Shown: piece by piece, positions 1 to 64,000 of the stretch
Numbering within the stretch: position 1 is the first letter of the stretch
How the letters are laid out: each line of letters opens with the position of its first letter
NCBI RefSeq assembly: GCF_003018255.1
Contig: NZ_CP027440.1
Strand: one strand, 5' to 3'
DNA from: Escherichia coli
GTDB taxonomy: Bacteria; Pseudomonadota; Gammaproteobacteria; Enterobacterales; Enterobacteriaceae
Length of the DNA stretch: 64,000 nucleotides
Position numbers and translations under genes: made by a program
The notes under the pieces: generated by a model
Seen by the model: the letters and a program-made list of their open reading frames with translations, nothing else
Databases searched by the model: none
What the model was told of the DNA's origin: nothing

Positions 1-19
1 TGGTAGCTATATAATTGAT

Positions 20-658
20 TTACATGAAGAATGGCTTATCGCCATCAGTCCCGGGTTGATTGATTCCTATATTCTCACCAATGTGTTTCTCAGGTTTATC
101 GATGATATCTGTAATTAATGCTGCGACACTCTTACGTGATACGATCGTACCTTTGAATGGTTCATTGCGTGAGGTAAGCTCATAATCAATAATATCTTCA
201 TCAGTCAGCCAGGCAGGGCGAAGAATTGTATATTCCAGTCCAGAAGCCTCAATTGCATCTGCAGCCCTGCGGAATGGTTTTAGGGGTTCACCAATAACTG
301 CATTATTCCATTCGCCAAATTTTCCTGGAACTTCATCATAAATACCGAGGGAAAGAACAAAGATCAGACGTTTAACATCACCGACTTTCATCGCAGCGAT
401 CACTGAATTTGCCTGAATATCTAAATCTTCCCCCGTAAGGTTGGCATACACAACATCCTGTCCCTGCATGGCCTGCTTCAGTGCTGCATGATTCAGTACA
501 TCCCCCATAATAATCTTGCTATTAGTGGGATAGGGTTTGTGGATTTTTGCTGGCTGACGGGCAAATAAAGTTTGTTTAATGGTTTGTTTATCTGCCAGTT
601 GATTAATCACATGGCGGGCTATCTGACCGCCAGCACCAAGAATCAGTACATTTTTCAT
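20..658 (-). CDS. NAD(P)-binding Rossmann-fold oxidoreductase (NmrA/atypical SDR-like), 212 aa; probably the intact counterpart of the K-12 ymjC/ymjD fragments
   Basis: Full-length ORF with N-terminal GAGGQIA glycine-rich dinucleotide-binding motif; lies directly downstream of ycjY on the same strand; K-12 assignment is from memory. Confidence 0.6.
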   Translation of the reverse strand: MKNVLILGAGGQIARHVINQLADKQTIKQTLFARQPAKIHKPYPTNSKIIMGDVLNHAALKQAMQGQDVVYANLTGEDLDIQANSVIAAMKVGDVKRLIFVLSLGIYDEVPGKFGEWNNAVIGEPLKPFRRAADAIEASGLEYTILRPAWLTDEDIIDYELTSRNEPFKGTIVSRKSVAALITDIIDKPEKHIGENIGINQPGTDGDKPFFM

Positions 659-728
659 GAAACTTTTCCCAGATTATTGGCAGCAATATGCCAGGCCATA
701 TCACTATTACGGATTTGAATATGTTTCA

Positions 729-1649
729 TTACAGAGTTTCCTCAAAGAACGGAGCTAATACTGAAATTGCTTCAGCCACATAGACTTTGCCGTCATAAAG
801 ATCCATATGGTTTGCGCCTTCAACAATGTGATAGCGTTTATCCTGGCTTGATGCTCGATCGTACAGGTCGTCACTCATCCATTTGCTCCCTGCCTGGCTG
901 CCCGCCACAATCTGTATCGGCTGAGTCAGGTACACTTCCGCCATATGGTAAGCATCATAGGTAATAATCTGGTTAAGGCTGCGCAAAGTAGCGTAACCCG
1001 GTGCTGTTGGATACTGCGCGCGAGGGGTATGGTAATACTCCCAGGCCTGACGCAGTTCTTCGTTCGGCGCATCGGACTCCTTCATTGGTGCCAGTGGCAT
1101 AGTGGCGTATTCTCTGCTGCTAATATCGCTGGTTCGGGCGTTTGAACCCGCGTCAACGTATGGTAGGGCATCTATAGATTTCACATTGTTTTCCCAACCA
1201 TTACGGAACATCGAACCAATATTGACCGCACTAACAGTACCGATGGCCTTGATGCGGCGATCCTGAATTGCAGCATTGGCTGTATATCCTGCACCGGCAC
1301 AAATTCCCATCGCACCAATTCGGCTATTGTCGACATAAGAAAGCGTTGTCAGGTAATCAATCACGGCACTGACGTCTTCAGTACGAATGTATGGGTTTTC
1401 TAACTGACGCGGCTCGCCGCCGCTTTCACCTTGATAAGATGCGTCATAAGCAATAGTGACAAATCCCTTTTCCGCCAGTTTTTCGGCATAGGTTCCAGCC
1501 GTTTGCTCTTTAACGCCCCCACCTGGGTGAGATACCACAATTGCCGGATACTGACGGGTTTCATCAAATTTTGGAGGGAAATAGATCACTGCAGACAAAG
1601 AGATGGTTGGATTATTGCTGTTAGTGAAGCTGACTTTATTATTCATCAT
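729..1649 (-). CDS. ycjY: alpha/beta-hydrolase (dienelactone hydrolase-like) YcjY
   Basis: ORF 729..1661; start chosen at the second Met pair (MMNNKVSF) which has a GAGGAA Shine-Dalgarno upstream and gives about 306 aa; position upstream of pgrR/mppA matches K-12 order. Confidence 0.75.
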   Translation of the reverse strand: MMNNKVSFTNSNNPTISLSAVIYFPPKFDETRQYPAIVVSHPGGGVKEQTAGTYAEKLAEKGFVTIAYDASYQGESGGEPRQLENPYIRTEDVSAVIDYLTTLSYVDNSRIGAMGICAGAGYTANAAIQDRRIKAIGTVSAVNIGSMFRNGWENNVKSIDALPYVDAGSNARTSDISSREYATMPLAPMKESDAPNEELRQAWEYYHTPRAQYPTAPGYATLRSLNQIITYDAYHMAEVYLTQPIQIVAGSQAGSKWMSDDLYDRASSQDKRYHIVEGANHMDLYDGKVYVAEAISVLAPFFEETL

Positions 1650-1786
1650 TCCGTTCCTCATGGAGTTGTCGGTTCGTTTTGACGGTTGGTGATATCACTA
1701 TAGATATTGATCATTAAGTTGATTAGACCCAAAATCATGATTAGACCTATCATTTAAATGATTAATAGATTGTATGGAGATACTGA

Positions 1787-2686
1787 ATGAAGCGTGAAGA
1801 AATCGCTGATCTGATGGCGTTTGTCGTCGTTGCAGAGGAGCGTAGCTTCACTCGCGCAGCAGCCCGCCTGAGCATGGCGCAGTCAGCTTTAAGCCAGATA
1901 GTGCGCCGTATAGAAGAACGATTGGGATTGCGGCTTCTGACACGAACCACGCGCAGCGTTGTACCCACTGAAGCGGGCGAGCATCTTTTGTCTGTTCTTG
2001 GCCCTATGTTGCATGACATAGATTCTGCCCTGACATCCCTGAGCGATCTGCAGAACCGCCCATCCGGGACAATACGTATTACTACTGTAGAACATGCAGC
2101 AAAAACGATATTGTTACCAGCTATGCGCACATTCCTGAAATCGCATCCTGAAATTGATATCCAGCTTACCATTGATTATGGTTTGACCGATGTCGTTTCT
2201 GAACGTTTTGATGCAGGCGTCCGTCTGGGTGGGGAGATGGATAAAGATATGATCGCCATTCGAATCGGGCCAGATATACCAATGGCTATTGTTGGCTCAC
2301 CGGATTATTTTTCTCGTCGAAGTGCTCCAACCTCAGTGTCACAATTAATAGATCATCAGGCAATTAATTTGTATCTTCCCACATCGGGTACAGCAAATCG
2401 CTGGAGATTAATACGCGGTGGACGTGAAGTTCGTGTTCGCATGGAAGGTCAGCTTTTACTGAATACGATAGACCTGATCATTGATGCTGCAATTGATGGG
2501 CATGGATTGGCGTATCTACCTTATGATCAGGTTGAGCGGGCTATTAAAGAAAAAAAACTGATACGTGTTTTGGATAAATTCACACCAGATTTACCCGGTT
2601 ATCACCTGTACTATCCACACCGTCGACATGCTGGCTCGGCATTCTCATTATTTATAGATAGGCTGAAGTATAAAGGTGCTGTTTAG
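1787..2686 (+). CDS. pgrR: LysR-family transcriptional regulator PgrR (YcjZ)
   Basis: 299 aa ORF with N-terminal LysR HTH (FVVVAEERSFTRAAARLSMAQSALSQ); divergent from ycjY and upstream of mppA. Confidence 0.85.
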   Translation: MKREEIADLMAFVVVAEERSFTRAAARLSMAQSALSQIVRRIEERLGLRLLTRTTRSVVPTEAGEHLLSVLGPMLHDIDSALTSLSDLQNRPSGTIRITTVEHAAKTILLPAMRTFLKSHPEIDIQLTIDYGLTDVVSERFDAGVRLGGEMDKDMIAIRIGPDIPMAIVGSPDYFSRRSAPTSVSQLIDHQAINLYLPTSGTANRWRLIRGGREVRVRMEGQLLLNTIDLIIDAAIDGHGLAYLPYDQVERAIKEKKLIRVLDKFTPDLPGYHLYYPHRRHAGSAFSLFIDRLKYKGAV

Positions 2687-3022
2687 CACTACTTGCTGAT
2701 ACATTAATTTAATTCTTCTCTTAACGTATTCTCAGTTCCTTTCAACGTTTTGGTTATTTTTTATTCTTCGTACAATGGCGACAGATGCTGATTATGATAC
2801 CGAAAACGGGTTTGAACGTGCGAAGCCCGAACGTAGTGTTCGGAGTTCTATGTGCTTTACCGCATTTTGGAGACTATTATTTACACTAAATCTGATTTGA
2901 TATATTGATACTTAAAACATTTGATGCTTCCTTTGTCACTTTTTTGATGGAAGTTGTTTGCATTTCTTTAAGGCGAAACAAATAATTACGCATCAATTTT
3001 AATGTCGGTTAGAGGGAAACTT

Positions 3023-4636
3023 ATGAAGCACTCTGTTTCAGTCACGTGTTGTGCGCTGTTGGTCAGCAGCATTTCTCTTTCGTATGCTGCTGAAGTTCCG
3101 AGCGGCACAGTACTGGCAGAGAAGCAGGAGCTGGTGCGCCACATTAAAGATGAGCCTGCGTCGCTGGATCCCGCTAAAGCCGTGGGCCTGCCAGAGATTC
3201 AGGTCATTCGCGATCTGTTTGAAGGACTGGTGAATCAGAACGAGAAAGGGGAGATTGTCCCCGGCGTTGCGACTCAGTGGAAAAGTAATGACAACCGTAT
3301 CTGGACTTTTACCCTGCGCGATAACGCAAAATGGGCGGATGGCACACCGGTAACGGCGCAAGATTTTGTCTACAGCTGGCAACGTCTGGTGGACCCAAAA
3401 ACATTGTCGCCATTTGCATGGTTTGCCGCGCTGGCGGGAATCAACAACGCACAGGCGATTATTGATGGTAAAGCCGCGCCTGACCAGCTTGGCGTCACCG
3501 CAGTTGATGCCCAAACTTTGAAAATCCAGCTTGATAAACCGTTGCCGTGGTTTGTGAATTTAACCGCTAACTTTGCCTTCTTCCCGGTGCAAAAAGCCAA
3601 CGTAGAAAGCAGTAAAGAGTGGACGAAACCCGGAAATCTGATCGGTAATGGCGCTTATGTTCTTAAAGAGCGCGTAGTCAATGAAAAACTGGTCGTGGTA
3701 CCGAATACCCATTATTGGGATAACGCCAAAACGGTGCTGCAAAAAGTGACCTTCCTGCCAATTAATCAGGAATCCGCAGCCACTAAGCGTTATCTCGCGG
3801 GGGATATTGATATCACCGAATCCTTCCCGAAAAATATGTATCAGAAGCTGTTGAAGGATATTCCGGGGCAGGTTTATACGCCGCCACAGCTCGGGACCTA
3901 TTATTATGCGTTTAACACGCAAAAAGGGCCGACGGCCGATCAGCGTGTTCGCCTGGCATTAAGTATGACGATAGATCGCCGCCTGATGACCGAAAAAGTG
4001 TTGGGAACGGGCGAAAAGCCAGCGTGGCATTTTACACCAGATGTTACTGCAGGATTTACGCCGGAACCTTCGCCGTTTGAACAAATGAGTCAGGAAGAAC
4101 TGAATGCGCAGGCAAAAACTTTGTTGAGCGCAGCTGGTTATGGTCCGCAAAAACCGCTGAAGCTGACGCTTTTGTATAACACTTCAGAAAACCATCAAAA
4201 AATTGCGATTGCTGTAGCATCAATGTGGAAAAAGAACCTTGGCGTAGATGTTAAATTGCAAAATCAGGAATGGAAAACCTATATCGATAGCCGTAACACC
4301 GGCAATTTTGATGTTATCCGAGCCTCGTGGGTAGGGGATTATAATGAACCCTCCACTTTCCTGACATTATTAACGTCAACGCATTCAGGAAATATTTCAC
4401 GCTTTAACAATCCGGTATACGACAAAGTACTGGCCCAGGCATCAACGGAAAATACCGTTAAAGCGCGTAATGCCGATTACAATACGGCAGAAAAAATCCT
4501 CATGGAGCAAGCACCGATTGCACCAATTTATCAATATACCAATGGACGATTAATCAAGCCGTGGCTGAAAGGTTATCCCATTAATAACCCGGAAGATGTG
4601 GCGTACAGTCGGACTATGTATATTGTGAAGCATTGA
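3023..4636 (+). CDS. mppA: periplasmic murein tripeptide-binding protein MppA
   Basis: ORF 3002..4636; start placed at MKHSVSVTCC (signal peptide), giving 537 aa; OppA-family substrate-binding protein. Confidence 0.9.
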   Translation: MKHSVSVTCCALLVSSISLSYAAEVPSGTVLAEKQELVRHIKDEPASLDPAKAVGLPEIQVIRDLFEGLVNQNEKGEIVPGVATQWKSNDNRIWTFTLRDNAKWADGTPVTAQDFVYSWQRLVDPKTLSPFAWFAALAGINNAQAIIDGKAAPDQLGVTAVDAQTLKIQLDKPLPWFVNLTANFAFFPVQKANVESSKEWTKPGNLIGNGAYVLKERVVNEKLVVVPNTHYWDNAKTVLQKVTFLPINQESAATKRYLAGDIDITESFPKNMYQKLLKDIPGQVYTPPQLGTYYYAFNTQKGPTADQRVRLALSMTIDRRLMTEKVLGTGEKPAWHFTPDVTAGFTPEPSPFEQMSQEELNAQAKTLLSAAGYGPQKPLKLTLLYNTSENHQKIAIAVASMWKKNLGVDVKLQNQEWKTYIDSRNTGNFDVIRASWVGDYNEPSTFLTLLTSTHSGNISRFNNPVYDKVLAQASTENTVKARNADYNTAEKILMEQAPIAPIYQYTNGRLIKPWLKGYPINNPEDVAYSRTMYIVKH

Positions 4637-4686
4637 TGTGATGGGAACTGGCGTTACCCTTGTGGATAACGCCAGTGATGTCTGAT

Positions 4687-5718
4687 TTAGCGACCCTGGT
4701 CCGGCGGTGTAATGTTATCCATATACAGCGTCTGGCTGGGGAAGGCAAAGTCCGCGCCGTGTGACTGTACAATATCGATAATCTTCAAATAAACGTCTTG
4801 CTGTGCAGCAAGCCATTCAGCCCATACCGTGGTTTTGGTAAAGCAATAAACCATAATATTCAATGAAGAGTCAGCAAACTGGTTGAAATAAACCAGTAAG
4901 GTTTGTCGCTGGTCGATGGCCGGGTGATTTTTCAGCATCTCACGTACGGCTTCGACAATAACGCCCACTTTTGCCGCATCCTCATAACGTAAACCAATGG
5001 TCGTGGTAATGCGCCGGTTGGTCATTCGTCCTGGGTTTTCTACGCTGATCGACGAAAACAGCGAGTTCGGTACGTACAACGGACGATTATCAAAAGTCGT
5101 AATTTTGGTAATTCGCCAGCCAATTTCCGCTACTGTACCTTCGATATTTCTGTCCGGTGAACGGATCCAGTCGCCAATACTAAAAGGACGGTCGAAATAG
5201 AGCATAATCCCGGAAAAGAAGTTACTCAAAATATCTTTACCGGCCATACCGACAGCCAGACCACCAATACCACCAAAGGTCAACAAGCCAGAAAGGCTCA
5301 TACCGAAATGTTCACCATAAAGCAGAACAAGCACCACAATAATGGTGATTTTGATGATACGCGACATAATCCGCGCACTGGTGATATCGCGACCTTTTTT
5401 AATCTGCTGTTTTTCAAACTGATTTATCAGCAGAAATAGCTTAATCGTCAGAATAACCGCAATCAGGGACGTACAGATAAAATCGATAACGCCTGGGGTG
5501 ATAAATTTGAGTTTATAGTTTTCTATAACATAATTAATGATGCTACCAACAGCACTGATAATTATGGTGTAGATTAAAAATTGCACCGCATGGAATAAAA
5601 ATCCTTTTCTTTTACGATTTCCGCGGCGAAACCAAAAGCTCATCAGAATCAATGCTGCGCAGCTACCGAAAATAATGACCAGATTAAGCGCATTATTTGT
5701 AAACAGTTCAGCGATCAT
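4687..5718 (-). CDS. ynaI: MscS-family mechanosensitive channel YnaI
   Basis: 343 aa ORF with N-terminal transmembrane segments and a C-terminal MscS-like domain; synteny with mppA. Confidence 0.9.
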
Positions 5719-5961
5719 TGTTTTATCAGGCTCCTCCAGATAATTGTCGTCATGCCGGAAACCCCTGGCGGGGCTATTTTACCGCGACAATTCATTCAGA
5801 TCATCAATAGTCAGGGAAGGAAGTAGCAACATTAGCTAACTAATCAATGCGTTGATTGTAAATCCAGCTAAGAGGTGAGGTTTTCAGAGCAGACAACGGT
5901 GAAATGTCATGGTATTGTTACGTTTAGGTAACAAGAAATTTGTCTGCACAAGGATTACATC

Positions 5962-6219
5962 ATGATTATGGCGAAACTGAAGTCAGCGAAAGGGAAGAAA
6001 TTTCTCTTTGGTTTGTTGGCGGTTTTCATTATTGCGGCGTCGGTTGTGACTCGCGCGACCATCGGCGGCGTGATAGAACAGTACAATATTCCGCTGTCTG
6101 AGTGGACGACATCAATGTATGTGATTCAGTCATCGATGATTTTTGTTTATAGCCTGGTCTTTACTGTGTTGCTGGCAATCCCGTTGGGAATTTATTTCCT
6201 TGGCGGCGAAGAGCAGTAA
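5962..6219 (+). CDS. ynaJ: small inner-membrane protein YnaJ (DUF2534)
   Basis: 85 aa ORF with two hydrophobic helices; no IS5 lies between ynaI and ynaJ here, unlike my recollection of K-12. Confidence 0.8.
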   Translation: MIMAKLKSAKGKKFLFGLLAVFIIAASVVTRATIGGVIEQYNIPLSEWTTSMYVIQSSMIFVYSLVFTVLLAIPLGIYFLGGEEQ

Positions 6220-6227
6220 GTAAAAAA

Positions 6228-6250
6228 TAGGCCCGATAACTCGGGCCTTG
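6228..6250. terminator. hairpin GGCCCGATAACTCGGGCC between the convergent ynaJ and uspE genes
   Basis: Perfect inverted repeat seen directly in the sequence immediately after both stop codons. Confidence 0.5.
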
Positions 6251-6268
6251 TCAGTTATTGAAGAGTCG

Positions 6269-7219
6269 TTAATCGTCTTCTTCGTCATCCAGTTCAACGG
6301 GTGTCTGATACTGGTCAGGTTTAATGACCAGCAGGTCGCAGCGAAGATGATCAATCACCTGTTCCGCCGTGTTACCAAGGAATGCTGCTGAAATACCGGT
6401 GCGTCCGACCGTGCCCAGAACCACAATCCCCGCCTGTAAGTGCTCCGCCAAATCAGGAATCACCTCTTCTGGCAGACCTTTTTCTACGTGCGTCATGTTT
6501 TCATTAATGCCGAATTTCTGCCGCAGGGCTTTCATTGCCAGCAAATGTTGCCCACGAATGGCATCGTTATAAACGCTCGGATCAAATTCCGGCAGTTCAA
6601 TCGCGATATTAATTGGCGTTACCGGATAAGCGCCAACCAGATGAACTTCGGTATGGTTGACTTGTTCCGCCAGTTCGATCGTCTCTTTGACCAGTTTTTC
6701 ATTGAGCGCATTATGATACGGCTCTTCACTGGCGAGATTCACCGCCACCAGCGCCTTACCCCCTTCCGGCCACGGCTGGTCTTTCACCATCCACACGGGG
6801 CTTGGGCATTTGCGTAACAGATGCCAGTCCGTTGGCGTAAAAATCACCGCTTCCAGACGGTCATGTTGGTGCGCCATTTTTAGCACCAAATCGTGCCCGC
6901 CGCTGATCACTTCCTGAATGATGGCTTCGAAAGGACGGTTATGCCAGACCACTTTAATTTCAATGGGAACGCCAGCATTGAGATAATATTTTGCCTGCTC
7001 GTGGATCCAGGCTGTACGCTGGCTGATGACGCCCTGACGCATAGCGGTACGTTCGTCCGGGGAGAGCAGGGTGGTCATTTCGTATGAGAAGTCATAGATC
7101 GGCAAAAAGGCTTTAATTTTGCCACCAATCCGTTGATGTAAATAAACAGCTCGCCGCAATGCTGGTTGGTCGTCCTGGTTAGGATCGATAACAACGAGCA
7201 TGTTCTGATACATAGCCAT
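6269..7219 (-). CDS. uspE: universal stress protein E (tandem Usp domains)
   Basis: ORF 6269..7246; start at [10 protein letters not shown] gives 316 aa; GGAGAC ribosome-binding site upstream. Confidence 0.9.
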
Positions 7220-7370
7220 ACAGGGTCTCCTTACAACAACTGTCAACGCAGTTTGTAATTAAAAGATTAACCCATATCTGGTGAATGAAACAGTGATGAA
7301 CCTTCTGCCAGATCAATAAATCAGAAAAATTTAATGATATGACAGAAGGATAGTGAGTTATGCGGAAAAA

Positions 7371-8123
7371 TCAGGCAACGTTACGCGTATGACCAGCAAG
7401 CTGGGCCAGCGCATCGTTATTTTCGATGGTGATGTATTTACCTTTGACTGCCAGCATACCGCTTTTCTGGAAGCGACCCAGCAGACGGCTGATGGTTTCT
7501 ACCGTCAGGCCCAGATAGTTACCAATATCGCCACGAGTCATCGTCAGGCGGAATTCACGAGGGGAGAAGCCGCGTTGGGCAAAACGACGGGACAGGTTGT
7601 AGATGAATGCAGCCAGACGTTCCTCGGCATTTTTCTTCGACAACAGCAGGATCATGTCCTGATCGCCTTTGATTTCACCGCTCATCAGACGCATCATCTG
7701 CTGACGCAGATTCGGCATTTTACCGGACAAATCGTCCAGCGTTTCGAACGGGATTTCACATACCATCGAGGTTTCCAGCGCCTGCGCGAAGCTCGGGTGA
7801 TGGCCGCTGCCGATGGCGTCAAATCCCACCAGGTCGCCTGCTAAATGGAAACCAGTGATTTGCTCGTCGCCTTGCTCAGTGATGGTATAACTTTTAATCG
7901 TACCGGAGCGGATGGCATAAAGCGATTTAAGTTCATCACCAGCCTTAAACAGCGTCTGGCCTTTCTGAATAGGCTTCTTCCGCTCAATGATATTATCAAG
8001 CTGATCAAGCTCATGTTCGTTGAGTGTGAACGGGATGCAAAGCTGGCTGATGCTGCAATCCTGGCAATGGATAGCACAACCGCCAGACTGAATGCGCCGT
8101 ATAATTCGCTTTTCCGGGATCAT
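7371..8123 (-). CDS. fnr: global anaerobic regulator FNR (CRP/FNR family)
   Basis: Start at [29 protein letters not shown], which holds the N-terminal Fe-S cysteine cluster; 250 aa; the longer ORF to 8180 is an upstream extension. Confidence 0.95.
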
Positions 8124-8142
8124 AGGTCTGCTCAAGCCGTAA

Positions 8143-8156
8143 TTGATATTTGTCAA
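8143..8156. promoter_or_regulatory. candidate FNR box (TTGAT-N4-GTCAA) in the fnr promoter region
   Basis: Near-palindromic TTGATATTTGTCAA 20-33 bp upstream of the fnr start; fnr is known to be autoregulated. Confidence 0.4.
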
Positions 8157-8317
8157 TTTTAACATCTTTTTAGGGAGCAAGTAAGTCTAAGCAAACCTTA
8201 ACAGCAGAGAATTCCGATATTAGATGTAAATATATGTCTATCTATTTGAAAACCCTTAAGTTGTTAAGGGTAACTTTACATAAAAGTGTGAACAAGCTGG
8301 CACAAATTGTTTAATGT

Positions 8318-8833
8318 TTACAGCAAAAGATAACCTTCGTGGCGCAATAACCACTCTTTTCGCTGAACTCCGCCTGCATATCCGGTCATGGTGCCGTTTC
8401 GGCCAATAACCCGATGGCAAGGTACAACAATGCTGATGGGATTCGATCCGTTAGCCGCACCAACGGCACGCGCCGCGCCTGGGCGGCCTAATTGTTCAGC
8501 CAGTTGGCCATAATGCATTACCTGCCCGCAGGGGATAGTGCGCAGTGTTTTCCAGACTTCGCGCTGAAATGGCGTCCCCCCCGTGGCAGTGGGAAGCGTA
8601 TCAATAATGCTAAGATTACCGGCAAAATATTCACGAAGCTTGTCGCTTAAACCACCTGGGTTGGTGGCAGAAATGCGCTCATAGCCTTCTTTGCGATAAT
8701 GGATGTCCAGCAGCTGCACCATGCGTTCGCTGTACTCTTCCCATTCAACCGCCCGCAGGCGAAATTGCTCATCGCAAATCACCCACAGTGGACCCAGTGG
8801 CGTGGCAATTTTTTCTTCAAGTAATCTCAGCAT
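8318..8833 (-). CDS. ogt: O6-alkylguanine-DNA alkyltransferase Ogt
   Basis: 171 aa ORF containing the PCHRV active-site motif; synteny downstream of fnr. Confidence 0.9.
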
Positions 8834-8843
8834 CCGTTCTCTC

Positions 8844-9047
8844 TTAAGACAAACGTGGGTAAATACCCGGACCTATCGGCAGACCGACAAGATACCACGC
8901 CAGCAACATCAGCAGCCATACCACCAAAAAGATAAGCGGATAGGGCAAGACTAACGAATAGTAAGTACCCAGTTTCGCGTCTGGTTTGTCGCAGTCTGAT
9001 AGCATAAAGCGATTTTTTGATTTTTCTGCCTGAAGAAATGAGGGCAA
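8844..9047 (-). CDS. hypothetical small hydrophobic ORF (67 aa) just upstream of ogt; possibly a remnant of the deleted abgT 3' end
   Basis: ORF ends 10 bp before the ogt start; hydrophobic C-terminal half; no clear ribosome-binding site evaluated. Confidence 0.25.
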
Positions 9048-9376
9048 GCCATCACATGGATCGAGGGTGGGATAATTCCAGTCAGCGAAATTTTACCGTA
9101 GGCTATCTGTTATTTGATTCTGTGGCGTGATAGCCGCCAGACACCACTGATCTCGTCACTCATTCCCCAATCCCGGCGAGAATGTGGTTATTTACAGAGC
9201 TAAAAAATGAATAAAAAAATAGAGCCTGTCGACATCCGCCAGACTCTACAGTACACACAGCAGTGCATCCTCGTCTTAAATCCGGCCTGGGGTCCTGGTG
9301 ACCGGTGACAGTGTTATAACGGTTTTACCCATCCGTTGCCAATTTTCTTCAGTGACAGATTTCACGAAAATATAAG

Positions 9377-10192
9377 TTAAATCATTTGCCTTGTGATTGC
9401 ATAATCATGCATCGTTAATCGACGAGTAAATTTACCGGGCGAGTAGCCCGTTCGACGCTTAAACATATTGCCGAACGATTCAGCTGAGGCATAGCCCAGA
9501 CGATGGGCAATTTTGGTCAACGAATATCCATCATCAAGAAGCGTCACTGCAGAAATAACGTGCATTTGCTGAACCCAGTGGCGAAATGTTAATCCCGTCT
9601 CTTTAACAAATAAGCGCATGAGTGTACGGCTACTGACGTTAATTTTATCCGCTAGATTATCCAGTGTTGGCAGATACCCTTGGTTGTTTAGCAAATTCTC
9701 ACAAAGCTGCTGTAGCCGCTCATCATTTGGCCAAGGGAGTTCAAGTGACATTTTCACCCCCATTTTTATTTCCTGAAGTATCAGTGTCTCGAGGGCTGAA
9801 AAACGTAACTGTTGTTTATCTGTGGTACTTTGCGACGGTGGAAGTTGGTTAATTGCAATTAGTAATTCTCTTAACAGGGGTGAAATACCCGTCATGAAGC
9901 AAACTTTTCCCAGCGTTTCACTTTCCGCTTCTGAAACCAGTACGGTTTTTAAAAGTACGTTGCCTGTCGCAACAAACTTATGCGGCATTTGTGGGGGCAG
10001 CCAAAGCGCGCTGCTGGCATGCACTAGCCAGACGCTTTCTCCAGCCCATAGACGAACGACTCCTTCAGCCGGGTAAAGCAACTGGGCATAGAGATGTTTA
10101 TGCCAGGGAACTGTGCCTCCATTCAGATGTTCCGAATCCAGTCCGATAATGTGATGCCCTGGTGATGCTTTGGGTTGCAGTGTGATTGTCAT
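9377..10192 (-). CDS. AraC/XylS-family transcriptional regulator (cupin N-domain plus C-terminal HTH)
   Basis: 271 aa ORF with C-terminal AraC-type HTH (KIAHRLGYASAESFGNMFKRRTGYSPGKF); divergent from the efflux genes. Confidence 0.8.
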   Translation of the reverse strand: MTITLQPKASPGHHIIGLDSEHLNGGTVPWHKHLYAQLLYPAEGVVRLWAGESVWLVHASSALWLPPQMPHKFVATGNVLLKTVLVSEAESETLGKVCFMTGISPLLRELLIAINQLPPSQSTTDKQQLRFSALETLILQEIKMGVKMSLELPWPNDERLQQLCENLLNNQGYLPTLDNLADKINVSSRTLMRLFVKETGLTFRHWVQQMHVISAVTLLDDGYSLTKIAHRLGYASAESFGNMFKRRTGYSPGKFTRRLTMHDYAITRQMI

Positions 10193-10288
10193 TTACAGTA
10201 GGTATTTTGTCAGAAATCATCAAATAAGCCATGTTAAATTTTAAATATGGCGAATGCAAGTTTCCGGATATATACGGTGTAAAGAGTG

Positions 10289-11317
10289 ATGATAATTTCT
10301 AAAAAACAGCTTATTGGGGTAGTAGCGATCGGTATTATTTTGGCTGGCGTTGTCTTTTTTATCTGGTGGGTAAGCAAAGGAAGATTTATACAGACGACGG
10401 ATGATGCTTACATTGGTGGTAATATTACCACGGTGGCAAGTAAAGTTTCTGGTTATATTTCTGCTATAGAGGTGCGTGATAATCAGAGCGTAAAAAAAGG
10501 CGATATTATCCTGCGTCTCGATGATCGGGATTATCGTGCAAATGTCGCCAGGCTTGAGGCAAAAATAAAAAGTAGAAAAGCCAATCTCGAAAGCATTCAA
10601 GCCACTATTACGATGCAGCAGTCGATAATTCAAAGTGCCAGTGAAACATGGCAGGCAGTAAAACATGAGGAGCAAAAGCGCCTGCGAGATACTGAACGTT
10701 ATGAAAAACTCGTACAATCAGCGGCAATATCGCAGCAAATTATTGATAACGCCAGGTTTGACTACCAGCAGGTCGCAGCAAAGGAGCGCAAAGCCGCGAA
10801 CGATTTCCTGGTGGAGAAGCAACGGCTGGCAGTTTTATCTGCTCAGGAAGAAAACGTACGTGCGAGTATCGAAGAAGTTCAGGCCGCTTTGACTCAGGCA
10901 CTACTGGATCTGGAATATACCCTTGTTCGTGCGCCGATTGATGGCATTGTCGCAAACCGCAGCGCCCATACAGGCAGTTGGGTGGAAGGCGGCACATCGT
11001 TAGTTTCACTTGTACCAGTCAGTGAGTTGTGGGTTGATGCAAATTATAAAGAAAACCAAATAGCGGGAATGAAGCCAGGAATGAAGGCTGAGATCCGTGC
11101 TGATATTCTCAAAGGGGAAGTGTTTCACGGTCACATTGAAAGCCTTTCCCCAGCGACAGGAGCCAGTTTCAGCTTGATTCCGATAGAAAATGCCACTGGC
11201 AATTTCACCAAAATTGTTCAGCGTGTCCCGGTACGGATTGCATTTGACGACGCAAAGGAATTAAAGCAACTTCTTCGCCCGGGACTGTCCGTCACCGTCA
11301 GTGTCGATGAGAGATGA
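10289..11317 (+). CDS. HlyD/EmrA-family membrane fusion protein (efflux pump periplasmic adaptor)
   Basis: 342 aa with an N-terminal TM anchor, coiled-coil middle and EmrA-like overall architecture; ATG at 10289 (a GTG at 10286 is an alternative). Confidence 0.8.
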   Translation: MIISKKQLIGVVAIGIILAGVVFFIWWVSKGRFIQTTDDAYIGGNITTVASKVSGYISAIEVRDNQSVKKGDIILRLDDRDYRANVARLEAKIKSRKANLESIQATITMQQSIIQSASETWQAVKHEEQKRLRDTERYEKLVQSAAISQQIIDNARFDYQQVAAKERKAANDFLVEKQRLAVLSAQEENVRASIEEVQAALTQALLDLEYTLVRAPIDGIVANRSAHTGSWVEGGTSLVSLVPVSELWVDANYKENQIAGMKPGMKAEIRADILKGEVFHGHIESLSPATGASFSLIPIENATGNFTKIVQRVPVRIAFDDAKELKQLLRPGLSVTVSVDER

Positions 11318-12828
11318 TGTCTATGCGTAAACATATTGCTTTCGCCAGTATGTGTATGGGATTATTTATTGCTCAGCTTGATATTCAAATTGTATCGTCA
11401 TCCCTAAATGAAATAGGTGGTGGTCTGTCCGCAGGTAAAGACGAAATGGCCTGGCTTCAGACCAGCTATTTAATTGCTGAGATTATTGTTATTCCGCTCT
11501 CTGGGTGGCTGTCACGGGTATTTTCCACTCGTTGGCTTTTTACTCTATCCGCGGGAATATTTACTTTAATGAGTATCGCGTGTGGACTTGCATGGAATAT
11601 TCAGATCATGATTTTGTTTCGTGCTTTACAGGGAGCGGCTGGCGCATCCATGATCCCTTTAGTTTTCACGACGGCGTTTATTTATTACCAGGGTAAAGAG
11701 TTGGGGTCGGCTGCTGCGGTAGTCAGTGCGCTGGCCTCACTGTCACCGACGCTAGGGCCAACTCTGGGGGGCTGGATCACTGATAACCTCGACTGGCGAT
11801 GGCTATTTTATATCAATATATTACCTGGCATATATTTAGTTTTGAGTATTCCTTTTCTGGTTAATTTTGATAAACCTGATCTCTCTTTACTGAAAGTTGC
11901 TGATTATCCGAGTATTATCCTGTTGGCCATGACACTGGGATGTCTGGAATATACCCTTGAAGAAGGAGCGCGCTGGGGATGGCTGGATGATAATACTATT
12001 TTGCTGACATCAGTTCTGGCATTGGTGAGTTTTATTTTATTTGCTGCGCGTACACTTACAATATCCAATCCGATAATGGATCTTCATGCTTTTAAGGATA
12101 AAAATTTCACGCTGGGATGTTTTTTTTCTTTTTCTGGAGGGGTTGGGATATTCTCTACTGTATATTTAATACTTGTGTTTTTGGGGCAGGTTCGCGGATT
12201 AAATGCCGAAGAGATAGGTTTTGCCGTTTGCACAACAGGTATTTTCCAGTTATTTTCTGTTCCCTTTTACTTCTGGTTAAGTAAAAAAATAAATCTGCGA
12301 TGGCTGTTGATGGCGGGGCTGGGTGGATTTGTGTTTTCAATGTATCTTTTTACCCCTATAACCCACGAATGGGGATGGCAGGAGTTACTGTTTCCACAGG
12401 CAATTAGAGGGATTTCGCAGCAGTTTGCGATGGCCCCCATCGTAACATTAACGCTGGGGGGAATTCCAAAGGAACGGCTGAAGTTAGCCTCTGGTGTATT
12501 TAATTTAACACGTAATCTTGGGGGCGCGATTGGTATTGCCCTGTGTGGCTCTATTCTCAATAATCGAACTAATTTTCATTTTTCGAGAATGGGTGAAAAA
12601 ATGGTTTCTGTTCCCCATACGGTGAATGACTTCATTTCCAGAAGTGCTTTGTTTTTTAATCGCAGTGGAAGTGACCAGACATCGGAAATACTGGCTTCAA
12701 CCAAATTATTGAGTCAGTTGATGCTGAGGGAGGCGCAAACTATGGCATTTTCGGATACCTTTCTGCTAATCAGTGGTCTGTTATTTATCGCATTTTTGTT
12801 GGTTCCTGCTATGAATAAATCATCCTGA
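11314..12828 (+). CDS. MFS efflux transporter, DHA2 (EmrB-like, 14-TMS) family
   Basis: 504 aa, highly hydrophobic, start overlaps the membrane-fusion gene stop by 4 bp (operon). Confidence 0.85.
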   Translation: MMSMRKHIAFASMCMGLFIAQLDIQIVSSSLNEIGGGLSAGKDEMAWLQTSYLIAEIIVIPLSGWLSRVFSTRWLFTLSAGIFTLMSIACGLAWNIQIMILFRALQGAAGASMIPLVFTTAFIYYQGKELGSAAAVVSALASLSPTLGPTLGGWITDNLDWRWLFYINILPGIYLVLSIPFLVNFDKPDLSLLKVADYPSIILLAMTLGCLEYTLEEGARWGWLDDNTILLTSVLALVSFILFAARTLTISNPIMDLHAFKDKNFTLGCFFSFSGGVGIFSTVYLILVFLGQVRGLNAEEIGFAVCTTGIFQLFSVPFYFWLSKKINLRWLLMAGLGGFVFSMYLFTPITHEWGWQELLFPQAIRGISQQFAMAPIVTLTLGGIPKERLKLASGVFNLTRNLGGAIGIALCGSILNNRTNFHFSRMGEKMVSVPHTVNDFISRSALFFNRSGSDQTSEILASTKLLSQLMLREAQTMAFSDTFLLISGLLFIAFLLVPAMNKSS

Positions 12829-13022
12829 TCGGAGCCTGTGCTGAATTAAACTCGGGCTAAACTGTTCGATACTGCTAACAGGCTAGTATAAAATGCCCCG
12901 CCTGCGCAGATACTCACAGGTATGAAGTAGAGTATTGTTTCAATCTGTGAAGGGAACGATGCAGTAAGAATGAACAATTAACCCGTCTGAATCACGACGT
13001 GTGAAGGTGCATAGGAGGTTAC

Positions 13023-13586
13023 ATGAACCTTGACGACAAATCGCTGTTTCTTGACGCCATGGAAGATGTCCAGCCGCTGAAACGTGCTACAGATGTCCAC
13101 TGGCATCCAACGCGTAACCAACGTGCGCCGCAGCGTATCGACACGCTGCAACTTGATAATTTCCTCACCACCGGATTTCTCGACATCATCCCGCTAAGTC
13201 AGCCGCTGGAGTTTCGGCGGGAAGGGTTGCAACATGGGGTGCTGGATAAGCTGCGCAGTGGTAAATATCCGCAACAGGCGAGCCTGAATCTTTTGCGCCA
13301 GCCGGTGGAAGAGTGCCGCAAAATGATGTTCAGTTTCATTCAACAAGCCATGGCGGATGGTTTGCGTAACGTGCTGATTATTCATGGTAAAGGGCGGGAT
13401 GATAAATCGCATGCCAATATTGTCCGCAGCTATGTGGCGCGCTGGCTGACCGAATTTGATGATGTTCAGGCATATTGCACCGCGCTACCGCATCATGGCG
13501 GCAGCGGGGCGTGTTACGTCGCACTACGTAAAACGGCGCAGGCGAAGCAAGAAAACTGGGAGCGCCACGCTAAGCGCAGCCGTTGA
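13023..13586 (+). CDS. smrA: Smr-domain DNA endonuclease SmrA (YdaL)
   Basis: 187 aa ORF with a C-terminal Smr domain; synteny before dgcM. Confidence 0.85.
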   Translation: MNLDDKSLFLDAMEDVQPLKRATDVHWHPTRNQRAPQRIDTLQLDNFLTTGFLDIIPLSQPLEFRREGLQHGVLDKLRSGKYPQQASLNLLRQPVEECRKMMFSFIQQAMADGLRNVLIIHGKGRDDKSHANIVRSYVARWLTEFDDVQAYCTALPHHGGSGACYVALRKTAQAKQENWERHAKRSR

Positions 13587-13606
13587 TCTCGAGACGCATC
13601 CGCGGC

Positions 13607-14839
13607 TTATGCCGCCAGCACGCGGTTGCGTCCATCATTTTTCGCCCGATACAAAGCATCATCAACGCGTTTAAACAGTTCATCGATGCTTTCATTTCCT
13701 TCGTGATGCGCCACACCAATGCTGACGGTAAAGCGTGGTAAGCCCGAAATACTCACTTTTGCCACGCTTACGCGGATAGTTTCAGCCAGCGAAAGCGCGG
13801 TATCCAGTGGGGTTCTTGGTAGCAATAAGACAAACTCTTCGCCTCCCCAACGAAACACCAAATCGCCTTTGCGAGCGCAACTTTCGAGGGTGCGGGCGAG
13901 GGCGCATAACACCTCATCACCTTTAGAATGCCCATAGAGATCGTTAATGTGTTTAAAACGATCGGTGTCGATGAGCAATAAGCTGTAATCCTGAGCGATG
14001 GCGAGGTGCTGCATTTGGCCTGGCTCGGTAATGTGATAAAACTGTCGCCGATTCAGTAATCCGGTCATCGCGTCATGGTGGGCAGCATGTTCCAGCTGCT
14101 CCTCCAGCCGTTTTTGCTCAGTAATATCATGCACAATACATAACATGAGCTTGTCGCCATAAATTTCAATCGGACCGGCATAGGTCTGCACATGACGAGT
14201 CGAACCATCCGCCAGTTTATGAACAAAATTCAAAGGCTTATGGCCACCGGGTAAATGCGAAATTTCATGCATGATAGGCATGACGCGTCGCCCGAGCATA
14301 TTTATTTCCCAAGTATGTTTCTGGCACATCGTTTCATGGTTATAGCCATAGAAATTGAGCGCGGCGAGGTTAGCATCGACGATTTGGCCATCTCGTGAGG
14401 GGTCAATCAACAACATTGGTGCAGAGTTAGTCAGAAAAAAGCGCGCATAAAAACCTTGTTTTTTGCGCTGATAATTTGCCGAGCGACTGGCTTTTAAACC
14501 CAGCGTTGCCGGTGCTTCGATACCTTCGAAAATAATCACCGGTTCTGCTTCTGTCAGCTTTCGCAAAACAAGCCGACAGCTCAATGCTGTTTCCTCTTCA
14601 TTGCGCTGAACGGTGAGGATTTCGATAATATCGTGTTGGTTTTGCAGATCGGAGAGGTATTCCGGCAGTTCTTTTTGTGAGGAGGCGGAATAGGGACCGG
14701 TTCGTAGCTGACTAAACGTGAGGTCTTGCATCAACAGTCGCGCCGCGCTGTTGGCATAAATTAACTGTTCCTCAAAGGGCGAAACGATCCAGACAGGACT
14801 GGTGAGTAAGTCCAGGGTATTGAAGTTGTGCGTAATCAT
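13607..14839 (-). CDS. dgcM: diguanylate cyclase DgcM (YdaM), PAS-GGDEF
   Basis: GGEEF motif present; start at MITHNFNTLDL gives 410 aa (the longest ORF extends to 14899). Confidence 0.85.
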   Translation of the reverse strand: MITHNFNTLDLLTSPVWIVSPFEEQLIYANSAARLLMQDLTFSQLRTGPYSASSQKELPEYLSDLQNQHDIIEILTVQRNEEETALSCRLVLRKLTEAEPVIIFEGIEAPATLGLKASRSANYQRKKQGFYARFFLTNSAPMLLIDPSRDGQIVDANLAALNFYGYNHETMCQKHTWEINMLGRRVMPIMHEISHLPGGHKPLNFVHKLADGSTRHVQTYAGPIEIYGDKLMLCIVHDITEQKRLEEQLEHAAHHDAMTGLLNRRQFYHITEPGQMQHLAIAQDYSLLLIDTDRFKHINDLYGHSKGDEVLCALARTLESCARKGDLVFRWGGEEFVLLLPRTPLDTALSLAETIRVSVAKVSISGLPRFTVSIGVAHHEGNESIDELFKRVDDALYRAKNDGRNRVLAA

Positions 14840-15072
14840 TGAGATCCCGTTATTTTTATCAATTTTTGTTGCTATCCGATCGCAAAAAAGCCACGTCATA
14901 TGATCAGATAATTCTGATAATGATAGACGCTATTTAACACTTCACACGGTTTGTATATGGAAAAGCATTTTGCTTTTTGTATTCAATTTAGACAGAATTT
15001 TATTAATCATTTCAGGGTAATGGGGTGATGAGATGTTGCGTAACAGGGCCAGAAGGCTAGACTACAAAATAA

Positions 15073-16077
<1,005 letters not shown>

Positions 16078-16351
16078 CAAAAGCAATTTTCCCGGCTGTC
16101 TGTATACAAAAACGCCGCAAAGTTTGAGCGAAGTCAATAAACTCTCTACCCATTCAGGGCAATATCTCTCTTGCAGGTGAATGCAACGTCAAGCGATGGG
16201 CGTTGCGCTCCATATTGTCTTACTTCCTTTTTTGAATTACTGCATAGCACAATTGATTCGTACGACGCCGACTTTGATGAGTCGGCTTTTTTTTGCCTGT
16301 TATTTGTCAGCGTCTACCCTTTAAGAGTCCACCCAATGACCGGAGGGAAAT

Positions 16352-16525
16352 ATGACGACACTTATTTATTTGCAAATTCCTGTCCCTGAACCGATTCCTG
16401 GCGATCCTGTTCCAGTGCCCGATCCGATCCCTCGCCCGCAACCCATGCCTGACCCACCACCCGACGAAGAACCGATTAAATTGTCGCATCGTGAGCGTAG
16501 ATCTGCGAGGATACGCGCCTGCTAA
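16352..16525 (+). CDS. hypothetical proline-rich small protein (57 aa)
   Basis: ATG preceded by a GGAGGG Shine-Dalgarno at 16342-16347; sequence MTTLIYLQIPVPEPIPGDPVPVPDPIPRPQPMPDPPPDEEP...; below the 60-aa cut-off of the ORF track. Confidence 0.4.
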   Translation: MTTLIYLQIPVPEPIPGDPVPVPDPIPRPQPMPDPPPDEEPIKLSHRERRSARIRAC

Positions 16526-16554
16526 CTTTGCGTCGATGACCACGAGAATAGATT

Positions 16555-17928
16555 GTGACCGCTTTTTCTACCCTGAATGTTTTGCCTCCCGCCCAACTCA
16601 CGAACCTTGATGAGTTGGGTTATTTAACCATGACGCCGGTGCAGGCCGCCGCGCTTCCGGCGATCCTTGCCGGAAAAGATGTTCGCGTGCAGGCGAAAAC
16701 CGGCAGCGGCAAAACGGCGGCTTTTGGCCTCGGCTTGTTACAGCAAATTGATGCGTCGCTATTTCAAACCCAGGCTTTAGTGCTGTGTCCTACGCGTGAA
16801 CTGGCGGATCAGGTGGCAGGTGAATTGCGTCGGCTGGCGCGTTTTCTGCCAAATACCAAAATTTTGACGTTGTGCGGTGGTCAACCGTTCGGTATGCAGC
16901 GTGATTCGTTGCAACATGCGCCGCATATTATCGTGGCAACGCCGGGCCGTTTGTTGGATCATCTGCAAAAAGGCACGGTATCACTGGATGCGTTGAATAC
17001 GCTGGTGATGGATGAGGCCGACCGCATGCTGGATATGGGATTTAGCGATGCCATTGATGATGTCATCCGTTTTGCGCCAGCATCTCGACAGACGCTTCTG
17101 TTTTCGGCAACCTGGCCGGAAGCCATCGCCGCAATCAGCGGACGAGTGCAACGCGATCCTTTAGCGATTGAAATTGACTCAACAGATGCTCTGCCACCTA
17201 TTGAACAACAATTTTATGAGACATCCAGCAAAGGCAAAATTCCGTTGTTGCAACGGTTATTAAGTTTGCATCAGCCATCCTCTTGCGTGGTGTTTTGCAA
17301 TACCAAAAAAGATTGCCAGTCTGTCTGCGACGCGCTGAATGAAGTAGGGCAAAGTGCATTGTCGTTACACGGCGATCTGGAGCAACGCGATCGCGATCAG
17401 ACCCTGGTACGTTTTGCTAACGGTAGCGCCCGTGTACTGGTCGCGACTGATGTTGCTGCGCGTGGTCTGGATATAAAATCGCTTGAGCTGGTGGTGAACT
17501 TTGAGCTGGCGTGGGACCCTGAAGTTCATGTACATCGCATCGGTCGTACAGCTCGTGCAGGAAATAGCGGTCTGGCGATCAGTTTCTGTGCCCCGGAAGA
17601 AGCACAGCGGGCCAATATCATTTCTGACATGTTGCAGATAAAACTTAACTGGCAAACGCCGCCAGTTAATAGTTCCATTGTGCCGCTGGAAGCAGAAATG
17701 GCAACGTTATGTATCGATGGCGGGAAAAAAGCCAAAATGCGCCCGGGTGATGTATTAGGTGCGCTGACAGGAGATATCGGGCTTGATGGCGCAGATATTG
17801 GCAAAATCGCCGTGCATCCGGCGCATGTCTATGTCGCGGTGCGTCAGGCTGTTGCTCATAAAGCATGGAAACAGTTACAGGGCGGGAAGATTAAAGGAAA
17901 AACGTGCCGGGTGCGGTTATTAAAATAA
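16555..17928 (+). CDS. dbpA: ATP-dependent RNA helicase DbpA (DEAD-box, 23S rRNA-specific)
   Basis: 457 aa, GTG start, motifs AKTGSGKT, DEAD and SAT present. Confidence 0.9.
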   Translation: MTAFSTLNVLPPAQLTNLDELGYLTMTPVQAAALPAILAGKDVRVQAKTGSGKTAAFGLGLLQQIDASLFQTQALVLCPTRELADQVAGELRRLARFLPNTKILTLCGGQPFGMQRDSLQHAPHIIVATPGRLLDHLQKGTVSLDALNTLVMDEADRMLDMGFSDAIDDVIRFAPASRQTLLFSATWPEAIAAISGRVQRDPLAIEIDSTDALPPIEQQFYETSSKGKIPLLQRLLSLHQPSSCVVFCNTKKDCQSVCDALNEVGQSALSLHGDLEQRDRDQTLVRFANGSARVLVATDVAARGLDIKSLELVVNFELAWDPEVHVHRIGRTARAGNSGLAISFCAPEEAQRANIISDMLQIKLNWQTPPVNSSIVPLEAEMATLCIDGGKKAKMRPGDVLGALTGDIGLDGADIGKIAVHPAHVYVAVRQAVAHKAWKQLQGGKIKGKTCRVRLLK

Positions 17929-17974
17929 TGAAATGTTGAATCGCAGGGTGCAAGAGTAAACATCTTCTTCGGGA

Positions 17975-18056
17975 TTGCCGGATGCGACGCTGGCCGCGTC
18001 TTATCCGGCCTCCATAAGAGTAGCCCGGTAAGCTTGCGCATCGGGCGCTATCCGGG
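17975..18056. repeat. REP (repetitive extragenic palindromic) element(s)
   Basis: GCCGGATGCGACGCTGGCCGCGTCTTATCCGGCC-type palindromic unit between the convergent dbpA and ttcA genes. Confidence 0.55.
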
Positions 18057-18992
18057 TTATTTCACTTCAACCACATTCAGCCGTAACTCATCCAACTGAT
18101 TTTCATCTTCTTCAGGCTGCCAACCCGCCGGTTGTAGAGGGATCTCTTCGCGATCAAACGCCAGATCACCCCCGTTAACCACTTCAGAACCGTGGGTAAT
18201 ACCTTTGAAATCGAACAGGTTGGTATCGCACAGATGCGACGGCACCACATTCTGCATCGCGCTGAACATCGTCTCGATACGCCCTGGATAACGTTTATCC
18301 CAGTCACGCAACATGTCAGCAATCACCTGACGTTGCAGGTTAGGCTGTGAACCGCACAGGTTGCACGGAATAATCGGGAACGCTTTTGCATCGGCAAAGC
18401 GCTGAATATCTTTCTCGCGGCAGTAGGCCAGCGGGCGAATCACGATATGTTTGCCATCATCGCTCATCAGTTTCGGAGGCATACCTTTCATCTTGCCGCC
18501 GTAGAACATATTTAAGAACAACGTTTGCAGGATATCGTCACGATGGTGACCCAGCGCGATCTTCGTCGCTCCCAGTTCCGTTGCGGTACGATAAAGGATA
18601 CCGCGACGAAGACGAGAACACAGTGAGCAAGTGGTTTTGCCCTCCGGAATCTTCTCTTTCACGATACCGTAAGTGTTCTCTTCCACAATCTTGTACTCAA
18701 CGCCCAGCTTTTCAAGATACTCGGGCAGAACGTGTTCCGGAAAGCCCGGTTGCTTTTGATCGAGGTTAACAGCCACCAGCGAAAAATTGATTGGCGCGCT
18801 TTGCTGCAAATTGCGCAGAATTTCCAGCATGGTATAGCTATCTTTACCCCCGGAGAGGCAAACCATGATGCGATCGCCTTCTTCAATCATATTGAAGTCA
18901 GCAATGGCTTCGCCCACGTTACGACGCAGGCGTTTTTGTAATTTGTTCAGGTTGTATATTTCTTTCTTCGTATTCTTTTGATTTTCTTGCAT
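18057..18992 (-). CDS. ttcA: tRNA 2-thiocytidine(32) synthetase TtcA
   Basis: 311 aa with SGGKDS PP-loop motif and CxxC pairs; its 5' end overlaps the prophage attL. Confidence 0.9.
18943..18957. other. attL core of the Rac-like prophage (TTGTTCAGGTTGTAT), inside the ttcA 5' coding region
   Basis: The same 15-mer recurs at 32764-32778 with diverged but related flanks. Confidence 0.55.
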
Positions 18993-19043
18993 TATTTCAG
19001 TTCTCTGGTACTAAATGGGGCAAATTGGGGGCAAACTTTGCAA

Positions 19044-20279
19044 CTACGATAACCGCGCATTCAACATGGCTACCTGTTCGTCGTTCATGTCATCAATCCA
19101 CATACCGTAAATTTCATACACCATCTGCGCAGTTTCATGCCCCATCTGGCTGGCTATAAACGCCGGGTTCGCTCCTGCCGTCAACAGCCAGCAGGCAAAA
19201 GTATGCCGCGTATGGTACGGATTACGGCGGCGAATACCAGCACGTTTTACTGCTGCATTCCATCTCGCACCCAAACTGCTTACCGAGTAATAAGGTTTCT
19301 GTTTTCCGTTACACACTCTGGGCATGAAAACAAAATGCAGTTTTTGCTTTTCGGTTCTGCCGTACTCCCGATGATAAAAAGTGATTTCGCTTTTGCGATG
19401 ATGCCCGGTCAGTTTGTATTGCTCCTTCAGTGCTTCAAGAGCAGGCTGCAGTAGTGTTACCGTCCGGATCCCCGCATTTGTTTTTGGGGGACCGAACATA
19501 TCAAGTATCGTCAGGTTTCTTCTGACATTCACAACTCCCTTCTCGAAATCCACATCCTCCCACGCCAGAGCAGCCAGTTCCCCGTGACGAAGCCCGGAGT
19601 ATACGGCAAATTTCCACAAGTTCTGGCTCTGTCCTTTTTCACTTTCCATTAATGCATTGAATTCTGTTTTAGATAACGGGTCAGGCTTTATTCTGTTTCT
19701 CTGTAATTTTTTTACTCCTTCAAATGGTTTGGTTGATATAAATCCCGACTGATACGCAAAACGTAACAACGAACAGAGCAGGGCGATATAATTATCAACT
19801 GTGCGCACGGTTCTTCCTTTTTTGTTGGATCTTGGATTATCTAGGTAAAGCGTTTCTCCATGCAGCAGTTCATTCCGGTAGTTTAAGATATCGCTATAAC
19901 GAATATGCGATATCGGGGTACTCTCACAAATTATTATCCTGAGTGTTTTTAATTGTGATTTCGTTTTCTTCATTGTGTTTGTTGTTAACTCTGTTTCTTT
20001 AATTTTTGTCCAGATATCACAAAGCTCCCCGAACGTTTTTATGACCCTCGTTGTCACCATTTTTGCCCCAGTGCTGGACTGGGGAAAACGTCTTAAATAC
20101 TCAAACTCACCGGAATTGATTTCATGAACTATCAACGCTCTTAAATTCCCGGCTTTTTTAATGTTACTGTTAGTAACCTCCCAGCCTTTCAATGTTTCCC
20201 GACATCGTTTTCCTCGAAACATGAACCAGATGCGAATGTATTTACCTCGAATCTCGACACCTGTTGGTAATTTAGACAT
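19044..20279 (-). CDS. intR: Rac prophage tyrosine integrase IntR
   Basis: 411 aa with a C-terminal tyrosine-recombinase catalytic region (HxxR ... Y); immediately inside attL. Confidence 0.9.
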   Translation of the reverse strand: MSKLPTGVEIRGKYIRIWFMFRGKRCRETLKGWEVTNSNIKKAGNLRALIVHEINSGEFEYLRRFPQSSTGAKMVTTRVIKTFGELCDIWTKIKETELTTNTMKKTKSQLKTLRIIICESTPISHIRYSDILNYRNELLHGETLYLDNPRSNKKGRTVRTVDNYIALLCSLLRFAYQSGFISTKPFEGVKKLQRNRIKPDPLSKTEFNALMESEKGQSQNLWKFAVYSGLRHGELAALAWEDVDFEKGVVNVRRNLTILDMFGPPKTNAGIRTVTLLQPALEALKEQYKLTGHHRKSEITFYHREYGRTEKQKLHFVFMPRVCNGKQKPYYSVSSLGARWNAAVKRAGIRRRNPYHTRHTFACWLLTAGANPAFIASQMGHETAQMVYEIYGMWIDDMNDEQVAMLNARLS

Positions 20280-20280
20280 A

Positions 20281-20496
20281 TCATGAGTCTTTGATAAACT
20301 GATTTATCTTTGGATAGTTGTACCAGATAATTCCTCGCTTACTGTCTGGCTTCCCTAAAGGAGATACTCGTTTGAAGTGGAAGCCTTCCACCCAACAGTT
20401 CTGGCGGTATGCTTCAATTTGTCTGGCCCCCAGACCAGTGCGAAGCATCAGGCCGTATTCAACCATCCACTCTTCATTAAAGATTACTTGTGCCAT
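20281..20496 (-). CDS. xisR: excisionase-like protein XisR (YdaQ)
   Basis: Start at [11 protein letters not shown] gives 71 aa; directly upstream of intR. Confidence 0.7.
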
Positions 20497-20595
20497 CGCA
20501 TTACCTCTGGCAGGCGCCAATGTTAGACTTAAATTGACGCCCGATGTTGATTATTAATAATCAGCTATGAAGTTTTAATTTGAATACAATGCAAT

Positions 20596-20796
20596 TCACG
20601 AGGACTGAAGTTTCTCGCAATTAAAATTTATCAGTTTTACTTTCTGCTCTCTGGAAACGCCTGCTTCTTTTTTACCTGAGAGCATTTTTTCGCATTCTGA
20701 TTTAGTTAGTTTATATTTTGAATATCTTGTCCAGTTAGTAGGAGTGCCACCTTCCTTTTCAATAGTGGCGGTAATTTTATACATGAACACCTCCAT
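20596..20796 (-). CDS. rcbA: Rac prophage protein RcbA (YdaC)-like
   Basis: ORF 20596..20856; contains MYKITATIEKEGGTPTNW...; exact start is ambiguous (Met at 20796 or 20784). Confidence 0.5.
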   Translation of the reverse strand: MEVFMYKITATIEKEGGTPTNWTRYSKYKLTKSECEKMLSGKKEAGVSREQKVKLINFNCEKLQSS

Positions 20797-20971
20797 TATT
20801 ATTTCCAGTGGTTCGTTTATTCCATCTTTCGAGTGCTTCTTTTTCACTTCCACCATAACCGGTTCGGGATTCGCATCCGTTACACTTCGCTCGGTAATAT
20901 CCTGAAATGGCTTTCACCGTTACTGATGGACAACCACAAAATGGACATGGTTTAACATTGTCATATCTCAT
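20777..20971 (-). CDS. ralR: restriction alleviation protein RalR (Lar), zinc-finger small protein
   Basis: Start at MRYDNVKPCPFCGCPSV gives 64 aa with two CxxC pairs. Confidence 0.75.
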   Translation of the reverse strand: MRYDNVKPCPFCGCPSVTVKAISGYYRAKCNGCESRTGYGGSEKEALERWNKRTTGNNNGGVHV

Positions 20972-21027
20972 AATTTTTCTCATAAAAAATATTTCAAGTT
21001 GGCGGTGCATTACACCGCCAGGCTGAA

Positions 21028-21843
<816 letters not shown>

Positions 21844-21909
21844 ATTTTATAACCCAGAACGGGCGTCAGAAATGACGCCTTTTTTATTGCAGAAAAGCGA
21901 GAGGTAATT

Positions 21910-22509
21910 ATGCGTAAACTTTATGCCGCCATTTTGTCCGCAGCCATTTGTCTGGCCGTATCCGGTGCGCCTGCATGGGCGTCTGAACATCAGTCCACGC
22001 TGAGCGCGGGGTATCTTCATGCCCGGACGAACGTTCCCGGCAGTGATGATCTGAACGGGATTAACGTGAAATACCGTTATGAGTTTACGGACACACTGGG
22101 GATGGTGACGTCATTCAGCTATGCAGGAGACAAGAATCGTCAGCTGACCCGTTACAGCGATACCCGCTGGCATGAAGATTCCGTTCGTAACCGCTGGTTC
22201 AGCGTAATGGCGGGGCCGTCTGTGCGCGTGAATGAATGGTTCAGCGCGTATGCGATGGCGGGTGTGGCTTACAGCCGTGTGTCGACTTTTTCCGGGGATT
22301 ATATCCGCGTAACTGACAATAAGGGGAAAACGCACGATGTGCTGACCGGAAGTGATGACGGTCGCCACAGCAACACGTCTCTGGCGTGGGGGGCTGGCGT
22401 GCAGTTTAACCCGACCGAATCCGTGGCCATTGATATTGCTTATGAAGGCTCCGGCAGTGGTGACTGGCGCACTGACGGTTTCATCGTGGGTGTCGGTTAT
22501 AAATTCTGA
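21910..22509 (+). CDS. lom: Lom/Ail/OmpX-family outer-membrane beta-barrel protein (prophage Lom)
   Basis: 199 aa with signal peptide, alternating beta-strand pattern and C-terminal GYKF. Confidence 0.85.
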   Translation: MRKLYAAILSAAICLAVSGAPAWASEHQSTLSAGYLHARTNVPGSDDLNGINVKYRYEFTDTLGMVTSFSYAGDKNRQLTRYSDTRWHEDSVRNRWFSVMAGPSVRVNEWFSAYAMAGVAYSRVSTFSGDYIRVTDNKGKTHDVLTGSDDGRHSNTSLAWGAGVQFNPTESVAIDIAYEGSGSGDWRTDGFIVGVGYKF

Positions 22510-22573
22510 TTAGCCAGGTAACACAGTGTTATGACAGCCCGCCGGTTCAGGCGGGCTTTTTTGTGGGGTGAAT

Positions 22574-25500
22574 ATGGCAGTAAAGATTTCAGGTGTACTG
22601 AAAGACGGTGCAGGTAAACCGGTACAGAACTGTACAATCCAGCTGAAAGCAAAACGTAACAGCACCACGGTGGTGGTGAACACGGTGGCCTCAGAAAATC
22701 CGGATGAAGCCGGGCGTTACAGCATGGACGTTGAGTACGGTCAGTACAGCGTTATTCTGTTGGTGGAAGGATTCCCGCCGTCACATGCCGGGACCATCAC
22801 CGTGTATGAAGATTCCCGACCCGGTACGCTGAATGATTTTCTCGGTGCCATGACGGAGGATGATGCCCGTCCGGAGGCTCTGCGCCGTTTTGAACTGATG
22901 GTGGAAGAGGTGGCGCGTAACGCGTCCGCGGTGGCACAGAACACGGCAGCCGCGAAGAAATCAGCCAGCGATGCCAGCACATCAGCCCGTGAGGCGGCAA
23001 CCCATGCGACTGATGCTGCAGATTCAGCACGTGCAGCCAGCACGTCAGCCGGACAGGCCGCTTCGTCGGCTCAGTCAGCGTCTTCCAGCGCAGGAACGGC
23101 ATCAACAAAGGCCACTGAAGCCTCAAAAAGTGCTGCCGCTGCAGAGTCCTCAAAAAGCGCGGCGGCTACCAGTGCCGGTGCGGCGAAAACGTCAGAAACG
23201 AATGCGGCAGCGTCACAACAATCAGCAGCCACTTCTGCATCCACCGCGACCACGAAAGCGTCAGAAGCTGCCACCTCAGCCCGGGATGCGTCGGCCTCAA
23301 AAGAGGCAGCGAAATCATCAGAAACGAACGCATCATCAAGTGCCAGTAGTGCAGCTTCCTCGGCAACGGCGGCAGGAAATTCCGCGAAGGCCGCAAAAAC
23401 GTCTGAGACGAATGCAGATAACAGCGCACAGGCGGCAGCAGACTCACAAACTGCATCAGCAAACTCCGCGACAGCAGCCAAAAAATCAGAAACCAACGCG
23501 AAAAATAGCGAGGCAGCAGCAAAGAGCAGCGAAACCAACGCTAAAGCCAGCGAAACTAATGCTAAATCCAGTGAAACAAACGCGGCGAAATCTGCGGCGG
23601 ACGCACTTAATTATCGCAACCAGGCGCAAGTAATTGTTGGCGATAATATCGGTCTTGGTGAAGTTGCCATGACCTGCACTGATATCTCTGTTGAGCCATC
23701 AGGTTATATTGGATTTGTCAGGATTTACATCTCAGCGAAAGGTTATCCATCAGTAGCGTCTAGTGCCGGTGATAATCTTATTTCTGGTTATATAGTTAGA
23801 TCAGAAGTGTCAACAAAAAGATATTCCGGTCTATTTGTTGGTTCAGATACAAAATCATTGTATTCGTACATTTACAGCCAAAGTTCTGGCCCGCAATGGA
23901 TACGTCATACCCGCAGAGATGAATTAAGCCGCTTTGGTCAAAATGAATCAACAACTCGTATGTATGGTCCAACTGGTGATCGTTTCTTTGAAATCCATAC
24001 TAACGGGAGTTGGGGAGTTTATGATTCTTCTTCTGGACAATGGTCTCCGTTAGGTTTAGCCCAGGGCGGTACTGGTGGAAGAACTATCGAGCAAGCACGT
24101 GCGAACTTGCGGGTAATGTATGAGCAAAAAGCTGGCCTTGCTAATACTGACCTAAACACCCTTACCGGTGAATATTCTGGTTTCTATCAACAACCAACGA
24201 GCGCTTACGCAACAGAAGAATTAAATTACCCAATCGGTCTGGCGGGCGCTTTAATAGTGCTCCAAACGAGAGCCAACACTGCTTCTTCCTGCGTTCAGGT
24301 GTACTACCCTTATAATAATCCGGGAATTACTTATAGACGAATATATGAAGGAGGAAGCGGTACCTGGTCTGAATGGAAGAGAGATGTATCAACAGAAAGG
24401 GTTGAAGAGGGAAAAGAAACAACTTACGTATATTCTACGTATTCTTCAGGCGCACCACGCTTACAGGTTTCCAAATCTGGTTTGTGGGGTTGTCATAATG
24501 GCACTGGCTGGTTGCCATTAGCTGTTGGGCAAGGAGGTACAGGTGCGACAACAGTAGAAGATGCGCGAAACAACTTAAGTCTTGGCGAAAGTAGCGCAGT
24601 TAAATTTAAAAACCTTACTTTAACCGAAGCGCTCGACACGACATTAGGACTGCTTACAAAAACAGGACGAGACTGGAACACGCAGCATACTGATAACATT
24701 AATAAATTTATACCAATTGCAGGCAGTACAAACGGCCCGGCAGGTTCTATGGTTCTTGGCGGCATTCATGTTCAATTTAGTAAAAATTATGCTGTGCAGT
24801 TCGGAGGCCGCAATTCCGGTTTTTGGGGAAGAACAATTGAAAATGGAACGACGCAGGAATGGAAGAAATTACTAACAGTAGACGATCTCAATTCATCTAC
24901 CGATCTTGCTGTCAGGTCATTAACCACATCTAACCCGGTAAAATCTGGCGGAGGGCGAATTGATGTCCTTGGAAGCACGTCAGACTATAGCAAAATGGAT
25001 TGCTTTGTACGTGGGTTTGATAGCACCGGTAATTCTCTCGCGTGGGCGTTGGGTTCATCAGTCGGCGTAAGTAAGATGCTGTCGCTAAAAAATTTCTTTA
25101 GCGGAGCTGAGATACTGTTAAATGGTAATGACGGCGCGGTTCAACTCAAAACAGGTGCTGTTAACGGGGCTAAAGCGCAGGCGCTCACTATCAACAAGGA
25201 TGAGGTTAACTCAACTGTTGATTTAACTCTTACAAAACAAACAGGGACTGGAAATCGTTTTGTTTTACAGAACTTAGGTAATACAGAACTATCATTTGCC
25301 GCAAAAGTATGGGGATCAAGTGATCGACAAAACGTTTTTGAGGTTGGAACGTCTGCTGCGTATCTGTTTTATGCGCAAAAAACGTCAGCAGGCCAGTTGT
25401 TTGATGTAAATGGCGCTATTAATTGCACAACGCTGAATCAGTCATCAGACCGCGACCTTAAAGACGATATTCTCGTTATCAGCGACGCGACGAAAGCAAT

Positions 25501-25879
25501 CCGTAAAATGAACGGATACACCTACACGCTCAGGGAAAACGGGATGCCTTATGCTGGCGTTATTGCACAGGAAGTAATGGAGGCGATACCAGAAGCTGTG
25601 GGATCGTTTACTCATTACGGTGAAGAGTTGCAGGGACCAACGGTTGACGGCAATGAATTACGTGAAGAAACACGTTATCTGAATGTTGACTACGCCGCCG
25701 TGACGGGGTTACTTGTTCAGGTCGCCCGTGAAACAGATGGTCGCGTTACCGCGCTGGAAGAGGAAAACATAACGCTACGTAAAAATCTGGCAACAGCAGG
25801 CACCCGGATCAGCACTCTGGAAAATCAGGTAAGCGAACTGGTTGCACTTGTCGGGCAGTTAACAGGAAGCGAACATTGA
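22574..25879 (+). CDS. stf: side tail fibre protein (lambda Stf-like N-terminus, Ala/Ser-rich repeat shaft, C-terminal endosialidase-type intramolecular chaperone / peptidase S74-like domain)
   Basis: Start MAVKISGVLKDGAGKPVQNC resembles the lambda Stf N-terminus; long AAxxSxTxA repeat region; C-terminal SDRDLKDD ... coiled-coil tail typical of self-cleaving fibre chaperone domains. Confidence 0.8.
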   Translation: MAVKISGVLKDGAGKPVQNCTIQLKAKRNSTTVVVNTVASENPDEAGRYSMDVEYGQYSVILLVEGFPPSHAGTITVYEDSRPGTLNDFLGAMTEDDARPEALRRFELMVEEVARNASAVAQNTAAAKKSASDASTSAREAATHATDAADSARAASTSAGQAASSAQSASSSAGTASTKATEASKSAAAAESSKSAAATSAGAAKTSETNAAASQQSAATSASTATTKASEAATSARDASASKEAAKSSETNASSSASSAASSATAAGNSAKAAKTSETNADNSAQAAADSQTASANSATAAKKSETNAKNSEAAAKSSETNAKASETNAKSSETNAAKSAADALNYRNQAQVIVGDNIGLGEVAMTCTDISVEPSGYIGFVRIYISAKGYPSVASSAGDNLISGYIVRSEVSTKRYSGLFVGSDTKSLYSYIYSQSSGPQWIRHTRRDELSRFGQNESTTRMYGPTGDRFFEIHTNGSWGVYDSSSGQWSPLGLAQGGTGGRTIEQARANLRVMYEQKAGLANTDLNTLTGEYSGFYQQPTSAYATEELNYPIGLAGALIVLQTRANTASSCVQVYYPYNNPGITYRRIYEGGSGTWSEWKRDVSTERVEEGKETTYVYSTYSSGAPRLQVSKSGLWGCHNGTGWLPLAVGQGGTGATTVEDARNNLSLGESSAVKFKNLTLTEALDTTLGLLTKTGRDWNTQHTDNINKFIPIAGSTNGPAGSMVLGGIHVQFSKNYAVQFGGRNSGFWGRTIENGTTQEWKKLLTVDDLNSSTDLAVRSLTTSNPVKSGGGRIDVLGSTSDYSKMDCFVRGFDSTGNSLAWALGSSVGVSKMLSLKNFFSGAEILLNGNDGAVQLKTGAVNGAKAQALTINKDEVNSTVDLTLTKQTGTGNRFVLQNLGNTELSFAAKVWGSSDRQNVFEVGTSAAYLFYAQKTSAGQLFDVNGAINCTTLNQSSDRDLKDDILVISDATKAIRKMNGYTYTLRENGMPYAGVIAQEVMEAIPEAVGSFTHYGEELQGPTVDGNELREETRYLNVDYAAVTGLLVQVARETDGRVTALEEENITLRKNLATAGTRISTLENQVSELVALVGQLTGSEH

Positions 25880-26086
25880 TATCCTTCAAGCCCTGAAGGA
25901 GGCTGTTCCTGGTACGTTCAGACTGTTGTTGAGCTGGAAATCGCAACGGAGGAAGAAACTTCGTTGCTGGAAGTCTGGAAAAAGTATCGGGTGTTGCTGA
26001 ACCGTGTTGATACATCAACTGCACCTGATGTTGATTGGCCAGCAGCACCGAAGTGTAATTCATTAGAACTCATCACCTGTGAATAA
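25880..26086 (+). pseudogene. orphan 3' remnant of a tail-fibre-assembly (tfa) gene
   Basis: In frame with stf immediately after its stop, no start codon; encodes ...[29 protein letters not shown]..., a Tfa-type C-terminal motif by recollection. Confidence 0.45.
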
Positions 26087-26687
26087 TATCTGTTTTTGAG
26101 TAAGTTAGTAATAATCACTTAAATGTGTTATGAGTTTGTTGAGGCGTGATTTGCAATAGGATAGAGAGTACGATTATGGATTGAGAATAAGAAAGCGCCA
26201 TGAAAGAGTTTCATGGCGAGTACATAAACGTACAAAATATGATGAAAGTAGAGTGGCATAAGCCACTATGTTAACTTATAGCAATAGGGAAGATAAGTAA
26301 ATAATATTTCTTGAGTATAGTGTAAGTCGTTCATTGTAAAGCGTTAATGTTATCTATATTGTTTATCTTAAAATAAGGTGTATAAACCAAACTTTTGAGC
26401 TAAAAGTTTAAAGAGTATTAGTGCAAAAATAATGTTTAATAAGATAATCAATTTGCTTTGTATCTTCATTTCGAAAGATTGCTAAGTAACGTTAATTACC
26501 AAAACGATAGATCAGAATTATCTTAGAGTCAATGACTTTAGGTTTGTTTATAATGTAAATATTTTCTATTTGTTATAAGTTTTCTTAATATAGTCACCCA
26601 TGCAACTTGTTCCGTGTGGAGATTAAAGGTTAAAATTTAATGCGAAGATGGAATTATATTATATTTGTTATAATTAATTTAACCTTA

Positions 26688-26770
26688 ACATCGTTGCTGG
26701 CGGCATGGAAGAAATATCGGGTCTTGCTGATGTCGTGTTGGCACTTCCTTAGTGCCGGATATCGAGTGGC
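26688..26770 (+). pseudogene. second, frameshifted tfa-like C-terminal remnant
   Basis: Encodes ...[10 protein letters not shown] then, after a +1 shift, RVGTSLVPDIEWPAAPIG; a degenerate direct repeat of 25955-26060. Confidence 0.3.
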
Positions 26771-26987
26771 CAGCTGCACCTATAGGGTAAAAATATAGTT
26801 CTATATGGGAGCGCTATTTTTACAATATAAATGCTGAACGGAAGAATCTAACCAGTTACAAAAAACATAGTTATGTAATCCAGTTGCCTGGGCATGCGTG
26901 TGATGTTGATAGCTATTACTGTATCTTCCGTTCACTTACCTTATTGTGAACAGTTATATATAATTTGATCTGCTCTTATTCAGCCTG

Positions 26988-28190
26988 CTAGGCTGCTGTA
27001 AATCTTCGATACTTTCTTAACATAAAGATCATGATTAGAATAATTGAAAGTAAGTAAACAATCCAAATGGTGATATTTCGTTCAATTAAAAAGCTACCAA
27101 TTCCGCCGATCACTGAAGGAATCACCAGAGAAGCGGCCCCCATTAACGCAGATGTGGCACCCAGACTGGTACGTTGGCTGGACATAGTTAGGTAAGTATA
27201 AAGTGATTCGAACATACCTCCGGCAAACATCAAAACAATGAAGAATAATATAAAAACATTGACATGATGAACGAATATTATTAGCGGAGTGCACAATACG
27301 ATAAATGAAGCAATGAGCTTCAGCCATAAACTCAAAATTTGTGGTGCAGACCGCTTCTTAAGTAGTTTACCTGATAGTGCTGCTCCCAGCAGAAGGAATC
27401 CTCCAATAATTGATGAGATAACACCAAATTGCGTAGATGAGTATCCATACTTAACCATCAAAATAAATGGGGAAGCTGTGACATAACAATAAATTAGAGA
27501 GAATGAAAGTCCAAGAGAAAGGCAAGGTAGATAAAATCTTGGTTGCTTACTTATCTCTTTGTACGTAAGAAATGATGATTTTAGTGAATATGTAATCCGT
27601 TTTTTATGACTGAGTGTTTCAGGGAAGTTAAAATAGACATACGTTAATGTTACAACAGAATATCCTAATATCATTAGAAAAATTGCACGCCATCCCCATA
27701 CATCATTAATTATTCCTCCCAGCAGTGGAGAAGCAATAGGCACGACACCTTCAATAGTTATGATAATAGCGTACAGTGTAGCAGCCACTGAACCGCGTGT
27801 TACATCACGAACGGCACTAATTGCTGTAACCAGAGTTATTGATATAGAAAGCCCCTGTATGATGCGTATTGTAAGAAACGTACCCAATCCGGTCGAGAGT
27901 GTGAGGCAATATGTTGTCACACAATAAATAATAGCACCTGAAAGCATAATTCTTCGACGACCAATAGAATCAGATAATGGGCCAAAAATTAGCTGTCCAA
28001 AACCTATACAAAGGGTATAAACCATGATAGACAATTGCATGGACGGGATGTTTTGTCTAAATTCTTTTGCGATGTCAGGAATTGAAGGCAAATAAGTGTC
28101 CACACCTAGAATGCCCATAATAGTCAGCAGCGATAGGCCAATAGTAAAGAAAAGTATATTCTTTCTGTGAATAACAACTTGTGATTTCAT
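26988..28190 (-). CDS. MFS transporter (12-TMS, Bcr/CflA-like drug:H+ antiporter family), AT-rich foreign gene
   Basis: 400 aa, highly hydrophobic, with the MFS signature GPLSDSIGRRR after TM2; GC content visibly far below the flanking DNA. Confidence 0.8.
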   Translation of the reverse strand: MKSQVVIHRKNILFFTIGLSLLTIMGILGVDTYLPSIPDIAKEFRQNIPSMQLSIMVYTLCIGFGQLIFGPLSDSIGRRRIMLSGAIIYCVTTYCLTLSTGLGTFLTIRIIQGLSISITLVTAISAVRDVTRGSVAATLYAIIITIEGVVPIASPLLGGIINDVWGWRAIFLMILGYSVVTLTYVYFNFPETLSHKKRITYSLKSSFLTYKEISKQPRFYLPCLSLGLSFSLIYCYVTASPFILMVKYGYSSTQFGVISSIIGGFLLLGAALSGKLLKKRSAPQILSLWLKLIASFIVLCTPLIIFVHHVNVFILFFIVLMFAGGMFESLYTYLTMSSQRTSLGATSALMGAASLVIPSVIGGIGSFLIERNITIWIVYLLSIILIMIFMLRKYRRFTAA

Positions 28191-28952
28191 TATTTATCAC
28201 CATGAATAAATTAAAAGAATGAAAAAAACTCCATTTAAATGGAAGGAGGTGGATAATTATCGTGTAGGCAATACAACAGAGTTGAAAAGAACTGTCAAAC
28301 TTTTAACTCAAAAAAGTGAGATGTGAATCACAGACATAAAAATCATCTTTTTCAGCCCTATGGTTCAGTTAAATTTGATTGTTATCGTACGAAGGTTTGA
28401 ACGTGTGTGTGCGTATGCGGTATTTTTTCTTGCGAGTGCCGGAGTTATGAGAGCGTTGTATTAACCTTCATAATCTGACCTATTCAATTGATTCCAGTAC
28501 ACCAATGGGTATTTTGGTGTTATGGTATGTGACTCCAAATAAAATGGAGCGTGAACTGATAGTTGTGCGAACAAAAGTCGGACTAGAAACCGCTCGGGTA
28601 CAGTGGCGAATTGGAGTTGGCGACCCAAACTGACCTAGGAACAATCGTTGCAGATCGGACGATTAATTTCATCAGAAATTCCTCGCTAAAAGGTGGCTAT
28701 CACTGTGATGTTAACGTATCTAATTTGTACAAGAAATTTCTGCGGGGGAAAATGAAACCGCAGACTCGTTGTATGCAAAAACGTGCTGCGGCTAACTGGT
28801 GAACTTTCGATAGTGCGGGTATTGAATGATTTCTAGGCGTTATCGATTTTACGTATTTTTTGCATGATAGAATTCGTACCTCCTCCCAACGACCTTCCAT
28901 GGCTTTCCGGACTTCTGTAGGCCGGCGGACGATGCTGTCCTCGGATGTTGTG

Positions 28953-29810
28953 CTAATTGGGTGATAACAGATCCTGTGTATGGGAGTTTCCCTTTGTGCG
29001 TGCGTTGATGCTGGTAACGGTAAACGTCATGATGAACACGACCGCGAATAAGACGACAATCGTCGGAGCTGGTGCGCTGTCGATAAAAAAGGACAACCAG
29101 ACACCAGTCATTGACACTATTACCGATATGCCAGTCGCCAGTAGGAGCGCAATATGAAAGCGTTGTGTCAGGAGTACCGCAATGGCGCCAGGCGCTATGA
29201 GCAGAGAAATGGAGAGAATGATACCTACCGCTTTCAGCGTCGCCACAATGGTCAGAGAGACCATGCACAGCAGCCCATAATGCAGCCATCTCGTATGCAA
29301 ACCGCTTACCTGCGCCTGTTGATAATCAAAGCTGAACAGCAAAAAATCCCGCCATTTTACGCTAATAACAAGTGTAACCAGCCCGGCAATAATCATCGTC
29401 TGGATTATATCGCCGATGGTTATCCCGAGCATGTCGCCGAAAAGAATATGGTCAAGATGTACGTCTGGTTTGACTGCAATATACAAGATCAGACCTGCGG
29501 CAAACATGCCAGAAAAAACAATCCCCATCACTGTATCTTGCTTGATTCGGCTGTTGTCTTTCAGGTATCCCGTCGCCACCGCGCAGAATACTCCGGCGAC
29601 GAATGCCCCTGTAGCTAAAGGTAACCCCAGAATCCAGGCAAGCACGATGCCAGGAAAAACTGCATGACTCATCGCGTCACCCATCAGTGCCCAACCTTTC
29701 AGGACCAGAAAGACCGACAGCAGCGCACAGGGTATGGAAACTACCAGTGAAATCAGCAGTGCGTGACTCATAAAGGTGAACTGCAGTGGCTCCAGTAATA
29801 ATGCCATCAT
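28953..29810 (-). CDS. sitD: Mn/Fe ABC transporter permease SitD
   Basis: 285 aa integral membrane permease; last gene of the four-gene operon; overlaps sitC by 4 bp. Confidence 0.9.
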   Translation of the reverse strand: MMALLLEPLQFTFMSHALLISLVVSIPCALLSVFLVLKGWALMGDAMSHAVFPGIVLAWILGLPLATGAFVAGVFCAVATGYLKDNSRIKQDTVMGIVFSGMFAAGLILYIAVKPDVHLDHILFGDMLGITIGDIIQTMIIAGLVTLVISVKWRDFLLFSFDYQQAQVSGLHTRWLHYGLLCMVSLTIVATLKAVGIILSISLLIAPGAIAVLLTQRFHIALLLATGISVIVSMTGVWLSFFIDSAPAPTIVVLFAVVFIMTFTVTSINARTKGNSHTQDLLSPN

Positions 29811-30664
29811 GAGCGATCCTCCAGCGCCTTATGCGCACGCCGACGATTTGCCAAAAGCCCATGGGTGGGCGCAAAGACAAATGCTAAAAGAAACAGCAGT
29901 GTCTGCGCCACCACGATGATTCCACCTGTCGCGCCGTCCAGAAAGTAACTGACCCACGAGCCGAGGAAACTGGTTACACTGCCAATAGTTACAGCAATCA
30001 TGAGCAGGCGGGGAAAACGATCGGTTAACAACCATGCTGTTGCACCGGGAGTCACCACCAGACAGATCACCAGAAAGGCACCAACCGTTTGCAGCGCCGC
30101 AACGGTCGAAACCGACAGCAGGGTGAAGAAGAGGAGTTTTAATCTGCCCGGATGCAATCCAATAGCACGGGCGTGATTCTCGTCGAAAAAGGTCACCATA
30201 AGATCTTTCCATTTGAAAAAAAGCACGATGATCGAGAGAATGCCAATGATAGTGAGTTGCAGGATATCCGCCGGATCGATTGCCAGAATATTGCCCAGGA
30301 CGATGGTCTGAATGTTCACAGATGTCGGGTTCAATGACACCATAAACAGCCCCAGGCCAAAAAAGGATGAGAAGATCAGGCCGATGATGGCATCTTCTTT
30401 TAAGCGGGTGCGTTGGTTAAGAAACAGCATGCTGCCCGCAGCCAGTCCGCCGGAAAAGAAGGCTCCCAGAGAAAACGGAAGCCCCAGCATATATGCTCCC
30501 GCAACACCCGGGACAATAGAGTGCGACAACGCATCGCCAATCAGCGACCAGCCTTTTAGCATCAGATAGCATGACAGGAAAGCGCAGAGACCGCCGACCA
30601 TCGCCGAGACCCACATCGCATTGAGCATATATTCATAGCTGAAGGGTTCCAGTAGCACGTTCAT
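29807..30664 (-). CDS. sitC: Mn/Fe ABC transporter permease SitC
   Basis: 285 aa permease paralogous to SitD; 4-bp overlaps on both sides. Confidence 0.9.
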
Positions 30665-31488
30665 CTTTCTTCCCTCTGCACCGCTGACGGTCGATGAGCC
30701 ACAAAAGGGCGTTCATCGTCAGTAATAATGCTTTCTTCCGAGCCGTTAAGTGTGACATGGCGCAGTACGCCGCTAAAAGCCAGCTCCAGGTTCTCGGCTG
30801 TAAAAGTGGTGTCTGTCGGCCCGCTTGCCAGGACGGTGCCTTTGACCATGACCGTATAATCGCAAAATGTCGTGACGGATCCGAGATTGTGTGTTGAGAC
30901 AAGCATCGTTTTGCCTTCCGCGCGTAACTCCCTCAACAGGCTGATGATTTTGGCTTCGGTTTTCACATCAACGCCAGTAAAAGGTTCATCCAGCAGGATC
31001 ACATCACCCTGCTGTGCAATCGCTCTCGCCAGAAAGACGCGTTTCTTTTGTCCACCGGAAAGCTCGCCGATTTGTCGATGGCGAAAATTCACCATATCGA
31101 CACGTTCCAGCGCATCGGTGACAATTTGACGATCCCTCTTTTTGGCGATACGCAACATACCCATATGCCCATAGCGGCCCATCATCACCACATCTTCCAC
31201 CAGTACAGGAAATGACCAGTCAACCTCTTCTGACTGAGGGACGTAGGCAACCAGGTTTTTCTGTAACGCCTGTCGCGTGGGAATACCCAGAACAGATATC
31301 TTTCCGCTGGTCAGACGCACAAATCCCATAATCGCTTTAAACAACGTCGATTTTCCGGAACCGTTTACCCCAACCAGAGCGGCAATAGATCCACTTGGTA
31401 CTGTGAAGGATGCATCGCGCAGTGCTGTGTGCCCGTTACGCCAGGTGACAGTAACATCATTAACGACAATGCCTGCAGATTGCATCAT
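30661..31488 (-). CDS. sitB: Mn/Fe ABC transporter ATP-binding protein SitB
   Basis: 275 aa with Walker [13 protein letters not shown] signature LSGGQKKR and Walker B ILLDEP. Confidence 0.9.
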
Positions 31489-32402
31489 TATTTCTCCCTT
31501 TTCCCGGCTTTAATTCCCTGTACCAGCGTACTGGTAGTAACCTTAAGAAGGTCGATATACGTCGGTACCGGGCCGTTTTCTGTGCTCAGGGAATCGACAT
31601 AGAGCACACCGCCGTAGTGTGCGCCGGTTTCACGCGCAACCTGACGCGCTGGTTTATCGGAAATCGTACTCTCGCTAAAGACTGCCGGGATATGATTTTT
31701 CTTAACTATATCAACAACCTTACGTACCTGTTGCGGTGTTCCTTGTTGATCGGCATTAATCGGCCACAGATAAAGCTCTTTTAGCCCCAAATCGCGTGCG
31801 AGATAAGAAAAAGCCCCTTCACTGGTGACCATCCACCGCTGATTCTCAGGGAGTTCCGTAATCTGCTTACGCAGGGGGGCAAGGGTTTGGGTAATCTTGG
31901 CTTTATAAGTATCGGCATTACGTTGGTAGGTTTGTGCATTAGCGGGATCGTATTTTATCAACGCATCACGAATATTATCGACGTAAATCAGAGCATTATC
32001 TGGCGACATCCATGCATGGGGGTTAGGTTTGCCCTCATAGGGGCCTTCGGTGATCCCTACTGGCGTCACACCCGAAGAGACAATTACTTCTGGAACCCCA
32101 TTGAGATGCTGGTAAAAGCGTTGGAACCACAATTCCAGATTCATACCATTGGCGAGGATCAGTTGTGCCCCCTGCGCACGTTTAATATCGCCAGGGGTAG
32201 GCTGATACTCATGAATTTCTGCACCGGGCTTGGTTATGGATGAGACTTCTGCAGCATCTCCAGCCACGTTTTTGGCCATATCCGCGATGATGGTAAATGT
32301 TGTAATGACCTTGAATTTTTCAGTTGCACTTGCCTGAAATGCGATCGAGCAGGTGAGGGCGAGGCACCCCAAGAGCATGGTTACTTTTTTTATTGAGTGC
32401 AT
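31488..32402 (-). CDS. sitA: periplasmic Mn/Fe-binding protein SitA (cluster A-I substrate-binding protein)
   Basis: 304 aa with signal peptide; first gene of the operon; 1-bp overlap with sitB. Confidence 0.9.
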
Positions 32403-32434
32403 AATTTAGTACCTATAGTGAGCAAAATTAGAAC

Positions 32435-32456
32435 AAACATAGCAACGGCTATGTTT
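32435..32456. promoter_or_regulatory. MntR box (perfect palindrome AAACATAGC-N4-GCTATGTTT) in the sitA promoter
   Basis: Perfect 9-bp inverted repeat 33 bp upstream of the sitA start; matches the MntR operator consensus as I recall it. Confidence 0.65.
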
Positions 32457-32477
32457 TATAGCACAACCTATACAAAA

Positions 32478-32496
32478 TGAAAATGATTATCATTAA
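32478..32496. promoter_or_regulatory. Fur box in the sitA promoter
   Basis: TGAAAATGATTATCATTAAC matches the GATAATGATAATCATTATC Fur consensus at most positions. Confidence 0.6.
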
Positions 32497-32610
32497 CAAC
32501 TTTGTGGCCCAAAACAGGGATTAGGTTGTTTCCTGCTGGCGACATGGTATTGAGGAAAAAAGCAGGGCAGCTATTAGGCTTTGAAATGACTTTATGAGGA
32601 AAATTTTTGA

Positions 32611-32655
32611 TGGCAAAAATGGGGCAAAACGCTGTAGAAGGGGCAAAAAAGGGGC
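32611..32655. repeat. three direct GGGGCAAAA(A) repeats in the prophage arm next to attR
   Basis: GGGGCAAAAC ... GGGGCAAAAAA GGGGCAAAAAAA; two similar copies lie at 19019-19038 next to attL. Confidence 0.6.
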
Positions 32656-32763
32656 AAAAAAAGAGTGGATTATCGTAGCTTATTGTTGTCGCTGATAATG
32701 TTTAACATATTGAAAAATAAATAAAATACTTATGAGTCAGATAGTTGTGATTTTTGCCCTTAC

Positions 32764-32813
32764 TTGTTCAGGTTGTATTGTTCTTTCTTACTAATTTCTT
32801 GATTTTGCGACAT
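32764..32813 (-). pseudogene. ttcC: ttcC: duplicated ttcA 5' fragment at attR (core TTGTTCAGGTTGTAT at 32764-32778)
   Basis: Reverse strand encodes MSQNQEISKKEQYNLNK-stop, paralogous to the TtcA N-terminus [17 protein letters not shown]. Confidence 0.6.
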
Positions 32814-32988
32814 TTAAAAGCGACTCAATTCGTTATATGGCATCAGAAGAGTATGCGTCATGCCGGAACGCCCAGCATAAGAAATCTGATATAAAAACTG
32901 TGGCGTGTATGGTACGGATTAGAGGGGAAAATGTCAGCACATTTGCGAAATGAATCAAAAAGCCCGCAGCAATGTGCGGGCGTTAGTG

Positions 32989-33504
<516 letters not shown>

Positions 33505-33563
33505 TTAGATCAAAGGAGGAAGAATAAGCAGAAAAAGCCCGCCATAACAGCGGGCAGGAGGAT

Positions 33564-34697
33564 TTAGAACTGATAAACCAGACCTAAAGCGACAATATCA
33601 TCGGTAGAGATGCCGTTGGCAGCGTAGAAGCTGTCATCTTCATCCAACAGGTTTATTTTATAGTCAACGTAGGTGGACATATTTTTGTTGAAATAGTAAG
33701 TCGCGCCAACATCGGCGTATTTAACCAGATCTTTATCATCAACACCTGCCGGGTTGTCTGCACCACCGGCAGCGTGCAGGTCACGGCCTTTAGACATCAG
33801 GAAAGAGACTGCCGGACGCAGACCAAAATCAAACTGGTACTGTGCAGTAACTTCAAAGTTCTGGGTTTTGTTCGCAACTGCATAATCGCTGTCGCCAAAC
33901 GGGGTCATGTTACGCGTTTCTGAATACATGGTTGCCAGGTAAATATTGTTAGCATCGTATTTTAGCCCAGCAGTCCACGCGTCTGCTTTATCACCACCCG
34001 CCGCAGTATGGTTAACCTGGTCATTGGTGCGGTCAGAAGAGGTGTATGCCGCACCAGCGCTAAAGCCCATGCCTAAATCATATGTTGTGGAAAGACCCCA
34101 GCCGTCACCGTTTTCATGGCGAACATCACGTCCGTTGTTGGTGCCTTCCTGACCATTACTGGCTCCTTCGTTGTTACCTTGATACTGCACCGCGAAGTTC
34201 AGACCATTTACCAGACCGAAGAAATCAGTATTACGATAAGTCGCGACGCCGTTGGCACGACCAGTCATAAAGTTGTCTGCATTGGTATAAGAGTCACCGC
34301 CAAATTCAGGCAGCATATCGGTCCAGCCTTCGATGTCGTACATTACGCCATAATTACGTCCGTAATCGAAAGAACCGTAATCTGCAAATTTCAGTCCGGC
34401 AAATGCCAGACGGGTCCATGACTGGTTTGTTGAAGATTCAGTGTTGTTTGCCTGAATATTGTATTCCCATTGACCGTAGCCAGTGAGTTGATCGTTAATT
34501 TGGGTTTCGCCTTTAAAACCCAGACGCGCATAGCTCTGGTCGCCATCTTTCGCTGAATTATCAGAAAAATAATGCAGGCCATCAACTTTGCCATACAGAT
34601 CTAATTTGTTGCCGTCTTTATTATAAACTTCGGCTGCATGTGCAGCACCTGCGGCGAGCAGGGCAGGAATTAAAAGTGCCAGTACTTTGCTTTTCAT
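33564..34697 (-). CDS. ompN: outer membrane porin OmpN (OmpC/OmpF family)
   Basis: 377 aa with signal peptide, general porin pattern and C-terminal ...GLVYQF. Confidence 0.9.
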
Positions 34698-35004
34698 TGA
34701 ATAAATCCTTTAGTTATTTTATTTGCCTTTTATCCCCATTTCGGGGAGTGAAAACATCCTAAAGGAGAAGTTCAGTTAGCCGATAAATATCATTTGTTAC
34801 GCCTTAAGTAAAACCTTAATCAAATAATTCTACGGAAATGATAATAAGTCTGGTGAATGTATTGAAGATAATACATACAAAATAAAAATTATACTTTTAA
34901 TTTGCTATACGTTATTCTGCGCGGGTTATATGCCTTTATTGTCACAGATTTTATTTTCTGTTGGGCCATTGCATTGCTACTGATTTTCCAACATATAAAA
35001 AGAC

Positions 35005-35035
35005 AAGCCCGAACAGTCGTCCGGGCTTTTTTTTA
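35005..35035. terminator. hairpin plus T-run downstream of ydbK (bidirectional appearance)
   Basis: AAGCCCGAACAGTCGTCCGGGCTTTTTTTTT, flanked by A/T runs on both sides. Confidence 0.45.
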
Positions 35036-35062
35036 GAATTGGATAATCCTTATCCAGTGCAT

Positions 35063-38000
35063 TTAATCGGTGTTGCTTTTTTCCGCTTTTCCGGCCATTT
35101 GTGCCAGGAAGTCATAGCGTTTTTGCAAATCAGCTGCAGCATCTTTCCATAACTGTTCTGCCACTTCTGGCTGCTGCGAATTCAGACGACGGAAACGCTG
35201 CTCGTGAAGTAACGTTTCTTCCAGTGCTTCTGACGGCGGGCGTGAATCCAGTGCCAGCGGCAGGTTGCCTTCATCGGCTCGACGTGGATCGAAGCGATAT
35301 AGCGGCCAGAAGCCGGTGGCAGTGAGTTGGCGCATCTGGTCGTGACTGAGTGCCAGATCGTAACCATGCTCTTCACAGGGGCTATAAGCGATGATCAGCG
35401 ATGGCCCCGGATACGCTTCCGCTTCCTGAATCGCTTTCACCGTCTGGTTGAGCTGCGCGCCGAGAGAAATCTGCGCCACATAAACATGACCGTACATCAT
35501 CATGCTGACGCCAAGATCTTTACGCGCTTTACGTTTGCCGTGCTCGCCGAACTTAGTTACTGCACCCAGCGGTGTCGCTTTCGACGCCTGACCACCGGTG
35601 TTGGAATAGCATTGCGTATCCAGCACCAGAATGTTGACGTTTTCCGTCAAACTCAATACATGATCCAGACCGCCAAAGCCGATATCGTAAGCCCAGCCAT
35701 CACCACCAATCAGCCAGATTGATTTTTCTACCAGTGCATCTGCGTCACGTAGCAGTTCATGTGCTTCGGCAACATCTTTGAGTTGCTGGCGTAAAGCTGC
35801 AACCTGTTCACGACGAACCTCTGGCTTGGCGTCTGATTTCAACGCAGTTAGTAATTCCGCCGGGATTTTATCGGCAAATTGATCCAGCAGACGCAGCACG
35901 CGGACACGGTGTTGATCGACCGTCAGGCGGAAACCAAGGCCAAATTCGGCGTTATCTTCAAATAGCGAGTTCGCCCATGCCGGTCCACGACCGTTGGCAT
36001 CGGTGGTATACGGTGTAGAGGGCAGGTTACCGCCATAAATTGAAGAACAGCCGGTGGCGTTAGCGATCAACATCCGGTCACCATAGAGCTGAGTCAGCAA
36101 TTTAATATACGGCGTCTCGCCACAACCGGAGCAAGCACCTGAATATTCAAACAGCGGTGTAATCAGCTGCGATGTACGAATATCAATACGTTCCAGTTTG
36201 CTACGGTCGATTTCTGGGAGGTTGAGGAAGAAATCGTAATTGATTTTCTCTTCTTCGACATGTTCCAGGCGAGACATCATATTGATGGCTTTAATCTCTG
36301 GATTCTGACGGTCTTTCGCCGGGCAAACTTCGACGCACAGGTTACAACCGGTGCAATCTTCCGGAGCCACCTGCAAGACATATTTCTGCCCGCGCATATC
36401 ACGCGATTTCACATCCAGCGAATGCAGGCTGGCAGGGGCGTTTTCCATCGCTTCAGGCGGTACCACTTTTGCGCGAATAGCTGAGTGTGGGCAAGCAGCG
36501 ACGCAGTGGTTACATTGGGTACAGAGTTCCTCTTTCCAGATGGGGATCTCTTCGGCGATATTGCGTTTTTCCCAGCGCGTGGTGCCCATCGGCCAGGTGC
36601 CGTCTGGCGGCAGCGCCGAAACGGGGAGGGCATCACCAAGCCCGGCGAGCATCGCCGCGGTAACGGTTTTCACGAAATCAGGAGCGGCATCGGAAACCAC
36701 AGGCGGTCGATTGGCGCTGTGCGGATTAACCGGCTGCAACGGAACTTCTTCTACGGATTCACGCGCCAGCGCCAGAGCCTGCCAGTTGCGCTCCACCAGA
36801 TCCTGACCTTTGCTACTGTAACTTTTGGCAATCGCACCCTGCAATTCTGCGAGGGCGCTATCGCCAGGCAGAATTTGCGTCAGATGGAAAAAAGCCATCT
36901 GCATGACGGTATTAATACGGGCCGCCAGACCACATTCGCGGGCGATTTTCGCCGCGTTAATCACATAGAAGCGCGCTTTTTTCTGGTTTAACACGGCCTG
37001 AACTTCCTGCGGCAAGCGCGACCATACTTCATCTACGCTGTACGGCGTGTTGAGCAGGAAAATGCCGCCAGGTTTTAAACGTTCAGCCATCTGATATTTA
37101 TCGATAAACTGCAACTGGTGGCAGCCAACAAAATCAGCCTGGGAAATCAGATAAGCGGAACGAATCGGCTGTTCGCTCACGCGAAGGTGAGAAACCGTCA
37201 GGCCGCCCGCCTTTTTGGAGTCGTAAACAAAATAGCCCTGTGCGTACCACGGCGTGGAATTACCGATTATCTTGATATTGTTTTTGGTCGCGGAAACGCT
37301 GCCATCACTACCAAGGCCATAAAACAAGGCTTCAAGTTTCGCCGAGTTTGGCAGGGTGTTTTCCGGCAACGGCAGTGACAGATTGGTCACATCATCGTAA
37401 ATACCAACCGTAAAGCGCGCTTTCGGTTTAGCCGCGTTGAGCTCGGCAAATACCGCCAGTACACAGTCCGGGCCAAATTCTTTGGATGAAAGACCATAGC
37501 GCCCACCAATGACACGGGGCAGGGTTTCGCGCTCGCCATTATTAAAGGCTTCTGCCAGTGCGGTCATTACATCCAGATAGAGCGGTTCTGCCTGGGCACC
37601 GGGTTCTTTGTTTCTGTCCAGTACCGCCACGCTGCGTACGGATCCCGGCAGAGCTTGTAGCAAGTGTTTGGCGGAGAAGGGACGGTACAGGCGAACTTTC
37701 AGCACGCCGACTTTTTCGCCACGGGTTAGCAATTCATCAACCACTTCTTCACAGGTGCCAATGGCAGAGCCCATCAGGATAATCACCCGTTCCGCTTGCG
37801 GATGCCCGTAATACTCAAACGGCTGATACTGACGACCTGTCGCGGCAGCGAAATCATTCATCGCCTGTTCAACATGGTCATAGACCGCGTTGTACCAGGG
37901 GTTGGTGGCTTCGCGAGACTGGAAATAAGTGTCAGGATTGGCGGACGTACCGCGGATCACCGGATGTTCCGGGTTGAGCGCCCGGGCGCGATGAGCATCA

Positions 38001-38587
38001 ATTTCGGCCTGCGGCATGAGATCAAGAATAGTGTCATCGGCCAGCGGGACAATTTTATTGATTTCGTGGGACGTGCGGAAACCATCAAAGAAATGAATAA
38101 ATGGCACGCGGCTCTTCAGCGTTGCGATGTGCGAAATGAGAGCAAAGTCTTGCGCTTCCTGGACGTTAGCCGCACACAACATCGCGCAACCCGTCTGGCG
38201 CACCGCCATAACGTCGGAATGATCGCCAAAAATAGAGAGTGCATGTGTGGCAACGGTACGTGCCGCTACATGCAGGACAAATGGCGTCAGTTCGCCTGCC
38301 AGTTTGTACAGCGTCGGGATCATCAGCAGCAAACCCTGCGATGACGTAAACGATGTTGAGAGGGCACCCGTCTGCAAAGCGCCATGCACGGTAGCGATAG
38401 CACCCGCTTCCGACTGCATTTCAACCACGCGTGGTGTGTCTCCCCAAACGTTCTTCAAGCCGTTTCCGGCCCAGGCATCAGCCTGTTCTGCCATCGTGGA
38501 ACTGGGGGTAATAGGGTAGATGGCGATAACTTCACTGGTGCGAAACGCCACCGAAGCAACCGCGCCATTACCGTCAATAGTAATCAT
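35063..38587 (-). CDS. ydbK: pyruvate:flavodoxin/ferredoxin oxidoreductase (PFOR) YdbK
   Basis: 1174 aa with two 4Fe-4S ferredoxin CxxCxxCxxxCP motifs and a TPP-binding domain. Confidence 0.95.
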   Translation of the reverse strand: MITIDGNGAVASVAFRTSEVIAIYPITPSSTMAEQADAWAGNGLKNVWGDTPRVVEMQSEAGAIATVHGALQTGALSTSFTSSQGLLLMIPTLYKLAGELTPFVLHVAARTVATHALSIFGDHSDVMAVRQTGCAMLCAANVQEAQDFALISHIATLKSRVPFIHFFDGFRTSHEINKIVPLADDTILDLMPQAEIDAHRARALNPEHPVIRGTSANPDTYFQSREATNPWYNAVYDHVEQAMNDFAAATGRQYQPFEYYGHPQAERVIILMGSAIGTCEEVVDELLTRGEKVGVLKVRLYRPFSAKHLLQALPGSVRSVAVLDRNKEPGAQAEPLYLDVMTALAEAFNNGERETLPRVIGGRYGLSSKEFGPDCVLAVFAELNAAKPKARFTVGIYDDVTNLSLPLPENTLPNSAKLEALFYGLGSDGSVSATKNNIKIIGNSTPWYAQGYFVYDSKKAGGLTVSHLRVSEQPIRSAYLISQADFVGCHQLQFIDKYQMAERLKPGGIFLLNTPYSVDEVWSRLPQEVQAVLNQKKARFYVINAAKIARECGLAARINTVMQMAFFHLTQILPGDSALAELQGAIAKSYSSKGQDLVERNWQALALARESVEEVPLQPVNPHSANRPPVVSDAAPDFVKTVTAAMLAGLGDALPVSALPPDGTWPMGTTRWEKRNIAEEIPIWKEELCTQCNHCVAACPHSAIRAKVVPPEAMENAPASLHSLDVKSRDMRGQKYVLQVAPEDCTGCNLCVEVCPAKDRQNPEIKAINMMSRLEHVEEEKINYDFFLNLPEIDRSKLERIDIRTSQLITPLFEYSGACSGCGETPYIKLLTQLYGDRMLIANATGCSSIYGGNLPSTPYTTDANGRGPAWANSLFEDNAEFGLGFRLTVDQHRVRVLRLLDQFADKIPAELLTALKSDAKPEVRREQVAALRQQLKDVAEAHELLRDADALVEKSIWLIGGDGWAYDIGFGGLDHVLSLTENVNILVLDTQCYSNTGGQASKATPLGAVTKFGEHGKRKARKDLGVSMMMYGHVYVAQISLGAQLNQTVKAIQEAEAYPGPSLIIAYSPCEEHGYDLALSHDQMRQLTATGFWPLYRFDPRRADEGNLPLALDSRPPSEALEETLLHEQRFRRLNSQQPEVAEQLWKDAAADLQKRYDFLAQMAGKAEKSNTD

Positions 38588-38860
38588 ATGACACCCTTAC
38601 ATTGCGCAAATGAGGGGCGCACGAAATTGCTGCGCGCCCAGTAGTAATCCTTCAATTTTAGCAAATGGCTTTCTTCTGCATTTTCGCTTTTGTGTCCCCC
38701 ACATCAGCGTAATGAATGTTTTGATCAAACAGAGGGCAAAAAAATAGCCATAAAAAAGTAAAAATGCGGGGCAACGCTCAGGACAGCTCTCGACGCCGCC
38801 CTCTGTGCTGCCTATTATTTATGGCGGTGTCGTTTGGCTTGAAGATCAGAGGAAGAAAAG

Positions 38861-39127
38861 ATGCGAGCAGCGTTTTGGGTAGGGTGTGCCGCTTTATTGT
38901 TGTCGGCGTGTAGTAGTGAACCTGTTCAGCAGGCGACTGCGGCGCACGTAGCGCCAGGTTTAAAAGCGTCGATGTCCAGTAGTGGAGAAGCAAATTGTGC
39001 AATGATCGGCGGTTCGCTTTCTGTTGCCCGTCAACTGGATGGTACGGCGATTGGGATGTGTGCATTACCCAACGGCAAACGCTGTAGCGAACAGTCACTT
39101 GCCGCCGGGAGCTGTGGCAGCTATTAA
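38861..39127 (+). CDS. ydbJ: small lipoprotein YdbJ (DUF333)
   Basis: 88 aa with lipobox LLLSAC; overlaps the hslJ stop by 4 bp. Confidence 0.8.
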   Translation: MRAAFWVGCAALLLSACSSEPVQQATAAHVAPGLKASMSSSGEANCAMIGGSLSVARQLDGTAIGMCALPNGKRCSEQSLAAGSCGSY

Positions 39128-39546
39128 TTCATTAAATCCGCCAGCTTATAAGTTAATGTCTGTTTCGCGGTCGCCAGCGTTAACTGGTTCGCGGTCAGAT
39201 CCACTTGTGCACCTTCTTTCAGCATTTCGCTAATGGTGTTATCGAGTTCATTAAGCTGCGGGTTAGCGCACATCATACGGGTCATTGCCAGCCCTTTGGC
39301 GGTCAGTTCACCATTAGACAGTTTGCCTTCACCGCTAAAGCGGTTACACATGCTGCCGGAAATCATCATCTTTTCACCAAAGCTGATTTCTGGCGGATTT
39401 TTATCGCTGGTCACGGGCTTACCGTTTACGCTTTCCAGCACAAAGCGATGATGCTGTAGCTGTTCTGGGGTTACAGCAATTTTGTCATTACTTACACATC
39501 CCGCCATCAGCAGGCTTAGCGCAACGAGCGCGGCTACTTTCTTCAT
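39124..39546 (-). CDS. hslJ: heat-shock lipoprotein HslJ (META domain)
   Basis: Start at MKKVAALVALSLLMAGC gives 140 aa with a lipobox. Confidence 0.85.
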   Translation of the reverse strand: MKKVAALVALSLLMAGCVSNDKIAVTPEQLQHHRFVLESVNGKPVTSDKNPPEISFGEKMMISGSMCNRFSGEGKLSNGELTAKGLAMTRMMCANPQLNELDNTISEMLKEGAQVDLTANQLTLATAKQTLTYKLADLMN

Positions 39547-39656
39547 TGTGGTTCTCAATTACAGTTTCTGACTCAGGACTATTTTAAGAATAGAGGATGA
39601 AAGGTCATTGGGGATTATCTGAATCAGCTCCCCTGGAATGCAGGGGAGCGGCAAGA

Positions 39657-40646
39657 TTAAACCAGTTCGTTCGGGCAGGTTTCGCCTTTTTCCAGATTGC
39701 TTAAGTTTTGCAGCGTAGTCTGAGAAATACTGGTCAGCGCTTCTGCTGTCAGGAATGCCTGATGCCCGGTAAACAGCACGTTGTGGCAGGCAGACAGGCG
39801 ACGGAATACGTCATCCTGAATTACGTCGTTGGATTTATCTTCAAAGAACAGATCGCGTTCGTTCTCATACACGTCCATACCCAACGAACCAATTTTCTGA
39901 TTTTTCAGCGCTTCAATTGCTGCCTGAGAATCAATCAATGCACCGCGACTGGTATTGACGATCATCACGCCATTTTTCATCTGTTCGAAGGCAGCTTCGT
40001 TCAACAGATGATAGTTTTCCGGTGTCAGCGGGCAGTGCAGAGAGATAACGTCTGATTCAGAGAACAGGGTTGGCAGATCGACATACTCCACACCGAGTTC
40101 CAGCGCCGCCGCACTTGGATACGGATCGAACGCCAGCAGACGCATACCAAAACCTTTCAGAATGCGCAGCATCGCCACACCGATTTTGCCGGTACCGATA
40201 ACGCCTGCCGTTTTGCCATACATAGTAAAGCCGGTCAGACCTTCCAGAGAGAAGTTGGCGTCACGGGTACGCTGATACGCGCGGTGAATACGGCGGTTCA
40301 GCGTCATCATCATACCGATGGCGTGTTCAGCAACGGCTTCTGGATCATAGGCTGGAACACGGACTACTTTCAGCCCCAGTTCTTTTGCCGCGTCAAGGTC
40401 GACGTTATTGAAACCGGCACAGCGCAGGGCGATATATTTAACGCCGTGCTTTTTCAGCTCTTCCAGCACCGGGCGGCTGCCGTCATCGTTTACGAAAATA
40501 CATACCGCTTCGCAGCCATTGGCGGTTTTAGCGGTTTTTTCCGTCAGCAGAAAGTCAAAAAATTCCAGCTCAAAGCCAAAGGACTCGTTCACCTGTTGCA
40601 GGTACTTCTTGTCGTACTGTTTTGTGCTATAAACGGCGAGTTTCAT
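39657..40646 (-). CDS. ldhA: fermentative D-lactate dehydrogenase LdhA
   Basis: 329 aa D-isomer-specific 2-hydroxyacid dehydrogenase with GxGxxG (GTGKIGVAM). Confidence 0.95.
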   Translation of the reverse strand: MKLAVYSTKQYDKKYLQQVNESFGFELEFFDFLLTEKTAKTANGCEAVCIFVNDDGSRPVLEELKKHGVKYIALRCAGFNNVDLDAAKELGLKVVRVPAYDPEAVAEHAIGMMMTLNRRIHRAYQRTRDANFSLEGLTGFTMYGKTAGVIGTGKIGVAMLRILKGFGMRLLAFDPYPSAAALELGVEYVDLPTLFSESDVISLHCPLTPENYHLLNEAAFEQMKNGVMIVNTSRGALIDSQAAIEALKNQKIGSLGMDVYENERDLFFEDKSNDVIQDDVFRRLSACHNVLFTGHQAFLTAEALTSISQTTLQNLSNLEKGETCPNELV

Positions 40647-40853
40647 AAGACTTTCTCCAGTGATGTTGAATCACATTTAAGCTACTAAAAATATTTTACA
40701 AAATTTCAAATATAATTGAAAGCTATGGCGATATTGAAAAATTCATCAACAACTATGCTTAGTGTAGGCGCAACCTTCAACTGAACGGTTAAACATGCCA
40801 CAATACCCGTATTGAATGCTTAATTTTTCGCTAAATCAGGATATTAACTACCC

Positions 40854-43493
40854 ATGCTGGGTAAATATAAAGCCGTTCTCGCGCTATTATTACTGATTAT
40901 TCTTGTGCCGTTGACACTGCTGATGACGCTCGGGCTGTGGGTTCCCACGCTGGCGGGCATCTGGCTACCGCTCGGGACACGTATTGCATTAGATGAAAGC
41001 CCACGCATTACGCGTAAAGGTTTAATCATTCCCGATCTCCGTTATCTGGTGGGAGATTGTCAGCTTGCGCATATCACCAACGCCAGCCTTTCACATCCCA
41101 GCCGCTGGTTATTGAACGTCGGCACGGTAGAACTTGATTCTGCTTGTCTGGCGAAATTGCCGCAGACGGAGCAATCGCCTGCCGCTCCAAAAACCCTCGC
41201 GCAGTGGCAGGCCATGTTGCCTAACACCTGGATCAATATCGATAAACTGATTTTTTCTCCCTGGCAGGAATGGCAGGGAAAACTCTCTCTCGCATTAACC
41301 TCCGATATCCAGCAACTGCGTTATCAGGGCGAAAAAGTTAAATTTCAAGGCCAGCTGAAAGGGCAACAACTTACAGTCAGCGAACTGGATGTCGTCGCGT
41401 TTGAAAATCAGCCGCCGGTTAAACTGGTGGGGGAATTTACTATGCCGCTAGTGCCGGATGGACTTCCTGTAAGTGGTCATGCTACTGCGACGTTAAACTT
41501 GCCGCAGGAGCCTTCACTGGTGGATGCCGAGCTGGACTGGCAGGAAAATAGCGGGCAATTGATTGTGGTGGCACGGGATAACGGCGATCCGTTGCTCGAT
41601 CTGCCGTGGCAAATTACTCGCCAACAATTGACCGTAAGCGATGGTCGCTGGAGCTGGCCGTATGCAGGTTTTCCTTTGAGTGGACGACTGGGTGTCAAAG
41701 TCGACAACTGGCAGGCAGGGCTCGAGAACGCTCTGGTCAGCGGACGACTGAGTGTGCTGACCCAGGGGCAAGCGGGTAAGGGCAACGCGGTGCTTAATTT
41801 TGGCCCAGGAAAATTAAGTATGGATAACAGCCAGCTGCCTTTGCAGCTGACCGGTGAAGCGAAACAGGCGGACCTCATTTTATATGCCCGTTTACCTGCG
41901 CAGCTAAGCGGAAGTCTGACTGACCCAACGCTGGCCTTTGAGCCAGGCGCGTTATTACGTTCGAAGGGAAGAGTCATCGATTCGCTGGACATCGATGAAA
42001 TCCGCTGGCCTTTAGCGGGTGTAAAAGTCACCCAACGTGGTGTTGACGGACATTTGCAGGCCATTTTGCAGGCGCATGAAAATGAACTGGGCGATTTCGT
42101 GCTGCATATGGATGGACTGGCGAATGATTTTCTCCCTGACGCTGGCCGCTGGCAGTGGCGCTACTGGGGAAAAGGCAGTTTTACACCGATGAATGCCACC
42201 TGGGATGTCGCAGGAAAGGGTGAGTGGCATGACAGCACGATTACGCTGACCGATCTCTCCACCGGTTTCGACCAGTTACAATACGGTACGATGACGGTAG
42301 AAAAGCCGCGATTAATTCTCGACAAGCCCGTCGTCTGGGTACGTGACGCACAGCATCCCTCCTTTAGCGGCGCGCTGTCACTGGACGCCGGGCAAACGCT
42401 GTTCACTGGCGGCAGTGTGTTACCGCCATCAACCTTAAAATTTAGTGTCGATGGGCGCGATCCGACGTATTTCCTCTTTAAAGGCGATTTGCATGCTGGT
42501 GAGATTGGCCCGGTTCGGGTAAATGGTCGCTGGGACGGTATTCGTCTGCGCGGTAACGCCTGGTGGCCTAAACAATCACTGACTGTATTCCAGCCGCTGG
42601 TGCCACCCGACTGGAAGATGAACTTACGCGATGGCGAACTGTATGCTCAGGTTGCATTTTCAGCTGCGCCTGAACAAGGATTCCGCGCGGGAGGGCACGG
42701 TGTGTTGAAAGGCGGTAGTGCCTGGATGCCAGATAATCAGGTTAACGGTGTCGATTTTGTCCTGCCTTTCCGTTTTGCCGATGGAGCCTGGCATCTGGGG
42801 ACTCGCGGCCCCGTTACGTTGCGAATTGCCGAAGTGATTAATCTGGTGACAGCGAAAAATATTACGGCTGATTTGCAAGGGCGTTATCCGTGGAGTGAAG
42901 ACGAACCATTGCTGTTGACTGATGTTAGCGTCGATGTGTTAGGCGGTAACGTGCTGATGAAACAATTACGCATGCCGCAACATGACTCGGCGCTGTTGCG
43001 GCTGAATAATCTCTCATCCAGCGAACTGGTTAGCGCCGTCAATCCGAAACAATTCGCCATGTCCGGGGCATTTAGTGGTGCATTGCCGTTATGGCTAAAC
43101 AACGAAAAATGGATAGTGAAAGACGGCTGGCTGGCAAATAGCGGGCCAATGACCTTGCGGCTGGATAAAGACACCGCAGATGCGGTGGTGAAAGACAATA
43201 TGACCGCGGGTTCAGCAATTAACTGGTTGCGCTATATGGAAATTAGCCGTTCATCGACAAAAATTAATTTAGATAATCTCGGTTTATTAACCATGCAGGC
43301 CAATATTACAGGTACCAGTCGCGTTGATGGTAAAAGCGGTACGGTAAATCTTAATTACCATCATGAAGAGAATATTTTTACGCTGTGGCGCAGTTTACGC
43401 TTTGGCGATAATCTCCAGGCATGGCTGGAGCAGAACGCGCATCTACCGGGAAATGACTGTCCGCAAGGAAAAGAGTGTGAGGATAAACAATGA
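40854..43493 (+). CDS. ydbH: AsmA-like large envelope protein YdbH
   Basis: 879 aa with an N-terminal TM anchor; forms an operon with ynbE and ydbL. Confidence 0.9.
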   Translation: MLGKYKAVLALLLLIILVPLTLLMTLGLWVPTLAGIWLPLGTRIALDESPRITRKGLIIPDLRYLVGDCQLAHITNASLSHPSRWLLNVGTVELDSACLAKLPQTEQSPAAPKTLAQWQAMLPNTWINIDKLIFSPWQEWQGKLSLALTSDIQQLRYQGEKVKFQGQLKGQQLTVSELDVVAFENQPPVKLVGEFTMPLVPDGLPVSGHATATLNLPQEPSLVDAELDWQENSGQLIVVARDNGDPLLDLPWQITRQQLTVSDGRWSWPYAGFPLSGRLGVKVDNWQAGLENALVSGRLSVLTQGQAGKGNAVLNFGPGKLSMDNSQLPLQLTGEAKQADLILYARLPAQLSGSLTDPTLAFEPGALLRSKGRVIDSLDIDEIRWPLAGVKVTQRGVDGHLQAILQAHENELGDFVLHMDGLANDFLPDAGRWQWRYWGKGSFTPMNATWDVAGKGEWHDSTITLTDLSTGFDQLQYGTMTVEKPRLILDKPVVWVRDAQHPSFSGALSLDAGQTLFTGGSVLPPSTLKFSVDGRDPTYFLFKGDLHAGEIGPVRVNGRWDGIRLRGNAWWPKQSLTVFQPLVPPDWKMNLRDGELYAQVAFSAAPEQGFRAGGHGVLKGGSAWMPDNQVNGVDFVLPFRFADGAWHLGTRGPVTLRIAEVINLVTAKNITADLQGRYPWSEDEPLLLTDVSVDVLGGNVLMKQLRMPQHDSALLRLNNLSSSELVSAVNPKQFAMSGAFSGALPLWLNNEKWIVKDGWLANSGPMTLRLDKDTADAVVKDNMTAGSAINWLRYMEISRSSTKINLDNLGLLTMQANITGTSRVDGKSGTVNLNYHHEENIFTLWRSLRFGDNLQAWLEQNAHLPGNDCPQGKECEDKQ

Positions 43494-43675
43494 AAATTTT
43501 ACTGGCTGCGTTGACGTCATCTTTTATGCTGGTTGGCTGTACGCCTCGCATTGAAGTCGCTGCACCTAAGGAACCGATCACTATCAATATGAACGTTAAA
43601 ATTGAGCATGAGATCATCATCAAGGCAGACAAAGATGTCGAAGAGCTGCTTGAGACCCGTAGCGATCTTTTTTGA
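43490..43675 (+). CDS. ynbE: small lipoprotein YnbE
   Basis: 61 aa with lipobox LVGC; start overlaps the ydbH stop. Confidence 0.8.
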   Translation: MKILLAALTSSFMLVGCTPRIEVAAPKEPITINMNVKIEHEIIIKADKDVEELLETRSDLF

Positions 43676-43682
43676 GGTGATG

Positions 43683-44009
43683 ATGAAAAGAACATTACTT
43701 CTTTGTGCATTTCTTGTTGGCTTGGTAAGCAGCAATGTAATGGCATTGACTCTGGATGAAGCCAGAACTCAGGGGCGGGTAGGCGAAACATTTTATGGTT
43801 ATCTGGTTGCGCTGAAAACAGATGCTGAAACTGAGAAATTAGTAACCGACATCAATGCCGAACGTAAAGCGAGCTATCAACAACTGGCAAAGCAGAATAA
43901 TGTGTCGGTGGATGATATCGCGAAACTCGCCGGGCAAAAGCTTGTAGAACGGGCCAAACCCGGGGAATATGTACAAGGGATAAACGGTAAATGGGTGCGA
44001 AAATTTTAA
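43683..44009 (+). CDS. ydbL: periplasmic protein YdbL (DUF1318)
   Basis: Start at MKRTLLLCAFLVG with GAGGTG ribosome-binding site; 108 aa. Confidence 0.8.
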   Translation: MKRTLLLCAFLVGLVSSNVMALTLDEARTQGRVGETFYGYLVALKTDAETEKLVTDINAERKASYQQLAKQNNVSVDDIAKLAGQKLVERAKPGEYVQGINGKWVRKF

Positions 44010-44180
44010 TAGCAAAACCGCAATATCGGGATAACGCTACAGGAGAAGACGATTAATCTATTTTCCGGAAACAACGTGAATATTCAAAAATTCCTGTCAA
44101 ATTGCCTTTCGCCCTGAAAAATGCATAGTCAAATATCTGTTTTAACTAATTCGCGTTGCTGTACATGCAACGCGAATTAG

Positions 44181-44372
44181 TTAGCGGAATTTACGTCGAT
44201 ACTCGCCTGGCGTCATCCCAAAGCGTTGCTTAAATACCGTTGAAAAATGACTCTGGTCGGAAAATCCCCAATGAAAGCCAATGCCTGCCAGTTTTTCATC
44301 ATCTGCGGCATGGCGAATCGCATCTGCACAAAAATCGAGACGACGGTTACGGATATATTGCGCGACTACCAA
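44181..44372 (-). pseudogene. feaR: feaR 3' fragment (AraC-type HTH C-terminus only)
   Basis: 63-aa ORF encoding an AraC-family HTH tail (GFHWGFSDQSHFSTVFKQRFGMTPGEYRRKFR); feaB, tynA and paaZ-paaX are absent from the window. Confidence 0.55.

Positions 44373-64000: not shown

Follow-up and report, generated by a model that had tools for sequence, protein, structure and literature searches.

An intact ymjC reductase gene of Escherichia coli and the two deletions that separate the K-12 locus from a pgrR-linked hydrolase-reductase cassette

The reductase gene at the left end of the analyzed window, a stretch of 64,000 nucleotides of Escherichia coli DNA, is the intact form of the gene that K-12 retains only as the ymjC stump. 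Taken together, the evidence makes it likely that this gene encodes a functional full-length reductase, that it stands last in a PgrR operon residing in a genomic islet and that the window captures an intermediate state in the decay of this operon. The gene itself is already known and is not new, because thousands of genome annotations include it, UniProt contains its exact sequence and an orthologue has been crystallised. The features of the locus are compiled in Table 1.

Table 1. Features of the reductase locus, in window coordinates
Feature	Position	Strand	Basis and remarks
SDR gene, intact, 212-aa atypical-SDR / NAD(P)H-binding reductase	20..658	-	Stop codon 20-22, ATG 656-658; ORF list
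24-codon ORF MKHIQIRNSDMAWHIAANNLGKVS, ymjD equivalent, hyd2 remnant	655..729	-	Sequence and translation; collinear with O157 hyd2 start
ycjY, alpha/beta hydrolase, first operon gene	729..1649	-	Longest ORF starts 1661; RefSeq ycjY; Pfam DLH, Peptidase_S15, Hydrolase_4
Divergent ycjY / pgrR promoter region	1650..1786		Promoter-like pgrR site TAGACC-18-TATCAT
pgrR (ycjZ), LysR-family regulator, divergent from operon	1787..2686	+	Pfam HTH_1 and LysR_substrate; RefSeq
Right copy of 37-nt imperfect direct repeat	2929..2965		Bounds islet
mppA	3002-4636	+	ORF list, RefSeq

The SDR protein matches the Pfam family PF13460 (NAD_binding_10) across the entire profile. Residues 8-189 align to profile positions 1-184 of 184 with a score of 181.5 bits, where the cut-off is 27.2 (E 1.9e-53), and weaker Pfam matches are found to NmrA and Epimerase. 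An NCBIfam scan of the protein yielded no equivalog, and its best matches were far under their cut-offs. RefSeq labels the protein 'SDR family oxidoreductase', and an identical protein in public databases (A0A5N3CXU0_ECOLX) bears the same name. The full-length PF13460 match and the ORF list bear out the initial annotation, which had described an intact 212-residue NAD(P)-binding ORF downstream of ycjY.

The family alignments, in which positions are given in the numbering of the window protein, reveal regions of strong conservation. One is the N-terminal segment G8-A-G-G11-Q-I-A14, which together with R34 is invariant in an alignment of 29 sequences and kept in at least 97% of 81 sequences. The protein thereby displays an N-terminal glycine-rich dinucleotide motif and a basic residue after strand beta-2, a combination that would favor NADP. 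Another is the loop L-G-I-Y-D-E-V-P-G-K-F-G-E-W-N-N (103-118), most of which is likewise at least 97% conserved in the 81 homologues. The invariant positions of the 29-sequence alignment that are present in the window protein include G8, A9, G11, R34, the YANL motif and LGIYDEVPGKFGEWNN; indeed, every residue that is invariant among the 29 sequences is the window protein's own residue. At least 97% of the 81 homologues keep G8-A-x-G11-x-I-A, R34, Y71-A-N-L and R147-P-x-W, and the window protein has them all. The 16-residue LGIYDEVPGKFGEWNN motif hardly differs between E. coli, Lactobacillaceae and Bacteroidota.

A search of the window protein for the classical SDR catalytic signature (Ser...Tyr-x3-Lys) found no YxxxK. 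Of the conserved residues, Tyr107 precedes Lys113 by six positions, and position 129, which is Tyr in 85% of homologues, is occupied by Phe and followed by Ala133 instead of Lys. The protein is thus an atypical rather than a classical SDR. Its coding sequence evolves with a dN/dS of 0.04 relative to Pseudocitrobacter and of 0.08-0.19 within E. coli, the latter range resting on just 5-16 substitutions per pair. We considered whether F129, I156 and Q201, which deviate at positions that are at least 85% conserved, are signs of damage and rejected this idea: F129 is common to the whole cassette-bearing proteobacterial clade, and Q201 is shared with Pseudocitrobacter. The GC content of the gene (~42%) is weakly suggestive of a foreign origin and was not relied on.

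How does this gene relate to the ymjC and ymjD fragments of K-12? The K-12 lineage, examined for the same full-length gene in the K-12 derivative J53, keeps only the part of the SDR region that corresponds to window positions 520-760, a segment for which PGAP reports, in J53, a partial 'NAD-dependent dehydratase ... missing C-terminus'. K-12 thus lacks the full-length gene, whose presence would have refuted the initial annotation. The difference is a 660-bp deletion, which corresponds to positions 3360-4019 of a collinear complete genome (L002) and takes SDR codons 47-212 together with ~160 bp of downstream spacer. MAFFT misplaced the gap, and the breakpoints were instead determined by BLAST and direct inspection. 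The flanks of the deletion align at 98-99% on both sides, and the first 46 SDR codons are identical between K-12 and the intact allele. The K-12 product, which consists of these 46 residues and 14 read-through residues, is exactly YMJC_ECOLI (60 aa, UniProt). Therefore, the window ORF is intact ymjC, as the initial annotation had supposed. A pan-genome study reports an enrichment of 'ymjC' in lactic-acid-resistant isolates (PMC9602453); the gene cluster so named may be either the complete gene or the stump, and the result was therefore not used.

The second K-12 fragment, ymjD, has a different origin. In O157:H7 and LY180, an extra alpha/beta hydrolase gene of ~930 bp, here called hyd2, is located between ycjY and the SDR gene. 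Hyd2 and YcjY are paralogues with 42% identity. The hyd2 gene, which begins with MKHIQIRNSDMAWHIAAN and whose ATG overlaps the ycjY stop codon, is intact in LY180 and frameshifted in O157:H7. In the window, the 70-nt gap between ycjY and the SDR gene opens with the first 18 codons of hyd2, which are joined directly to the final codons of the same gene. The resulting 24-codon ORF overlaps the ycjY stop codon with its ATG (TAATG) and the SDR start codon with its TGA (ATGA). K-12 ymjD encodes YMJD_ECOLI (21 aa), of which 17 of the first 18 residues match the hyd2 N-terminus. Because 18 hyd2 start codons are fused to the last hyd2 codons, ymjD is an in-frame hyd2 deletion scar and not, as had been suggested initially, a fragment of the SDR gene. 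Together with the scar goes an indel of 12 bp at the start of the SDR gene (MRNI extension, a 216-aa rather than a 212-aa protein).

The window and K-12 share one and the same hyd2 deletion junction. Thus, the window is an intermediate decay state, and the initial description of it as the ancestral two-gene unit does not hold. An in-frame deletion of about 0.87 kb removed hyd2 and left the 24-codon ORF as a bridge between ycjY and the reductase gene. K-12 arose from the window state via the second deletion of 660 bp, which left the ymjC stump.

The distribution of these alleles was determined in 5426 complete E. coli genomes. The SDR region is covered to at least 80% in 2894 of the 5426 genomes and hyd2 to at least 80% in 1272, and the hyd2-deletion junction (3948/5426) and the K-12 SDR-deletion junction (2292/5426) are both frequent. 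Four haplotypes are found: the three-gene type (~23%), the window type with hyd2 lost and the SDR gene kept (~30%, about 1620-1660 of the 5426 genomes), the K-12 type with both deleted (~42%) and a small remainder without the cluster. Nissle 1917 is 100% identical to the window over positions 590-780. Additional decay alleles of the SDR gene encode a frameshifted product of 171 aa and a product of 162 aa that is truncated at its N-terminus; at 90% identity, the clusters to which they belong comprise 388 and 332 sequences, respectively. The SDR gene is therefore dispensable, as its deletion in 42% of E. coli genomes and the frequent occurrence of frameshifted or truncated alleles show.

Such a pattern raises the question of whether the window gene is still maintained. 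The reductase may be functionally orphaned in the window, where hyd2, its most tightly linked partner across phyla, is missing. Carried further, this thought would make the window gene an orphaned relic that drifts to pseudogenisation after the loss of hyd2, with K-12 as the next step. The deletion of the partner in the most conserved pairing of the family, the deletion of the SDR gene in 2292 genomes, the additional frameshifted or truncated SDR alleles and the hyd2 frameshift in O157:H7 all fit such a course. We nevertheless regard it as unlikely. The ORF is full-length and has kept every family-invariant residue, its dN/dS is well below 1, and the exact window architecture is retained in ~30% of complete genomes. 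Furthermore, ycjY, the 42%-identical paralogue of hyd2, is still located upstream and could substitute for it, and Lactobacillaceae keep the SDR gene without any hydrolase. A functional reductase accounts better for these observations.

A functional reductase also requires expression, for which the arrangement of the locus offers a plausible route. The initial annotation's suggestion that ycjY and the SDR gene are co-transcribed is plausible from the sequence: the two genes are on the same strand, the 70-nt gap between them is bridged by the small ORF, and a scan for terminator-like sites between them found none. The overlapping TAATG and ATGA codons suggest translational coupling of ycjY, the 24-codon ORF and the SDR gene. 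Because the 24-codon ORF bridges its neighbors by overlapping codons, the reductase gene is probably still driven by the ycjY promoter and expressed through translational coupling. The Shine-Dalgarno-like GGGA of the SDR gene is rather distant, ~10-13 nt from the ATG. Published work places a PgrR site in the ycjY/pgrR spacer and treats ycjY-ymjDC as one unit (PMC3946193, PMC5934670). The pgrR promoter hexamers of the window are listed together with a ycjY-ymjDC promoter (PMC3946193), PgrR binds ycjY/ycjZ in SELEX (PMC5934670), and PgrR is negatively autoregulated (PMC10505187). At the other end of the operon, a 12-bp hairpin followed by AUUUAUU lies just past the SDR stop codon, outside the window (L002 3478-3500); a consensus scanner for terminators does not call it, and the 91-nt stretch that contains it folds with -20.4 kcal/mol (z = -2.5). 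The hairpin is absent in K-12, where the 660-bp deletion has removed it.

The upstream partner of the reductase in the window, YcjY, is near-identical to the protein in PDB entry 5XB6 'YcjY' (E 1.7e-199 across all 306 residues). Both YcjY and hyd2 match Pfam DLH, and the GxCxG cysteine nucleophile elbow and the C-terminal His are present in at least 95% of 45 aligned YcjY/hyd2 homologues. The best NCBIfam match of YcjY is the UilS lactonase, but at 87 bits, where the cut-off is 400, this match is a hint only. Literature searches on 5XB6, 2HDW and PA2218 found nothing relevant.

Is the product of the SDR gene an enzyme at all? The Shigella flexneri orthologue is deposited as an 'NmrA family protein' (PDB 3QVO), the window protein has a partial Pfam NmrA match (E 2.8e-11), and the classical Tyr-x3-Lys pair is absent, all of which would fit a non-catalytic, NmrA-like regulator that senses NAD(P). 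We consider such a role improbable. The window protein has only 212 residues and its match spans only the first ~100 of the 298 NmrA profile positions, its nearest folds of known function are enzymes, and its gene is found inside operons of enzymes. In addition, the extreme conservation of the 16-residue loop suggests a defined substrate site. An enzymatic role thus remains the preferred reading, and the genomic surroundings of the gene in other organisms are consistent with it.

To compare these surroundings, one genome per species was scanned for synteny, followed by tblastn with the neighboring proteins. A LysR gene (pgrR) divergent from ycjY-hyd2-SDR is found in Pseudocitrobacter, whose proteins share 83-93% identity with their E. 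coli counterparts, and in Afipia, Mesorhizobium and Hyphomicrobium, whose YcjY and PgrR proteins are 82-85% and 71-73% identical, respectively. Across these four genera, and in Citrobacter, Klebsiella and Serratia, the LysR gene in this position is 71-87% identical to pgrR. The same arrangement of a LysR gene and ycjY-hyd2-SDR also occurs in Stenotrophomonas, Paraburkholderia, Caballeronia and Achromobacter. The hyd2-SDR pair stands alone in Bacteroidota and in reverse order in Paracoccus, Rhizobium and Shinella, and Lactobacillaceae have the SDR gene alone. In Citrobacter koseri and in contigs of the Klebsiella aerogenes/Salmonella type, the operon is extended by adh_short (a classical SDR) and Oxidored_FMN (an old-yellow-enzyme), whereas no more than the three-gene block is present in Serratia. 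The Citrobacter, Klebsiella and Serratia blocks are located in variable regions, next to replicase or AlpA genes, CBASS/Pycsar-type genes or an ars operon. In other taxa, the neighbors are of redox or detoxification types and include OYE, Flavodoxin_2, CMD, cupin, metallo-beta-lactamase and nitroreductase genes and HxlR regulators.

As other genera keep the LysR gene together with ycjY-hyd2-SDR, the ancestral unit comprises at least three structural genes and a regulator rather than two genes. Gene order across genera identifies it as pgrR divergent from ycjY-hyd2-SDR, in which two paralogous Cys-nucleophile hydrolases are followed by the reductase. Given these genera, a derived insertion of hyd2 in the three-gene haplotype of E. 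coli is unlikely.

In the E. coli lineage, genome comparisons identify the block as an accessory islet of 3-4 kb inserted between mpaA and mppA. The islet is bounded by two imperfect direct repeats of 37 nt that are 86% identical and spaced 3111 apart, the sole direct repeat of at least 18 nt in the 3.8-kb region. The left copy is located 146-182 nt beyond window position 1 (L002 3318-3354), and the SDR deletion of K-12 has its left breakpoint directly beside this copy. The window edge is 19 nt past the SDR stop codon, and the next gene in the collinear complete genome is mpaA, ~290 bp further. An empty site with mpaA and mppA adjacent and one repeat copy exists in E. coli strain HS-02. Likewise, mpaA and mppA are adjacent and divergent in Salmonella and Leclercia, with one repeat copy in the spacer. 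The empty and occupied alleles, the flanking repeats and the empty outgroups thus indicate that the cluster is an islet inserted in the mpaA-mppA spacer. No transposase or integrase was found in the islet, whose contents are only pgrR, ycjY, hyd2 (in some strains) and the SDR gene. IS1 copies at the region in two strains are secondary insertions.

The position of the islet bears on a proposed role in peptidoglycan metabolism. The SDR gene sits between mpaA and mppA, the name of PgrR points in the same direction, the PgrR regulon comprises ycjY-ymjDC-mpaA, ycjG and ycjXF-tyrR (PMC5934670), and over-expression of YcjY leads to filamentation (PMC3614548). It could be argued from these data that the reductase works in murein-tripeptide recycling together with mpaA, ycjG and mppA, a role that we judge very improbable. 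The cluster is an insertion, and Salmonella, Leclercia and HS-02 have mpaA and mppA without it. The ~30 loci elsewhere that have a hydrolase partner are unrelated, variable sites beside redox or detoxification genes; mpaA was searched for in these genome loci and was absent, mppA was not seen in the annotated neighborhoods, and neither gene ever lies beside the block in the Citrobacter koseri, Klebsiella aerogenes/Salmonella-type and Serratia loci. Moreover, it is not obvious why peptide recycling would call for an NADPH reductase. As for the refuted reading in which ycjY and the SDR gene form an ancestral two-gene unit and ymjC and ymjD are both SDR fragments, the adjacency of the two genes on one strand and the derivation of ymjC from the N-terminal 46 SDR codons agree with it, but the match of ymjD to the hyd2 N-terminus, the three-gene arrangement in 1272 E. 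coli genomes as well as in numerous further genera and phyla, and the hyd2 deletion scar inside the window itself dispose of it, both for ymjD and for the term 'ancestral'.

The architecture of the intact locus further offers a possible explanation for the link between PgrR and mpaA. The name 'peptidoglycan recycling regulator' presumably goes back to the 'ycjY-ymjD-ymjC-mpaA operon' of K-12. Where the SDR gene is intact, as in the strain of the window, the hairpin follows the SDR stop codon and ~290 bp separate it from mpaA. In K-12, the deletion has eliminated the hairpin and brought the PgrR-controlled transcript within ~126 bp of mpaA. The removal of the hairpin could therefore permit K-12-specific read-through into mpaA. 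We tentatively raise the possibility that the PgrR-mpaA link is a K-12-specific read-through by-product of the 660-bp deletion and that the cassette is a horizontally acquired, detoxifying hydrolase/reductase unit whose native effector and substrate are unrelated to murein, although we would place this idea below even chances.

Annotation pipelines already mark the K-12 copy as truncated, and the value added by the present analysis consists only of corrections to the K-12-centred view of the locus. K-12 ymjC and ymjD are the scars of two separate genes, and the K-12 reference represents the most decayed of the four haplotypes. PgrR is part of an imported cassette that is found outside Proteobacteria too, and the K-12 'ycjY-ymjDC-mpaA operon' may exist solely through a deletion. 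These corrections matter when the PgrR regulon or a 'peptidoglycan' role of YcjY is carried over from K-12 to pathogenic or probiotic strains. What results is a well-defined, widely conserved hydrolase-hydrolase-reductase module.

What reaction might the reductase of this module catalyze? The AF2 model of the window protein (pLDDT 88) superposes on the Shigella flexneri orthologue (PDB 3QVO), which is 98% identical across all 212 residues, at a TMq of 0.88. The few substitutions between the two are K48Q, V69I, VG92-93AC and G114V. The 3QVO entry, a structural genomics deposition, is named 'Rossmann-fold NAD(P)-binding family protein' / NmrA family protein without an assigned function. A distant homologue of the same subfamily is the Veillonella parvula SDR (PDB 3R6D, 4HNG and 4HNH; E 3e-19, 29-30% identity, TMq 0.88-0.89), whose structure was, according to the title of 4HNH, solved as an NADP complex. 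The Veillonella structures (3R6D/4HNH) are likewise structural genomics entries with no function attached, and a literature search found no functional paper for 3QVO or 3R6D/4HNH.

The glycine motif and Arg34 of the reductase would bind NADPH. Based on the fold analogues and the neighboring genes, from which alone the substrate class is derived, we infer that the protein is an NADPH-dependent, BLVRB-like reductase under LysR control that acts with the esterases on an electrophilic compound of the ester, lactone or quinone type. Within a module serving detoxification or catabolism, the reductase would work downstream of or beside the esterases, which resemble dienelactone hydrolase. A similar logic is seen in the chlorocatechol pathway, where dienelactone hydrolase, a Cys-nucleophile alpha/beta hydrolase (GxCxG, DLH), is followed by NAD(P)H reduction by maleylacetate reductase, with a LysR regulator. 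This likeness is one of logic only: no catechol-pathway genes are found near the SDR gene, and maleylacetate reductases are a different protein family.

Beyond 3QVO and the Veillonella protein, the proteins of known function that Foldseek places closest in fold are BLVRB (TMq 0.78-0.79) and ChuY (TMq 0.81), both with a probability of 1.00. Human BLVRB (biliverdin-IXbeta / flavin reductase, 1HDO) and E. coli ChuY (anaerobilin reductase, 5FFQ / 5GUY) share the single-domain fold of ~205-215 residues with the window protein at 19-20% sequence identity (E 6e-6 to 8e-5). The LGIYDEVPGKFGEWNN motif is specific to the reductase's own family and distinguishes it from BLVRB and ChuY, and, unlike ChuY, the reductase has no haem-utilisation context around it. 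BLVRB and ChuY are NADPH-dependent reductases that work without the classical SDR Tyr/Lys pair. By analogy with these two enzymes, the reductase probably passes hydride directly from NADPH to its substrate, which would be conjugated or electrophilic, for instance a quinone, a flavin, an enone or a compound derived from a lactone.

The hyd2 gene, which encodes a second alpha/beta hydrolase between ycjY and the SDR reductase gene in three-gene strains, is intact in strain LY180 and other non-O157 strains, and in O157:H7 it is frameshifted by a one-base length difference. The O157:H7 frameshift is a third, independent route to the loss of hyd2. The islet, the pgrR-ycjY-hyd2-SDR block between mpaA and mppA, is also interrupted by IS1A in two strains: 181.1 (NZ_CP059907.1) carries it in the SDR/ycjY region, and COL60J (NZ_CP092244.1) carries it within hyd2. 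These two insertions are additional independent islet disruptions.

Both hydrolases carry Cys rather than Ser in the nucleophile elbow, as GICAG in YcjY and as GVCGG in LY180 Hyd2. Because no acidic residue is conserved from this Cys to the conserved His in YcjY and Hyd2, the sequences suggest that the two enzymes would use a Cys-His dyad or an acid in an unusual place.

The start of the SDR gene differs between the window and O157:H7 by a 12-bp indel that is flanked by direct ATGA repeats. In three-gene strains and other Enterobacteriaceae, a start four codons earlier is possible and would yield a 216-aa protein (MRNI...); the window encodes the 212-aa form. The window protein belongs to a 2510-member cluster whose representative, P0002, carries N6K and has lost the invariant Gly11: its dinucleotide-binding motif reads GAGDQIA, with Asp at that position. 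The Gly11 replacement could inactivate the protein, or it could reflect a sequencing error, P0002 being encoded on a contig of 1.2 kb.

In some strains, the islet also contains an annotated epoxyqueuosine reductase (QueH) gene fragment of 75-93 bp, possibly carried over from DNA that flanked the cluster in the donor.

Coordinates of islet features and of related loci
Feature	Position	Location	Basis
SDR start indel	window 656-672; O157:H7 (L003) 4140-4180		
ycjY	window 729-1649		
hyd2, frameshifted	O157:H7 L003 4179-5109; L086 4886-5816		
hyd2, intact	LY180 (L084) 2518-3408		
QueH fragment	window ~2784-2876; L084 5505-5597; L003 7164-7238	between pgrR and right direct repeat	PGAP; window position derived by offset from L084 and L003
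Five-gene cassette and anti-phage-type genes	L089-L091 9000-11000		
Regulator/NmrA pair, Salmonella	L093 1148-3101	far side of mppA	
Regulator/NmrA pair, Leclercia	L094 1053-2924	far side of mppA	

In the Klebsiella aerogenes/Salmonella-type contigs, the five-gene cassette, which adds classical SDR and old-yellow-enzyme genes to the three-gene block, adjoins anti-phage-type genes (AGS_C/SMODS, PycTM and SLATT_6) that differ between otherwise identical flanks, and the cassette therefore lies beside a defence-island hotspot. Near the mpaA-mppA locus, beyond mppA, Salmonella and Leclercia each harbor a different regulator gene, of the LysR type in Salmonella and of the HTH_31/MLTR_LBD type in Leclercia; facing away from it is a gene that encodes an NmrA/NAD_binding_10 protein of ~300 aa. 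The two genes form an unrelated pair of similar apparent function.

Follow-up and report, generated by a model that had tools for sequence, protein, structure and literature searches.

What occupies the interval between ogt and smrA in this strain, and has it replaced the p-aminobenzoyl-glutamate genes that K-12 carries there? We analysed a 64,000-nucleotide window of Escherichia coli DNA (GCF_003018255.1, NZ_CP027440.1), in which an ORF listing places ogt (8318-8833, minus strand) and smrA (13023-13586, plus strand) at either side of the interval. The first-pass annotation had read 8834-12830 as an AraC-family regulator, divergent from an EmrA/EmrB-like efflux pair, standing in place of the K-12 abg locus. 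Family scans recovered all three genes in that arrangement. Overlooked in the same stretch were stubs of abgT and abgR and an intact McaS gene. We conclude that the three genes probably form a horizontally acquired, self-contained efflux unit made up of adaptor, transporter and AraC-family regulator. The features of the interval are listed below.

8844-8989 (minus strand, 146 nt): abgT 3' stub, what is left of the p-aminobenzoyl-glutamate transporter gene, adjoining ogt on its upstream side
8995-9203 (plus strand, ~210 nt): abgR 3' stub, decayed remnant of the LysR-regulator gene, from alignment to abgR of K-12 and genome L007
9211-9306 (minus strand): McaS (IsrA) sRNA gene, intact, Rfam RF00115
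9377-10192 (minus strand): AraC/XylS-family regulator, 271 aa, from Pfam
9413-13012 (no strand): inserted 3.6-kb cassette between mcaS and smrA, delimited by K-12 homology
10193-10288 (no strand): divergent control region of regulator and pump operon, 93-96 bp, from position and promoter-like hexamers
10289-11317 (plus strand): periplasmic adaptor (membrane fusion protein) of EmrA type, 342 aa, from phmmer and TIGR01730
11314-12828 (plus strand): 14-helix DHA2 transporter of the major facilitator superfamily (MFS; proton antiporter family), 504 aa, from TIGR00711
12829-13012 (no strand): cassette 3' non-coding end, now the smrA upstream region, from comparison with outgroups
13023-13586 (plus strand): smrA, DNA endonuclease, conserved right flank, from RefSeq annotation of relatives

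The adaptor ORF is open from 10286 (343 aa), and the RefSeq start is the ATG at 10289. The transporter start overlaps the adaptor stop (ATGA).

Boundaries and history of the locus

In K-12 MG1655 the ogt-smrA interval holds abgT, abgB, abgA and abgR, as the first-pass annotation had stated, together with mcaS and none of the three cassette genes. Homology between the window and K-12 ends at 9412 and restarts at 13013. The cassette took the place of 111 nt of ancestral smrA-upstream DNA: this stretch of K-12 aligns with the corresponding DNA of C. koseri and Salmonella, and the window sequence does not. Within 12829-13012 only the last ~28 nt are homologous to smrA-upstream DNA of K-12, C. koseri and Salmonella, and one promoter-like site lies at 12866-12894. 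Cassette GC content is low (44.2%), with GC3 of 0.40-0.42 versus 0.49-0.59 in neighbouring genes. Homologues of smrA occur across Enterobacteriaceae and, judged by the outgroups, abg/mcaS and the cassette are both additions to an ancestral ogt-smrA adjacency.

Left of the cassette lies what remains of abg. The abgT stub corresponds to the 3' end of K-12 abgT, identical to about 8989 and diverging beyond; it is 98-99% identical to abg-positive strains and is annotated by RefSeq in relatives as a partial AbgT pseudogene. The abgR stub, which it meets at the abg deletion junction at about 8989/8990, is only ~75% identical to the 3' end of abgR from K-12 and L007. An intact abgR of this diverged type was sought in complete E. 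coli genomes and was not found. Beyond the stubs, the McaS gene matches its Rfam model over the full length (1-96; 112.8 bits versus a gathering score of 42).

Loss of the module from K-12 was the history that we favoured initially, as 36 nt at the 3' end of the regulator ORF have a match in K-12. That match exists because the ORF reads across the junction into native DNA: its last 36 nt, encoding the tail MHDYAITRQMI, are native spacer past the insertion junction. Loss was rejected on two grounds, namely that orthologous regulators elsewhere (260-262 aa) have no such tail and that K-12's 111 nt are homologous to C. koseri and Salmonella DNA. Carriage by a plasmid or transposon was likewise rejected, with no true plasmid matches, E. 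coli junctions free of repeats and no mobility genes among the three genes present. A Kluyvera/Citrobacter-type copy of the cassette ends in REP-like palindromes, and no recombinase is found there. Recombination would have spread the cassette after an Escherichia lineage acquired it at a site between mcaS and smrA.

An EmrA-type adaptor and a DHA2 transporter

The adaptor matches EmrA (8zar_A) by phmmer at 9.6e-43, with residues 6-341 aligned to EmrA 20-346, and is 31% identical to K-12 EmrA. It has a single N-terminal membrane helix (residues 8-26), and the conserved loop of the EmrA beta-barrel is kept (FSLIPIENATGNFTKIVQR vs FSLLPAQNATGNWIKVVQR). Adaptor positions L296/I297 and I309/V310 align with L302/L303 and V315/V316 of EmrA. 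By these sequence features the adaptor is of the EmrA structural type as defined in PMC13139468. It ends two residues past the position of EmrA 346 and so has no counterpart of the EmrA C-terminal coil and helix (347-390), of which the coil and terminal helix at 375-390 form a three-stranded coiled coil (PMC13139468). Model scores place the adaptor in the RND_mfp/HlyD superfamily (TIGR01730; 134.4 bits vs a cut-off of 94.9), below the EmrA/EmrK subfamily cut-off (TIGR00998; 266.7 vs 390.8) and below that of the EmrA equivalog (NF011715; 205.4 vs 563 bits). The adaptor is thereby outside the NCBI thresholds for EmrA membership, and its predicted working is EmrA-like.

The transporter scores 397.5 bits against the DHA2 model TIGR00711 (cut-off 230.2), with residues 9-496 covering model positions 3-480 of 485, and is colinear with the 14-helix EmrB over its whole length. 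A crude hydropathy scan found 12 strong segments; alignment alone supplies the two amphipathic helices, at about 358-380 and 395-416. Coupling and gating residues of EmrB have been described from the EmrAB-TolC structure (PMC13139468), and transporter residues D23, R103, Q106, I114-P115, N397 and R400 are the equivalents of EmrB D29, R109, Q112, I120-P121, N403 and R406, invariant in the alignment. Among columns invariant with both EmrB and EmrY are D23, R103 and Q106 together with G148-P149 and G152-G153 of the TM5 GP..GG motif. Where EmrB has its periplasmic helix bundle, between helices 13 and 14, the transporter has a segment of ~64 residues.

The first-pass annotation had allowed that the proteins might be orthologues of a characterised K-12 system at another locus, and this proved not to be so. 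The transporter is 28% identical to EmrB and 26% to EmrY, and its score on the EmrB model marks it as a paralogue (NF000391; 212.3 bits vs a cut-off of 925). With the adaptor at 31% and the EmrA and EmrB models both far under their cut-offs, orthology to EmrAB or EmrKY was rejected. On these alignments, the cassette is an ordinary kind of system whose proteins are distant paralogues of K-12 EmrA and EmrB.

A NimR-like regulator and its control region

The regulator carries a C-terminal double helix-turn-helix (HTH_18, E=1.4e-21, residues 180-258, plus two HTH_AraC matches) and an N-terminal cupin sensor at residues 25-88 (AraC_binding, 5.8e-8; Cupin_2, 1.3e-6). Its closest relative in K-12 is NimR (32% identity over 234 aa, E=5e-34), and the alignment takes in the NimR N-domain. 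Farther relatives are also divergent from, and adjacent to, MFS genes. The regulator is not a NimR orthologue: identity is 32%, K-12 has its own nimR-nimT elsewhere and the target is another exporter class. Within the control region (10193-10288) we found promoter-like hexamers on both strands and a block, ATCATCA.A.AAG.CATG.TAA.TTTT, conserved with the Kluyvera/Citrobacter-type cassette. Repeat searches for regulator sites in the same region returned only short AT-rich palindromes, which were not convincing.

Distribution, selection and decay

Surveying 5,426 complete E. coli genomes revealed the cassette in 1,457, including ST131 and APEC, which upholds its description as an accessory module. 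The full-length module is present in 1,316 carriers, and the other 141 have partial copies. Three haplotypes segregate at the locus: abg only, cassette only, and both. Across Enterobacteriaceae, the regulator-adaptor-transporter triad is kept as a unit in at least six genomic contexts, this window counted, and its neighbourhoods differ in every one. A contig scan by exact peptide words recovered at least seven loci, a count that says nothing of absence from other Escherichia species. The abgT/abgR junction recurs identically in the divergent Escherichia strain E69, where the cassette is also present.

All three ORFs are intact in each of five E. coli copies examined (the window and four others), with pN/pS of about 0.1-0.3, and the genes are under purifying selection. 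The module is also eroding in some lineages. Genome L005 has an adaptor-transporter deletion, the E69 copy is frameshifted, a Shigella flexneri variant has a 1-nt deletion (484 aa), and the transporter exists both in an in-frame deletion form and in a nonsense-truncated 328-aa form with 1,555 member sequences. In the window itself the transporter has leucine at position 287, a proline in the other four E. coli copies and in each of five homologues compared, and it further carries L132S. The private P287L change may impair the transporter of this strain.

RefSeq flags the transporter as 'frameshifted' in all five records checked (L001, L003, L004, L007 and L005). The ORF is intact in the four full-length copies (L001, L003, L004 and L007), and the RefSeq end coordinate is the stop of the 484-aa Shigella flexneri variant. 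We rejected a true frameshift, as comparison with the window shows no indels, 504 codons are intact and the protein aligns gaplessly to 505-aa orthologues at 82% identity. Because an intact transporter is mislabelled, protein-based pangenome, resistome and GWAS analyses may drop it.

Proposed function and alternative readings

The most likely function of the cassette, by analogy with characterised systems, would be that of a TolC-dependent, ligand-regulated efflux pump. The regulator would bind the ~95-bp intergenic region and, on sensing a ligand, switch transcription of the two pump genes. The DHA2 transporter would swap protons for a substrate that is small and probably either hydrophobic or amphipathic, and a hexamer of the membrane-anchored adaptor would form a periplasmic channel above it. 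That hexamer would dock tip-to-tip with chromosomal TolC, encoded outside the cassette, and the substrate would thus leave the cell in one step. The cassette carries no outer-membrane factor gene, so that use of TolC is assumed. Literature searches returned no publication on the cassette.

How the cassette came to lie beside the abg remnants bears on whether the word replacement is apt. A single event in which the abg genes were swapped for the efflux module is in our judgement very unlikely, for all that the deletion junction and cassette always occur together on a strongly diverged haplotype (about 1,137 genomes, with the abgR stub ~75% identical to abgR), recur with the same junction in divergent strain E69 and, by pS data, may have entered E. 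coli as one recombined block. Between the deletion junction (about 8990) and the insertion junction (9412/9413) stand mcaS, still intact, and ~100 nt of spacer native to the locus. C. koseri underwent an independent loss of abg and gained no cassette, and abg is intact alongside the cassette in 314 complete genomes. The abg loss is a deletion separate from the cassette insertion on the same haplotype, with intact mcaS between the two events. The earlier wording, 'in place of' abg, stands insofar as the K-12 interval has abg and no pump; it fails in that the insertion site lies between mcaS and smrA and the abg deletion is separate. A larger scenario seems to us quite unlikely: the segment from abgR stub through mcaS to cassette would have come by introgression from an Escherichia lineage of deep divergence and provided phylogroups rich in ExPEC with a third EmrAB-type pump, dedicated to a niche-specific compound and switched by a ligand. 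It would also have swapped the native smrA promoter region and so tied SmrA endonuclease expression to the pump operon, and the pump would have escaped pangenome and resistome surveys owing to its RefSeq pseudogene label.

What the genes do today is likewise open to other readings. That the cassette is a decaying relic, no longer giving efflux here and perhaps generally, and persisting as deletion is slow, draws on the private P287L at a proline common to homologues, on L132S, and on the several independent inactivations described above, partial copies included; weighed against the 1,316 full-length modules, the five intact copies under constraint and the conserved functional residues, we regard it as unlikely. 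Export of a metabolite that the regulator senses, rather than multidrug efflux, we consider improbable too; the compound could be endogenous or specific to a niche, for example a signal, an aromatic acid, or a compound of the fatty-acid or bile type. In favour of this, the regulator falls within a NimR-like group whose members act locally and are each dedicated to one exporter, carriage is enriched in certain E. coli lineages (ST131 and APEC among them), and one distant triad copy adjoins genes for LigAB-type dioxygenase, PrpF, RraA-like and PIG-L domain proteins, a cluster whose Pfam families suggest aromatic ring cleavage. Neighbourhoods that differ in all contexts, however, provide no conserved metabolic partner, and characterised EmrAB-type pumps handle xenobiotics, for example nalidixic acid and CCCP (PMC13139468). 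A ligand-regulated efflux pump working with TolC is the reading that we retain.

If active, the pump would extend the intrinsic efflux repertoire of roughly one in four E. coli, among them ST131, APEC and Shigella lineages, by a third EmrAB-type tripartite pump. Pump surveys that take K-12 as their reference list would miss it; one study of AIEC LF82 sought only homologues of K-12 pumps and reported none among strain-specific genes. The three haplotypes also make the locus usable for studying recombination between Escherichia lineages.

Comparison with known systems

Within K-12, EmrAB-TolC (8ZAL/8ZAR; PMC13139468) shares with the cassette the two-gene order of adaptor then transporter, the lack of an outer-membrane gene in the operon, the equivalents of the residues for coupling and gating, and a long stretch separating helices 13 and 14. 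The cassette adaptor is shorter than EmrA at both ends, lacking about 15 cytoplasmic residues at the N terminus and the coil and helix (347-390) at the C terminus. EmrAB has the MarR-type MprA (EmrR) upstream, whereas the cassette has a divergent AraC/cupin protein, and EmrAB is a core locus whereas the cassette is accessory.

EmrKY is likewise an adaptor and DHA2 pair of the same family. Unlike the cassette, which branches well outside that pair, it is a close paralogue of EmrAB. In K-12, evgA adjoins emrKY, which is controlled by EvgAS.

Control of the cassette finds its nearest parallel in NimR-NimT (YeaM-YeaN) of K-12. The regulators align over their full length, including the cupin HxH...Q motif and both helix-turn-helix units, and each is divergent from an MFS exporter across a spacer of ~95 bp. 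NimT, in contrast, has 12 helices and no adaptor. NimR acts locally on a single target, its divergent MFS exporter (PMC5934670); at 32% identity its ligand and target (2-nitroimidazole resistance) are not transferable to the cassette regulator.

Outside the enterobacteria, the nearest transporter relatives (51-52% identity) are in Paraburkholderia, where an EmrA-type adaptor is encoded directly upstream. Unlike the cassette, those operons include an outer-membrane lipoprotein of the NodT type and regulators of the MarR type, and they have no AraC regulator. Since these homologues lie in adaptor-transporter-outer-membrane-factor operons, the family works, we infer, as tripartite pumps.

Gene order and the insertion site

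The first-pass annotation had placed an AraC-family regulator and an EmrA/EmrB-like efflux pair in place of the p-aminobenzoyl-glutamate (abg) genes that K-12 carries between ogt and smrA. Both the gene identities and the stated K-12 gene content were correct: the ORF list and family scans bear out the regulator, adaptor and transporter (the triad), and the annotated K-12 record reads ogt-abgT-abgB-abgA-abgR-mcaS-smrA, with the triad genes absent. Overlooked at that stage was the content of the 544-nt ORF-poor stretch beside ogt, which holds an abgT stub, an abgR stub and the whole gene for the small RNA McaS.

Features of the ogt-smrA region of the window
Left of ogt: ynaI, ynaJ, uspE, fnr (ORF list)
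8318-8833, minus strand: ogt (ORF list)
Between ogt and the regulator ORF: 544 nt without a long ORF (ORF list)
8844-8989: abgT 3' stub, last 146 nt of the gene, matching K-12 exactly as far as the break
8995-9203: abgR 3' stub, last ~210 nt of the gene (alignment to K-12)
9211-9306: McaS small RNA gene, complete (Rfam, 112.8 bits)
9377-10192, minus strand: AraC/XylS regulator with N-terminal cupin domain, 271 aa (ORF list, family scan)
Between the divergent ORFs: regulator-adaptor gap, 93-96 bp (ORF list)
10289 or 10286 to 11317, plus strand: EmrA-type periplasmic adaptor, 342/343 aa (ORF list, family scan)
11314-12828, plus strand: DHA2 14-helix MFS transporter, 504 aa (ORF list, family scan)
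13023-13586, plus strand: smrA (ORF list)
After smrA: dgcM, zntB, dbpA (ORF list)

From the contents of this stretch, abg was lost by an internal deletion that joined the abgT stub to the abgR stub and left mcaS untouched. Alignment to K-12 revealed homology from the end of abgR through mcaS to 9412 and again from 13013, which is 10 nt short of the smrA start. The cassette therefore sits between mcaS and smrA, ~420 nt from the abg deletion junction, with 3600 nt in the window against 111 unrelated nt in K-12 at the same site.

Haplotype counts were taken over 5426 complete E. coli genomes. The cassette is present in 1457 (1316 full length), confirming that the pump genes are accessory, and the description of them as uncharacterised was likewise upheld. 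The abgTBA core occurs in 4227 genomes and a diverged abgR stub in 1137, while a bridging query detected intact abgR adjoining the regulator gene in 314. Three haplotypes thus segregate: abg only (~3900, K-12 type), cassette plus abg deletion (~1140, window type) and both together (314, exemplified by L007). Because of this, "in place of" abg is inaccurate as a description of structure.

Ancestral state, origin and spread

K-12 has a 36-nt match to the regulator ORF's 3' end, as might be left had K-12 lost the cassette. Orthologue lengths and outgroups overturned this reading. Regulator orthologues elsewhere are 260-262 aa long, end at about the insertion junction and lack the 11-residue tail found in E. 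coli. Moreover, in Citrobacter koseri and Salmonella, where ogt directly adjoins smrA, the smrA-upstream DNA aligns with the 111 nt of K-12 and not with the window's upstream DNA. Since the tail is unshared and the 111 nt are homologous to both outgroups, K-12 is ancestral as to the cassette. On these alignments, the cassette is a 3.6-kb insertion that replaced 111 native nt, with the regulator ORF running 36 nt into the native spacer. Its low GC3 (0.40-0.42 versus 0.49-0.59 in neighbouring genes) is in keeping with a foreign origin.

The 111 nt lost to the insertion are ancestral smrA-upstream DNA, conserved in K-12, C. koseri and Salmonella. In strains with the cassette, 194 nt (window 12829-13022) separate smrA from the transporter gene that precedes it on the same strand, and smrA transcription may be rewired.

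Between its ogt and smrA, C. koseri carries an abgT stub and an mcaS homologue, which suggests that abg and mcaS occupied the site before the Escherichia/C. koseri split and that abg was lost on more than one occasion. At 98-99% identity the abgT stub, kept in C. koseri too, is strongly conserved, which may reflect a role as the ogt promoter region. Strain E69, an Escherichia that GTDB treats as separate, is ~92% identical across the region, carries the cassette and shares the abg-deletion junction exactly. Its synonymous divergence from the window is 0.19-0.47 in flanking genes versus 0.08 in the regulator and 0.18 in the adaptor; within E. coli, too, cassette divergence is about half that of its flanks. 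Being less diverged than its flanks, the cassette is of more recent date than its host lineages and has passed from one to another, for which homologous recombination through the flanks is the simplest route.

Identity of the abgR stub to intact E. coli abgR is only ~75% in every one of the ~1137 genomes that carry the stub, against 97-99% for the abgT stub and flanking genes. With the junction shared by E69, this points to a haplotype that is old and possibly introgressed. Our working idea, which is not proven, is that the block from abgR stub through mcaS to cassette originated in an Escherichia lineage that had diverged deeply, and entered E. coli later by recombination. Under introgression, the 314 genomes with abg and cassette would be recombinants with a crossover in mcaS. 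A search of complete E. coli genomes for intact abgR of this diverged kind found none.

The triad in other organisms

Transporter orthologues of 505 aa and 82% identity occur in Kluyvera, Citrobacter, Salmonella salamae, Hafnia, Pluralibacter and others. The Kluyvera/Citrobacter-type triad forms a 3565-bp unit (L008 6018-9582; also L011 and L015) that is 99% identical across at least three different chromosomal neighbourhoods, ends in REP-like palindromes (GTCCGCT..CTGGCAC..AGCGGAC) and contains no recombinase gene. More distant copies (regulator identity 63-76%) lie in two further neighbourhoods. The triad thus stays together in six contexts, the E. coli site included, while its neighbours change, which is good evidence that it is one functional unit. 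We did not find the cassette on plasmids.

One distant copy (L037 8767-14763) adjoins genes for a LigAB-type dioxygenase, PrpF, an RraA-like protein and a PIG-L domain protein. These neighbours read as an aromatic ring-cleavage cluster; the aromatic-acid substrates that they hint at are possible but unsupported.

A misleading frameshift label and genuine erosion

All five RefSeq records examined (L001, L003, L004, L005 and L007) label the transporter gene a frameshifted pseudogene. In L005 (O2:H1 strain HM670) the gene is a deleted copy. The four full-length copies (L001 6015-7529; L003 and L004 9875-11389; L007 14161-15675) show no indels against the window and retain an uninterrupted 504-codon ORF that aligns gaplessly to orthologues, and we rejected the frameshift on these grounds. 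RefSeq ends the annotated pseudogene in these copies at a TAA that is out of frame and corresponds to window 12767-12769. The protein cluster includes Shigella flexneri entries of 484 aa and 488 aa (the latter WP_162471458.1), both ending "...AFSVPFC" at exactly that TAA through a 1-nt deletion; WP_213847369.1 is an entry of the full 504 aa. An intact E. coli gene aligned to such a reference would be called frameshifted, and we infer that the label is a reference-bias mis-annotation.

The window and four other E. coli genomes have uninterrupted reading frames for all three genes, with pN/pS of ~0.1-0.3. Erosion is visible in some lineages, where the pump has been inactivated independently. Partial cassette copies occur in 141 genomes; L005 has an adaptor-transporter deletion (8850-9479); the S. 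flexneri transporter has its 1-nt deletion; and in E69 (L020 6980-8502) a frameshift splits the transporter into ORFs of 287 and 236 aa. The database also holds a 328-aa nonsense form with 1555 members and a form with an in-frame 116-aa deletion (variants P0100 and P0095). Two substitutions, L132S and P287L (codon 287, 12172-12174), are private to the window transporter itself. The other four E. coli copies all have Pro287, as do the Kluyvera/Citrobacter and Paraburkholderia homologues, EmrB and EmrY; the alignment column has proline in all five other sequences, leaving the window strain alone with leucine among those compared. The pump may be impaired in this strain.

Other features of the window

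The closest complete genome lacks a 13.8-kb segment that adjoins ttcA in the window (18985-32764) and matches a degraded prophage remnant with sitABCD (iron/manganese uptake), a Bcr/CflA-family MFS efflux gene and tail-fibre fragments. Of the phenylacetate (paa) cluster, the closest relative retains only a paaX fragment and paaY (L034 14335-15266); the window probably shares this deletion, since ~44180-45110 is collinear with that remnant at 99% identity. The FnrS small RNA gene (16173-16290; Rfam, 134.8 bits) is ordinary, lying between zntB and dbpA as in K-12.

Predicted function and relation to known pumps

Over its full length the regulator shares 32% identity with NimR, which has a single target: it binds the spacer separating nimR from a divergently transcribed MFS exporter gene. 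More distant relatives (Acinetobacter, Oxalobacteraceae) are likewise divergently paired with MFS genes. By analogy, the regulator would be expected to act as a local ligand-responsive switch on the ~95-bp intergenic region.

Identity of the transporter is 28% to EmrB and 26% to EmrY, and of the adaptor 31% to EmrA. The EmrA, EmrB and EmrA/EmrK models all score under their curated cut-offs, and the DHA2 family model is comfortably passed; by sequence, the pump proteins are paralogues of EmrA, EmrB and EmrY, not orthologues. The EmrAB-TolC structure (PMC13139468) identifies D29, R109 and Q112 of EmrB as coupling residues, and I120, P121, N403 and R406 as the cytoplasmic gate. All are invariant in our alignment (transporter D23, R103, Q106, I114, P115, N397 and R400). 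Helices 13 and 14 of the transporter are also separated by a long segment, whose EmrB counterpart forms a periplasmic helix bundle required for assembly. The adaptor has one N-terminal membrane helix and keeps the conserved beta-barrel loop with its hydrophobic ring residues. Its gene overlaps that of the transporter by ATGA, suggesting translational coupling.

The cassette draws a modest interest from its prevalence in clinically important lineages, from the annotation artefact that conceals it and from the unusual haplotype history of its locus. Unlike EmrA, the adaptor lacks a C-terminal coil and helix. Paraburkholderia relatives (52% identical) have an outer-membrane factor gene within the operon; the enterobacterial cassette, like emrAB, has none, and TolC would for that reason be the expected outer-membrane partner. 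Together, these comparisons place the cassette as an apparent, unstudied member of the well-known EmrAB-type tripartite MFS pump systems, equipped with a local regulator.

Follow-up and report, generated by a model that had tools for sequence, protein, structure and literature searches.

Is the short open reading frame (ORF) that lies directly in front of ogt in this Escherichia coli genome a gene of its own, or is it what remains of a neighbour that has been lost? The question arises in a window of 64,000 nucleotides, by which we mean the whole stretch of DNA that was analysed. A sequence-only reading had described a hydrophobic ORF of 67 aa abutting the start of ogt and had offered two explanations for it. 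It could be a small membrane protein that is co-transcribed with ogt, or it could be the 3' remnant of the transporter gene abgT, left behind when the abg locus was replaced. Our answer is that the ORF arose incidentally from a deletion and is not a gene. The abgT DNA that was retained would be the promoter and leader of ogt, and transcription would start inside the ORF and yield the ogt mRNA. We put the probability of this reading at about 93%.

The open reading frame ends in the C-terminus of AbgT

The 67-codon ORF occupies 8844..9047 on the minus strand and runs from a TTG start to a TAA stop. Its codons 1-20 are antisense to a remnant of abgR and are followed by 47 codons for the C-terminus of AbgT. 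The TAA (8846-8844) is separated by a gap of 10 nt (GAGAGAACGG) from the ATG (8833-8831) of ogt, which lies on the same strand (8318..8833, minus) and encodes the O6-alkylguanine-DNA alkyltransferase of 171 aa. The ribosome-binding site of ogt sits within this gap. By the Kyte-Doolittle scale, residues 1-25 of the ORF are hydrophilic and residues 31-57 strongly hydrophobic; the 19-residue means peak at 2.66 (residues 38-56). Position, length, strand, the hydrophobic C-terminus and the distance of 10 bp to ogt had all been read correctly from the sequence.

The sequence-only reading had named a tblastn comparison with the C-terminus of AbgT as one check. In this comparison the last 47 residues of the ORF, which end in IYPRLS, are identical to residues 462-508 of K-12 AbgT (47/47, E=4e-25, window 8987..8847). 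At the level of DNA, 148 of the 149 bases of 8844-8992 match K-12. We therefore assign 8844..8989 on the minus strand as the 3' remnant of abgT, a pseudogene that keeps AbgT residues 462-508 and the stop codon and amounts to the last transmembrane helix. The explanation that invoked an abgT remnant was correct.

The Pfam family PF03806 (ABG_transport) matches ORF residues 21-64 (E=8.7e-14, 51.1 bits at a cutoff of 27), and this coverage is partial, reaching from position 457 to 500 of a profile of 502. The fragment can also be aligned with the C-terminal helix of solved AbgT-family structures, namely with residues 473-515 of 522 in 4r1i and 453-492 of 492 in 4r0c. A full-length polytopic AbgT, with about 500 residues and the whole profile, is not encoded here, and the remainder of abgT is missing from the window. 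The family match is that of a gene fragment and not of a functional family member, because only profile positions 457-500 are covered and the rest of abgT is gone.

A 5,040-bp deletion joins abgT to abgR

Comparison with the K-12 locus divides the surroundings of the ORF into three blocks. Window 8201-8992 corresponds to K-12 locus positions 1169-1960 at 98.1% identity and holds ogt and the last 149 bp of abgT. Window 8992-9412 corresponds to positions 7001-7422 at 81% identity and holds the 3' end of abgR together with McaS. Window 13013-13800 corresponds to positions 7534-8321 at 98.9% identity and holds smrA. The junction of abgT and abgR, a feature without strand, lies at 8988..8992 and shows a microhomology of 3-4 bp (TGT/ACA). 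Compared with K-12, 5,040 bp are missing at this point, comprising 1,378 bp of abgT, the entire abgB and abgA, and 695 bp of abgR. No coding sequence for AbgA or AbgB is left in the 64-kb window. The context of an abgABT operon with a divergent abgR has thereby been lost: the deletion took abgA, abgB and the operon promoter, it left a 3' stub of abgR, and what has been kept is the position beside ogt. The earlier wording, that the abg locus was replaced, is imprecise: the abg genes were lost by a simple deletion inside the locus, with its ends in abgT and abgR.

Codons 1-20 of the ORF cross the junction and read the abgR remnant on its antisense strand. Beyond the junction there is no stop in the abgT frame for 35 codons, and the TTG is the first start-type codon there. 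These features allow a proposal for how the ORF came about. In the ancestral order ogt, abgT, abgB and abgA would have followed one another in the same orientation, with abgR divergent beyond abgA, and 5,040 bp would have been lost between abgT codon 461 and abgR codon ~232. The ends would have been joined via the microhomology, and the last 47 abgT codons with their stop would have been left in front of ogt. The TTG in the antisense abgR stretch, as the first start-type codon, would then have created the ORF of 67 codons.

The deletion is widespread in the species. The allele spanning the junction is present in 1,169 of 5,426 complete E. coli genomes (about 21%), and in these genomes it removes the uptake and cleavage of p-aminobenzoyl-glutamate; ST131 and CFT073 are among them. 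The exact deletion, 5,040 bp at 8988-8992, is hereby documented. In the five alleles that were aligned (the window, ST131, CFT073, E10 and AREA_486) the junction is identical base for base. The other genomes that were read, nine alleles in all with the window included, show the same annotated remnants of abgT and abgR. The common base-for-base junction points to one ancestral deletion event. Recurrent independent deletions were considered and rejected, given the identical junction in the window and the four other aligned alleles; the only different event that was seen was mediated by IS1. Strain 14EC033 (NZ_CP024147.1; compared locus 6011-6988) carries an independent IS1-associated deletion that extends from abgT through smrA into dgcM. 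It keeps 69 bp of abgT, and its ogt promoter is cut at about -30 with both NarL sites gone.

Divergence of the abgR remnant

The 3' remnant of abgR, a gene for a LysR-family regulator, lies at 8992..9203 on the plus strand. It is frameshifted and has an internal stop, and its antisense strand supplies ORF codons 1-20. The remnant is 76-81% identical to the abgR genes of K-12 and ST2747, whereas the flanking DNA on both sides matches E. coli at 98-100%, and the divergence starts exactly at the junction. Within the last 44 codons of the remnant, synonymous differences amount to 0.44 (pS) and non-synonymous differences to 0.15 (pN), and the synonymous excess over random placement has a p of ~0.013. 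The excess of pS over pN suggests that much of the divergence built up while abgR was still functional, in a distant lineage, and not by decay. An origin of the deletion during the integration of a short foreign fragment, with one end homologous and the other illegitimate, would fit these data. The route would perhaps have been homology-facilitated illegitimate recombination.

Searches for the donor were made in a collection of genome contigs. A conserved 27-mer of abgR that is present in K-12 had 0 matches in this collection, from which Escherichia and Shigella are apparently absent. A search of the same contigs with the K-12 AbgR protein gave 35 loci, in Enterobacter, Lelliottia, Leclercia, Citrobacter, Klebsiella and others, with no Escherichia among them. 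None of the 35 loci is closer to the remnant than E. coli abgR (blastn of the remnant at E<=1e-3, no match to them). When the C-terminus conceptually encoded by the remnant was used as a protein query, only short fragments of this same remnant were returned and no donor.

The AraC/HlyD/MFS block between McaS and smrA

McaS and smrA are separated by a block of genes for an AraC-family regulator (9377-10192, minus strand), a HlyD-family protein and a DHA2 MFS pump. It fills 9413-13012, where the K-12 equivalent measures 111 bp. It occurs in 1,457 of 5,426 complete E. coli genomes and is absent from K-12. The MFS gene is flagged by PGAP as frameshifted in the near-identical NZ_CP116067.1; the window has an ORF of 504 aa at 11314-12828. 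The 3' part of McaS and its terminator are near-identical to K-12, and the 5' part and the region upstream of it follow the haplotype of the island.

These genes were considered as a replacement of abg, and this was rejected. The block is located beyond the abgR remnant and McaS, and in ST2747 it is found together with an intact abgT-abgB-abgA/abgR. The abg deletion and the block are therefore separate polymorphisms, and the block has not taken the place of abg.

The ogt promoter within the abgT remnant

The NarL-dependent ogt promoter of E. coli K-12 was reportedly described by Squire et al. in 2009. In the K-12 promoter, which has been dissected experimentally, TATCTT is the -10 hexamer and is part of an extended -10 (Ruanto et al. 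2020, PMC7419079). Two NarL sites of the 7-2-7 type, centred at -44.5 and -77.5, are both required for induction by nitrate, and the characterised sequence, which spans -105 to +1, carries the full NarL-dependent promoter (PMC7419079). Supplementary Fig. S3 of the same study prints NarL I as TACTTACTATTCGTTA, NarL II as TATCTTTTTGGTGGTA, further TGGTATCTT, and the +1 at the CT of GTCGGTCT (PMC7419079).

All of these printed K-12 elements are unchanged in the window, at 8967-8881 on the minus strand. As judged by their match to the published sequence (PMC7419079; for NarL I its Supplementary Fig. S3), NarL I (centre -77.5) lies at 8952..8967, NarL II (centre -44.5) at 8919..8934 and the extended -10, TGgTATCTT, at 8889..8897, all on the minus strand. 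The -35 hexamer is probably TGGCTG at 8913..8918 (minus): a spacing of 18 bp from the -10 hexamer puts it there, and the p35T substitution (Supplementary Fig. S2, PMC7419079) by its name points the same way. The transcript start (+1) falls at 8881..8882 on the minus strand, within codon 56 of the ORF, and the 5' UTR from there to the ATG of ogt is ~49 nt long. Position -105 is window 8987, and the junction is at about -110. Within -105..+1 the sole difference from K-12 is at -55 (8937), a variant that is printed also for strains 55989, BL21 and Sakai (PMC7419079).

By its sequence, the retained 149 bp of abgT is the NarL-dependent ogt promoter together with the ogt leader. This promoter would be expected to work here as it does in K-12, with its dependence on nitrate and NarL included.

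The end-point of the deletion

The role as ogt promoter may be the reason why these 149 bp stay near to K-12 after the loss of abgT. The need for the promoter would then have limited how far viable deletions could reach. The junction at about -110 is just beyond the -105..+1 fragment that bears the full NarL-dependent promoter. The abgT part of the scar is identical to K-12 in 148 of 149 positions, against 76-81% for the adjoining abgR part. Both observations speak against the alternative that the fragment is a neutral leftover of accidental length, with an end-point not shaped by the promoter and a conservation due to a recent origin or to recombination with strains whose abg is intact. This alternative can draw on the fact that all alleles have one junction, which leaves a single event to judge by. 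The strain with the IS1 deletion is viable with only 69 bp of abgT and a promoter cut near -30, and alleles of the CFT073 type tolerate the loss of 12 bp as well as changes within the NarL sites and near them. We regard a neutral leftover as unlikely, with odds of the order of one in several, and favour an end-point that may have been set by the promoter.

Changes in the CFT073 locus (4011-4142) and in loci L005 and L006, equivalent to window 8935-8946 and 9060-9081, cluster within ~60 bp of the junction.

Expression of the open reading frame

The sequence-only reading had also considered a small membrane protein. Translation would have to begin at TTG 9047 or at the in-frame ATG 9005, and the product would be a single-pass membrane protein that re-uses the last AbgT helix, with the ORF co-transcribed with ogt or reached by read-through from McaS. 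Co-transcription with ogt fails at the transcript start. The ogt +1 is at codon 56, and therefore the ogt mRNA cannot encode the ORF. A promoter of its own is not apparent either, as a consensus scan of the minus strand found no sigma-70-like site between McaS and the ORF. The gene for the small RNA McaS/IsrA (9211..9306, minus strand; 112.8 bits at a gathering score of 42) has an intact terminator hairpin and U-run, and this terminator stands upstream of the ORF on the same strand, 160 nt away. Read-through of the terminator could nevertheless yield some transcript over the ORF. There is no Shine-Dalgarno sequence before TTG 9047 or before ATG 9005. The calculated pairing with the anti-Shine-Dalgarno sequence is -1.8 kcal/mol for the TTG and +1.9 for the ATG, compared with -5.4 for ogt and a window-wide background mean of -1.9.

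Comparison of alleles gives a mixed picture. All 5 translated alleles have an open frame and retain the TTG, an observation that carries little weight with few substitutions over 200 nt. The 12-bp deletion of the CFT073-type allele is in frame, and the strongly hydrophobic segment of residues 31-57 would suit a membrane protein. Many database records call a protein here, and these calls are automatic; the current PGAP annotation is that of a pseudogene. ATG 9005 is lost in ST131 (ATG>ATA). Among alleles, the 20 novel codons differ by ~6 non-synonymous changes to 1 synonymous change in a small sample, and the variants found in databases include L>S, L>Q and L>P in the helix, which are of a helix-breaking kind in part, plus one stop loss. 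In this small sample of alleles there is no sign of purifying selection on the amino-acid sequence of the ORF.

From these features we infer that no protein is made from the ORF; a genuine translation product has, in our estimate, a chance of a few per cent. The small membrane protein of the sequence-only reading finds no support in the position of the ogt +1, the lack of a Shine-Dalgarno sequence at either start, the McaS terminator upstream and the allelic changes, which mostly alter the amino acid. Translation from TTG 9047 or ATG 9005 into a membrane protein by either route is thus very improbable. Slightly more improbable still is the specific case in which McaS read-through at a low level might let the chimeric frame be translated in genomes with the deletion allele. 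If this were true, 20 new residues and the last AbgT helix would form a single-pass membrane micro-protein, a young gene that arose from the scar of a pseudogene.

An origin of the ORF by chance, unrelated to abgT, deserves no credence. Non-coding frames of similar size abound in the window (the ORF list for 6500-12000 has numerous non-genic frames from 60 to 160 aa long), and a 67-codon open frame by itself is not beyond chance here, but the AbgT match of its last 47 residues is far beyond it (47/47, E=4e-25; Pfam E=8.7e-14), and the place beside ogt is conserved as in K-12.

Existing annotation

The feature is already known as an annotated pseudogene, and its DNA has already been characterised as the ogt promoter. 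In NZ_CP116067.1, which is identical to the window over the 543 bp queried, PGAP labels the equivalent of 8844-8987 as "AbgT family transporter; incomplete; missing N-terminus" (PID00_RS03010) and confines this pseudogene to the 144 AbgT-derived bp. The equivalent of 9008-9203 is annotated there as a frameshifted LysR pseudogene. The same pseudogene marking is found in ST131, CFT073 and other strains. Public protein collections contain the exact products of 67 aa and 53 aa under the names "pump protein", "AbgT family transporter, partial", c1809 (CFT073) and UTI89_C1607. The older protein calls ("pump protein", c1809, UTI89_C1607) are automatic and without experimental support. A literature search on the abgT/ogt locus, on McaS/abgR and on the tags c1809 and UTI89_C1607 found nothing on the ORF. 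What the DNA comparisons establish is the identity of the fragment, the junction and promoter elements that read base for base as in K-12. A false gene candidate is removed in this way, and the wider importance of this is slight.

Comparison with known systems

The abgT pseudogene of PGAP, c1809, UTI89_C1607 and the "pump protein" are the same feature as the ORF under other names. One close reference is abgT of K-12, the gene of the p-aminobenzoyl-glutamate transporter. The remnant shares with it the last 47 codons and the stop, with identical protein and 148/149 matching DNA, and the same position directly upstream of ogt, 10 nt before the ogt ATG. The remnant keeps 47 of 508 residues (9%) and one helix, whereas the family structures have about 500 residues, and the window is without the N-terminal 461 codons, abgB, abgA and the abg promoter.

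Another is the NarL-dependent ogt promoter of K-12. NarL I, NarL II, the -35 element, the extended -10 and the +1 are identical base for base, and the promoters are alike apart from -55, where the difference is a common polymorphism. They part at about -110, beyond which the window has the abgR remnant and K-12 has abgT coding sequence. The ogt promoter of CFT073, APEC O1 and E2348/69 (Supplementary Fig. S4, PMC7419079) has the same junction and the same remnants of abgT and abgR. Unlike the window, these alleles lack a further 12 bp between the two NarL sites and carry several substitutions within and near the sites; in our alignment CFT073, E10 and AREA_486 showed this further 12-bp deletion and several substitutions around the sites. 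The authors likened the allele of CFT073, APEC O1 and E2348/69 to their single-site ogt104167 promoter (PMC7419079). The promoter of the window is K-12-like and unmodified, unlike that of the CFT073/APEC O1/E2348/69 type.

Follow-up and report, generated by a model that had tools for sequence, protein, structure and literature searches.

The Escherichia coli K-12 gene ynaL (b4743) encodes a proline-rich protein of 57 amino acids, the exact sequence of which was listed by VanOrsdel et al. 2018 (PMC6001520). YnaL was detected in LB cultures by chromosomal SPA tagging and immunoblotting, it was noted as an unidentified positive in a ribosome-profiling screen with tetracycline inhibition, and its discoverers suggested that ynaL forms an operon with dbpA (PMC6001520). 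This 2018 discovery paper is the only main text naming YnaL that was found in a literature search, and it assigns the protein no function (PMC6001520). The literature search found no paper on the function, a partner, or a phenotype of YnaL, and no description of the control of dbpA expression.

Several other described systems share features with ynaL. The leader-peptide systems SecM-secA and TnaC-tnaA resemble it in having a short ORF just upstream of a weakly initiated gene, a conserved C-terminal peptide, and a polyproline pause motif; polyproline motifs such as PPP are associated with EF-P-dependent pausing. The SgrS/SgrT and Spot 42/SpfP systems resemble it in that a regulatory sRNA (here FnrS) and a small-protein ORF are same-strand neighbors. 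The alternating X-Pro tract of YnaL, expected to form an extended polyproline-II rod, is similar to the acidic or basic tract of the TonB spacer (Pfam PF16031 TonB_N), and YnaL also bears some resemblance to the PRP-motif antimicrobial peptides, which bind the ribosomal exit tunnel. In the account presented here, which is held with considerable confidence, an ORF of the window (the whole 64,000-nucleotide stretch of E. coli DNA that was analyzed) is the known, translated gene ynaL, its peptide would itself be the selected product, and its 3' third would overlap an element linked to dbpA.

The ORF at 16352-16525 on the plus strand is the known E. coli small-protein gene ynaL (b4743), as indicated by the ORF list, the RefSeq annotation, Pfam, and the comparison with K-12. 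The K-12 MG1655 counterpart is annotated in RefSeq at 1409308-1409481 (YP_009518775.1) and occupies the same zntB-fnrS-ynaL-dbpA-ttcA position, and the two proteins are identical at 57 of 57 residues (100%). The coding sequences are identical at 173 of 174 nucleotides, the sole difference being synonymous (C at 16465 here, T in K-12). Apart from this base, K-12 ynaL differs only at the first base of the Shine-Dalgarno (SD) sequence, which reads AGAGGG in MG1655 and GGAGGG here (A versus G at 16342); a further intergenic difference from K-12 lies at 16306. The protein also matches the Pfam family PF23677 ("Protein YnaL-like") over its full length, with residues 1-57 aligned to profile positions 1-57 at 136.9 bits against a cut-off of 27. 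A 501-nucleotide query around the ORF matched 5392 of 5426 complete E. coli genomes, each of them in one place, with no second copy. Among the matches listed, the ORF carries the label "ynaL: proline-rich small protein YnaL" or "protein YnaL" in every complete E. coli genome.

The physical description given in the original prediction was accurate. The 57-codon ORF begins with ATG and has exactly the sequence quoted; the GGAGGG motif lies ahead of it on the plus strand at 16342..16347 (positions -10 to -5), with the same hexamer or a close variant in all genera aligned; and the Pro/Asp/Glu-rich tract is present as residues 10-41, PVPEPIPGDPVPVPDPIPRPQPMPDPPPDEEP. The ORF does lie between zntB and dbpA, though the fnrS sRNA in the interval between zntB and the ORF had gone unnoticed. 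The label "unannotated-looking," in contrast, was wrong, because the gene has a name and because the epitope tagging and ribosome profiling proposed as checks had both been published in 2018 with positive results (PMC6001520). The ORF is annotated as ynaL/b4743, has a Pfam family of its own (PF23677), and has been known since 2018. As a finding, the observation of ynaL is ordinary and adds nothing: the gene, its name, and its translation have been in the databases since that year.

The coding status of ynaL was examined in 34 distinct loci fetched from Escherichia, Salmonella, Citrobacter, Enterobacter, Klebsiella, Lelliottia, Silvania, Pseudocitrobacter, and other genera; with the copy in the window, 35 loci entered the codon analysis. 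The reading frame, whose conservation across the Enterobacteriaceae had been proposed as a further check, is intact in all 35 loci and in more than 10 genera. Between D18 and A56 (39 ungapped codons), the first, second, and third codon positions contain 13, 13, and 28 variable sites, and pairwise dN/dS values against E. coli are 0.03-0.19 at dS of 0.55-1.7. The intact frame, the third-position excess, and the low dN/dS together show that ynaL is a real coding gene, and together with the published detection the frame conservation supports the predicted genuine, translated small-protein gene with a strong SD. Short ORFs are abundant in this region (46 of at least 30 amino acids in the 4 kb around ynaL), so that the size of the ORF alone is not beyond chance. 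The probability that ynaL is a chance ORF in the spacer between fnrS and dbpA, and not a gene, is nevertheless negligible, given its conserved frame, SD, and codon-position pattern and the published detection of the protein (PMC6001520). Length variants among intact family members are in frame (e.g., an 11-codon deletion in E. coli E69, locus L009, and a 10-codon duplication in Salmonella enterica, P0053), and variation in the length of the X-Pro repeat probably arises from slippage between repeated CCN-GAY-CCN units. Frameshifted or disrupted copies of ynaL occur in a few strains (P0137 and P0134, which are listed with the length variants).

The order of genes on the chromosome in the window is dgcM, ynaN, zntB, fnrS, ynaL, dbpA, and ttcA. 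The first of the small genes in this series, ynaN (b4773), is a recently added small-protein gene, annotated in RefSeq, with an ORF of 15 residues (48 nucleotides including the stop codon) at about 15033-15080 on the plus strand, just upstream of zntB. The zntB gene itself, which encodes a zinc transporter of the CorA family, extends from 15094 to 16077 on the plus strand in both the ORF list and the RefSeq annotation, and a CorA-family gene is found upstream of ynaL in every locus examined that extends far enough upstream. Between zntB and ynaL lies fnrS (b4699 in K-12), at 16173..16294 on the plus strand including its intrinsic terminator (Rfam RF01796, 134.8 bits, 16173-16290). A terminator scan places the terminator stem on the plus strand at 16267-16286, followed by a run of 8 T. 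The terminator is strong, its end lies about 55 nucleotides before the ynaL ATG, and the ORF begins 61 nucleotides past the end of the Rfam match. The possibility of a dual-function sRNA was rejected, as the ORF is not within mature FnrS and starts after its terminator. Unlike SgrS/SgrT and Spot 42/SpfP, ynaL is thus outside the sRNA, 34-70 nucleotides downstream of the FnrS terminator.

The association of ynaL with fnrS is constant. In every tested locus that extends far enough, fnrS lies 34-70 nucleotides upstream of ynaL, and it is directly upstream also in Kosakonia, Mixta, Erwinia, and Phytobacter. Across the Enterobacteriaceae and Erwiniaceae, fnrS and ynaL are inseparable neighbors on the same strand, even at loci from which dbpA is missing or has been relocated. 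Given this inseparability, read-through of the FnrS terminator could be the means by which ynaL is expressed, which would place it under FNR control; the proline-rich protein would then perhaps be made anaerobically. Transcription of ynaL may occur by such read-through or from a promoter of its own. A sigma-70 scan of 15900-16800 found no promoter, and hence none between fnrS and ynaL.

A conserved box, TCTACCCT, lies on the plus strand at 16313..16320, between the fnrS terminator and the ribosome-binding site of ynaL; it was recognized in a DNA alignment of 15 genera and in the Kosakonia and Phytobacter loci. In the loci where the spacing was counted, the box is found 16 nucleotides after an invariant TTGCCT, and it could be either a weak promoter or an anti-SD sequence. 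The whole arrangement (16293-16320) consists of TTGCCT at the end of the fnrS terminator T-run, a variable spacer of 16 nucleotides, and TACC(C/T)T, and is the same in L037, L038, L040, and L045; the spacing is different in Citrobacter sp. R56 and Mixta. Such an arrangement may be promoter-like with a poor -10 element, or it may provide an anti-SD CCCU able to pair with the AGGG of the ynaL SD.

Downstream of ynaL, dbpA occupies 16555-17928 on the plus strand in the ORF list and the RefSeq annotation, and its GTG start codon is 29 nucleotides past the ynaL stop codon. The dbpA initiation region (16543..16557, plus strand) comprises a weak SD-like CGAGA at 16543-16547 and the GTG at 16555-16557. 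In every Enterobacteriaceae locus of the genome scan, the gap from the ynaL stop codon to the dbpA GTG is 14-29 nucleotides, with only the weak CGAGA ahead of the start; over a wider set of loci with dbpA downstream the gap is 14-62 nucleotides. The gene order is different in other lineages. In Mixta (L041, L042), Phytobacter (L045), L038, and L047, zntB-fnrS-ynaL is followed by a convergent ttcA with no dbpA between them, and hairpins resembling terminators were read downstream of ynaL in L038, L041, L045, and L047. In Erwinia (L043, L044), ttcA lies between ynaL and dbpA.

These arrangements bear on the proposal that ynaL is only a cis-acting leader of dbpA, in which ribosomes pausing at D-PPP-D in an EF-P-dependent manner, or at the conserved C-terminus, would set dbpA translation and the peptide would have no function. 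The short gap to a weak GTG initiation site in the Enterobacteriaceae, the flanking of the PPP motif by Asp (Pro-Pro-Pro codons 35-37, 16454..16462 on the plus strand, a candidate EF-P-dependent pause site), the location of the strongest conservation in the last 40 residues (roughly as many as the ribosome encloses), and the operon suggested by the discoverers (PMC6001520) are all consistent with such a leader. However, the linkage of ynaL to dbpA is not obligate: unlike the ORFs of SecM-secA and TnaC-tnaA, ynaL persists with an intact proline-rich core in Mixta, Phytobacter, L038, and L047, none of which has dbpA adjacent to it, and ttcA intervenes in Erwinia. Because the core is kept under selection in the loci where dbpA is not adjacent, ynaL is not merely a dbpA leader. 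The candidate arrest motif is also not universal: 30 of the 35 loci have PPP, and 5 have PSP or PPQ. Conservation of the C-terminal RSARIRAC reflects constraint on the nucleotide sequence, and as a peptide the tail is dispensable and can be removed by an early stop codon. In addition, no sequestration of the dbpA initiation region is predicted, leaving the locus, in contrast to SecM-secA and TnaC-tnaA, with no supported mRNA switch structure, and SPA-tagged YnaL accumulates to detectable levels (PMC6001520). A pure dbpA-leader role for ynaL is accordingly rated unlikely.

The alternative favored here is that the YnaL peptide is itself the selected product. A profile search of 1.84 billion representative proteins matched only 34, and the named members of the family belong to the Enterobacteriaceae (including Kosakonia, Phytobacter, and Scandinavium) and to the Erwiniaceae genera Mixta and Erwinia. 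Within the Enterobacteriaceae, almost no variation is seen in the core DPvPxPDPIPRPQPMPDPPPDEEPIK(L/M)SH or in the tail RSARIRAC. More distant members keep the proline-rich core only, and their tail is either cut at PIKLS(H)R or swapped for ...DPxPI(I/L/V/T)DPPPH(R/M). The N-terminal 10-17 residues vary in both sequence and length and are the least conserved part of the protein; in some genera the N-terminus is polar (e.g., MQKSLLAS or MHTSHLLH). The acidic (X-Pro)n core, DPVPVPDPIPRPQPMPDPPPDEEP (residues 18-41; 16403..16474, plus strand), was delimited from the protein alignment, the codon table, and dN/dS; it is retained in the Erwiniaceae and is under purifying selection with normal synonymous wobble. 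The conserved unit is therefore the acidic X-Pro core beside fnrS, and neither the N-terminus nor the basic tail, which narrows the options for function.

All 16 prolines of YnaL fall within residues 10-41, where they make up 50% of the stretch, and the protein has a charge dipole, residues 1-41 carrying a net charge of -6 and residues 42-57 one of +5. An AlphaFold2 model contains no helices or strands (pTM 0.22), and no sequence match to any PDB chain was found. The N-terminus had been described in the original prediction as hydrophobic and the protein as possibly periplasm-spanning. A short hydrophobic run does exist, but it is only about 9 residues long and is broken by prolines, and the best 19-residue Kyte-Doolittle window reaches 0.63; there is no stretch with the length of a membrane helix. 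Reading the YnaL sequence by eye revealed no signal-peptide features. Given an N-terminus that varies among genera and lacks the length needed for a membrane helix, the periplasm-spanning role is unsupported. From these features, YnaL is concluded to be a soluble, extended peptide, predicted to be of the polyproline-II type, and not a membrane-anchored one that spans the periplasm.

The same features weigh against an envelope peptide in which a hydrophobic anchor would carry a rigid, TonB-like polyproline rod across the periplasm. The alternating X-Pro tract resembles the proline-rich spacer of TonB, and weak profile matches are obtained (NCBIfam, E = 2.9e-4; Pfam TonB_N, E = 0.68). These matches, however, involve only the low-complexity tract and fall far below the cut-offs (20.8 bits against 315 for NCBIfam NF008084, and 11 against 33 for Pfam TonB_N). 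Unlike TonB, YnaL has neither a membrane anchor nor a C-terminal TonB domain, and the resemblance is compositional only; with an N-terminus that is polar in some genera, a TonB-like rod is extremely improbable.

A very small probability is likewise assigned to the suggestion that YnaL is an endogenous proline-rich peptide directed at the ribosome, in loose analogy to the PRP-motif antimicrobial peptides, and functionally linked to the 50S assembly helicase DbpA. YnaL does contain a PRP motif within its X-Pro repeat, and its gene lies beside that of a ribosome-assembly helicase. Yet the proline-rich part of YnaL is acidic and not cationic, only the tail being basic; no PDB chain matches its sequence; the gene persists where dbpA is not adjacent; and there is no experimental hint of such an activity. 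From the analysis as a whole, it is rather probable that the peptide itself is the selected product, that it would most likely act in the cytoplasm, binding or regulating some larger partner as a polyproline-II type peptide in the manner of other bacterial small proteins, and that it is not a membrane or periplasm-spanning protein.

The 3' end of ynaL is constrained in a different manner from the core. At every amino-acid-invariant position in codons 18-40, two to four synonymous codons are in use. Block A (CCGATTAAATTGTCGCATC; 16472..16490, plus strand) consists of codons 41-46 and the first base of codon 47 and encodes PIKLSH, and each of its codons is represented by a single codon in 32-35 of 35 loci. 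Block B (AGATCTGCGAGGATACGCGCC; 16499..16519, plus strand) consists of codons 50-56, encodes RSARIRA, and contains an SD-like GAGGA; here a single codon is found in 33-35 of 35 loci, and the codons so fixed include the rare AGA, AGG, and ATA. Invariance in both blocks extends to four- and six-fold degenerate sites in more than 10 genera. When only amino-acid-invariant codons are considered, 8 of the 10 in codons 41-46 and 50-56 have one codon in all 35 loci, whereas all 8 in codons 18-40 vary synonymously (2/10 versus 8/8 varying; Fisher p = 0.001). Ascertainment does not explain the invariance, because the loci were retrieved with degenerate patterns from which block B was left out.

Block B is conserved where it is not translated, and both blocks are found together with dbpA. 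The L048 ORF terminates at ...CAT CGT TAG, and a 100% identical block B lies untranslated beyond this stop codon; in Kosakonia cowanii (L037) and in L040 block B is also untranslated, with 1 mismatch. Mismatches in block A number 0-3 in Kosakonia, L040, and L048. Blocks A and B are both absent in all loci that lack dbpA directly downstream. In one of these, L047, block A has diverged although the peptide still ends in PYKLSRV. Block A lies 79-84 nucleotides from the dbpA start in all 16 taxa measured, despite a stop-to-start gap of 14-62 nucleotides. The GAGGA of block B lies 46 nucleotides before the dbpA start, and GCGAGGATA of block B resembles the SD region of dbpA, (A/G)CGAGAATA. Because block B is conserved where untranslated and both blocks track dbpA, they are constrained as nucleic acid. 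Rare-codon pausing at AGA, AGG, and ATA was rejected as the cause of block B invariance, since untranslated copies of the block are just as well conserved.

This nucleotide-level constraint points to a cis element linked to dbpA, and the basic tail RSARIRAC would then be largely a translation of that element. Somewhat more tentatively, blocks A and B may together regulate dbpA, the ribosome-assembly helicase gene, as a cis element not previously described, with the YnaL peptide as a separate, FnrS-linked product. The blocks might serve as a binding site for a protein or an sRNA, or as a ribosome standby or re-initiation site around the SD-like GAGGA. In the Enterobacteriaceae, ynaL would be the first cistron before dbpA, its 3' third overlapping the dbpA-linked element, and ribosomes ending ynaL could pass to dbpA by coupling or re-initiation. 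Because translation of ynaL ends 14-62 nucleotides before a weak GTG or TTG site, such feeding of ribosomes to dbpA is probable. Judged from sequence comparison, there is about an even chance that the last third of ynaL performs this double duty in the Enterobacteriaceae, with blocks A and B in the dbpA upstream region, ynaL probably feeding ribosomes to dbpA, and the basic tail largely a by-product. The nucleotide constraint on the ynaL 3' end that tracks dbpA is the one point in this analysis that may be new, and a defined element of 50 nucleotides offers a direct handle for mutagenesis.

Several more specific roles for the blocks were considered. An RNA structure in which blocks A and B occlude the dbpA start was unsupported by tests of folding, covariation, and accessibility. 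The leader folds no better than shuffled sequences by minimum free energy (z = 0.07), and the RNAalifold consensus (-9.6 kcal/mol), which pairs GUCGC with GUGAC of dbpA and GAAGAA.CG with CG.CUUUUUC, contains 0 compensatory pairs. In silico masking or shuffling of the blocks in 16 taxa left the predicted unpaired probability of the dbpA initiation region unchanged. These folding results also give no structural backing to translational coupling of ynaL and dbpA. A mimic of 23S rRNA hairpin 92, which lies in the region targeted by DbpA and through which DbpA might regulate its own expression, found no support in the sequence: when the leader is aligned locally to 23S rRNA, the scores fall below the shuffled null, and the hairpin 92 neighborhood ranks 10th for block A and 92nd for block B among 572 windows. 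Pairing of FnrS with the ynaL-dbpA mRNA gave duplex energies weaker than those of random windows of the same size, a crude comparison in that RNAduplex gives full-length duplexes.

Searches for known elements gave similar results. No Rfam family matched 16291-16620 at E values up to 10, and inspection of blocks A and B by eye found no conserved sigma-E, sigma-28, sigma-32, or sigma-54 motif. Block B does contain a candidate CsrA site, also read by eye, in which a GGA is presented in the loop of a GCG/CGC hairpin. The site lacks a neighboring second GGA, its stem is disrupted in K. cowanii, and the literature search found nothing linking CsrA to this candidate; a CsrA site in block B is given a low probability.

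Other reading frames across ynaL were also considered and rejected. A 78-amino-acid antisense ORF at 16307-16543 on the minus strand is a mirror artifact, its first codon position falling on the variable third position of the sense frame, a pattern that shows it is free of selection; the encoded sequence is rich in Gly, Trp, and Arg, derived from the antisense of CCN codons. The overlapping +1 frame lacks a conserved start, and the +2 frame is interrupted by a TAA within block A. A ynaL-dbpA fusion produced by frameshifting or read-through was rejected because the relative frame and the gap vary among genera and stop codons intervene.

Elsewhere in the window, further Rfam matches are found at 9211-9306 (minus strand), 20600-20778 (plus), 34922-35042 (plus), 61608-61671 (minus), and 62231-62382 (minus). 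They correspond to McaS, RalA (an sRNA antitoxin), MicC, RydC, and the sok antitoxin RNA, all of which are known E. coli sRNAs; RalA belongs to the Rac prophage.

Follow-up and report, generated by a model that had tools for sequence, protein, structure and literature searches.

The 13,806 bp that interrupt the ttcA locus of the Escherichia coli sequence analysed here (a stretch of 64,000 nt from GCF_003018255.1 NZ_CP027440.1, referred to as the window) are, with high confidence, a defective Rac-family lambdoid prophage that was reduced by one deletion, carries sit genes, and is possibly still excisable. The identity of the element, its boundaries at 18958 and 32763, its gene content, the deletion, and the conservation of all excision parts are direct observations.

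There are exactly two copies of the 15-nt core TTGTTCAGGTTGTAT in the window, the attL core at 18943-18957 (plus strand) and the identical attR core at 32764-32778, against a chance expectation of 0.01. An earlier note on this DNA had described direct repeats with related flanks around a 13.8-kb element, and this description held: no further copies of the core are present, and the 50-mers starting at the two cores (18943-18992 and 32764-32813) share 39 of 50 positions. The first represents the 5′ end of intact ttcA (18057-18992, minus strand), which encodes a tRNA 2-thiocytidine synthetase of 311 aa (NCBIfam NF007972, 513 bits vs a cut-off of 272). The second (minus strand) consists of the attR core and the displaced original ttcA 5′ end (32779-32813), matches the “ttcC” pseudogene of K-12, and is identical both to attR/ttcC of that strain and to the ttcA 5′ end at the empty site of strain E04. 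The genes on the host sides, dbpA-ttcA and uspF-ompN-nifJ, are also in the same order as in K-12. The element is integrated in the ttcA 5′ end at the Rac core, with ttcC displaced to attR, as in the Rac family. The first 35 nt of ttcA (18958-18992) are phage-derived and the TtcA N-terminus is now phage-supplied; the N-terminus predicted after excision is MSQNQEISKKEQYNL. Removing the insert in silico at the core yielded a sequence collinear with E04, the closest complete genome (99.2-99.5% identical), and the joined junction ±100 nt is identical to the empty attB of that strain. The host flank is near universal (5,410 of 5,426 E. coli genomes). A 236-nt “empty attB” probe matched 4,327 genomes, a count that we rejected as the number of empty sites because attR alone covers more than 80% of the probe.

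Orthologues of IntR and XisR adjoin attL. The gene intR (19044-20279, minus strand) encodes an intact tyrosine integrase of 411 aa (PHROG 1 integrase), for which Pfam domains Arm-DNA-bind_2 and Phage_integrase are recorded in the same gene of record L021. It is followed by the intact excisionase gene xisR (20281-20496, minus strand; 71 aa, PHROG 539 excisionase) and an rcbA/DUF1187 allele (20596-20784, minus strand; NF007283, 139 bits), which at 62 aa is seven residues shorter than that of K-12 and is annotated in the same form in strains 21F61, AF10, and 18AR0366. Next to it, ralR (20777-20971, minus strand) encodes a 64-aa type I toxin with DNase function (NF007260, 165 bits vs a cut-off of 113) that is identical to RalR of K-12 at all 64 positions. 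The antitoxin sRNA RalA (20600-20778, plus strand) is matched over its full length by Rfam RF02694 with 217 bits vs a gathering score of 170, so that a RalR reading frame and an antisense RalA overlapping the neighboring rcbA make up a RalR/RalA type I toxin-antitoxin pair. The left arm ends with approximately the last 100 codons of recT (21028-21328, minus strand; RecT profile positions 188-268 of 275). Thus, rcbA, ralR, and RalA are kept, recT is truncated, and recE is deleted, the last being the reason why we call the element a remnant. The RacR/YdaS immunity region and the ydaUV replication genes, present in full-length relatives, are missing from 18958-32763. Core, flanks, ttcC, and the order intR-xisR-rcbA-ralR as in K-12, together with the alignment of full-length relatives, bear out the previous view of a heavily reduced Rac-like prophage in ttcA.

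Full-length (53.6 kb) and other independently reduced versions of the element exist in other E. coli. The prophage of 21F61 measures 53,574 bp between the cores, its two arms are 99.56% and 99.57% identical to those of the window, and a similar full-length prophage is found in GF54. In the window, a stretch of ∼39.8 kb is missing that starts midway through recT and leaves only the last ∼173 codons of J. We defined the junction by a three-way comparison of the window, recT of K-12, and J of strain A21: homology to K-12, GF54, and 21F61 stops at 21328-21337, homology to full J genes begins at 21324, and recT (minus strand) and J (plus strand) meet at 21325-21332 with 2-4 nt of microhomology. No insertion sequence (IS) or transposase is present at this junction, and an IS-mediated deletion was rejected on these grounds. 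The junction sequence was found in none of 5,426 complete E. coli genomes and is present in GCA_018259255.1. By these alignments, the reduction is essentially one internal deletion of ∼40 kb in a 53.6-kb sit-carrying Rac-type prophage rather than piecemeal decay.

Between the cores there are no genes for terminase, portal, capsid, tail tube, tape measure, lysis, repressor, or replication, and the only survivors of the late region are the J fragment, lom, stf, and tfa stubs. The element is not a functional, inducible lambdoid prophage and particle formation is impossible, in agreement with the loss of replication, lysis, and capsid functions noted before. A small element (13.8 kb) with intact int and xis and precise att sites could also be a phage satellite or PICI-like mobilisable island that keeps these genes for packaging by a helper phage. 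We consider this extremely improbable and rejected it: a replication initiator, a primase, a packaging-redirection or hijack gene, and a terminase small subunit are all absent between the cores, the cos region was deleted along with the terminase genes, PADLOC reported no defence-system matches in the element, and everything that the element contains aligns in order with one or the other end of an ordinary lambdoid prophage.

The right arm starts with the J (tail tip) remnant (21329-21843, plus strand; lambda_TipJ profile positions 986-1163 of 1163). The intact gene lom (21910-22509, plus strand) encodes an outer-membrane β-barrel moron of 199 aa, matched by PHROG 108 over positions 1-199 of 199, and is placed between terminator-like hairpins at 21861-21880 and 22536-22557; since promoter and terminator scans gave approximately background results overall, they were used solely for locating named sites. 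The side tail fibre gene stf (22574-25879, plus strand) is full length, with 1101 aa matched by PHROG 6578 through the final position, a Pfam phage_tail_N domain (residues 3-136), and a C-terminal Peptidase_S74 intramolecular chaperone (960-1011). Of the tail fibre assembly gene tfa, a 3′ stub (25934-26086, plus strand; PHROG 105/188, C-terminal part only) and a second stub at about 26691-26790 are left; the annotation of the full-length prophage of GF54 shows these stubs as well, and Caudo_TAP is recorded in L021. The gene list given by the earlier note, with intR, xisR, rcbA, ralR, fragments of recT and J, lom, and tfa remnants, was confirmed except for stf, which is complete and not a remnant. 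Three unannotated gaps (26087-26987, 28191-28952, and 32521-32646) hold small reading frames without PHROG matches apart from the tfa stub, and no tRNA genes were found within the element.

In 21F61, whose arms are the closest, the J-lom-stf segment is a different one, which implies at least one tail-fibre exchange besides the deletion; record L022 matches the window from 21324 onward with 99.57% identity, including the same stf. The differing segment, the occurrence of the identical Stf protein in many other prophages at no fewer than three other chromosomal sites, and the tandem remnants with a hybrid att at the ttcA locus of A21 would also fit a composite, in which recombination between tandem or separate prophages joined a left end from Rac to a right end from another lambdoid prophage. 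This is very unlikely: the full-length prophages of GF54 and 21F61 hold both arms in the same order and with the same cores, the P arm adjoining sit is a Rac P arm, viral contigs have sit, attP, and int next to one another, and the recT/J junction shows no att-like or extended homologous sequence.

Two cargo units lie between the tail genes and attR. The first is a gene for a Bcr/CflA-family MFS efflux transporter of 400 aa (26988-28190, minus strand; TIGR00710, 204.5 bits vs a cut-off of 200.9), which is also carried by the full-length prophages of GF54 and 21F61. The second is the sitDCBA operon (28953-32402, minus strand) for a Mn/Fe ABC importer, with sitD at 28953-29810, sitC at 29807-30664, sitB at 30661-31488, and sitA at 31488-32402. 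SitB scores 593.6 bits with NF011630 (cut-off 393); an NCBIfam equivalog model exists for SitB only, and the other sit genes were named from 99%-identical RefSeq annotations. Upstream of sitA, the control region (32435-32497, minus strand) contains predicted boxes for both Fur (32479-32497, 17/19) and MntR, the latter being the palindrome AAACATAGCCGTTGCTATGTTT at 32435-32456, which we assign to the MntR-box type by the published consensus. The sit island was reportedly first described by Fisher et al. 2009. The genes sitA-D run antiparallel to the tail genes and are located between stf/tfa and attP downstream of a Fur box; phage 21 and about 20 other lambdoid phages listed likewise carry sit between stf and attP. 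A Fur box has been reported upstream of phage-borne sit, and 70% of lambda phages from infant guts were found to carry sitABCD (PMC6969025); the operon is a moron of Perceval (PMC9928086), and the island has been reviewed (PMC7545054). The sitABCD genes of the window are the well-known lambdoid phage moron that such viruses commonly carry, so that the term “non-phage cargo” used earlier does not apply: sitDCBA is at its typical position, as in phage 21 and Perceval, and the MFS gene belongs to full-length prophages as well.

The att arms are conserved. The P′ arm of attL (18958-19043, plus strand), which carries the phage copy of the ttcA 5′ end, is identical to that of K-12 Rac in 80 of 86 positions and contains two GGGGCAAA repeats (19017 and 19028) and a variant of the IHF consensus, TATTCTTTTGATT, at 18971-18983. 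The P arm of attR (32600-32763, plus strand) has three GGGGCAAA repeats (32621, 32640, and 32651) and matches the right end of K-12 Rac at 151 of 160 positions, the homology stopping ∼165 nt from the core. Five of the six GGGGCAAA copies in the window thus adjoin the cores. By a pattern scan of IMG/VR, we found five contigs (e.g., L017, 50.5 kb) in which the P arm continues through the core directly into the P′ arm, flanked by sit and int on opposite sides; all five have the K-12-type P′ arm and not the variant of the window. No contiguous attP was present in the phage collection, where Rac-type records are prophage-delimited or have host flanks.

The sole precedent for excision is K-12 Rac, where XisR drives it and four TtcA residues change upon it (PMC4632033). 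With IntR 406/411 and XisR 71/71 identical to the K-12 proteins, an identical core, and conserved arms, the integration and excision module is intact in sequence, as had been proposed before. With both proteins and both att arms preserved, the element could still excise, which is plausible by analogy to K-12 Rac. Alternatively, it may be a permanently fixed island whose int and xis are intact in sequence and never act, either because the xis promoter was deleted or because recombination is no longer possible with a 15-nt core and an altered IHF site. Perfect identity of attL and attR covers 15 nt vs 26 nt in K-12, due to different phage-derived ttcA codons (QKNTKKEI in the window, QQITKKEQ in K-12), and the IHF consensus at attL of K-12, TAAnnnnTTGATW (PMC8407004), is changed by one base from TAA to TAT. 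However, the attL variant also occurs in the apparently complete prophage of 21F61 and, with one further base change, in Rac-SA53, and is therefore a natural attP allele. The deletion took everything upstream of recT and with it any early-left promoter feeding xis, but xisR of K-12 is induced via RpoS and not by the SOS/early-left route (PMC4632033), and 840 nt upstream of xisR are retained. The reduced remnant of AF3 has a frameshifted intR, indicating that the int/xis module is dispensable once a prophage is defective; in the window, five conservative substitutions separate IntR from its excision-proficient K-12 counterpart, and XisR is unchanged. On balance, we regard a permanently fixed island as unlikely and retain a prophage remnant that is possibly excisable.

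For this remnant, we propose the following history. A sit-carrying phage of ∼53 kb integrated into the ttcA 5′ end, its tyrosine integrase IntR recombining within the 15-nt core and the phage giving ttcA substitute first 12 codons. A later, single illegitimate deletion of ∼39.8 kb joined the middle of recT to the J 3′ end and took recE, kil, the immunity and replication genes, Q/lysis, trkG, terminase, the head genes, and most tail genes. The remainder presumably behaves as a chromosomal island: SitABCD, if expressed, would import Mn2+/Fe2+ under control of host Fur and MntR, Lom and the MFS exporter would be further cargo, and the intact RalR/RalA pair may penalise loss and so stabilise the element. 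IntR and XisR could excise it as a non-replicating 13.8-kb circle, which would restore a TtcA starting with MSQNQEIS and lose sit.

Apart from the element itself, a 51-nt block at 32894-32944, in the host sequence beyond attR and 80-130 nt ahead of the point where ttcA originally started, shows homology to the part of intR that encodes K..NPYHTRH.F. “Empty” ttcA-uspF sites in E. coli, Citrobacter, and Lelliottia have the block too, and no other part of this intergenic region is as well conserved; it contains a σ70-like pair (CTGACA-17 nt-TACCAT). Tentatively, and with some doubt, the “empty” attB might be a fossil attL in which the stub of an ancient Rac-type integrase was taken over as ttcA promoter; the element of the window would then be one stage of a recurring cycle of integration, deletion of the middle, and retention of the ends. 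Later prophage erosion would have to spare the stub, which would explain the graded C-terminal integrase fragments beside ttcA across Enterobacteriaceae. If true, this would be a small, concrete case of phage DNA turned into host regulatory sequence, likely the ttcA promoter, and would qualify the published view of the excised TtcA′ form as ancestral.

The element is of an ordinary, known kind: earlier work has documented cryptic prophages of the Rac type in ttcA, sitABCD morons in lambdoid phages, and prophages that decay by deletion. It illustrates clearly how a virulence-associated metal importer persists in the chromosome after its phage vehicle was gutted, and its possible one-step loss by excision bears on the reported instability of the sit island. 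With K-12 Rac, whose Rac-like kin include CP-933R, Sp10, and Rac-SA53, it shares the ttcA site, the core, the P and P′ arms, the displaced ttcC, the predicted TtcA′ N-terminus after excision, and the left arm intR-xisR-rcbA-ralR/RalA-recT (97% nucleotide identity). K-12 Rac, in contrast, measures 23 kb and keeps recE, kilR, sieB, racR, ydaSTUVW, trkG, stfR, tfaR, and pinR, all missing here except for the tail fibre, and its right-end cargo is pinR-ynaE instead of the MFS gene and sitABCD. Comparable as well are the reduced sit-bearing Rac remnants of 18AR0366, AF10, AF3, and FT130, which measure 13-16 kb, lie between ttcA and uspF, and retain int-xis-rcbA-ralR-recT in their left part and sitABCD in their right part. 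The deletions end at different points in each of them, and in several an IS1 or IS3 occupies the junction, whereas the element of the window has no IS, is cut more deeply in the left arm (within recT), and retains lom and the whole stf. The order J-lom-stf-(tfa)-sitDCBA-attP-int is found in phage 21, Perceval of LF82, ev017, the Lambda_ev series, and the “PAI sit” of Shigella and E. coli, with sit genes 95-97% identical and a Fur box upstream of sitA (PMC6969025, PMC9928086, PMC7545054). These phages are complete and inducible, some with other integrases and sites (icd for phage 21), whereas the element described here arose by deletion, has the Rac integrase, and carries an additional MFS gene between tfa and sitD.

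The 64-kb window contains exactly two copies of the 15-mer TTGTTCAGGTTGTAT (at 18943 and 32764; 0.01 copies expected by chance), with a spacing of 13,821 bp from core start to core start, and the insert proper between the two copies (18958-32763) comprises 13,806 bp. An intact ttcA gene (18057-18992, minus strand; NF007972, 513 bits) includes the left copy in its 5′ end, and the right copy matches the K-12 attR/"ttcC" pseudogene exactly. The 50-mers beginning at the two cores agree at 39 of 50 positions, confirming the homology between 32764-32813 and the ttcA 5′ end proposed in the earlier note. Gene order in the flanks (dbpA-ttcA to the left, uspF-ompN-nifJ to the right) is that of K-12. In strain E04, the nearest complete genome by flanking sequence (99.7% over 20 kb), ttcA directly adjoins uspF. 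Joining the window in silico at the core yields a sequence collinear with E04 (99.2-99.5%) and identical at the junction, demonstrating that the 13.8-kb element bracketed by direct repeats was inserted precisely at the Rac attachment site. Outside the element, at about 44180-44540 (approximate coordinates, mapped through the E04 collinearity), just fused fragments of feaR and paaX are present between ydbL and paaY, and the feaB-tynA-paaZ-paaA..K cluster, which is at least about 20 kb long in K-12 and in GF54, a carrier of a full-length prophage, is deleted in the window lineage.

The left arm contains, on the minus strand, intR (19044-20279; 406/411 residues identical to K-12 IntR), xisR (20281-20496; 71/71), rcbA (20596-20784) and ralR (20777-20971; 64/64), while the RalA antitoxin sRNA is encoded on the plus strand (20600-20778; 217 bits vs. 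a gathering score of 170). The integration/excision module is therefore intact in sequence, as had been claimed. The rcbA gene is a 62-aa DUF1187 allele that stops seven codons earlier than the 69-aa K-12 version owing to a point change rather than an indel; this short allele carries the DUF1187 annotation in several other strains. Both reported fragments are present as well: the last ~100 codons of recT (21028-21328, minus strand) give way at about 21328/21329 to the last 173 codons of J (~21329-21843, plus strand). Neither tRNA genes nor IS elements were found within the element, nor were any replication, immunity, lysis, terminase, head or tail-shaft genes, in agreement with the reported loss of replication, lysis and capsid functions.

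A full-length counterpart is seen in 21F61, where the same cores enclose a 53,574-bp prophage that retains every lambdoid module. The host flank of 21F61 agrees with the window at 99.4%, and both arms align without gaps, the left one to 16353-21337 (99.56%) and the right one to 25917-36000 (99.57%). The GF54 prophage is laid out in the same way, S74-type stf and tfa stubs included, and in locus L022 (genome GCA_031093445.1), where J is complete, the match to the window starts exactly at 21324 (99.57%). Taken together, these results indicate that the element is such a prophage minus about 39.8 kb. Since the recT/J junction offers only GG-TA-type microhomology, the deletion was illegitimate; it was not mediated by an IS, nor did it arise by homologous recombination.

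We then placed the element among 5,426 complete E. coli genomes. The ttcA-intR junction is present in 2,907 of them and the sitA-attR-uspF junction in 494, and the recT′/J′ junction of the element is found in none. The latter does occur in an NCBI draft assembly (GCA_018259255.1), whose 23,306-bp match to the window contains a single mismatch. Further Rac remnants with sit, 13-16 kb long, occur in 18AR0366, AF10, AF3 and FT130 and have other deletion end points, indicating that shrinkage to "both ends plus cargo" is recurrent; of these, AF10 carries IS1, AF3 carries IS1 together with a frameshifted intR, and FT130 carries IS3. With Rac, the element shares the site, the core, IntR/XisR and the left-arm synteny, i.e. 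everything that a remnant can still share, and by the tests that define a functional prophage it is not one. It is almost certainly a Rac-family prophage remnant, and nothing about it is new in kind.

Two further kinds of records concern the same site. In A21 (NZ_CP028754.1; locus L002, 14497-16783), sitA is followed by an attP-like hybrid (P arm, core and a 231-nt int 3′ fragment), a DUF1627 fragment and, just before uspF, a second, divergent sitD-like pseudogene that is 67-70% identical to window positions 29041-29732; these are the remains of serial integrations at one site. The "complete phage genome" of "Salmonella phage SPF_0923" (ON032529.1) ends in uspF, ompN and part of nifJ. As these are E. 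coli chromosomal flank genes, the record looks like a mis-delimited prophage region and not a packaged genome; several "vB_EcoS" records likewise include dbpA-ttcA.

K-12 Rac is excision-proficient, and its excisionase is XisR, which is induced via RpoS (PMC4632033). In the element, the 86 nt from the attL core to the intR stop codon match K-12 at 80 positions, and all attL-arm differences are confined to the phage copy of the ttcA 5′ end. On the attR side (P arm), 151 of the 160 nt left of the core are identical to the right end of K-12 Rac; this homology ends ~165 nt from the core, where the cargo starts. Of the six copies of the motif GGGGCAAA in 64 kb, five lie within 150 nt of the cores (two in the P′ arm, three in the P arm); these five are candidate arm-type integrase sites. 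Five IMG/VR contigs match the pattern P arm-core-P′ arm. In one of them (locus L017, part of a 50.5-kb contig), sitDCBA, attP and int-xis-rcbA-ralR-recT form an uninterrupted run. Such an element is seen there in its circular or phage form, which shows that attL and attR of the window are the two recombinant halves of a real attP. Against excisability counts that attL and attR share only 15 identical nt here rather than the 26 of K-12; further caveats are that TAT replaces TAA in the IHF consensus reported at K-12 attL (PMC8407004) and that everything upstream of recT is gone. The attL allele is a natural variant, however, since the complete 21F61 prophage shares it and Rac-SA53 has a nearly identical one. 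On balance, the sequence leans towards an element that could still be excised. Excision of K-12 Rac alters four N-terminal residues of TtcA (PMC4632033); here, it would change the N-terminus to MSQNQEISKKEQYNL and release a circle without replication functions, and the cell would therefore lose sit, the MFS gene, lom and RalR/RalA.

The intR stop lies just 51 nt from the ttcA start, and both genes are on one strand (18992-19044). Judging from this layout, ttcA of a lysogen has to be transcribed from within or through intR, which links host gene expression to the end of the prophage. A 51-nt block in the host DNA beside attR, between ttcC and the uspF terminator (32894-32944, minus strand), is identical to intR 19197-19247 at 39 positions and has the same orientation relative to the core. 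Its translation, KCADIFPSNPYHTRHSF, compares with KRAGIRRRNPYHTRHTF of IntR and covers the codons K..NPYHTRH.F of the integrase 3′ region. The local alignment score of 27 exceeds both 2,000 dinucleotide shuffles (mean 10.4, sd 1.25, maximum 19) and 353 other tiles of the window (maximum 17). The block is also present in K-12 and in the empty site of E04. Among GTDB species representatives, the 26-nt Rac att is found exactly in 21 loci (L031-L051) from Citrobacter, Enterobacter, Shimwellia, Lelliottia, Mangrovibacter and Raoultella. Beside ttcA, these loci carry IntR-family genes ranging from full length (411 aa) to C-terminal stubs, with fragments of 172, 146, 117, 96, 87, 55 and 26 aa; in C. 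youngae ATCC 29220, ttcA, a 96-aa int stub and uspF all lie within 1.1 kb. No other part of the "empty" ttcA-uspF intergenic regions of E. coli, Citrobacter and Lelliottia is as well conserved as the block. Between Citrobacter and E. coli, 47-48 of its 51 positions are identical, compared with ~80% from the block to the ATG and ~24% upstream of it; for Lelliottia, the values are 43/51, 44% and 4 of 12 aligned positions. The block also holds a promoter-like pair (CTGACA-17 nt-TACCAT), whose –10 element (TACCAT, 32909-32914, minus strand) precedes the ttcA ATG by about 95 nt. These observations suggest that the "empty" site may be a fossil attL, in which an integrase stub was taken over as the ttcA promoter.

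The right arm starts with lom (21910-22509, plus strand), flanked on both sides by terminator-like hairpins, and a side tail fibre gene (22574-25879, plus strand) with phage_tail_N and a C-terminal Peptidase_S74 intramolecular chaperone domain, followed at its 3′ side by two tfa stubs. Of the lom, stf and tfa remnants listed in the earlier note, only the tfa stubs are remnants: lom is full length and stf is complete with both end domains. The tfa stubs are older than the deletion, since the full-length GF54 prophage has them, and they are probably a trace of an S74 self-chaperoning tip replacing a tfa-dependent one. The J′-lom-stf alleles are 95.9% identical to those of 21F61 or unalignable, and at least one tail-fibre exchange must therefore have occurred besides the deletion. 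An identical 1101-aa S74-type Stf recurs in lambdoid prophages elsewhere on the chromosome (L023-L030, various NCBI assemblies), beside pinR-ynaE-type cargo, near bioA-uvrB or near ompT, indicating that this allele circulates among co-resident prophages.

A Bcr/CflA-type MFS transporter gene (26988-28190) and sitDCBA (28953-32402), both on the minus strand, make up the cargo. The region upstream of sitA holds a Fur box (32479-32497), matching at 17/19 positions, as well as the palindrome AAACATAGCCGTTGCTATGTTT (32435-32456), which we take to be of the MntR-box type known from mntH and sit. Cargo is thus present as described, but the label "non-phage" does not apply, because sitDCBA is typical of lambdoid phages. 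Of infant-gut lambda phages, 70% are reported to carry sitABCD, always with a Fur box (PMC6969025), the operon has been described as a moron of Perceval in LF82 (PMC9928086), and the unstable "PAI sit" was described with phage-like sequences at several chromosomal sites (PMC7545054). The gene order J-lom-stf-sitDCBA is common to phage 21, Perceval, ev017 and about 20 other listed lambdoids (95-97% identity). The cargo of the element is typical phage cargo, and in phage 21 the sit operon sits between the side tail fibre gene and attP-int.

Follow-up and report, generated by a model that had tools for sequence, protein, structure and literature searches.

Candidate integrase arm-type sites in the ttcA leader of a Rac-like Escherichia coli element, and a putative ttcA promoter within its integrase gene

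In the attP of bacteriophage lambda, the arm-type sites P1, P2 and P'1–P'3 are bound by the N-terminal domain of lambda Int, and at lambda-type sites Xis acts on the distal arm only. At icd, e14 and phage 21 carry in attP a near-copy of the segment that they displace, which keeps the host gene intact and leaves an orphan fragment at the other junction. The Rac prophage of Escherichia coli K-12 enters ttcA, and its integration alters the N-terminus of TtcA (Liu et al. 2015, PMC4632033; likewise PMC11014345), so that N-terminal replacement of TtcA is already known for K-12. Arm sites and a ttcA promoter go unmentioned in Liu et al. 2015 (PMC4632033), and Rac integration and excision have so far been described only for the core, XisR and IntR.

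The locus considered here lies in a stretch of 64,000 nucleotides of E. coli DNA (contig NZ_CP027440.1), hereafter the window. Like lambda, it has an integrase with a separate arm-binding domain and a partner excisionase gene beside int, short repeats unrelated to the core in both arms within ~150 bp of it, and a tandem set beside int, about one helical turn apart. Between this set and the core, where lambda has an IHF site, it has a candidate IHF-like one. It differs from lambda in the motif, GGGGCAAA, and in the Pfam family of the arm domain, PF12167; there are two int-proximal copies here and three in lambda, all copies here share one orientation, the core here lies inside a protein-coding gene, and the arm sites here are candidates by sequence. 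With K-12 Rac (PMC4632033) it shares the integration site, an identical gap and motif pair and the same three distal copies; the intR DNA is ~97% identical across the junction, and the TtcA N-terminus is likewise changed on integration. It is distinct from K-12 Rac in its size (13.8 kb against 23 kb), in the loss of most Rac genes and the truncation of recT, in carrying a sitABCD-type transporter, in a shared core of 15 bp, and in a TtcA that departs from the ancestral form at 6 residues, against 4 there. The arrangement at icd is similar in its near-copy and its orphan fragment, whereas at ttcA it is the 5' end that is replaced, and the promoter appears to be embedded in the integrase coding sequence. 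Since the 5' end is replaced, the phage must also bring promoter, leader and start codon.

We propose that the GGGGCAAA pair between ttcA and intR quite probably represents the P' arm-type sites of IntR, sited in the leader of ttcA, whose promoter would be embedded in int. Arm sites as such are well known, and this assignment would add one more case; greater interest attaches to what came to light beside it, the putative integrase-derived promoter and its relic.

Host and element DNA at the ttcA locus

The features that define the insertion in the window are as follows.

18057–18992, minus strand: ttcA, 311 aa (NCBIfam TtcA equivalog, E 2e-154); codons 1–12 (18957–18992) supplied by the element
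18993–19043, no strand: ttcA–intR gap, element DNA and part of the ttcA leader, without a promoter-like or terminator-like site
19044–20279, minus strand: intR, tyrosine integrase with an N-terminal arm-binding domain, 411 aa (Pfam Phage_integrase, E 2e-23)
20281–20520, minus strand: xisR-like excisionase ORF (Pfam DUF1233, putative excisionase, E 9e-21); K-12 annotation gives a shorter gene
18943–18957, no strand: att core at attL, TTGTTCAGGTTGTAT, within ttcA codons 12–17, identical to 32764–32778
32764–32778, no strand: att core at attR; empty-site genomes align to the window only from 32764 on
32779–32813, minus strand: orphaned ancestral ttcA 5' end (ttcC'-type remnant), ATG at 32811–32813, identical to the empty-site ttcA 5' end

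A direct-repeat search matches 18943–18985 with 32764–32806, the identical 15-bp core lying within the match, and the MG1655 annotation sets the left end of Rac at the base equivalent to 18943. With attL lying within the ttcA 5' end, and intR and xisR next to it, the site is of the Rac type. The ttcA–intR junction is present in 2907 of 5426 complete E. coli genomes, and elsewhere the match stops within the ttcA 5' end; Rac-type elements thus occupy ttcA in over half of the complete genomes of the species. Strain 118UI represents the empty site, with uspF directly after ttcA; from the core on, its DNA at the ttcA 5' end and further upstream is identical to the attR flank of the window, and it bears no relation to the 51-bp gap. 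These empty-site matches imply that 18958–32763 is element DNA throughout. The element DNA therefore takes in ttcA codons 1–11 and two bases of codon 12, the gap, and the 13.8 kb upstream. Six positions separate the 17-residue TtcA N-terminus that the element encodes from the ancestral version orphaned at attR, MSQNQEISKKEQYNLNK. The claim of an earlier note on this DNA, that the upstream DNA and N-terminal codons of ttcA come from the prophage, is in this way confirmed by the empty-site genomes: the upstream sequence of Rac-free strains is different, save for a 51-nt block that is 76% identical to the promoter segment of int.

The element as a whole is a decayed, Rac-like remnant of 13.8 kb and is not K-12 Rac; the Rac gene set (recET, racR, kilR and others) is not preserved in it. 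The phage genes left are a RecT C-terminal fragment, a J fragment, lom and a tail fibre gene. At 21028–21843, the RecT C-terminal fragment (minus strand) directly adjoins part of the C-terminal domain of tail tip protein J (plus strand), a junction that marks a large internal deletion of the prophage. The tail fibre gene, of 1103 aa, contains diverged repeats at 23180–23499, mainly with an 84-nt period (spacings 126, 84 and 84 nt). Cargo genes at 26988–32402 encode an MFS transporter and a sitABCD-like metal ABC transporter of four genes, namely a ZnuA-like binding protein, an ATPase and two ABC-3 permeases; a distance of 218 bp separates the end of the transporter genes from the distal copies of the motif.

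The repeated motif and its proposed assignment to IntR

The gap spans 51 bp (18993–19043), from the ttcA start codon (18990–18992, minus strand) to the intR stop codon (19044–19046, minus strand), and carries TGGGGCAAATTGGGGGCAAAC at 19016–19036. Two exact copies of GGGGCAAA lie within it on the plus strand, at 19017–19024 and 19028–19035, 11 bp apart from start to start. The repeat had earlier been placed at 19019–19038 in a 50-bp gap; it is indeed present, with coordinates 2–3 nt away from those given and in a gap that is really 51 bp long. The candidate sites in the two arms, and the element between the core and the pair, are listed below.

19028–19035, plus strand: int-proximal P' arm-type site candidate, exact GGGGCAAA (TTTGCCCC in the int/ttcA sense); TTGCCCC invariant in 10 aligned elements
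19017–19024, plus strand: second P' arm-type site candidate, exact motif; T(T/A)TGCC(C/T)C at equal spacing in other genera
32610–32658, plus strand: distal (P) arm cluster, GGGGCAAA at 32621, 32640 and 32651, with a degenerate ATGGCAAA at 32610
18971–18983, plus strand: IHF-like site, TATTCTTTTGATT, one mismatch to TAAnnnnTTGATW, between the core and the P' pair

The window holds six copies of GGGGCAAA against 2.8 expected, and at least six occur in 10 of 100 shuffles, so that the window-wide count by itself is not significant. That count is the one point in favor of the pair being a chance product of A/G-rich DNA, and it is set against the placement of the copies, which is remarkable. Five of the six, all on the plus strand, fall within 160 bp of the att cores 18943–18957 and 32764–32778, on the element side, and the Poisson probability of at least five copies in these core-flanking 320 bp is ~4e-12. 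In addition, their position is kept across genera and in a phage attP. A chance origin of the pair is thus of negligible probability, and the conservation data effectively refute it. The sixth copy lies inside intR at 20062–20069, on the minus strand and in the opposite orientation, ~1.1 kb from the core, and fits the chance expectation of 2.8 per window.

The motif differs from the core sequence TTGTTCAGGTTGTAT and occurs in both arms: at attL two copies lie 60–80 bp from the core, and at attR there are three to four, 105–160 bp from the core. Residues 5–69 of IntR, ahead of the catalytic domain, match the Pfam family PF12167, Arm-DNA-bind_2 (E 2.2e-26); arm sites are therefore to be expected. 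Relatives of the element were sought by a species-level genome scan with a profile of IntR and the Int of phage PHB10. Integrases 68–71% identical to IntR stand beside ttcA in Pluralibacter, Citrobacter, Erwinia and three Enterobacter species, and each intact relative has two sites 11 bp apart that lie 6–9 bp past the int stop. Read in the sense of int, these sites are TTTGCCCC or GTTGCCCC, followed by TATGCCCC, and the remaining gap sequence differs. When the gaps are aligned, the only invariant blocks are TTGCCCC, TGCC, AATG, and an AG where the ribosome-binding region probably lies. The conservation set comprises ten elements from six genera and one phage attP, in which the diverged elements represent only about three or four lineages. 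A scan of viral contigs with IntR gave 80 loci, all 99–100% identical and ending at the int stop, and was uninformative on conservation.

Phage PHB10, the Int of which is 69% identical to IntR, preserves an intact attP. Its distal part has three copies of AGGGGCAAA and a degenerate fourth copy, after which ~120 bp lead to the core TTCAGGTTGTAT; beyond the core come 12 ttcA codons with their start, carried by the phage, then two copies in AGGGGCATAATAGGGGCAAA, and the int stop codon. The three distal copies of the window recur in the attR of K-12, in register with the PHB10 attP, and both the window (ATGGCAAA) and K-12 (GTGGCAAA) have a degenerate copy where PHB10 has a perfect one, an alignment that suggests a two-plus-two arrangement. 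Between the distal cluster and the core, in 32660–32760, the blocks GTAGCTT, TAAC..ATTG, TGA..TCA and GAGTTG are common to the window, K-12 and PHB10, and are candidate sites for accessory proteins. vB_EcoS-683R6 was rejected as a source of attP, being a prophage prediction with host flanks.

The earlier proposal that GGGGCAAA marks candidate Int arm sites is upheld by the arm domain, by the clustering at the cores, by the retention of the pair across elements ~70% identical, and by the PHB10 attP. Binding of IntR to GGGGCAAA may be inferred from the same observations. A literature search, itself incomplete, returned no report of IntR binding to the motif and no description of the motif as an arm site.

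In all elements examined the pair falls within the transcribed leader, 25–45 nt ahead of the ATG, and its conservation might on that account reflect a part in ttcA expression, independent of recombination, with the pair acting either in the leader RNA or as the operator of a host regulator. Such a role is very unlikely to explain it, since the motif is repeated three to four times in the distal arm, outside the ttcA transcript in a lysogen, and the ttcA leaders of empty sites are without it. Decay of the pair tells the same way: in a Salmonella remnant without int and xis, in which ttcA is intact, the gap keeps a single mutated copy, GTTCGCCCC, and the promoter block survives. This decay in the absence of int fits sites that matter only while an integrase is present.

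The motif might also be the binding site of the excisionase XisR rather than of the integrase. Excisionase sites, too, are typically tandem direct repeats about one helical turn apart, and XisR shifts a 294-bp attR fragment that holds three distal copies (Liu et al. 2015, PMC4632033). In the same work, XisR shifted probe AttR and left probe AttM unshifted (PMC4632033). When the primers of that study are mapped on the attR locus of K-12 J53 (171–585), both probe lengths are reproduced, and the unshifted 291-bp AttM control proves to contain all three copies and to end one base before the core. The motif is, furthermore, present in the int-proximal arm as well. Assignment of GGGGCAAA to XisR is highly improbable on these grounds, and the assignment to IntR is retained. 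On the J53 map, the shifted probe alone carries the core and host flank (462–585), whereas the probe that covers the whole distal arm is unshifted; by these mapped probes K-12 XisR differs from lambda Xis, which binds the distal arm.

In K-12, the one sequence for which such binding is published, GeF-seq detected IHF at a TAAnnnnTTGATW site beside the ttcA ATG (Kasho et al. 2021, PMC8407004). If the assignment to IntR is right, the N-terminal domain of IntR would hold the tandem P' sites and, at attR, the three to four distal copies, its catalytic domains would work on the 15-bp core within ttcA, and bending of the intervening DNA by IHF would join core and arm, as in lambda. The proposed map of arm pair, IHF site, core and distal cluster offers targets for controlling the integration and excision of Rac.

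The ttcA promoter and the integrase coding sequence

Two further features bear on the transcription of ttcA.

19204–19240, minus strand: putative ttcA promoter in intR, −35 CTGGTA at 19240–19235, −10 TACCAT at 19217–19212, start A at 19204; transferred from MG1655
19103–19106, minus strand: equivalent of two weak alternative K-12 ttcA starts (−111 and −114; Kim 2012), without a canonical −10

A scan of 18900–19500 with the strict sigma-70 consensus returned no promoter-like and no terminator-like site; the int-internal element escaped it because the −35 matches the consensus at only 3 of 6 positions. A permissive scan of ten orthologous sequences gives one common element, with a −10 that ends ~220 nt upstream of the ATG. 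It consists of CTGG(T/C/A)A, 17 nt and TACCAT, and is found at −219 or −220 in all nine other elements scanned. The element lies within the integrase coding sequence, where TACCAT forms the Tyr-His codons of the NPYHTRH box. The integrase protein sequence also constrains TACCAT and part of the −35, so that their conservation alone is no proof of promoter function. A promoter in the gap was considered and rejected: the sole −10-like hexamers there end 5–7 nt before the ATG, occur in some lineages and are unconserved.

From the permissive scan, the K-12 start was predicted near 1,412,161 before the comparison with SMRT-Cappable-seq. Among the entries listed in Supplementary Data 2 of Yan et al. 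2018, the b1344 operon starts at 1,412,160 on the reverse strand, and b1344 has a single transcriptional context in both media (PMC6131387). On NC_000913.3, the position listed there, 1,412,160, is an A seven nt after TACCAT and 212 nt upstream of the ATG at 1,411,948, and falls inside both intR (1,412,000–1,413,235) and the annotated Rac. The window is identical to MG1655 across the promoter stretch, which puts its equivalent start at 19204. Kim et al. 2012 (PMC3415461) report weak starts at −111 and −114, also within intR, from 8 and 15 reads. The two K-12 datasets thus disagree, the one giving −212 from cap-selected full-length reads and the other −111 and −114 from few reads; in both, transcription begins in prophage DNA, upstream of the gap. 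The mapped 5' end lies at a proper distance from the −10/−35 pair, the −35 is weak (3/6), and the second dataset has its other, weak starts; that the −35/−10 element drives the −212 start may be inferred from this spacing.

The suggestion that the prophage provides the ttcA promoter is accordingly supported, with one refinement. The published K-12 starts (−212, and −111/−114) are all in intR, and none in the published K-12 start maps is within the ttcA coding region; the refinement is that the gap itself, which has no promoter-like site, does not hold the promoter. Since the start is 212 nt upstream, the pair lies at +170 to +188 of the leader, outside the promoter.

In place of the int-internal element, the main source of the ttcA transcript might be a promoter in the gap, or read-through of the recET-ralR-rcbA-xisR-intR operon into ttcA. 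No terminator-like site intervenes between intR and ttcA, so that read-through could physically occur, for example upon induction. Either is very unlikely as the main source: among the entries listed, cap-selected full-length reads give one ttcA context, from −212, and no b1345 operon (PMC6131387). A gap promoter is opposed as well by the want of a promoter-like site there, and the −10 candidates in the gap leave no space for a ribosome-binding site.

With the int-internal element as the source, a phage entering the ttcA 5' end would bring attP-borne codons 1–12, the ribosome-binding region, the leader and the promoter, and integration at this end calls for an attP that carries the replacement for the lost promoter, leader and start. 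A promoter hidden in the integrase gene is a way for a phage to enter the 5' end of a gene without silencing it. The proposal bears on the reading of ttcA expression, of Δrac phenotypes and of intR deletions; with the ttcA promoter in intR, such deletions would remove it. The ttcA start sites were public before, and this interpretation is apparently new, as far as the literature was searched.

An integrase-gene relic at prophage-free sites

The host DNA beyond attR contains one more feature of interest.

32894–32944, minus strand: integrase-gene relic in host DNA, with CTGACA at 32937–32932, 17 nt, and TACCAT at 32914–32909; predicted start at 32901

This relic block of 51 nt is 76% identical in DNA to intR 19197–19247, and is present in the attR host flank and at every empty site examined. 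It translates to KCADIFPSNPYHTRHSF, which matches IntR residues 345–373, the region of the NPYHTRH box, at 52% by tblastn. Its promoter-like hit, CTGACA-17-TACCAT, is 96 nt upstream of the ancestral ATG, and has a better −35 than the phage copy. At the empty site of Klebsiella pneumoniae, the block and its identical hexamers are kept, and the rest of the uspF–ttcA spacer has diverged. A decayed Rac-like remnant lies ~330 nt upstream of ttcA in Salmonella enterica IndS104; the remainder of its int is the last 68 codons, now with a Trp-to-stop change, and begins ~10 nt upstream of the −35. In Proteus and Aeromonas the block is absent and the TtcA N-termini are different. The SMRT-Cappable-seq tables, which cover gene-covering transcripts only, list no start near the K-12 attR relic.

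We give an even chance to what is also the simplest reading, that prophage-free E. coli and Klebsiella have as their ttcA promoter a domesticated piece of an integrase gene. An ancient Rac-like phage would have put its own DNA in place of the 5' end and promoter of ttcA, and would have decayed since. The int segment that encodes NPYHTRH would then have persisted because this segment is the promoter (CTGACA-17-TACCAT). If this holds true, the "ancestral" TtcA' would itself be phage-derived, and each new Rac-type phage would swap in its own copy of the promoter. A weaker addition to this reading is that IntR, on the P' pair in the leader DNA, would modulate ttcA transcription. More generally, the relic at prophage-free sites suggests that a host promoter can be the fossil of such an integration.

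A first alignment had paired the candidate arm sites with ATGGTACGGATTAGAGGGG of the empty site; the pairing was spurious and was rejected because that stretch is homologous to intR 19197–19247. The relic sits between the uspF terminator and the ancestral ttcA start.

Follow-up and report, generated by a model that had tools for sequence, protein, structure and literature searches.

The closest described system to the locus analyzed here is the RalR/RalA pair of Escherichia coli K-12. When overproduced, the K-12 RalR protein is toxic, and it cuts DNA in vitro (PMC4041452). Together with Hfq, the small RNA RalA base-pairs to the coding region of ralR and reduces the amount of RalR protein; it acts in trans via a 16-nt repeat, and its transcript begins 62 nt upstream of this repeat (PMC4041452). 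Compensatory changes in the 16-nt elements are the published evidence for an RNA mechanism in K-12, and the antitoxin effect was left in place by a stop at codon 9 of rcbA and a mutated rcbA start codon (PMC4041452). Transcripts of both ralR and ralA were detected in wild-type K-12 by Guo et al. (PMC4041452). A review from 2014 treated the pairing within a coding region and the dependence on Hfq as unusual, and the transcript ends were unmapped at that time (PMC4147584). For the two protein products, RalR failed to alleviate restriction in the hands of the authors (PMC4041452), and rcbA is described as reducing chromosome breaks in work that is cited in the same paper.

Gene identities and extent of the prophage remnant

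The segment 20596-20971 of the window (i.e., the entire 64,000-nt stretch of E. coli DNA analyzed) consists of rcbA and ralR of a Rac-like prophage at ttcA, both on the minus strand. The rcbA stop codon ends at position 20596, the ralR ATG begins at 20971, and the rcbA start and the ralR stop overlap by 8 nt (Table 1). The original prediction had named these two genes, with the same exact ends and with int/xis alongside, and these identities are borne out, with intR and xisR adjoining ttcA as it implied. The sequence agreement goes far beyond chance, the segment being all but identical to a locus already named in K-12. It is the standard ralR-rcbA/ralA block of a lambdoid, Rac-like prophage with ttcA as its insertion site, and the ralR/rcbA/RalA module is already known and annotated in K-12. 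Among the neighboring genes, the XisR protein is identical to that of K-12, and IntR has five amino acid differences from K-12 IntR and no disruption.

Table 1. Coordinates of genes, RNA elements, and boundaries of the prophage remnant in the window.
Feature	Position	Strand	Basis or remark
ttcA	18057-18992	minus	
attL core repeat, inside ttcA 5' end, left boundary	18943-18957		15-bp exact repeat common to 32764-32778
intR, tyrosine integrase, full length, 411 aa	19044-20279	minus	Pfam Arm-DNA-bind_2 and Phage_integrase
xisR, excisionase, 71 aa	20281-20496	minus	Pfam DUF1233 putative excisionase
-10-like hexamer TACAAT, 10 nt upstream of reported RalA 5' end	20585-20590	plus	sequence reading
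rcbA (ydaC), DUF1187 protein, 62 aa	20596-20784	minus	Pfam PF06688, NCBIfam NF007283
RalA sRNA homologue, 179 nt	20600-20778	plus	Rfam RF02694
RalA 16-nt pairing element TGCTTCTTTTTTACCT (RalA positions 63-78)	20662-20677	plus	identical to K-12
RalA 3' hairpin, 6 bp, 14-nt loop, then GUAAUUUU; published putative terminator	20745-20770	plus	fold
ralR (lar), 64-aa Lar-family zinc-ribbon protein, reported DNase toxin	20777-20971	minus	NF007260, TIGR03655, PF14354
RalA target in ralR coding region, 16 nt, AAGTGAAAAAGAAGCA on mRNA	20833-20848	minus	identical to K-12
recT 3' fragment, C-terminal 100 of 269 codons	21028-21328	minus	Pfam RecT positions 133-187 only
Deletion junction, 2-bp microhomology TA between recT and J	21327-21328		comparison of window, AR436 recT, and APEC O78 J
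Tail tip gene J 3' fragment, C-terminal receptor-binding domain	21327-21843	plus	Pfam Ig_GpJ_C
lom, intact	21910-22509	plus	Pfam Ail_Lom
stfR side tail fibre gene, intact	22568-25879	plus	Pfam phage_tail_N, Peptidase_S74
MFS efflux transporter gene	26988-28190	minus	Pfam MFS_1
sitDCBA cargo	28953-32402	minus	Pfam ABC-3, ZnuA; annotated sitABCD in GF50 and AR436
attR core repeat, ttcC pseudogene region, right boundary	32764-32778		15-bp exact repeat with 18943-18957

The nucleotide sequence of ralR is 100% identical to that of K-12 MG1655. Inactivating substitutions, which the original prediction had named as the finding that would overturn it, were sought in this alignment, and ralR is free of substitutions of any kind. 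The RalR protein matches the NCBIfam RalR equivalog NF007260 over its full length (166 bits, cut-off 113, E 2e-49, positions 1-64 of 64), as well as Pfam PF14354 Lar_restr_allev (53.5 bits, cut-off 28.6) and TIGR03655 (55.3 bits, cut-off 39.6). It contains both the four-cysteine zinc ribbon and the W-N-x-R motif, and all of the residues found to be invariant across 55 diverse single-domain members of the family (C9, P10, C12, C30, C33, W50, N51, and R53) are kept. The Lar family is large, with 909 clusters at E values up to 0.001; no comment on Lar or RalR was found in a 2025 review of restriction-modification (PMC12707154). A similarity of RalR to the chitin-binding protein CbpD (phmmer against PDB sequences, E 0.002) was rejected as a spurious cysteine-rich match. 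The roles that the original prediction assigned to these products agree with the literature, namely RalR as a DNase toxin that has the sRNA RalA for its antitoxin (PMC4041452) and RcbA as a modulator of chromosome breaks (the account cited in PMC4041452).

The two att core repeats delimit an element of about 13.8 kb (18943-32778). The left repeat corresponds to the boundary of Rac in K-12 (L001 position 1900), and the K-12 attR sequence is matched from position 32743 of the window onward. In the Rac-like prophage of strain AR436, the gene order is ttcA, intR, xisR, the DUF1187 gene, ralR, recT, and recE, followed by the head and tail genes, then J, lom, stfR, and tfa, the MFS transporter gene and sitABCD, and finally uspF. 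Compared with this arrangement, the window does not hold a complete phage gene set: recT is cut, and nothing is left of recE and the genes that follow it up to the 3' part of J. The recT fragment is colinear with AR436 recT up to 21328, and the J fragment is 99.6% identical, from 21324, to the 3' ends of gpJ in many E. coli genomes. Downstream of J, the order of lom and stfR is that of strains AR436 and GF50. The prophage is therefore indeed a remnant, as had been proposed, given its incomplete gene set. The further claim that everything besides int/xis and the module had been lost is wrong, with fragments of recT and J, lom, stfR, the MFS gene, and sitABCD also being kept. With tail-fibre genes and the SitABCD iron/manganese transporter still in place, the supposed stump measures 13.8 kb.

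RalA and its pairing with ralR

RalA of the window matches the complete Rfam model RF02694 (217.1 bits, gathering score 170, model positions 1-179 of 179) at the position of the annotated K-12 ralA (b4714). This match is one of homology to the K-12 RalA sequence, which is distinct from expression of the putative RNA. A total of 177 of the 179 nt are identical to K-12; the two substitutions, at RalA positions 105 and 115, are located in neither the pairing element nor the 5' or 3' hairpin. RalA is antisense to rcbA along its full length, and its overlap with ralR amounts to 2 nt. The original prediction had described RalA as antisense to ralR. Both the Rfam placement and the K-12 annotation put it opposite rcbA instead, and its pairing to ralR is in trans.

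The location of the 16-nt pairing element within RalA fits the published distance between transcript start and repeat (PMC4041452). The target of this element in ralR comprises the codons for S-E-K-E-A, and the predicted duplex has 14 Watson-Crick pairs and one G-U pair among its 16 positions, with 11 of the pairs being contiguous. An exact match of 11 nt was reached in about 2-3.5% of shuffles. RNAduplex energies for the full-length ralR mRNA against RalA were uninformative, as long sequences give large energies that are matched by those of shuffled sequences. For this reason, the pairing was judged by the longest exact complementarity and by the homologous 16-nt windows instead.

For the promoter and terminator of RalA, proposed in the original prediction as a check, the sequence offers weak candidates. 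On the supportive side are the TACAAT hexamer and the 3' hairpin, the 3' segment having a fold of -7.8 kcal/mol. However, no recognizable -35 element accompanies TACAAT, and this hexamer was passed over by the two-hexamer scan. The top plus-strand site of that scan (20534-20561, 10/12 match) would place the start about 30 nt further upstream. Similarly, the terminator scan did not call the 3' hairpin, of which the 14-nt loop exceeds the 8-nt limit of the scan. The fold of RalA as a whole is no more stable than that of shuffled sequence (z = 0.19).

Deletion junction and retention of the module

The homology to recT ends at 21328 and that to J starts at 21327. In locating this junction, the J gene of AR436 was discarded as an anchor for being too divergent at the breakpoint, and the J fragment of APEC O78 was used instead. 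A single deletion, which measures about 39 kb on the AR436 prophage and extends from inside recT to inside J, accounts for the layout of the element. A search of 5,426 complete E. coli genomes did not find the junction in any of them, and the deletion event may accordingly be recent or lineage-restricted. In comparison, the left-end block ttcA'-intR-xisR-rcbA-ralR-recT' is present at >= 80% in 1,815 of the 5,426 genomes, and it also occurs in records of induced phages such as Rac-SA53; the ralR/rcbA/RalA module is present in roughly one in three complete E. coli genomes. In the window, ralR lies 357 bp from the recT breakpoint, and both ralR and rcbA are within 1 kb of xis-int.

These patterns make it likely, in our judgment, that the module is intact as an ordinary segment of Rac, with one large deletion that stopped short of it, and that selection is not needed to explain its presence. 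The module would survive through its position near xis-int at the attL end, and one illegitimate deletion would simply have missed ralR-rcbA. Because a single deletion explains the structure, selection for addiction or defence is unneeded. Moreover, if the junction is recent, as its distribution may indicate, any gene would still be intact. As the shape of the remnant is the product of one deletion, it does not serve as evidence that selection acted on the toxin-antitoxin pair.

The original prediction had favored such selection, reading the retention of the module as a sign of addiction (i.e., the killing of cells that lose the module) or of defence. Several features agree with this explanation. 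The module is fully intact, ralR is identical to the K-12 allele that is toxic in experiments, both RalA pairing elements are intact, and toxin-antitoxin behavior has been published for K-12 (PMC4041452). In addition, the element retains intR, xisR, and both att repeats, such that it may still be excisable and a stabilizing module could matter. However, in addition to the layout being explained by a single, possibly recent deletion, the pattern of retention does not set the module apart, since lom, stfR, and gene fragments that have no addiction role were kept as well, and the persistence of the element could be ascribed just as well to its sitABCD cargo. Furthermore, ralR is not always kept: in strain GDSC2227PM, an IS1-associated deletion took ralR and the 5' part of rcbA, and xisR and a frameshifted intR remain. 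Neither RalR nor RcbA matches any PADLOC defence model, and the region expected to hold the early-left promoter, from which the ralR operon would be transcribed, appears to have been deleted. Taken together, these findings do not indicate selection for addiction or defence, and we regard this explanation as improbable.

A separate observation concerns the position of the breakpoints. Intact ralR, rcbA, xisR, and intR beside a cut recT, as seen here, are also expected if selection acts against breakpoints within a toxin-antitoxin pair. One junction is too small a sample to separate neutral from selected retention.

The deletion also bears on the expression of the module. The promoter of the early-left operon is expected upstream of recT, in a region that was lost in its entirety. 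Between 21000 and 23000, the minus strand has only one promoter-like site (21069-21040, 9/12 match). Another promoter-like site on this strand (20997-20970) was rejected as a ralR promoter, given that its -10 element overlaps the ralR ATG. The expression of ralR thus probably depends on the promoter-like site at 21069-21040, which is weak and internal, or on read-through. Such a context may suggest that ralR and rcbA are transcriptionally silent debris without meaningful expression and remain intact only for want of time to decay. Everything between recT and J was removed, including the regulatory region found in AR436, the minus strand offers a single, weak promoter-like site in the 2 kb upstream, and no other complete genome has the junction, all of which agree with this possibility. 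However, Guo et al. saw the ralR and ralA transcripts in wild-type K-12 with the early operon repressed, which suggests that local promoters exist, and both the site at 21069-21040 and the -10-like hexamer of RalA are unchanged from K-12. We therefore consider silence of the module to be unlikely.

Coding constraint on rcbA and comparison with known systems

RcbA matches its family profiles over their full length (Pfam PF06688 DUF1187, 131.4 bits, cut-off 20.7, profile positions 1-61 of 61; PHROG 5753, positions 1-62 of 62) and scores 137 bits against NCBIfam NF007283 (cut-off 92). The protein differs from that of K-12 in its length. The window has a TGA stop at 20596-20598 where K-12 has AGA, giving 62 aa here and 69 aa in K-12, and this base change sits 2 nt upstream of the RalA 5' end. 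The remaining differences are Y24 here for S24 in K-12 and one synonymous change. The possibility that the shorter form is an inactivating truncation was rejected, considering that the Pfam profile is fully covered and that four divergent DUF1187 homologues (P0052, P0053, P0058, and P0060) are 61-64 aa long. The aligned RcbA sequences from E. coli and Shigella mostly end at 62 residues, and the 69-aa protein of K-12 looks like a read-through variant.

Selection on rcbA was assessed against homologues with 62-64% nucleotide identity, one from Klebsiella oxytoca (L004) and two from metagenome or read-archive contigs (L005 and L008). Synonymous sites are near saturation (pS 0.70-0.88) and pN is about 0.25, with dN/dS values of about 0.15-0.2 where calculable. 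About half of the differences (31-36 of 65-70) are at third codon positions. These substitution patterns show that rcbA evolves as a protein-coding gene under clear purifying selection.

The distribution of the RNA pairing is narrower than that of the genes. Both open reading frames are kept in loci of Salmonella (L015), Citrobacter (L017), and a metagenome (L006), and the Salmonella locus also retains the 8-nt overlap. In these three loci, the homologous 16-nt windows have only 7-8 scattered Watson-Crick pairs, and the longest complementarity is 7-8 nt, a length reached by 40-88% of shuffles. For the divergent DUF1187 loci L004, L005, L008, and L009, the Rfam RalA score drops to 24-36 bits. 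The E. coli variants Rac-SA53 and COL60J, in comparison, preserve the 11-nt core of the pairing. Among the loci examined, the predicted RNA pairing is confined to E. coli lineages. Furthermore, the DUF1187 gene also occurs without a Lar gene, either downstream of a Dam-like methyltransferase gene (L008) or downstream of an unrelated 64-aa open reading frame (L004).

These comparisons raise a further explanation, in which the module is mainly a two-protein accessory cassette of the early-left region of lambdoid phages that combines Lar/RalR restriction alleviation with RcbA, RalA being lineage-specific or secondary. The module would then be a passenger in this element and have no toxin-antitoxin role. 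The purifying selection on the rcbA frame, the pair of open reading frames conserved with its overlap in Salmonella, the decay of the pairing in Salmonella and Citrobacter, the low Rfam scores of divergent loci, and the occurrence of DUF1187 genes apart from Lar genes are all in line with a cassette of this kind. The annotation of PHROG 599 as a Lar-like restriction alleviation protein also agrees with it. Additionally, the AlphaFold2 model of RalR (pLDDT 81) consists of a beta-hairpin zinc ribbon and a C-terminal helix, and a Foldseek search against the PDB did not find a nuclease fold for it (best E 0.41, the weak matches being zinc ribbons). However, a missing structural match is compatible with nuclease activity, and for this model the Foldseek result is structural support neither for nor against a nuclease. 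Moreover, the K-12 rcbA stop and start mutants kept the antitoxin effect, the compensatory changes point to RNA, and RalR was reported not to alleviate restriction (PMC4041452). The core pairing conserved in Rac-SA53 and COL60J also speaks against such a cassette. On balance, a cassette without a toxin-antitoxin role is possible, although we lean against it.

A related possibility is that RcbA, as a constrained DUF1187 protein whose gene is co-inherited with that of Lar/RalR as an overlapping pair, even in Salmonella with its lost RalA-ralR pairing, is the conserved functional partner of RalR at the protein level, beyond the RNA. RcbA might serve as a modulator or a protein antitoxin of RalR. 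We consider this rather doubtful. If true, the K-12 model, in which the toxin-antitoxin pair is of type I and ydaC is non-coding, would be incomplete, and this would concern the whole family and be nothing special to the window. The coding constraint on rcbA, set against RNA pairing that is limited to E. coli, may be of interest to those who work on the RalR/RalA system.

Compared with K-12, the prophage of the window occupies the same site beside xisR-intR at ttcA and has the same 8-nt overlap of ralR and rcbA. The two differ in what was lost, with recET kept and other internal losses in K-12, whereas in the window recT is truncated and recE to most of J is gone. The closest match among full-length prophages is with AR436 (NZ_CP029111.1), which is 99.8% identical over ttcA'-intR-xisR-rcbA-ralR-recT' and has the same right-end cargo (the MFS transporter gene and sitABCD). 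The 62-aa DUF1187 RcbA is likewise found in AR436 and in phage Rac-SA53 (KU052037). However, the window is without the roughly 39 kb that in AR436 carries the genes for recombination, regulation, replication, lysis, head, and tail.

At the level of protein families, RalR resembles other Lar proteins (PF14354/TIGR03655) in its zinc ribbon, of the form CPxC...CxxC, and in its helix motif WN(K/R)R. The family is named for restriction alleviation, whereas the K-12 protein identical to RalR of the window has been reported as a non-specific DNase toxin. Finally, the module is similar to TisB/IstR-1, ShoB/OhsC, and ZorO/OrzO in combining a small toxin gene with a neighboring sRNA on the opposite strand and in relying on a short pairing stretch, which for RalR/RalA is 16 nt with 11 contiguous pairs. 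It differs from these systems in three respects. The RalR toxin is a soluble zinc-ribbon protein and not a membrane peptide; the pairing of RalA lies inside the coding region and is Hfq-dependent; and RalA sits entirely opposite a further protein-coding gene that is itself under selective constraint.

Coding capacity and constraint of rcbA

Comparison of rcbA/ydaC with divergent homologous loci (L004, L005, and L008) gave a dN/dS of about 0.15-0.2, with synonymous sites near saturation, a pattern that clearly points to purifying selection at the protein level. The founding RalR/RalA paper (PMC4041452) judged this gene to be non-protein-coding. In the Salmonella (L015) and Citrobacter (L017) loci, both ORFs (ralR and rcbA) are kept, and the 16-nt RalA-ralR pairing was not found in these two loci.

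In two divergent prophages, the DUF1187 gene has a 13-nt overlap with the end of the gene upstream, which encodes a Dam-like methyltransferase in L008 and an unrelated 64-aa ORF in L004. Both upstream ORFs have the C-terminal end PCTK. The C-terminus of any gene upstream is constrained by the conserved DUF1187 start (MYKIT).

Coordinates of features in the window and in related loci
Feature	Locus	Position	Strand	Detail
rcbA/ydaC	window	20596-20784	minus	
Best sigma-70-like site near ralA	window	20534-20561	plus	TTGACG-16-AATAAT; 10/12 match
GC-rich hairpin	window	21001-21019		GGCGGTG-CATTA-CACCGCC; within 56-nt recT-ralR spacer
recT/J deletion junction	window	21327-21328		2-bp microhomology
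MFS efflux transporter and sitABCD iron/manganese transporter genes	window	26988-32402	minus	
sok, type I antitoxin RNA	window	62231-62382	minus	RF01794, 105 bits
FnrS sRNA	window	16173-16290		
MicC sRNA	window	34922-35042		
McaS sRNA	window	9211-9306		
RydC sRNA	window	61608-61671		
DUF1187 gene and upstream Dam-like methyltransferase gene	L008, metagenome/read-archive contig	3171-4186		divergent prophage
DUF1187 gene and upstream 64-aa ORF	L004, Klebsiella oxytoca	3819-4186		divergent prophage
Rac remnant with IS1-associated deletion	L012, E. coli GDSC2227PM	5586-6468		

The 5' end of RalA and other RNA features

Near ralA, the best sigma-70-like match is found downstream of the rcbA stop codon, and an RNA initiated from this predicted site would start ~30 nt upstream of the 5' end published for RalA. 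Because the site is not inside the ralR-ydaC insert on which primer extension was done (PMC4041452), native RalA may have an extended 5' end and exceed 179 nt. The hairpin in the recT-ralR spacer has the same sequence in K-12, and no T-run directly follows it on either strand. The sok RNA, presumably part of a hok/sok-type locus, is a second type I antitoxin RNA within the same window as RalA.

Deletions and cargo of the prophage remnant

In E. coli GDSC2227PM, a deletion associated with IS1 has taken out ralR together with the 5' part of rcbA, so that the 3' part of RalA is gone as well; the Rac remnant still has xisR and a frameshifted intR and is a natural instance of ralR loss. The recT/J junction of the window was looked for in 5,426 complete E. 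coli genomes and occurs in none of them. Either the source genome is outside that collection or the deletion is private to it; possibly, the junction is an assembly artefact.

The MFS and sitABCD genes form the right-end cargo within the att-bounded remnant, which may plausibly explain why the element persists. Strains AR436 and GF50 have the same right-end cargo.

Follow-up and report, generated by a model that had tools for sequence, protein, structure and literature searches.

Morons, a concept of Hendrix and Juhala exemplified by bor and lom of phage lambda, are extra, compositionally distinct blocks in the genomes of lambdoid phages; they are found close to the prophage end, beside tail-fibre genes, and some related phages carry them while others do not. 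Exchange of tail-fibre modules in lambdoid, P2 and Mu-like phages leaves behind remnants of the tfa gene, also where the module encodes an S74 fibre (Peptidase_S74, PF13884), which has an intramolecular chaperone and dispenses with Tfa. Two close tfa-type 3' ends past a side tail fibre gene are also a feature of the invertible host-range segments (G of Mu with Gin, C of P1 with Cin, P of e14 with Pin, and those of Rac pinR and Qin pinQ). YncL (b4598) of Escherichia coli K-12 is a stress-induced small membrane protein of 31 aa, encoded at 1517099-1517194 and expressed from a short monocistronic transcript. Production of YncL was found to depolarise the inner membrane partly and to reduce viability (PMC12542507), and the Salmonella yncL orthologue lies in the 'coding sRNA' STnc1110, which was first catalogued as an sRNA (PMC5437024).

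The locus analyzed here lies in a stretch of 64,000 nucleotides of E. coli DNA (contig NZ_CP027440.1), referred to as the window. There, a side tail fibre gene is followed by a tfa remnant (remnant 1), an AT-rich module (M, 26087-26681) and a second tfa remnant (remnant 2). Taken as a whole, with the origins proposed below for both remnants, the setting is likely to be a decayed lambdoid prophage at the Rac (ttcA) site, of which the region forms the mosaic right arm. Like the lambdoid morons, M is an extra block of distinct composition, situated close to the end of the prophage beside tail-fibre genes and carried by some related phages but not by others; it has a promoter candidate and a predicted terminator. 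Unlike the lambdoid morons, its product would be of just 33 aa, is unannotated, and is only predicted to be expressed from the prophage. M is interpreted as a moron-like transcription unit on the strand opposite to the late operon.

Distribution of the AT-rich module

M is a block that follows the tfa 3' end in lambdoid prophages and phages. The preliminary description of this DNA had called the spacer very AT-rich, in agreement with a GC content of about 25-35% (24.5-34.5% across 26100-26699), where the fibre gene and tfa have 45-50%. M was matched in 828 of 5426 E. coli genomes (∼15% of complete genomes), 814 of which cover at least 80% of it, and in four phage records deposited as complete genomes, which represent three distinct phages; the exact 33-codon ORF described below is present in all four. 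E. coli 042 is one of the carrier strains. In the phages mEp332, ev099 and PhiR70_1, M stands directly after an intact tfa, and its integration contexts comprise the ydfJ, bio/ybhB, argW and Rac sites. M was absent from the ends of Rac and Qin in K-12. Outside E. coli, a scan of one genome per species with a 27-mer of the 3' UTR, which as an exact-match search is insensitive, returned a single 1.5-kb contig of a 'Collinsella' MAG that is probably misbinned E. coli. PGAP annotates nothing in M.

Two tfa remnants flanking the module

A second, frameshifted tfa-like tail had been proposed about 730 bp downstream of the first and in the same orientation, and a repeat search of the window located it at 26687-26790. 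Positions 25957-26000 were repeated at 26687-26730 (82% identity, spacing 730) and positions 26003-26049 at 26734-26780 (70% identity, spacing 731); the shift in spacing from 730 to 731 represents one extra base at about 26731-26733, and hence a frameshift in remnant 2. When 25957-26058 was locally aligned with 26687-26790, 78 of the 106 columns were identical and the score was 66, compared with 18.8 ± 2.1 (maximum 32) in 500 dinucleotide shuffles (z = 22), which places the similarity far above chance.

The translation of remnant 1 matched the C-terminal end of the Pfam family Caudo_TAP (PF02413) with 69.4 bits at profile positions 87-131 of 131, and the frameshift-corrected translation of remnant 2 matched positions 101-130 with 37.7 bits; both exceed the gathering score of 22.1 bits. 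Neither attains the length of a complete tfa (∼190-200 aa, whole profile), the intact comparators having 193 aa (locus L005) and 202 aa (strain AR436). Because the profile is covered only in part and remnant 2 carries a +1 frameshift, both segments are pseudogene fragments and not functional members of the family. RefSeq/PGAP already lists both as tfa pseudogenes, the second labelled 'frameshifted; incomplete', and remnant 1 is likewise a PGAP pseudogene in the locus L001, which is 99.9% identical to the window. They are ordinary scars of phage recombination. Both tails also matched the candidate sRNA family 'IS009' of Rfam (RF02111), with 91.7 and 32 bits; this identity was rejected since both scores fall below the gathering score of 117, and since the consensus of the model is the 3' coding sequence of tfa, the matches merely restate the tfa homology.

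The side tail fibre gene (22568-25879, plus strand; 1103 aa) encodes, according to Pfam, a prophage tail-fibre N-terminal domain (phage_tail_N, 240.8 bits) and a C-terminal S74 intramolecular-chaperone domain (Peptidase_S74, residues 960-1011, 45.6 bits). Remnant 1 (25917-26086, plus strand) consists of the last 55 codons and the stop codon of tfa, in frame, with the N-terminal three-quarters of the gene absent. At the same Rac/sit chromosomal site, strain AR436 carries a non-S74 stfR and an intact tfa ending in the tail that the window retains as remnant 1. According to BLAST, window positions 21900-27100 were 96.9% identical to AR436 over 21900-23415 and 98.7% identical over 25917-27100, with no homology between; the sole segment differing from the AR436 stfR-tfa locus is a 2.5-kb S74-type fibre cassette (23416-25916, plus strand). 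The right junction of this cassette lies 37 nt past the fibre stop codon, where remnant 1 begins, and the identical junction was also found in the loci L003, L004 and L007, the four loci being at different att sites. By comparison with AR436, remnant 1 is demonstrably the footprint of a cassette exchange, in which the incoming 2.5 kb took the place of the distal part of stf and the first ∼440 nt of tfa. The same comparison shows that the exchange used two homology arms, the N-terminal portion of stf and the tail of tfa. The fibre tip encoded by the cassette carries its own S74 intramolecular chaperone, so that a separate Tfa should be unnecessary. The window and AR436 form a clean before/after pair, with an S74 self-chaperoning cassette in place of a Tfa-dependent fibre.

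Remnant 2 (26687-26790, plus strand) is a non-functional pseudogene comprising the last ∼34 codons and the stop codon of a different, older tfa allele. It is followed by the last stretch held in common with other remnant-2 prophages (26791-26827; the BLAST end-points for L003-L006 are at 26827), past which the window diverges into an MFS/sitABCD cargo region. About 580 of the 5426 E. coli genomes carry M together with remnant 2 and the downstream DNA, among them prophages with an intact tfa (L005 and L006), and about 230 carry M alone; in no genome was the DNA downstream of remnant 2 found without M. Remnant 2 is equidistant from all the tfa tails tested, with an identity of about 77-78%, which marks it as an old remnant and not a recent copy of its neighbour. 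Its indels are frameshifting and their pattern varies between loci, a 1-nt indel among them; the reading frame of a 52-aa plus-strand ORF that runs into remnant 2 likewise shifts from locus to locus.

The two tails had been suggested to be footprints of successive tail-fibre cassette exchanges. For remnant 1, this view stands, given the intact tfa of AR436 and the restriction of the difference to the cassette; it does not extend to remnant 2, which accompanies the AT-rich module, also beside an intact tfa. Measured against the tfa remnants known from fibre exchange, remnant 1, next to an S74 fibre gene, is nothing unusual, whereas remnant 2 is linked to the acquisition of a module and not to a demonstrable fibre swap. 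Remnant 2 probably arose by one illegitimate recombination, in which a donor segment composed of tfa and M was joined to a recipient phage ∼100 bp before the end of its own tfa; the recipient tfa tail would have become redundant after the join and decayed by indels differing between loci. An ancestral recipient, in which the DNA downstream of remnant 2 would follow straight after an intact tfa, was sought in the phage collection and the E. coli genomes and found in neither, so that this origin is a model and not an observation.

The arrangement of a complete tfa, M and the last 100 bp of tfa would also be expected if remnant 2 had arisen in situ, with a moron inserted near the tfa end in one phage, the ∼100-bp tail duplicated and the downstream copy diverging afterwards. 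We regard such a duplication as unlikely, as remnant 2 is no closer to the neighbouring tfa than to unrelated tfa alleles (74-78% identity to all), and as M occurs without remnant 2, with different DNA after 26681, in the ∼230 genomes and in the phages mEp332 and ev099, a pattern better fitted by the junction of two phages.

That the two tails are a scrambled invertible host-range segment of the Pin/Gin/Cin type, a reading suggested by the presence of pinR and pinQ after tfa at the equivalent position in K-12 Rac and Qin, is effectively refuted, as the preliminary description had already concluded from the orientation: unlike the known segments, the window has its tfa-type ends in direct and not inverted orientation, and no crossover site, invertase ORF or second stf C-terminal segment. 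The search for crossover sites used a 26-bp consensus of the hix/gix type, TTNTCNNAAACCNNGGTTTNNGANAA, and returned 0 matches with up to three mismatches in the 64-kb window. Between the fibre stop (25879) and the MFS gene (26988), no ORF above 84 aa overlaps the interval and none above 66 aa lies wholly inside it.

A conserved 33-codon gene and its predicted transcript

A small ORF of 33 codons and a stop codon is located at 26469-26368 on the minus strand. It encodes MKIQSKLIILLNIIFALILFKLLAQKFGLYTLF, a predicted single-pass, YncL-like membrane peptide. A sigma-70-like promoter candidate (26532-26504, minus strand) consists of TTGACT, a 17-nt spacer and TATCGT (TATTGT in the other of the two main alleles of M); it matches the consensus at 9 of 12 positions, promoter-like matches in the region being no commoner than in shuffles, and its block is conserved between the alleles. 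No recognisable Shine-Dalgarno sequence was found at the ORF. The conserved 3' end of the predicted transcript (26275-26186, minus strand) is composed of a hairpin (AGUGGC-UUAU-GCCACU), a U/A-rich linker with a small hairpin, and an intrinsic terminator. The terminator (26218-26196, minus strand; CGCCAUGAAA-CUC-UUUCAUGGCG followed by a U-rich tail) is a clear prediction, with its 10-bp stem, U tail and conservation. M would thus constitute one transcription unit that runs from the promoter-like site through the 33-codon gene and a strongly conserved, structured 3' UTR to the terminator.

The 3' end was 93-97% identical between the two alleles, compared with 57-83% per 30-nt block elsewhere in the divergent part of M (26584-26262) and ∼81% in the ORF. 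Its minimum free energy was -25.8 kcal/mol (z = -6.85 against 200 shuffles), and in the RNAalifold consensus the changes fell in loops or converted A-U to G-U pairs; because the segment hardly varies, no covariation was seen. These features, together with the succession of hairpin, U/A-rich linker, terminator and U tail, would fit a reading in which the main product of M is an RNA, the 3' end (26275-26186) being an Hfq-type sRNA, derived from the 3' UTR or independent, and the ORF secondary. The first cataloguing of Salmonella yncL as the sRNA STnc1110 (PMC5437024) points in the same direction. Such a product would be compatible with the explanation preferred here, but we hold it to be doubtful: no Rfam family was matched in the 3' segment, no promoter turned up immediately before it, and its high conservation could also stem from a recent recombination tract.

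The preliminary description had found the spacer to be without credible ORFs, a view that the 33-codon ORF contradicts. It was intact in all 23 distinct homologous sequences. Over its 99 positions, the two main alleles show 19 differences (7/1/11 by codon position) but only five amino-acid changes; frame and length are unaltered, and 28 of the 33 residues are shared. The dN/dS was 0.08 (simulation P = 2e-4) in a test that comprises essentially two diverged alleles and minor variants, and those indels of M that the alignment places unambiguously all lie outside the ORF. By this substitution pattern, the ORF is shown to be protein-coding and under purifying selection, and it thus represents a conserved, unannotated gene. 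Other ORFs in M were set aside. The minus-strand ORFs of 22, 28, 30 and 43 aa and a plus-strand ORF of 26 aa are broken in most homologues. A 24-aa plus-strand ORF (26200-26274) stays open in 22 of 23 solely through its position inside the conserved 3' UTR, and its differences between the two alleles, judged by eye, are all amino-acid-changing. A 22-aa plus-strand ORF with a TTG start (26458-26526), intact in all 23, overlaps the start and the 5' UTR of the small gene.

In protein databases, just three copies of the 33-aa ORF were found, none of them named, and they provide no independent annotation. An exhaustive profile search of 1.84 billion representatives returned only the allele itself and a frameshifted variant, with neither distant relatives nor YncL, a relationship of 24 bits being unable to reach significance at that size. 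With the peptide, Pfam and PHROGs gave no meaningful match. The peptide and YncL were also without a tblastn match in the phage collection, an uninformative outcome given the four phage records with the exact ORF, the hydrophobic query presumably being masked by the low-complexity filter. Viral contigs matched a degenerate codon pattern of the N-terminus at 120 loci, all of which were the two known alleles or chance matches, and in full-text literature searches no prior description of YncL with a prophage or of the peptide string was found.

The spacer might instead be non-coding filler, i.e., decayed cargo or AT-rich junction DNA, with the ORF a chance frame conserved through the recent kinship of the prophages. 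The lack of PGAP annotation in M, the small number of database entries in which the ORF is called, its lack of a Shine-Dalgarno sequence and the frequency of ATG/TAA combinations in AT-rich DNA would all be in keeping with this. It is nevertheless very unlikely in view of the divergence between the alleles, at which 19 of 99 positions differ yet frame, length and most residues are kept. In the other allele, most of the remaining window ORFs in M are disrupted; the similarity of the peptide to YncL, far above composition-matched chance, also speaks against filler. The coding reading is preferred, and the small gene illustrates how annotation pipelines miss genes of such size.

Relationship to YncL and proposed function

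The sole NCBIfam model that matched the peptide was YncL (NF000537), with 23.5 and 25.0 bits (E = 3.7e-5 and 1.3e-5). Since these scores fall below the curated cutoff of this equivalog model (35 bits), the peptide is YncL-like only and not YncL, and no closer than a distant paralogue. Aligned with K-12 YncL, it reached a Smith-Waterman score of 61, compared with 20 ± 4 for composition-preserving shuffles, none of which reached 61 in 20000, and the alignment is ungapped and collinear over positions 1-30. The two proteins are similar in size (33 and 31 aa); the similarity extends from Met1 to a conserved (R/K)FG motif, and in both, one hydrophobic helix comes after a polar N-terminus. A short monocistronic transcript is likewise predicted for the small gene. 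They differ in that yncL occupies a core locus between patD and ortT and the small gene an AT-rich phage module after tfa, in that yncL has the Shine-Dalgarno sequence AGGTGG, which the small gene lacks, and in the long conserved 3' UTR of the latter. By analogy with YncL (PMC12542507), the peptide would insert into the inner membrane of the lysogen, where it would modulate membrane potential or stress physiology.

A hydrophobic peptide of 33 aa and a short, structured transcript, as predicted here, could also belong to a type I toxin-antitoxin system, in which a small membrane toxin is checked by an antisense or overlapping sRNA and the prophage is thereby stabilised; the depolarisation and reduced viability upon production of the homologue YncL (PMC12542507) would agree with a toxin. 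We consider this highly improbable. A consensus scan, which is weak and provisional evidence, found no plus-strand promoter-like site inside M, the one terminator-like hairpin of the plus strand (26522-26542) shows no conservation in the other allele, and no Rfam match to a known antitoxin RNA was obtained. No antitoxin is known for YncL itself.

Returning to M as a moron-like unit that encodes a membrane peptide, a bolder proposal would see in it a widespread, previously unannotated lysogenic-conversion unit of E. coli lambdoid phages and a dual-function RNA, the 5' half specifying a YncL-family peptide that tunes membrane potential (e.g., in stress tolerance, persistence or superinfection exclusion) and the 3' end acting as an Hfq-type sRNA. 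In this full form, the proposal is distinctly unlikely. What the analysis does show is that a 33-codon gene, similar to yncL in its product and under purifying selection, lies in a block annotated as empty both in ∼15% of complete E. coli genomes and in phage records deposited as complete. Small membrane proteins of the YncL class have recently been found to depolarise the membrane and to shift cells to a low-activity state; a copy carried by a phage would add a new case in which a factor of this kind is supplied by a prophage.

Prophage setting and the repeated tfa tail

The repeat pair, together with the AT-rich spacer that separates its members (module M, 26087-26681), is part of the right arm of a lambdoid prophage that occupies the Rac site of the E. 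coli chromosome and has lost much of its DNA through deletion. The ttcA gene (18057-18992, minus strand) is followed by a tyrosine integrase (19044-20279, minus strand), small early-gene fragments, a C-terminal fragment of the tail tip protein J (21202-21843), lom (21910-22509) and a side tail fibre of 1103 aa (22568-25879) in which an N-terminal prophage tail-fibre domain is combined with Peptidase_S74 (S74), the "chaperone of endosialidase" domain, at the C-terminus. After the tfa-remnant region come a Bcr/CflA-type MFS transporter (26988-28190, minus strand), sitDCBA and uspF. An att-core direct repeat of 26 nt (92% identical) was found at 18943-18968, by ttcA and the integrase, and at 32764-32789, between sitA and uspF; thus, the MFS transporter and sitABCD (26988-32402) lie inside the prophage boundaries and are cargo downstream of the tail-fibre region. 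The prophage lacks nearly all of the early, lysis, head and tail region, and at 20280-21843 the J fragment adjoins small early-region ORFs and the C-terminal part of a RecT-like protein (21028-21273, minus strand). The fibre shaft (22950-23640) is a long Ala/Ser/Thr-rich low-complexity repeat (SETNAK/SSETNA motifs) with a GC content of up to 65% and strong AT skew; as a result, long spurious ORFs appear in the other frames and on the complementary strand.

The preliminary description had reported a second, frameshifted tail of tfa (the tail-fibre assembly gene) in direct repeat, and this was borne out. A repeat search returned two adjoining blocks, 25957-26000 versus 26687-26730 (82% identity, spacing 730) and 26003-26049 versus 26734-26780 (70% identity, spacing 731), so that one added base near 26731-26733 shifts the frame of the second tail (remnant 2, 26687-26790, plus strand). 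The gapped local alignment of 25957-26058 with 26687-26790 had 78 identical columns of 106 and a score of 66, far above chance (z = 22), given that 500 dinucleotide-preserving shuffles of 26087-27000 scored 18.8 ± 2.1 with a maximum of 32. The first tail (remnant 1, 25917-26086, plus strand) was translated in a single open frame, and remnant 2 as 18 residues before the shift and VGTSLVPDIEWPAAPIG* in the following frame. Both exceeded the gathering score of Pfam Caudo_TAP (69.4 and 37.7 bits for remnants 1 and 2), in each case over the C-terminal end of the profile. Sub-threshold matches to Rfam IS009 (RF02111) at 25819-26019 and 26675-26750, in both tails, were ruled out as RNA evidence because the RF02111 consensus is 3' tfa coding sequence and carries no RNA-function information. 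At a locus 99.9% identical to this one, as well as at related loci, RefSeq labels the two tails as tfa pseudogenes; the remnants themselves are therefore on record already.

An invertible-segment origin of the tails, which the preliminary description had set aside, was excluded for practical purposes, since the repeat is direct, the invertase crossover-site consensus (a check it had proposed) is absent from the whole window, and no invertase ORF is present, whereas the Rac and Qin prophages of K-12 carry pinR and pinQ at the equivalent position.

Separate origins of the two tails

The tails had been proposed as footprints of successive tail-fibre cassette exchanges. For remnant 1 this reasoning is sound and is directly supported by comparison with strain AR436, in which the same lom...sit neighbourhood contains a non-S74 stfR and an intact tfa of 202 aa whose tail is the remnant 1 of the window, its unusual C-terminal end included. 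The two sequences share 96.9% identity over 21900-23415 and 98.7% over 25917-27100, with no similarity between; homology is lost only at 23416-25916, so that a cassette replaced the distal stf and the first ~440 nt of tfa. This cassette contains a distal fibre that carries an intramolecular chaperone of its own, and a further 37 nt. Fibres of the Peptidase_S74 family fold with their own self-cleaving chaperone, and loss of Tfa should therefore be tolerable for the window fibre. Prophages integrated at argW, ydfJ and bio (loci L003, L004 and L007) have exactly this right junction (25916/25917), which suggests a single original exchange that would then have spread by homologous recombination. 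At the Rac/sit site of other genomes, a "GREB1-related protein" pseudogene is joined directly to M at ~26110 (L002:5309-6001, strain 41) or to the final 135 nt of the fibre gene (L001:5181-5867); these joins are additional independent deletions in the prophage arm.

Remnant 2 is independent of the S74 exchange, as the block of tfa tail, AT-rich spacer and remnant 2 was also found behind intact tfa (loci L005 and L006). Intact tfa occurs with remnant 2 in these two loci and AR436 and without it in phages mEp332 and ev099; the S74 fibre with remnant 1 occurs with remnant 2 in the window, L003 and L004 and without it in L007. The spacer end, remnant 2 and the downstream DNA occur together in 580 complete E. 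coli genomes, the spacer without remnant 2 in ~230 (homology ending at 26681), and the downstream DNA without the spacer in none. Remnant 2 was 74-78% identical to all tfa tails compared, its neighbour included, and its indels vary by locus, with an extra 1-nt deletion in L004 and L005. The simplest history that we infer is one old illegitimate join, by which a donor tfa plus spacer would have been attached to a recipient phage ~100 bp before the end of the recipient tfa, the redundant recipient tail then decaying to remnant 2; it is put as an inference because the recipient form (intact tfa running straight into the DNA that lies downstream of remnant 2) was not found in the phage collection or the E. 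coli genomes. In L004:5800-5900 and L005:4640-4700 (~26770-26780 of the window), the second 1-nt deletion restores the tfa frame at the end (...AVIEWPAVPVG*), giving an ORF of ~50 aa with an ATG inside M; its frame differs between loci, and it was treated as pseudogene decay. At other attachment sites, remnant 2 is followed by a 65-aa hypothetical protein (WP_000348576/WP_001438255, no Pfam match) on the minus strand (L004:6000-6197, L005:4825-5022, L006:4824-5021), the DNA of which is replaced by the MFS/sit cargo in the window from 26828 on. Both remnants are ordinary, already annotated pseudogenes from mosaic phage recombination.

A 33-codon gene in the AT-rich spacer

The spacer is AT-rich as described (GC 24.5-34.5%), and PGAP annotates nothing in M; the statement that it holds no credible ORFs did not stand. 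The ORF scan revealed an open frame of 33 codons on the minus strand (26469-26368; MKIQSKLIILLNIIFALILFKLLAQKFGLYTLF), whose ATG is the earliest possible start given the in-frame stop six codons upstream. It was intact, at 33 codons, in all 23 distinct homologous sequences (28 loci), and two main alleles were found, the second encoding MKIQSKLIVLLNIIIAFILFELLAQKFGLSTLF. The alleles differ at 19 nt (7/1/11 by codon position) with only five conservative amino-acid changes and a dN/dS of 0.08 (Nei-Gojobori); when the same substitutions were re-placed at random, five or fewer changes without a stop were obtained in 0.02% of 20000 trials. The clearly placed indels between M alleles fall outside the gene, a 5-nt gap abutting its stop codon in the automatic alignment. 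In the other allele, most of the remaining ORFs of M are disrupted; an ORF of 22 aa with a TTG start, which overlaps the gene start, is intact in every sequence, and a 24-aa plus-strand ORF in the conserved 3' region was rejected, its allele differences being all amino-acid-changing. From intactness, substitution pattern, indel placement and the breakage of other ORFs, we conclude that the 33-codon ORF is a genuine protein-coding gene. It occurs three times, unnamed, among ~15 billion predicted proteins in the protein collections, and full-text searches returned no description of it.

The sole NCBIfam match of the peptide was YncL (NF000537), over 28 of 30 profile positions, with E values of 3.7e-5 and 1.3e-5 (23.5 and 25 bits) for the two alleles, below the 35-bit cutoff. 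Its ungapped Smith-Waterman score against K-12 YncL (MNVSSRTVVLINFFAAVGLFTLISMRFGWFI) was 61, a value reached by none of 20000 composition-preserving shuffles (20 ± 4). The predicted product is thus YncL-like, a distant paralogue rather than YncL proper. Stress induces YncL, a small membrane protein whose production leads to sublethal membrane depolarisation, nucleoid condensation and less protein synthesis (PMC12542507), and the transcript that carries yncL in Salmonella, which is short and depends on sigma-S, was originally listed as an sRNA (PMC5437024).

Module M as a moron-like unit

A promoter-like site (TTGACT-17-TATCGT, 26532-26504, minus strand) is located 35 nt upstream of the ATG in a block conserved between alleles, its 9-of-12 consensus match being as frequent in shuffles of the region. 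Folding of the minus strand at 26275-26186 gave a structured 3' segment (MFE -25.8 kcal/mol, z = -6.85) composed of a hairpin, a U/A-rich linker and a terminator hairpin (26218-26196, 10 bp, with a U-rich tail). This segment is 93-97% identical between alleles, compared with ~81% for the small gene and 57-83% for the remaining blocks of divergent M, which hints at constraint at the RNA level; the few substitutions in it either lie in loops or turn an A-U pair into G-U. A type I toxin-antitoxin layout of M is mildly disfavoured, as the scan detected no plus-strand promoter and no conserved plus-strand terminator inside M.

Matches to the M query (26087-26690, 604 bases) were found in 828 of 5426 complete E. 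coli genomes, 814 covering at least 80%, with identities of 76-81% in most and at least 95% in a few. M is present at several attachment sites, and in four phage records submitted as complete genomes, which represent three phages (mEp332, ev099 and PhiR70_1), it follows tfa directly; the K-12 Rac and Qin ends lack it. The window and common alleles are 97-100% identical right of ~26585 (26585-26827) and 57-83% identical per 30-nt block to its left (26087-26584), save the conserved 3' end of the small gene, and this step implies that a recombination breakpoint lies within M, immediately upstream of the promoter-like site. An exact 27-mer from the M 3' UTR occurred in one species-representative genome only, on a "Collinsella sp." MAG contig (JAIJJM010000739.1, 1552 bp) that is most likely a misbinned E. 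coli prophage contig.

Transcription signals of M face the late operon in convergent orientation; with its distinct base composition and its presence in some related phages but not others, the unit has the anatomy of a phage moron. The tfa remnants are already on the RefSeq record, and the new element is the small gene: M, a moron-like unit of wide occurrence, codes for a predicted YncL-like membrane peptide of 33 aa that had no annotation, and has a conserved, structured 3' end.
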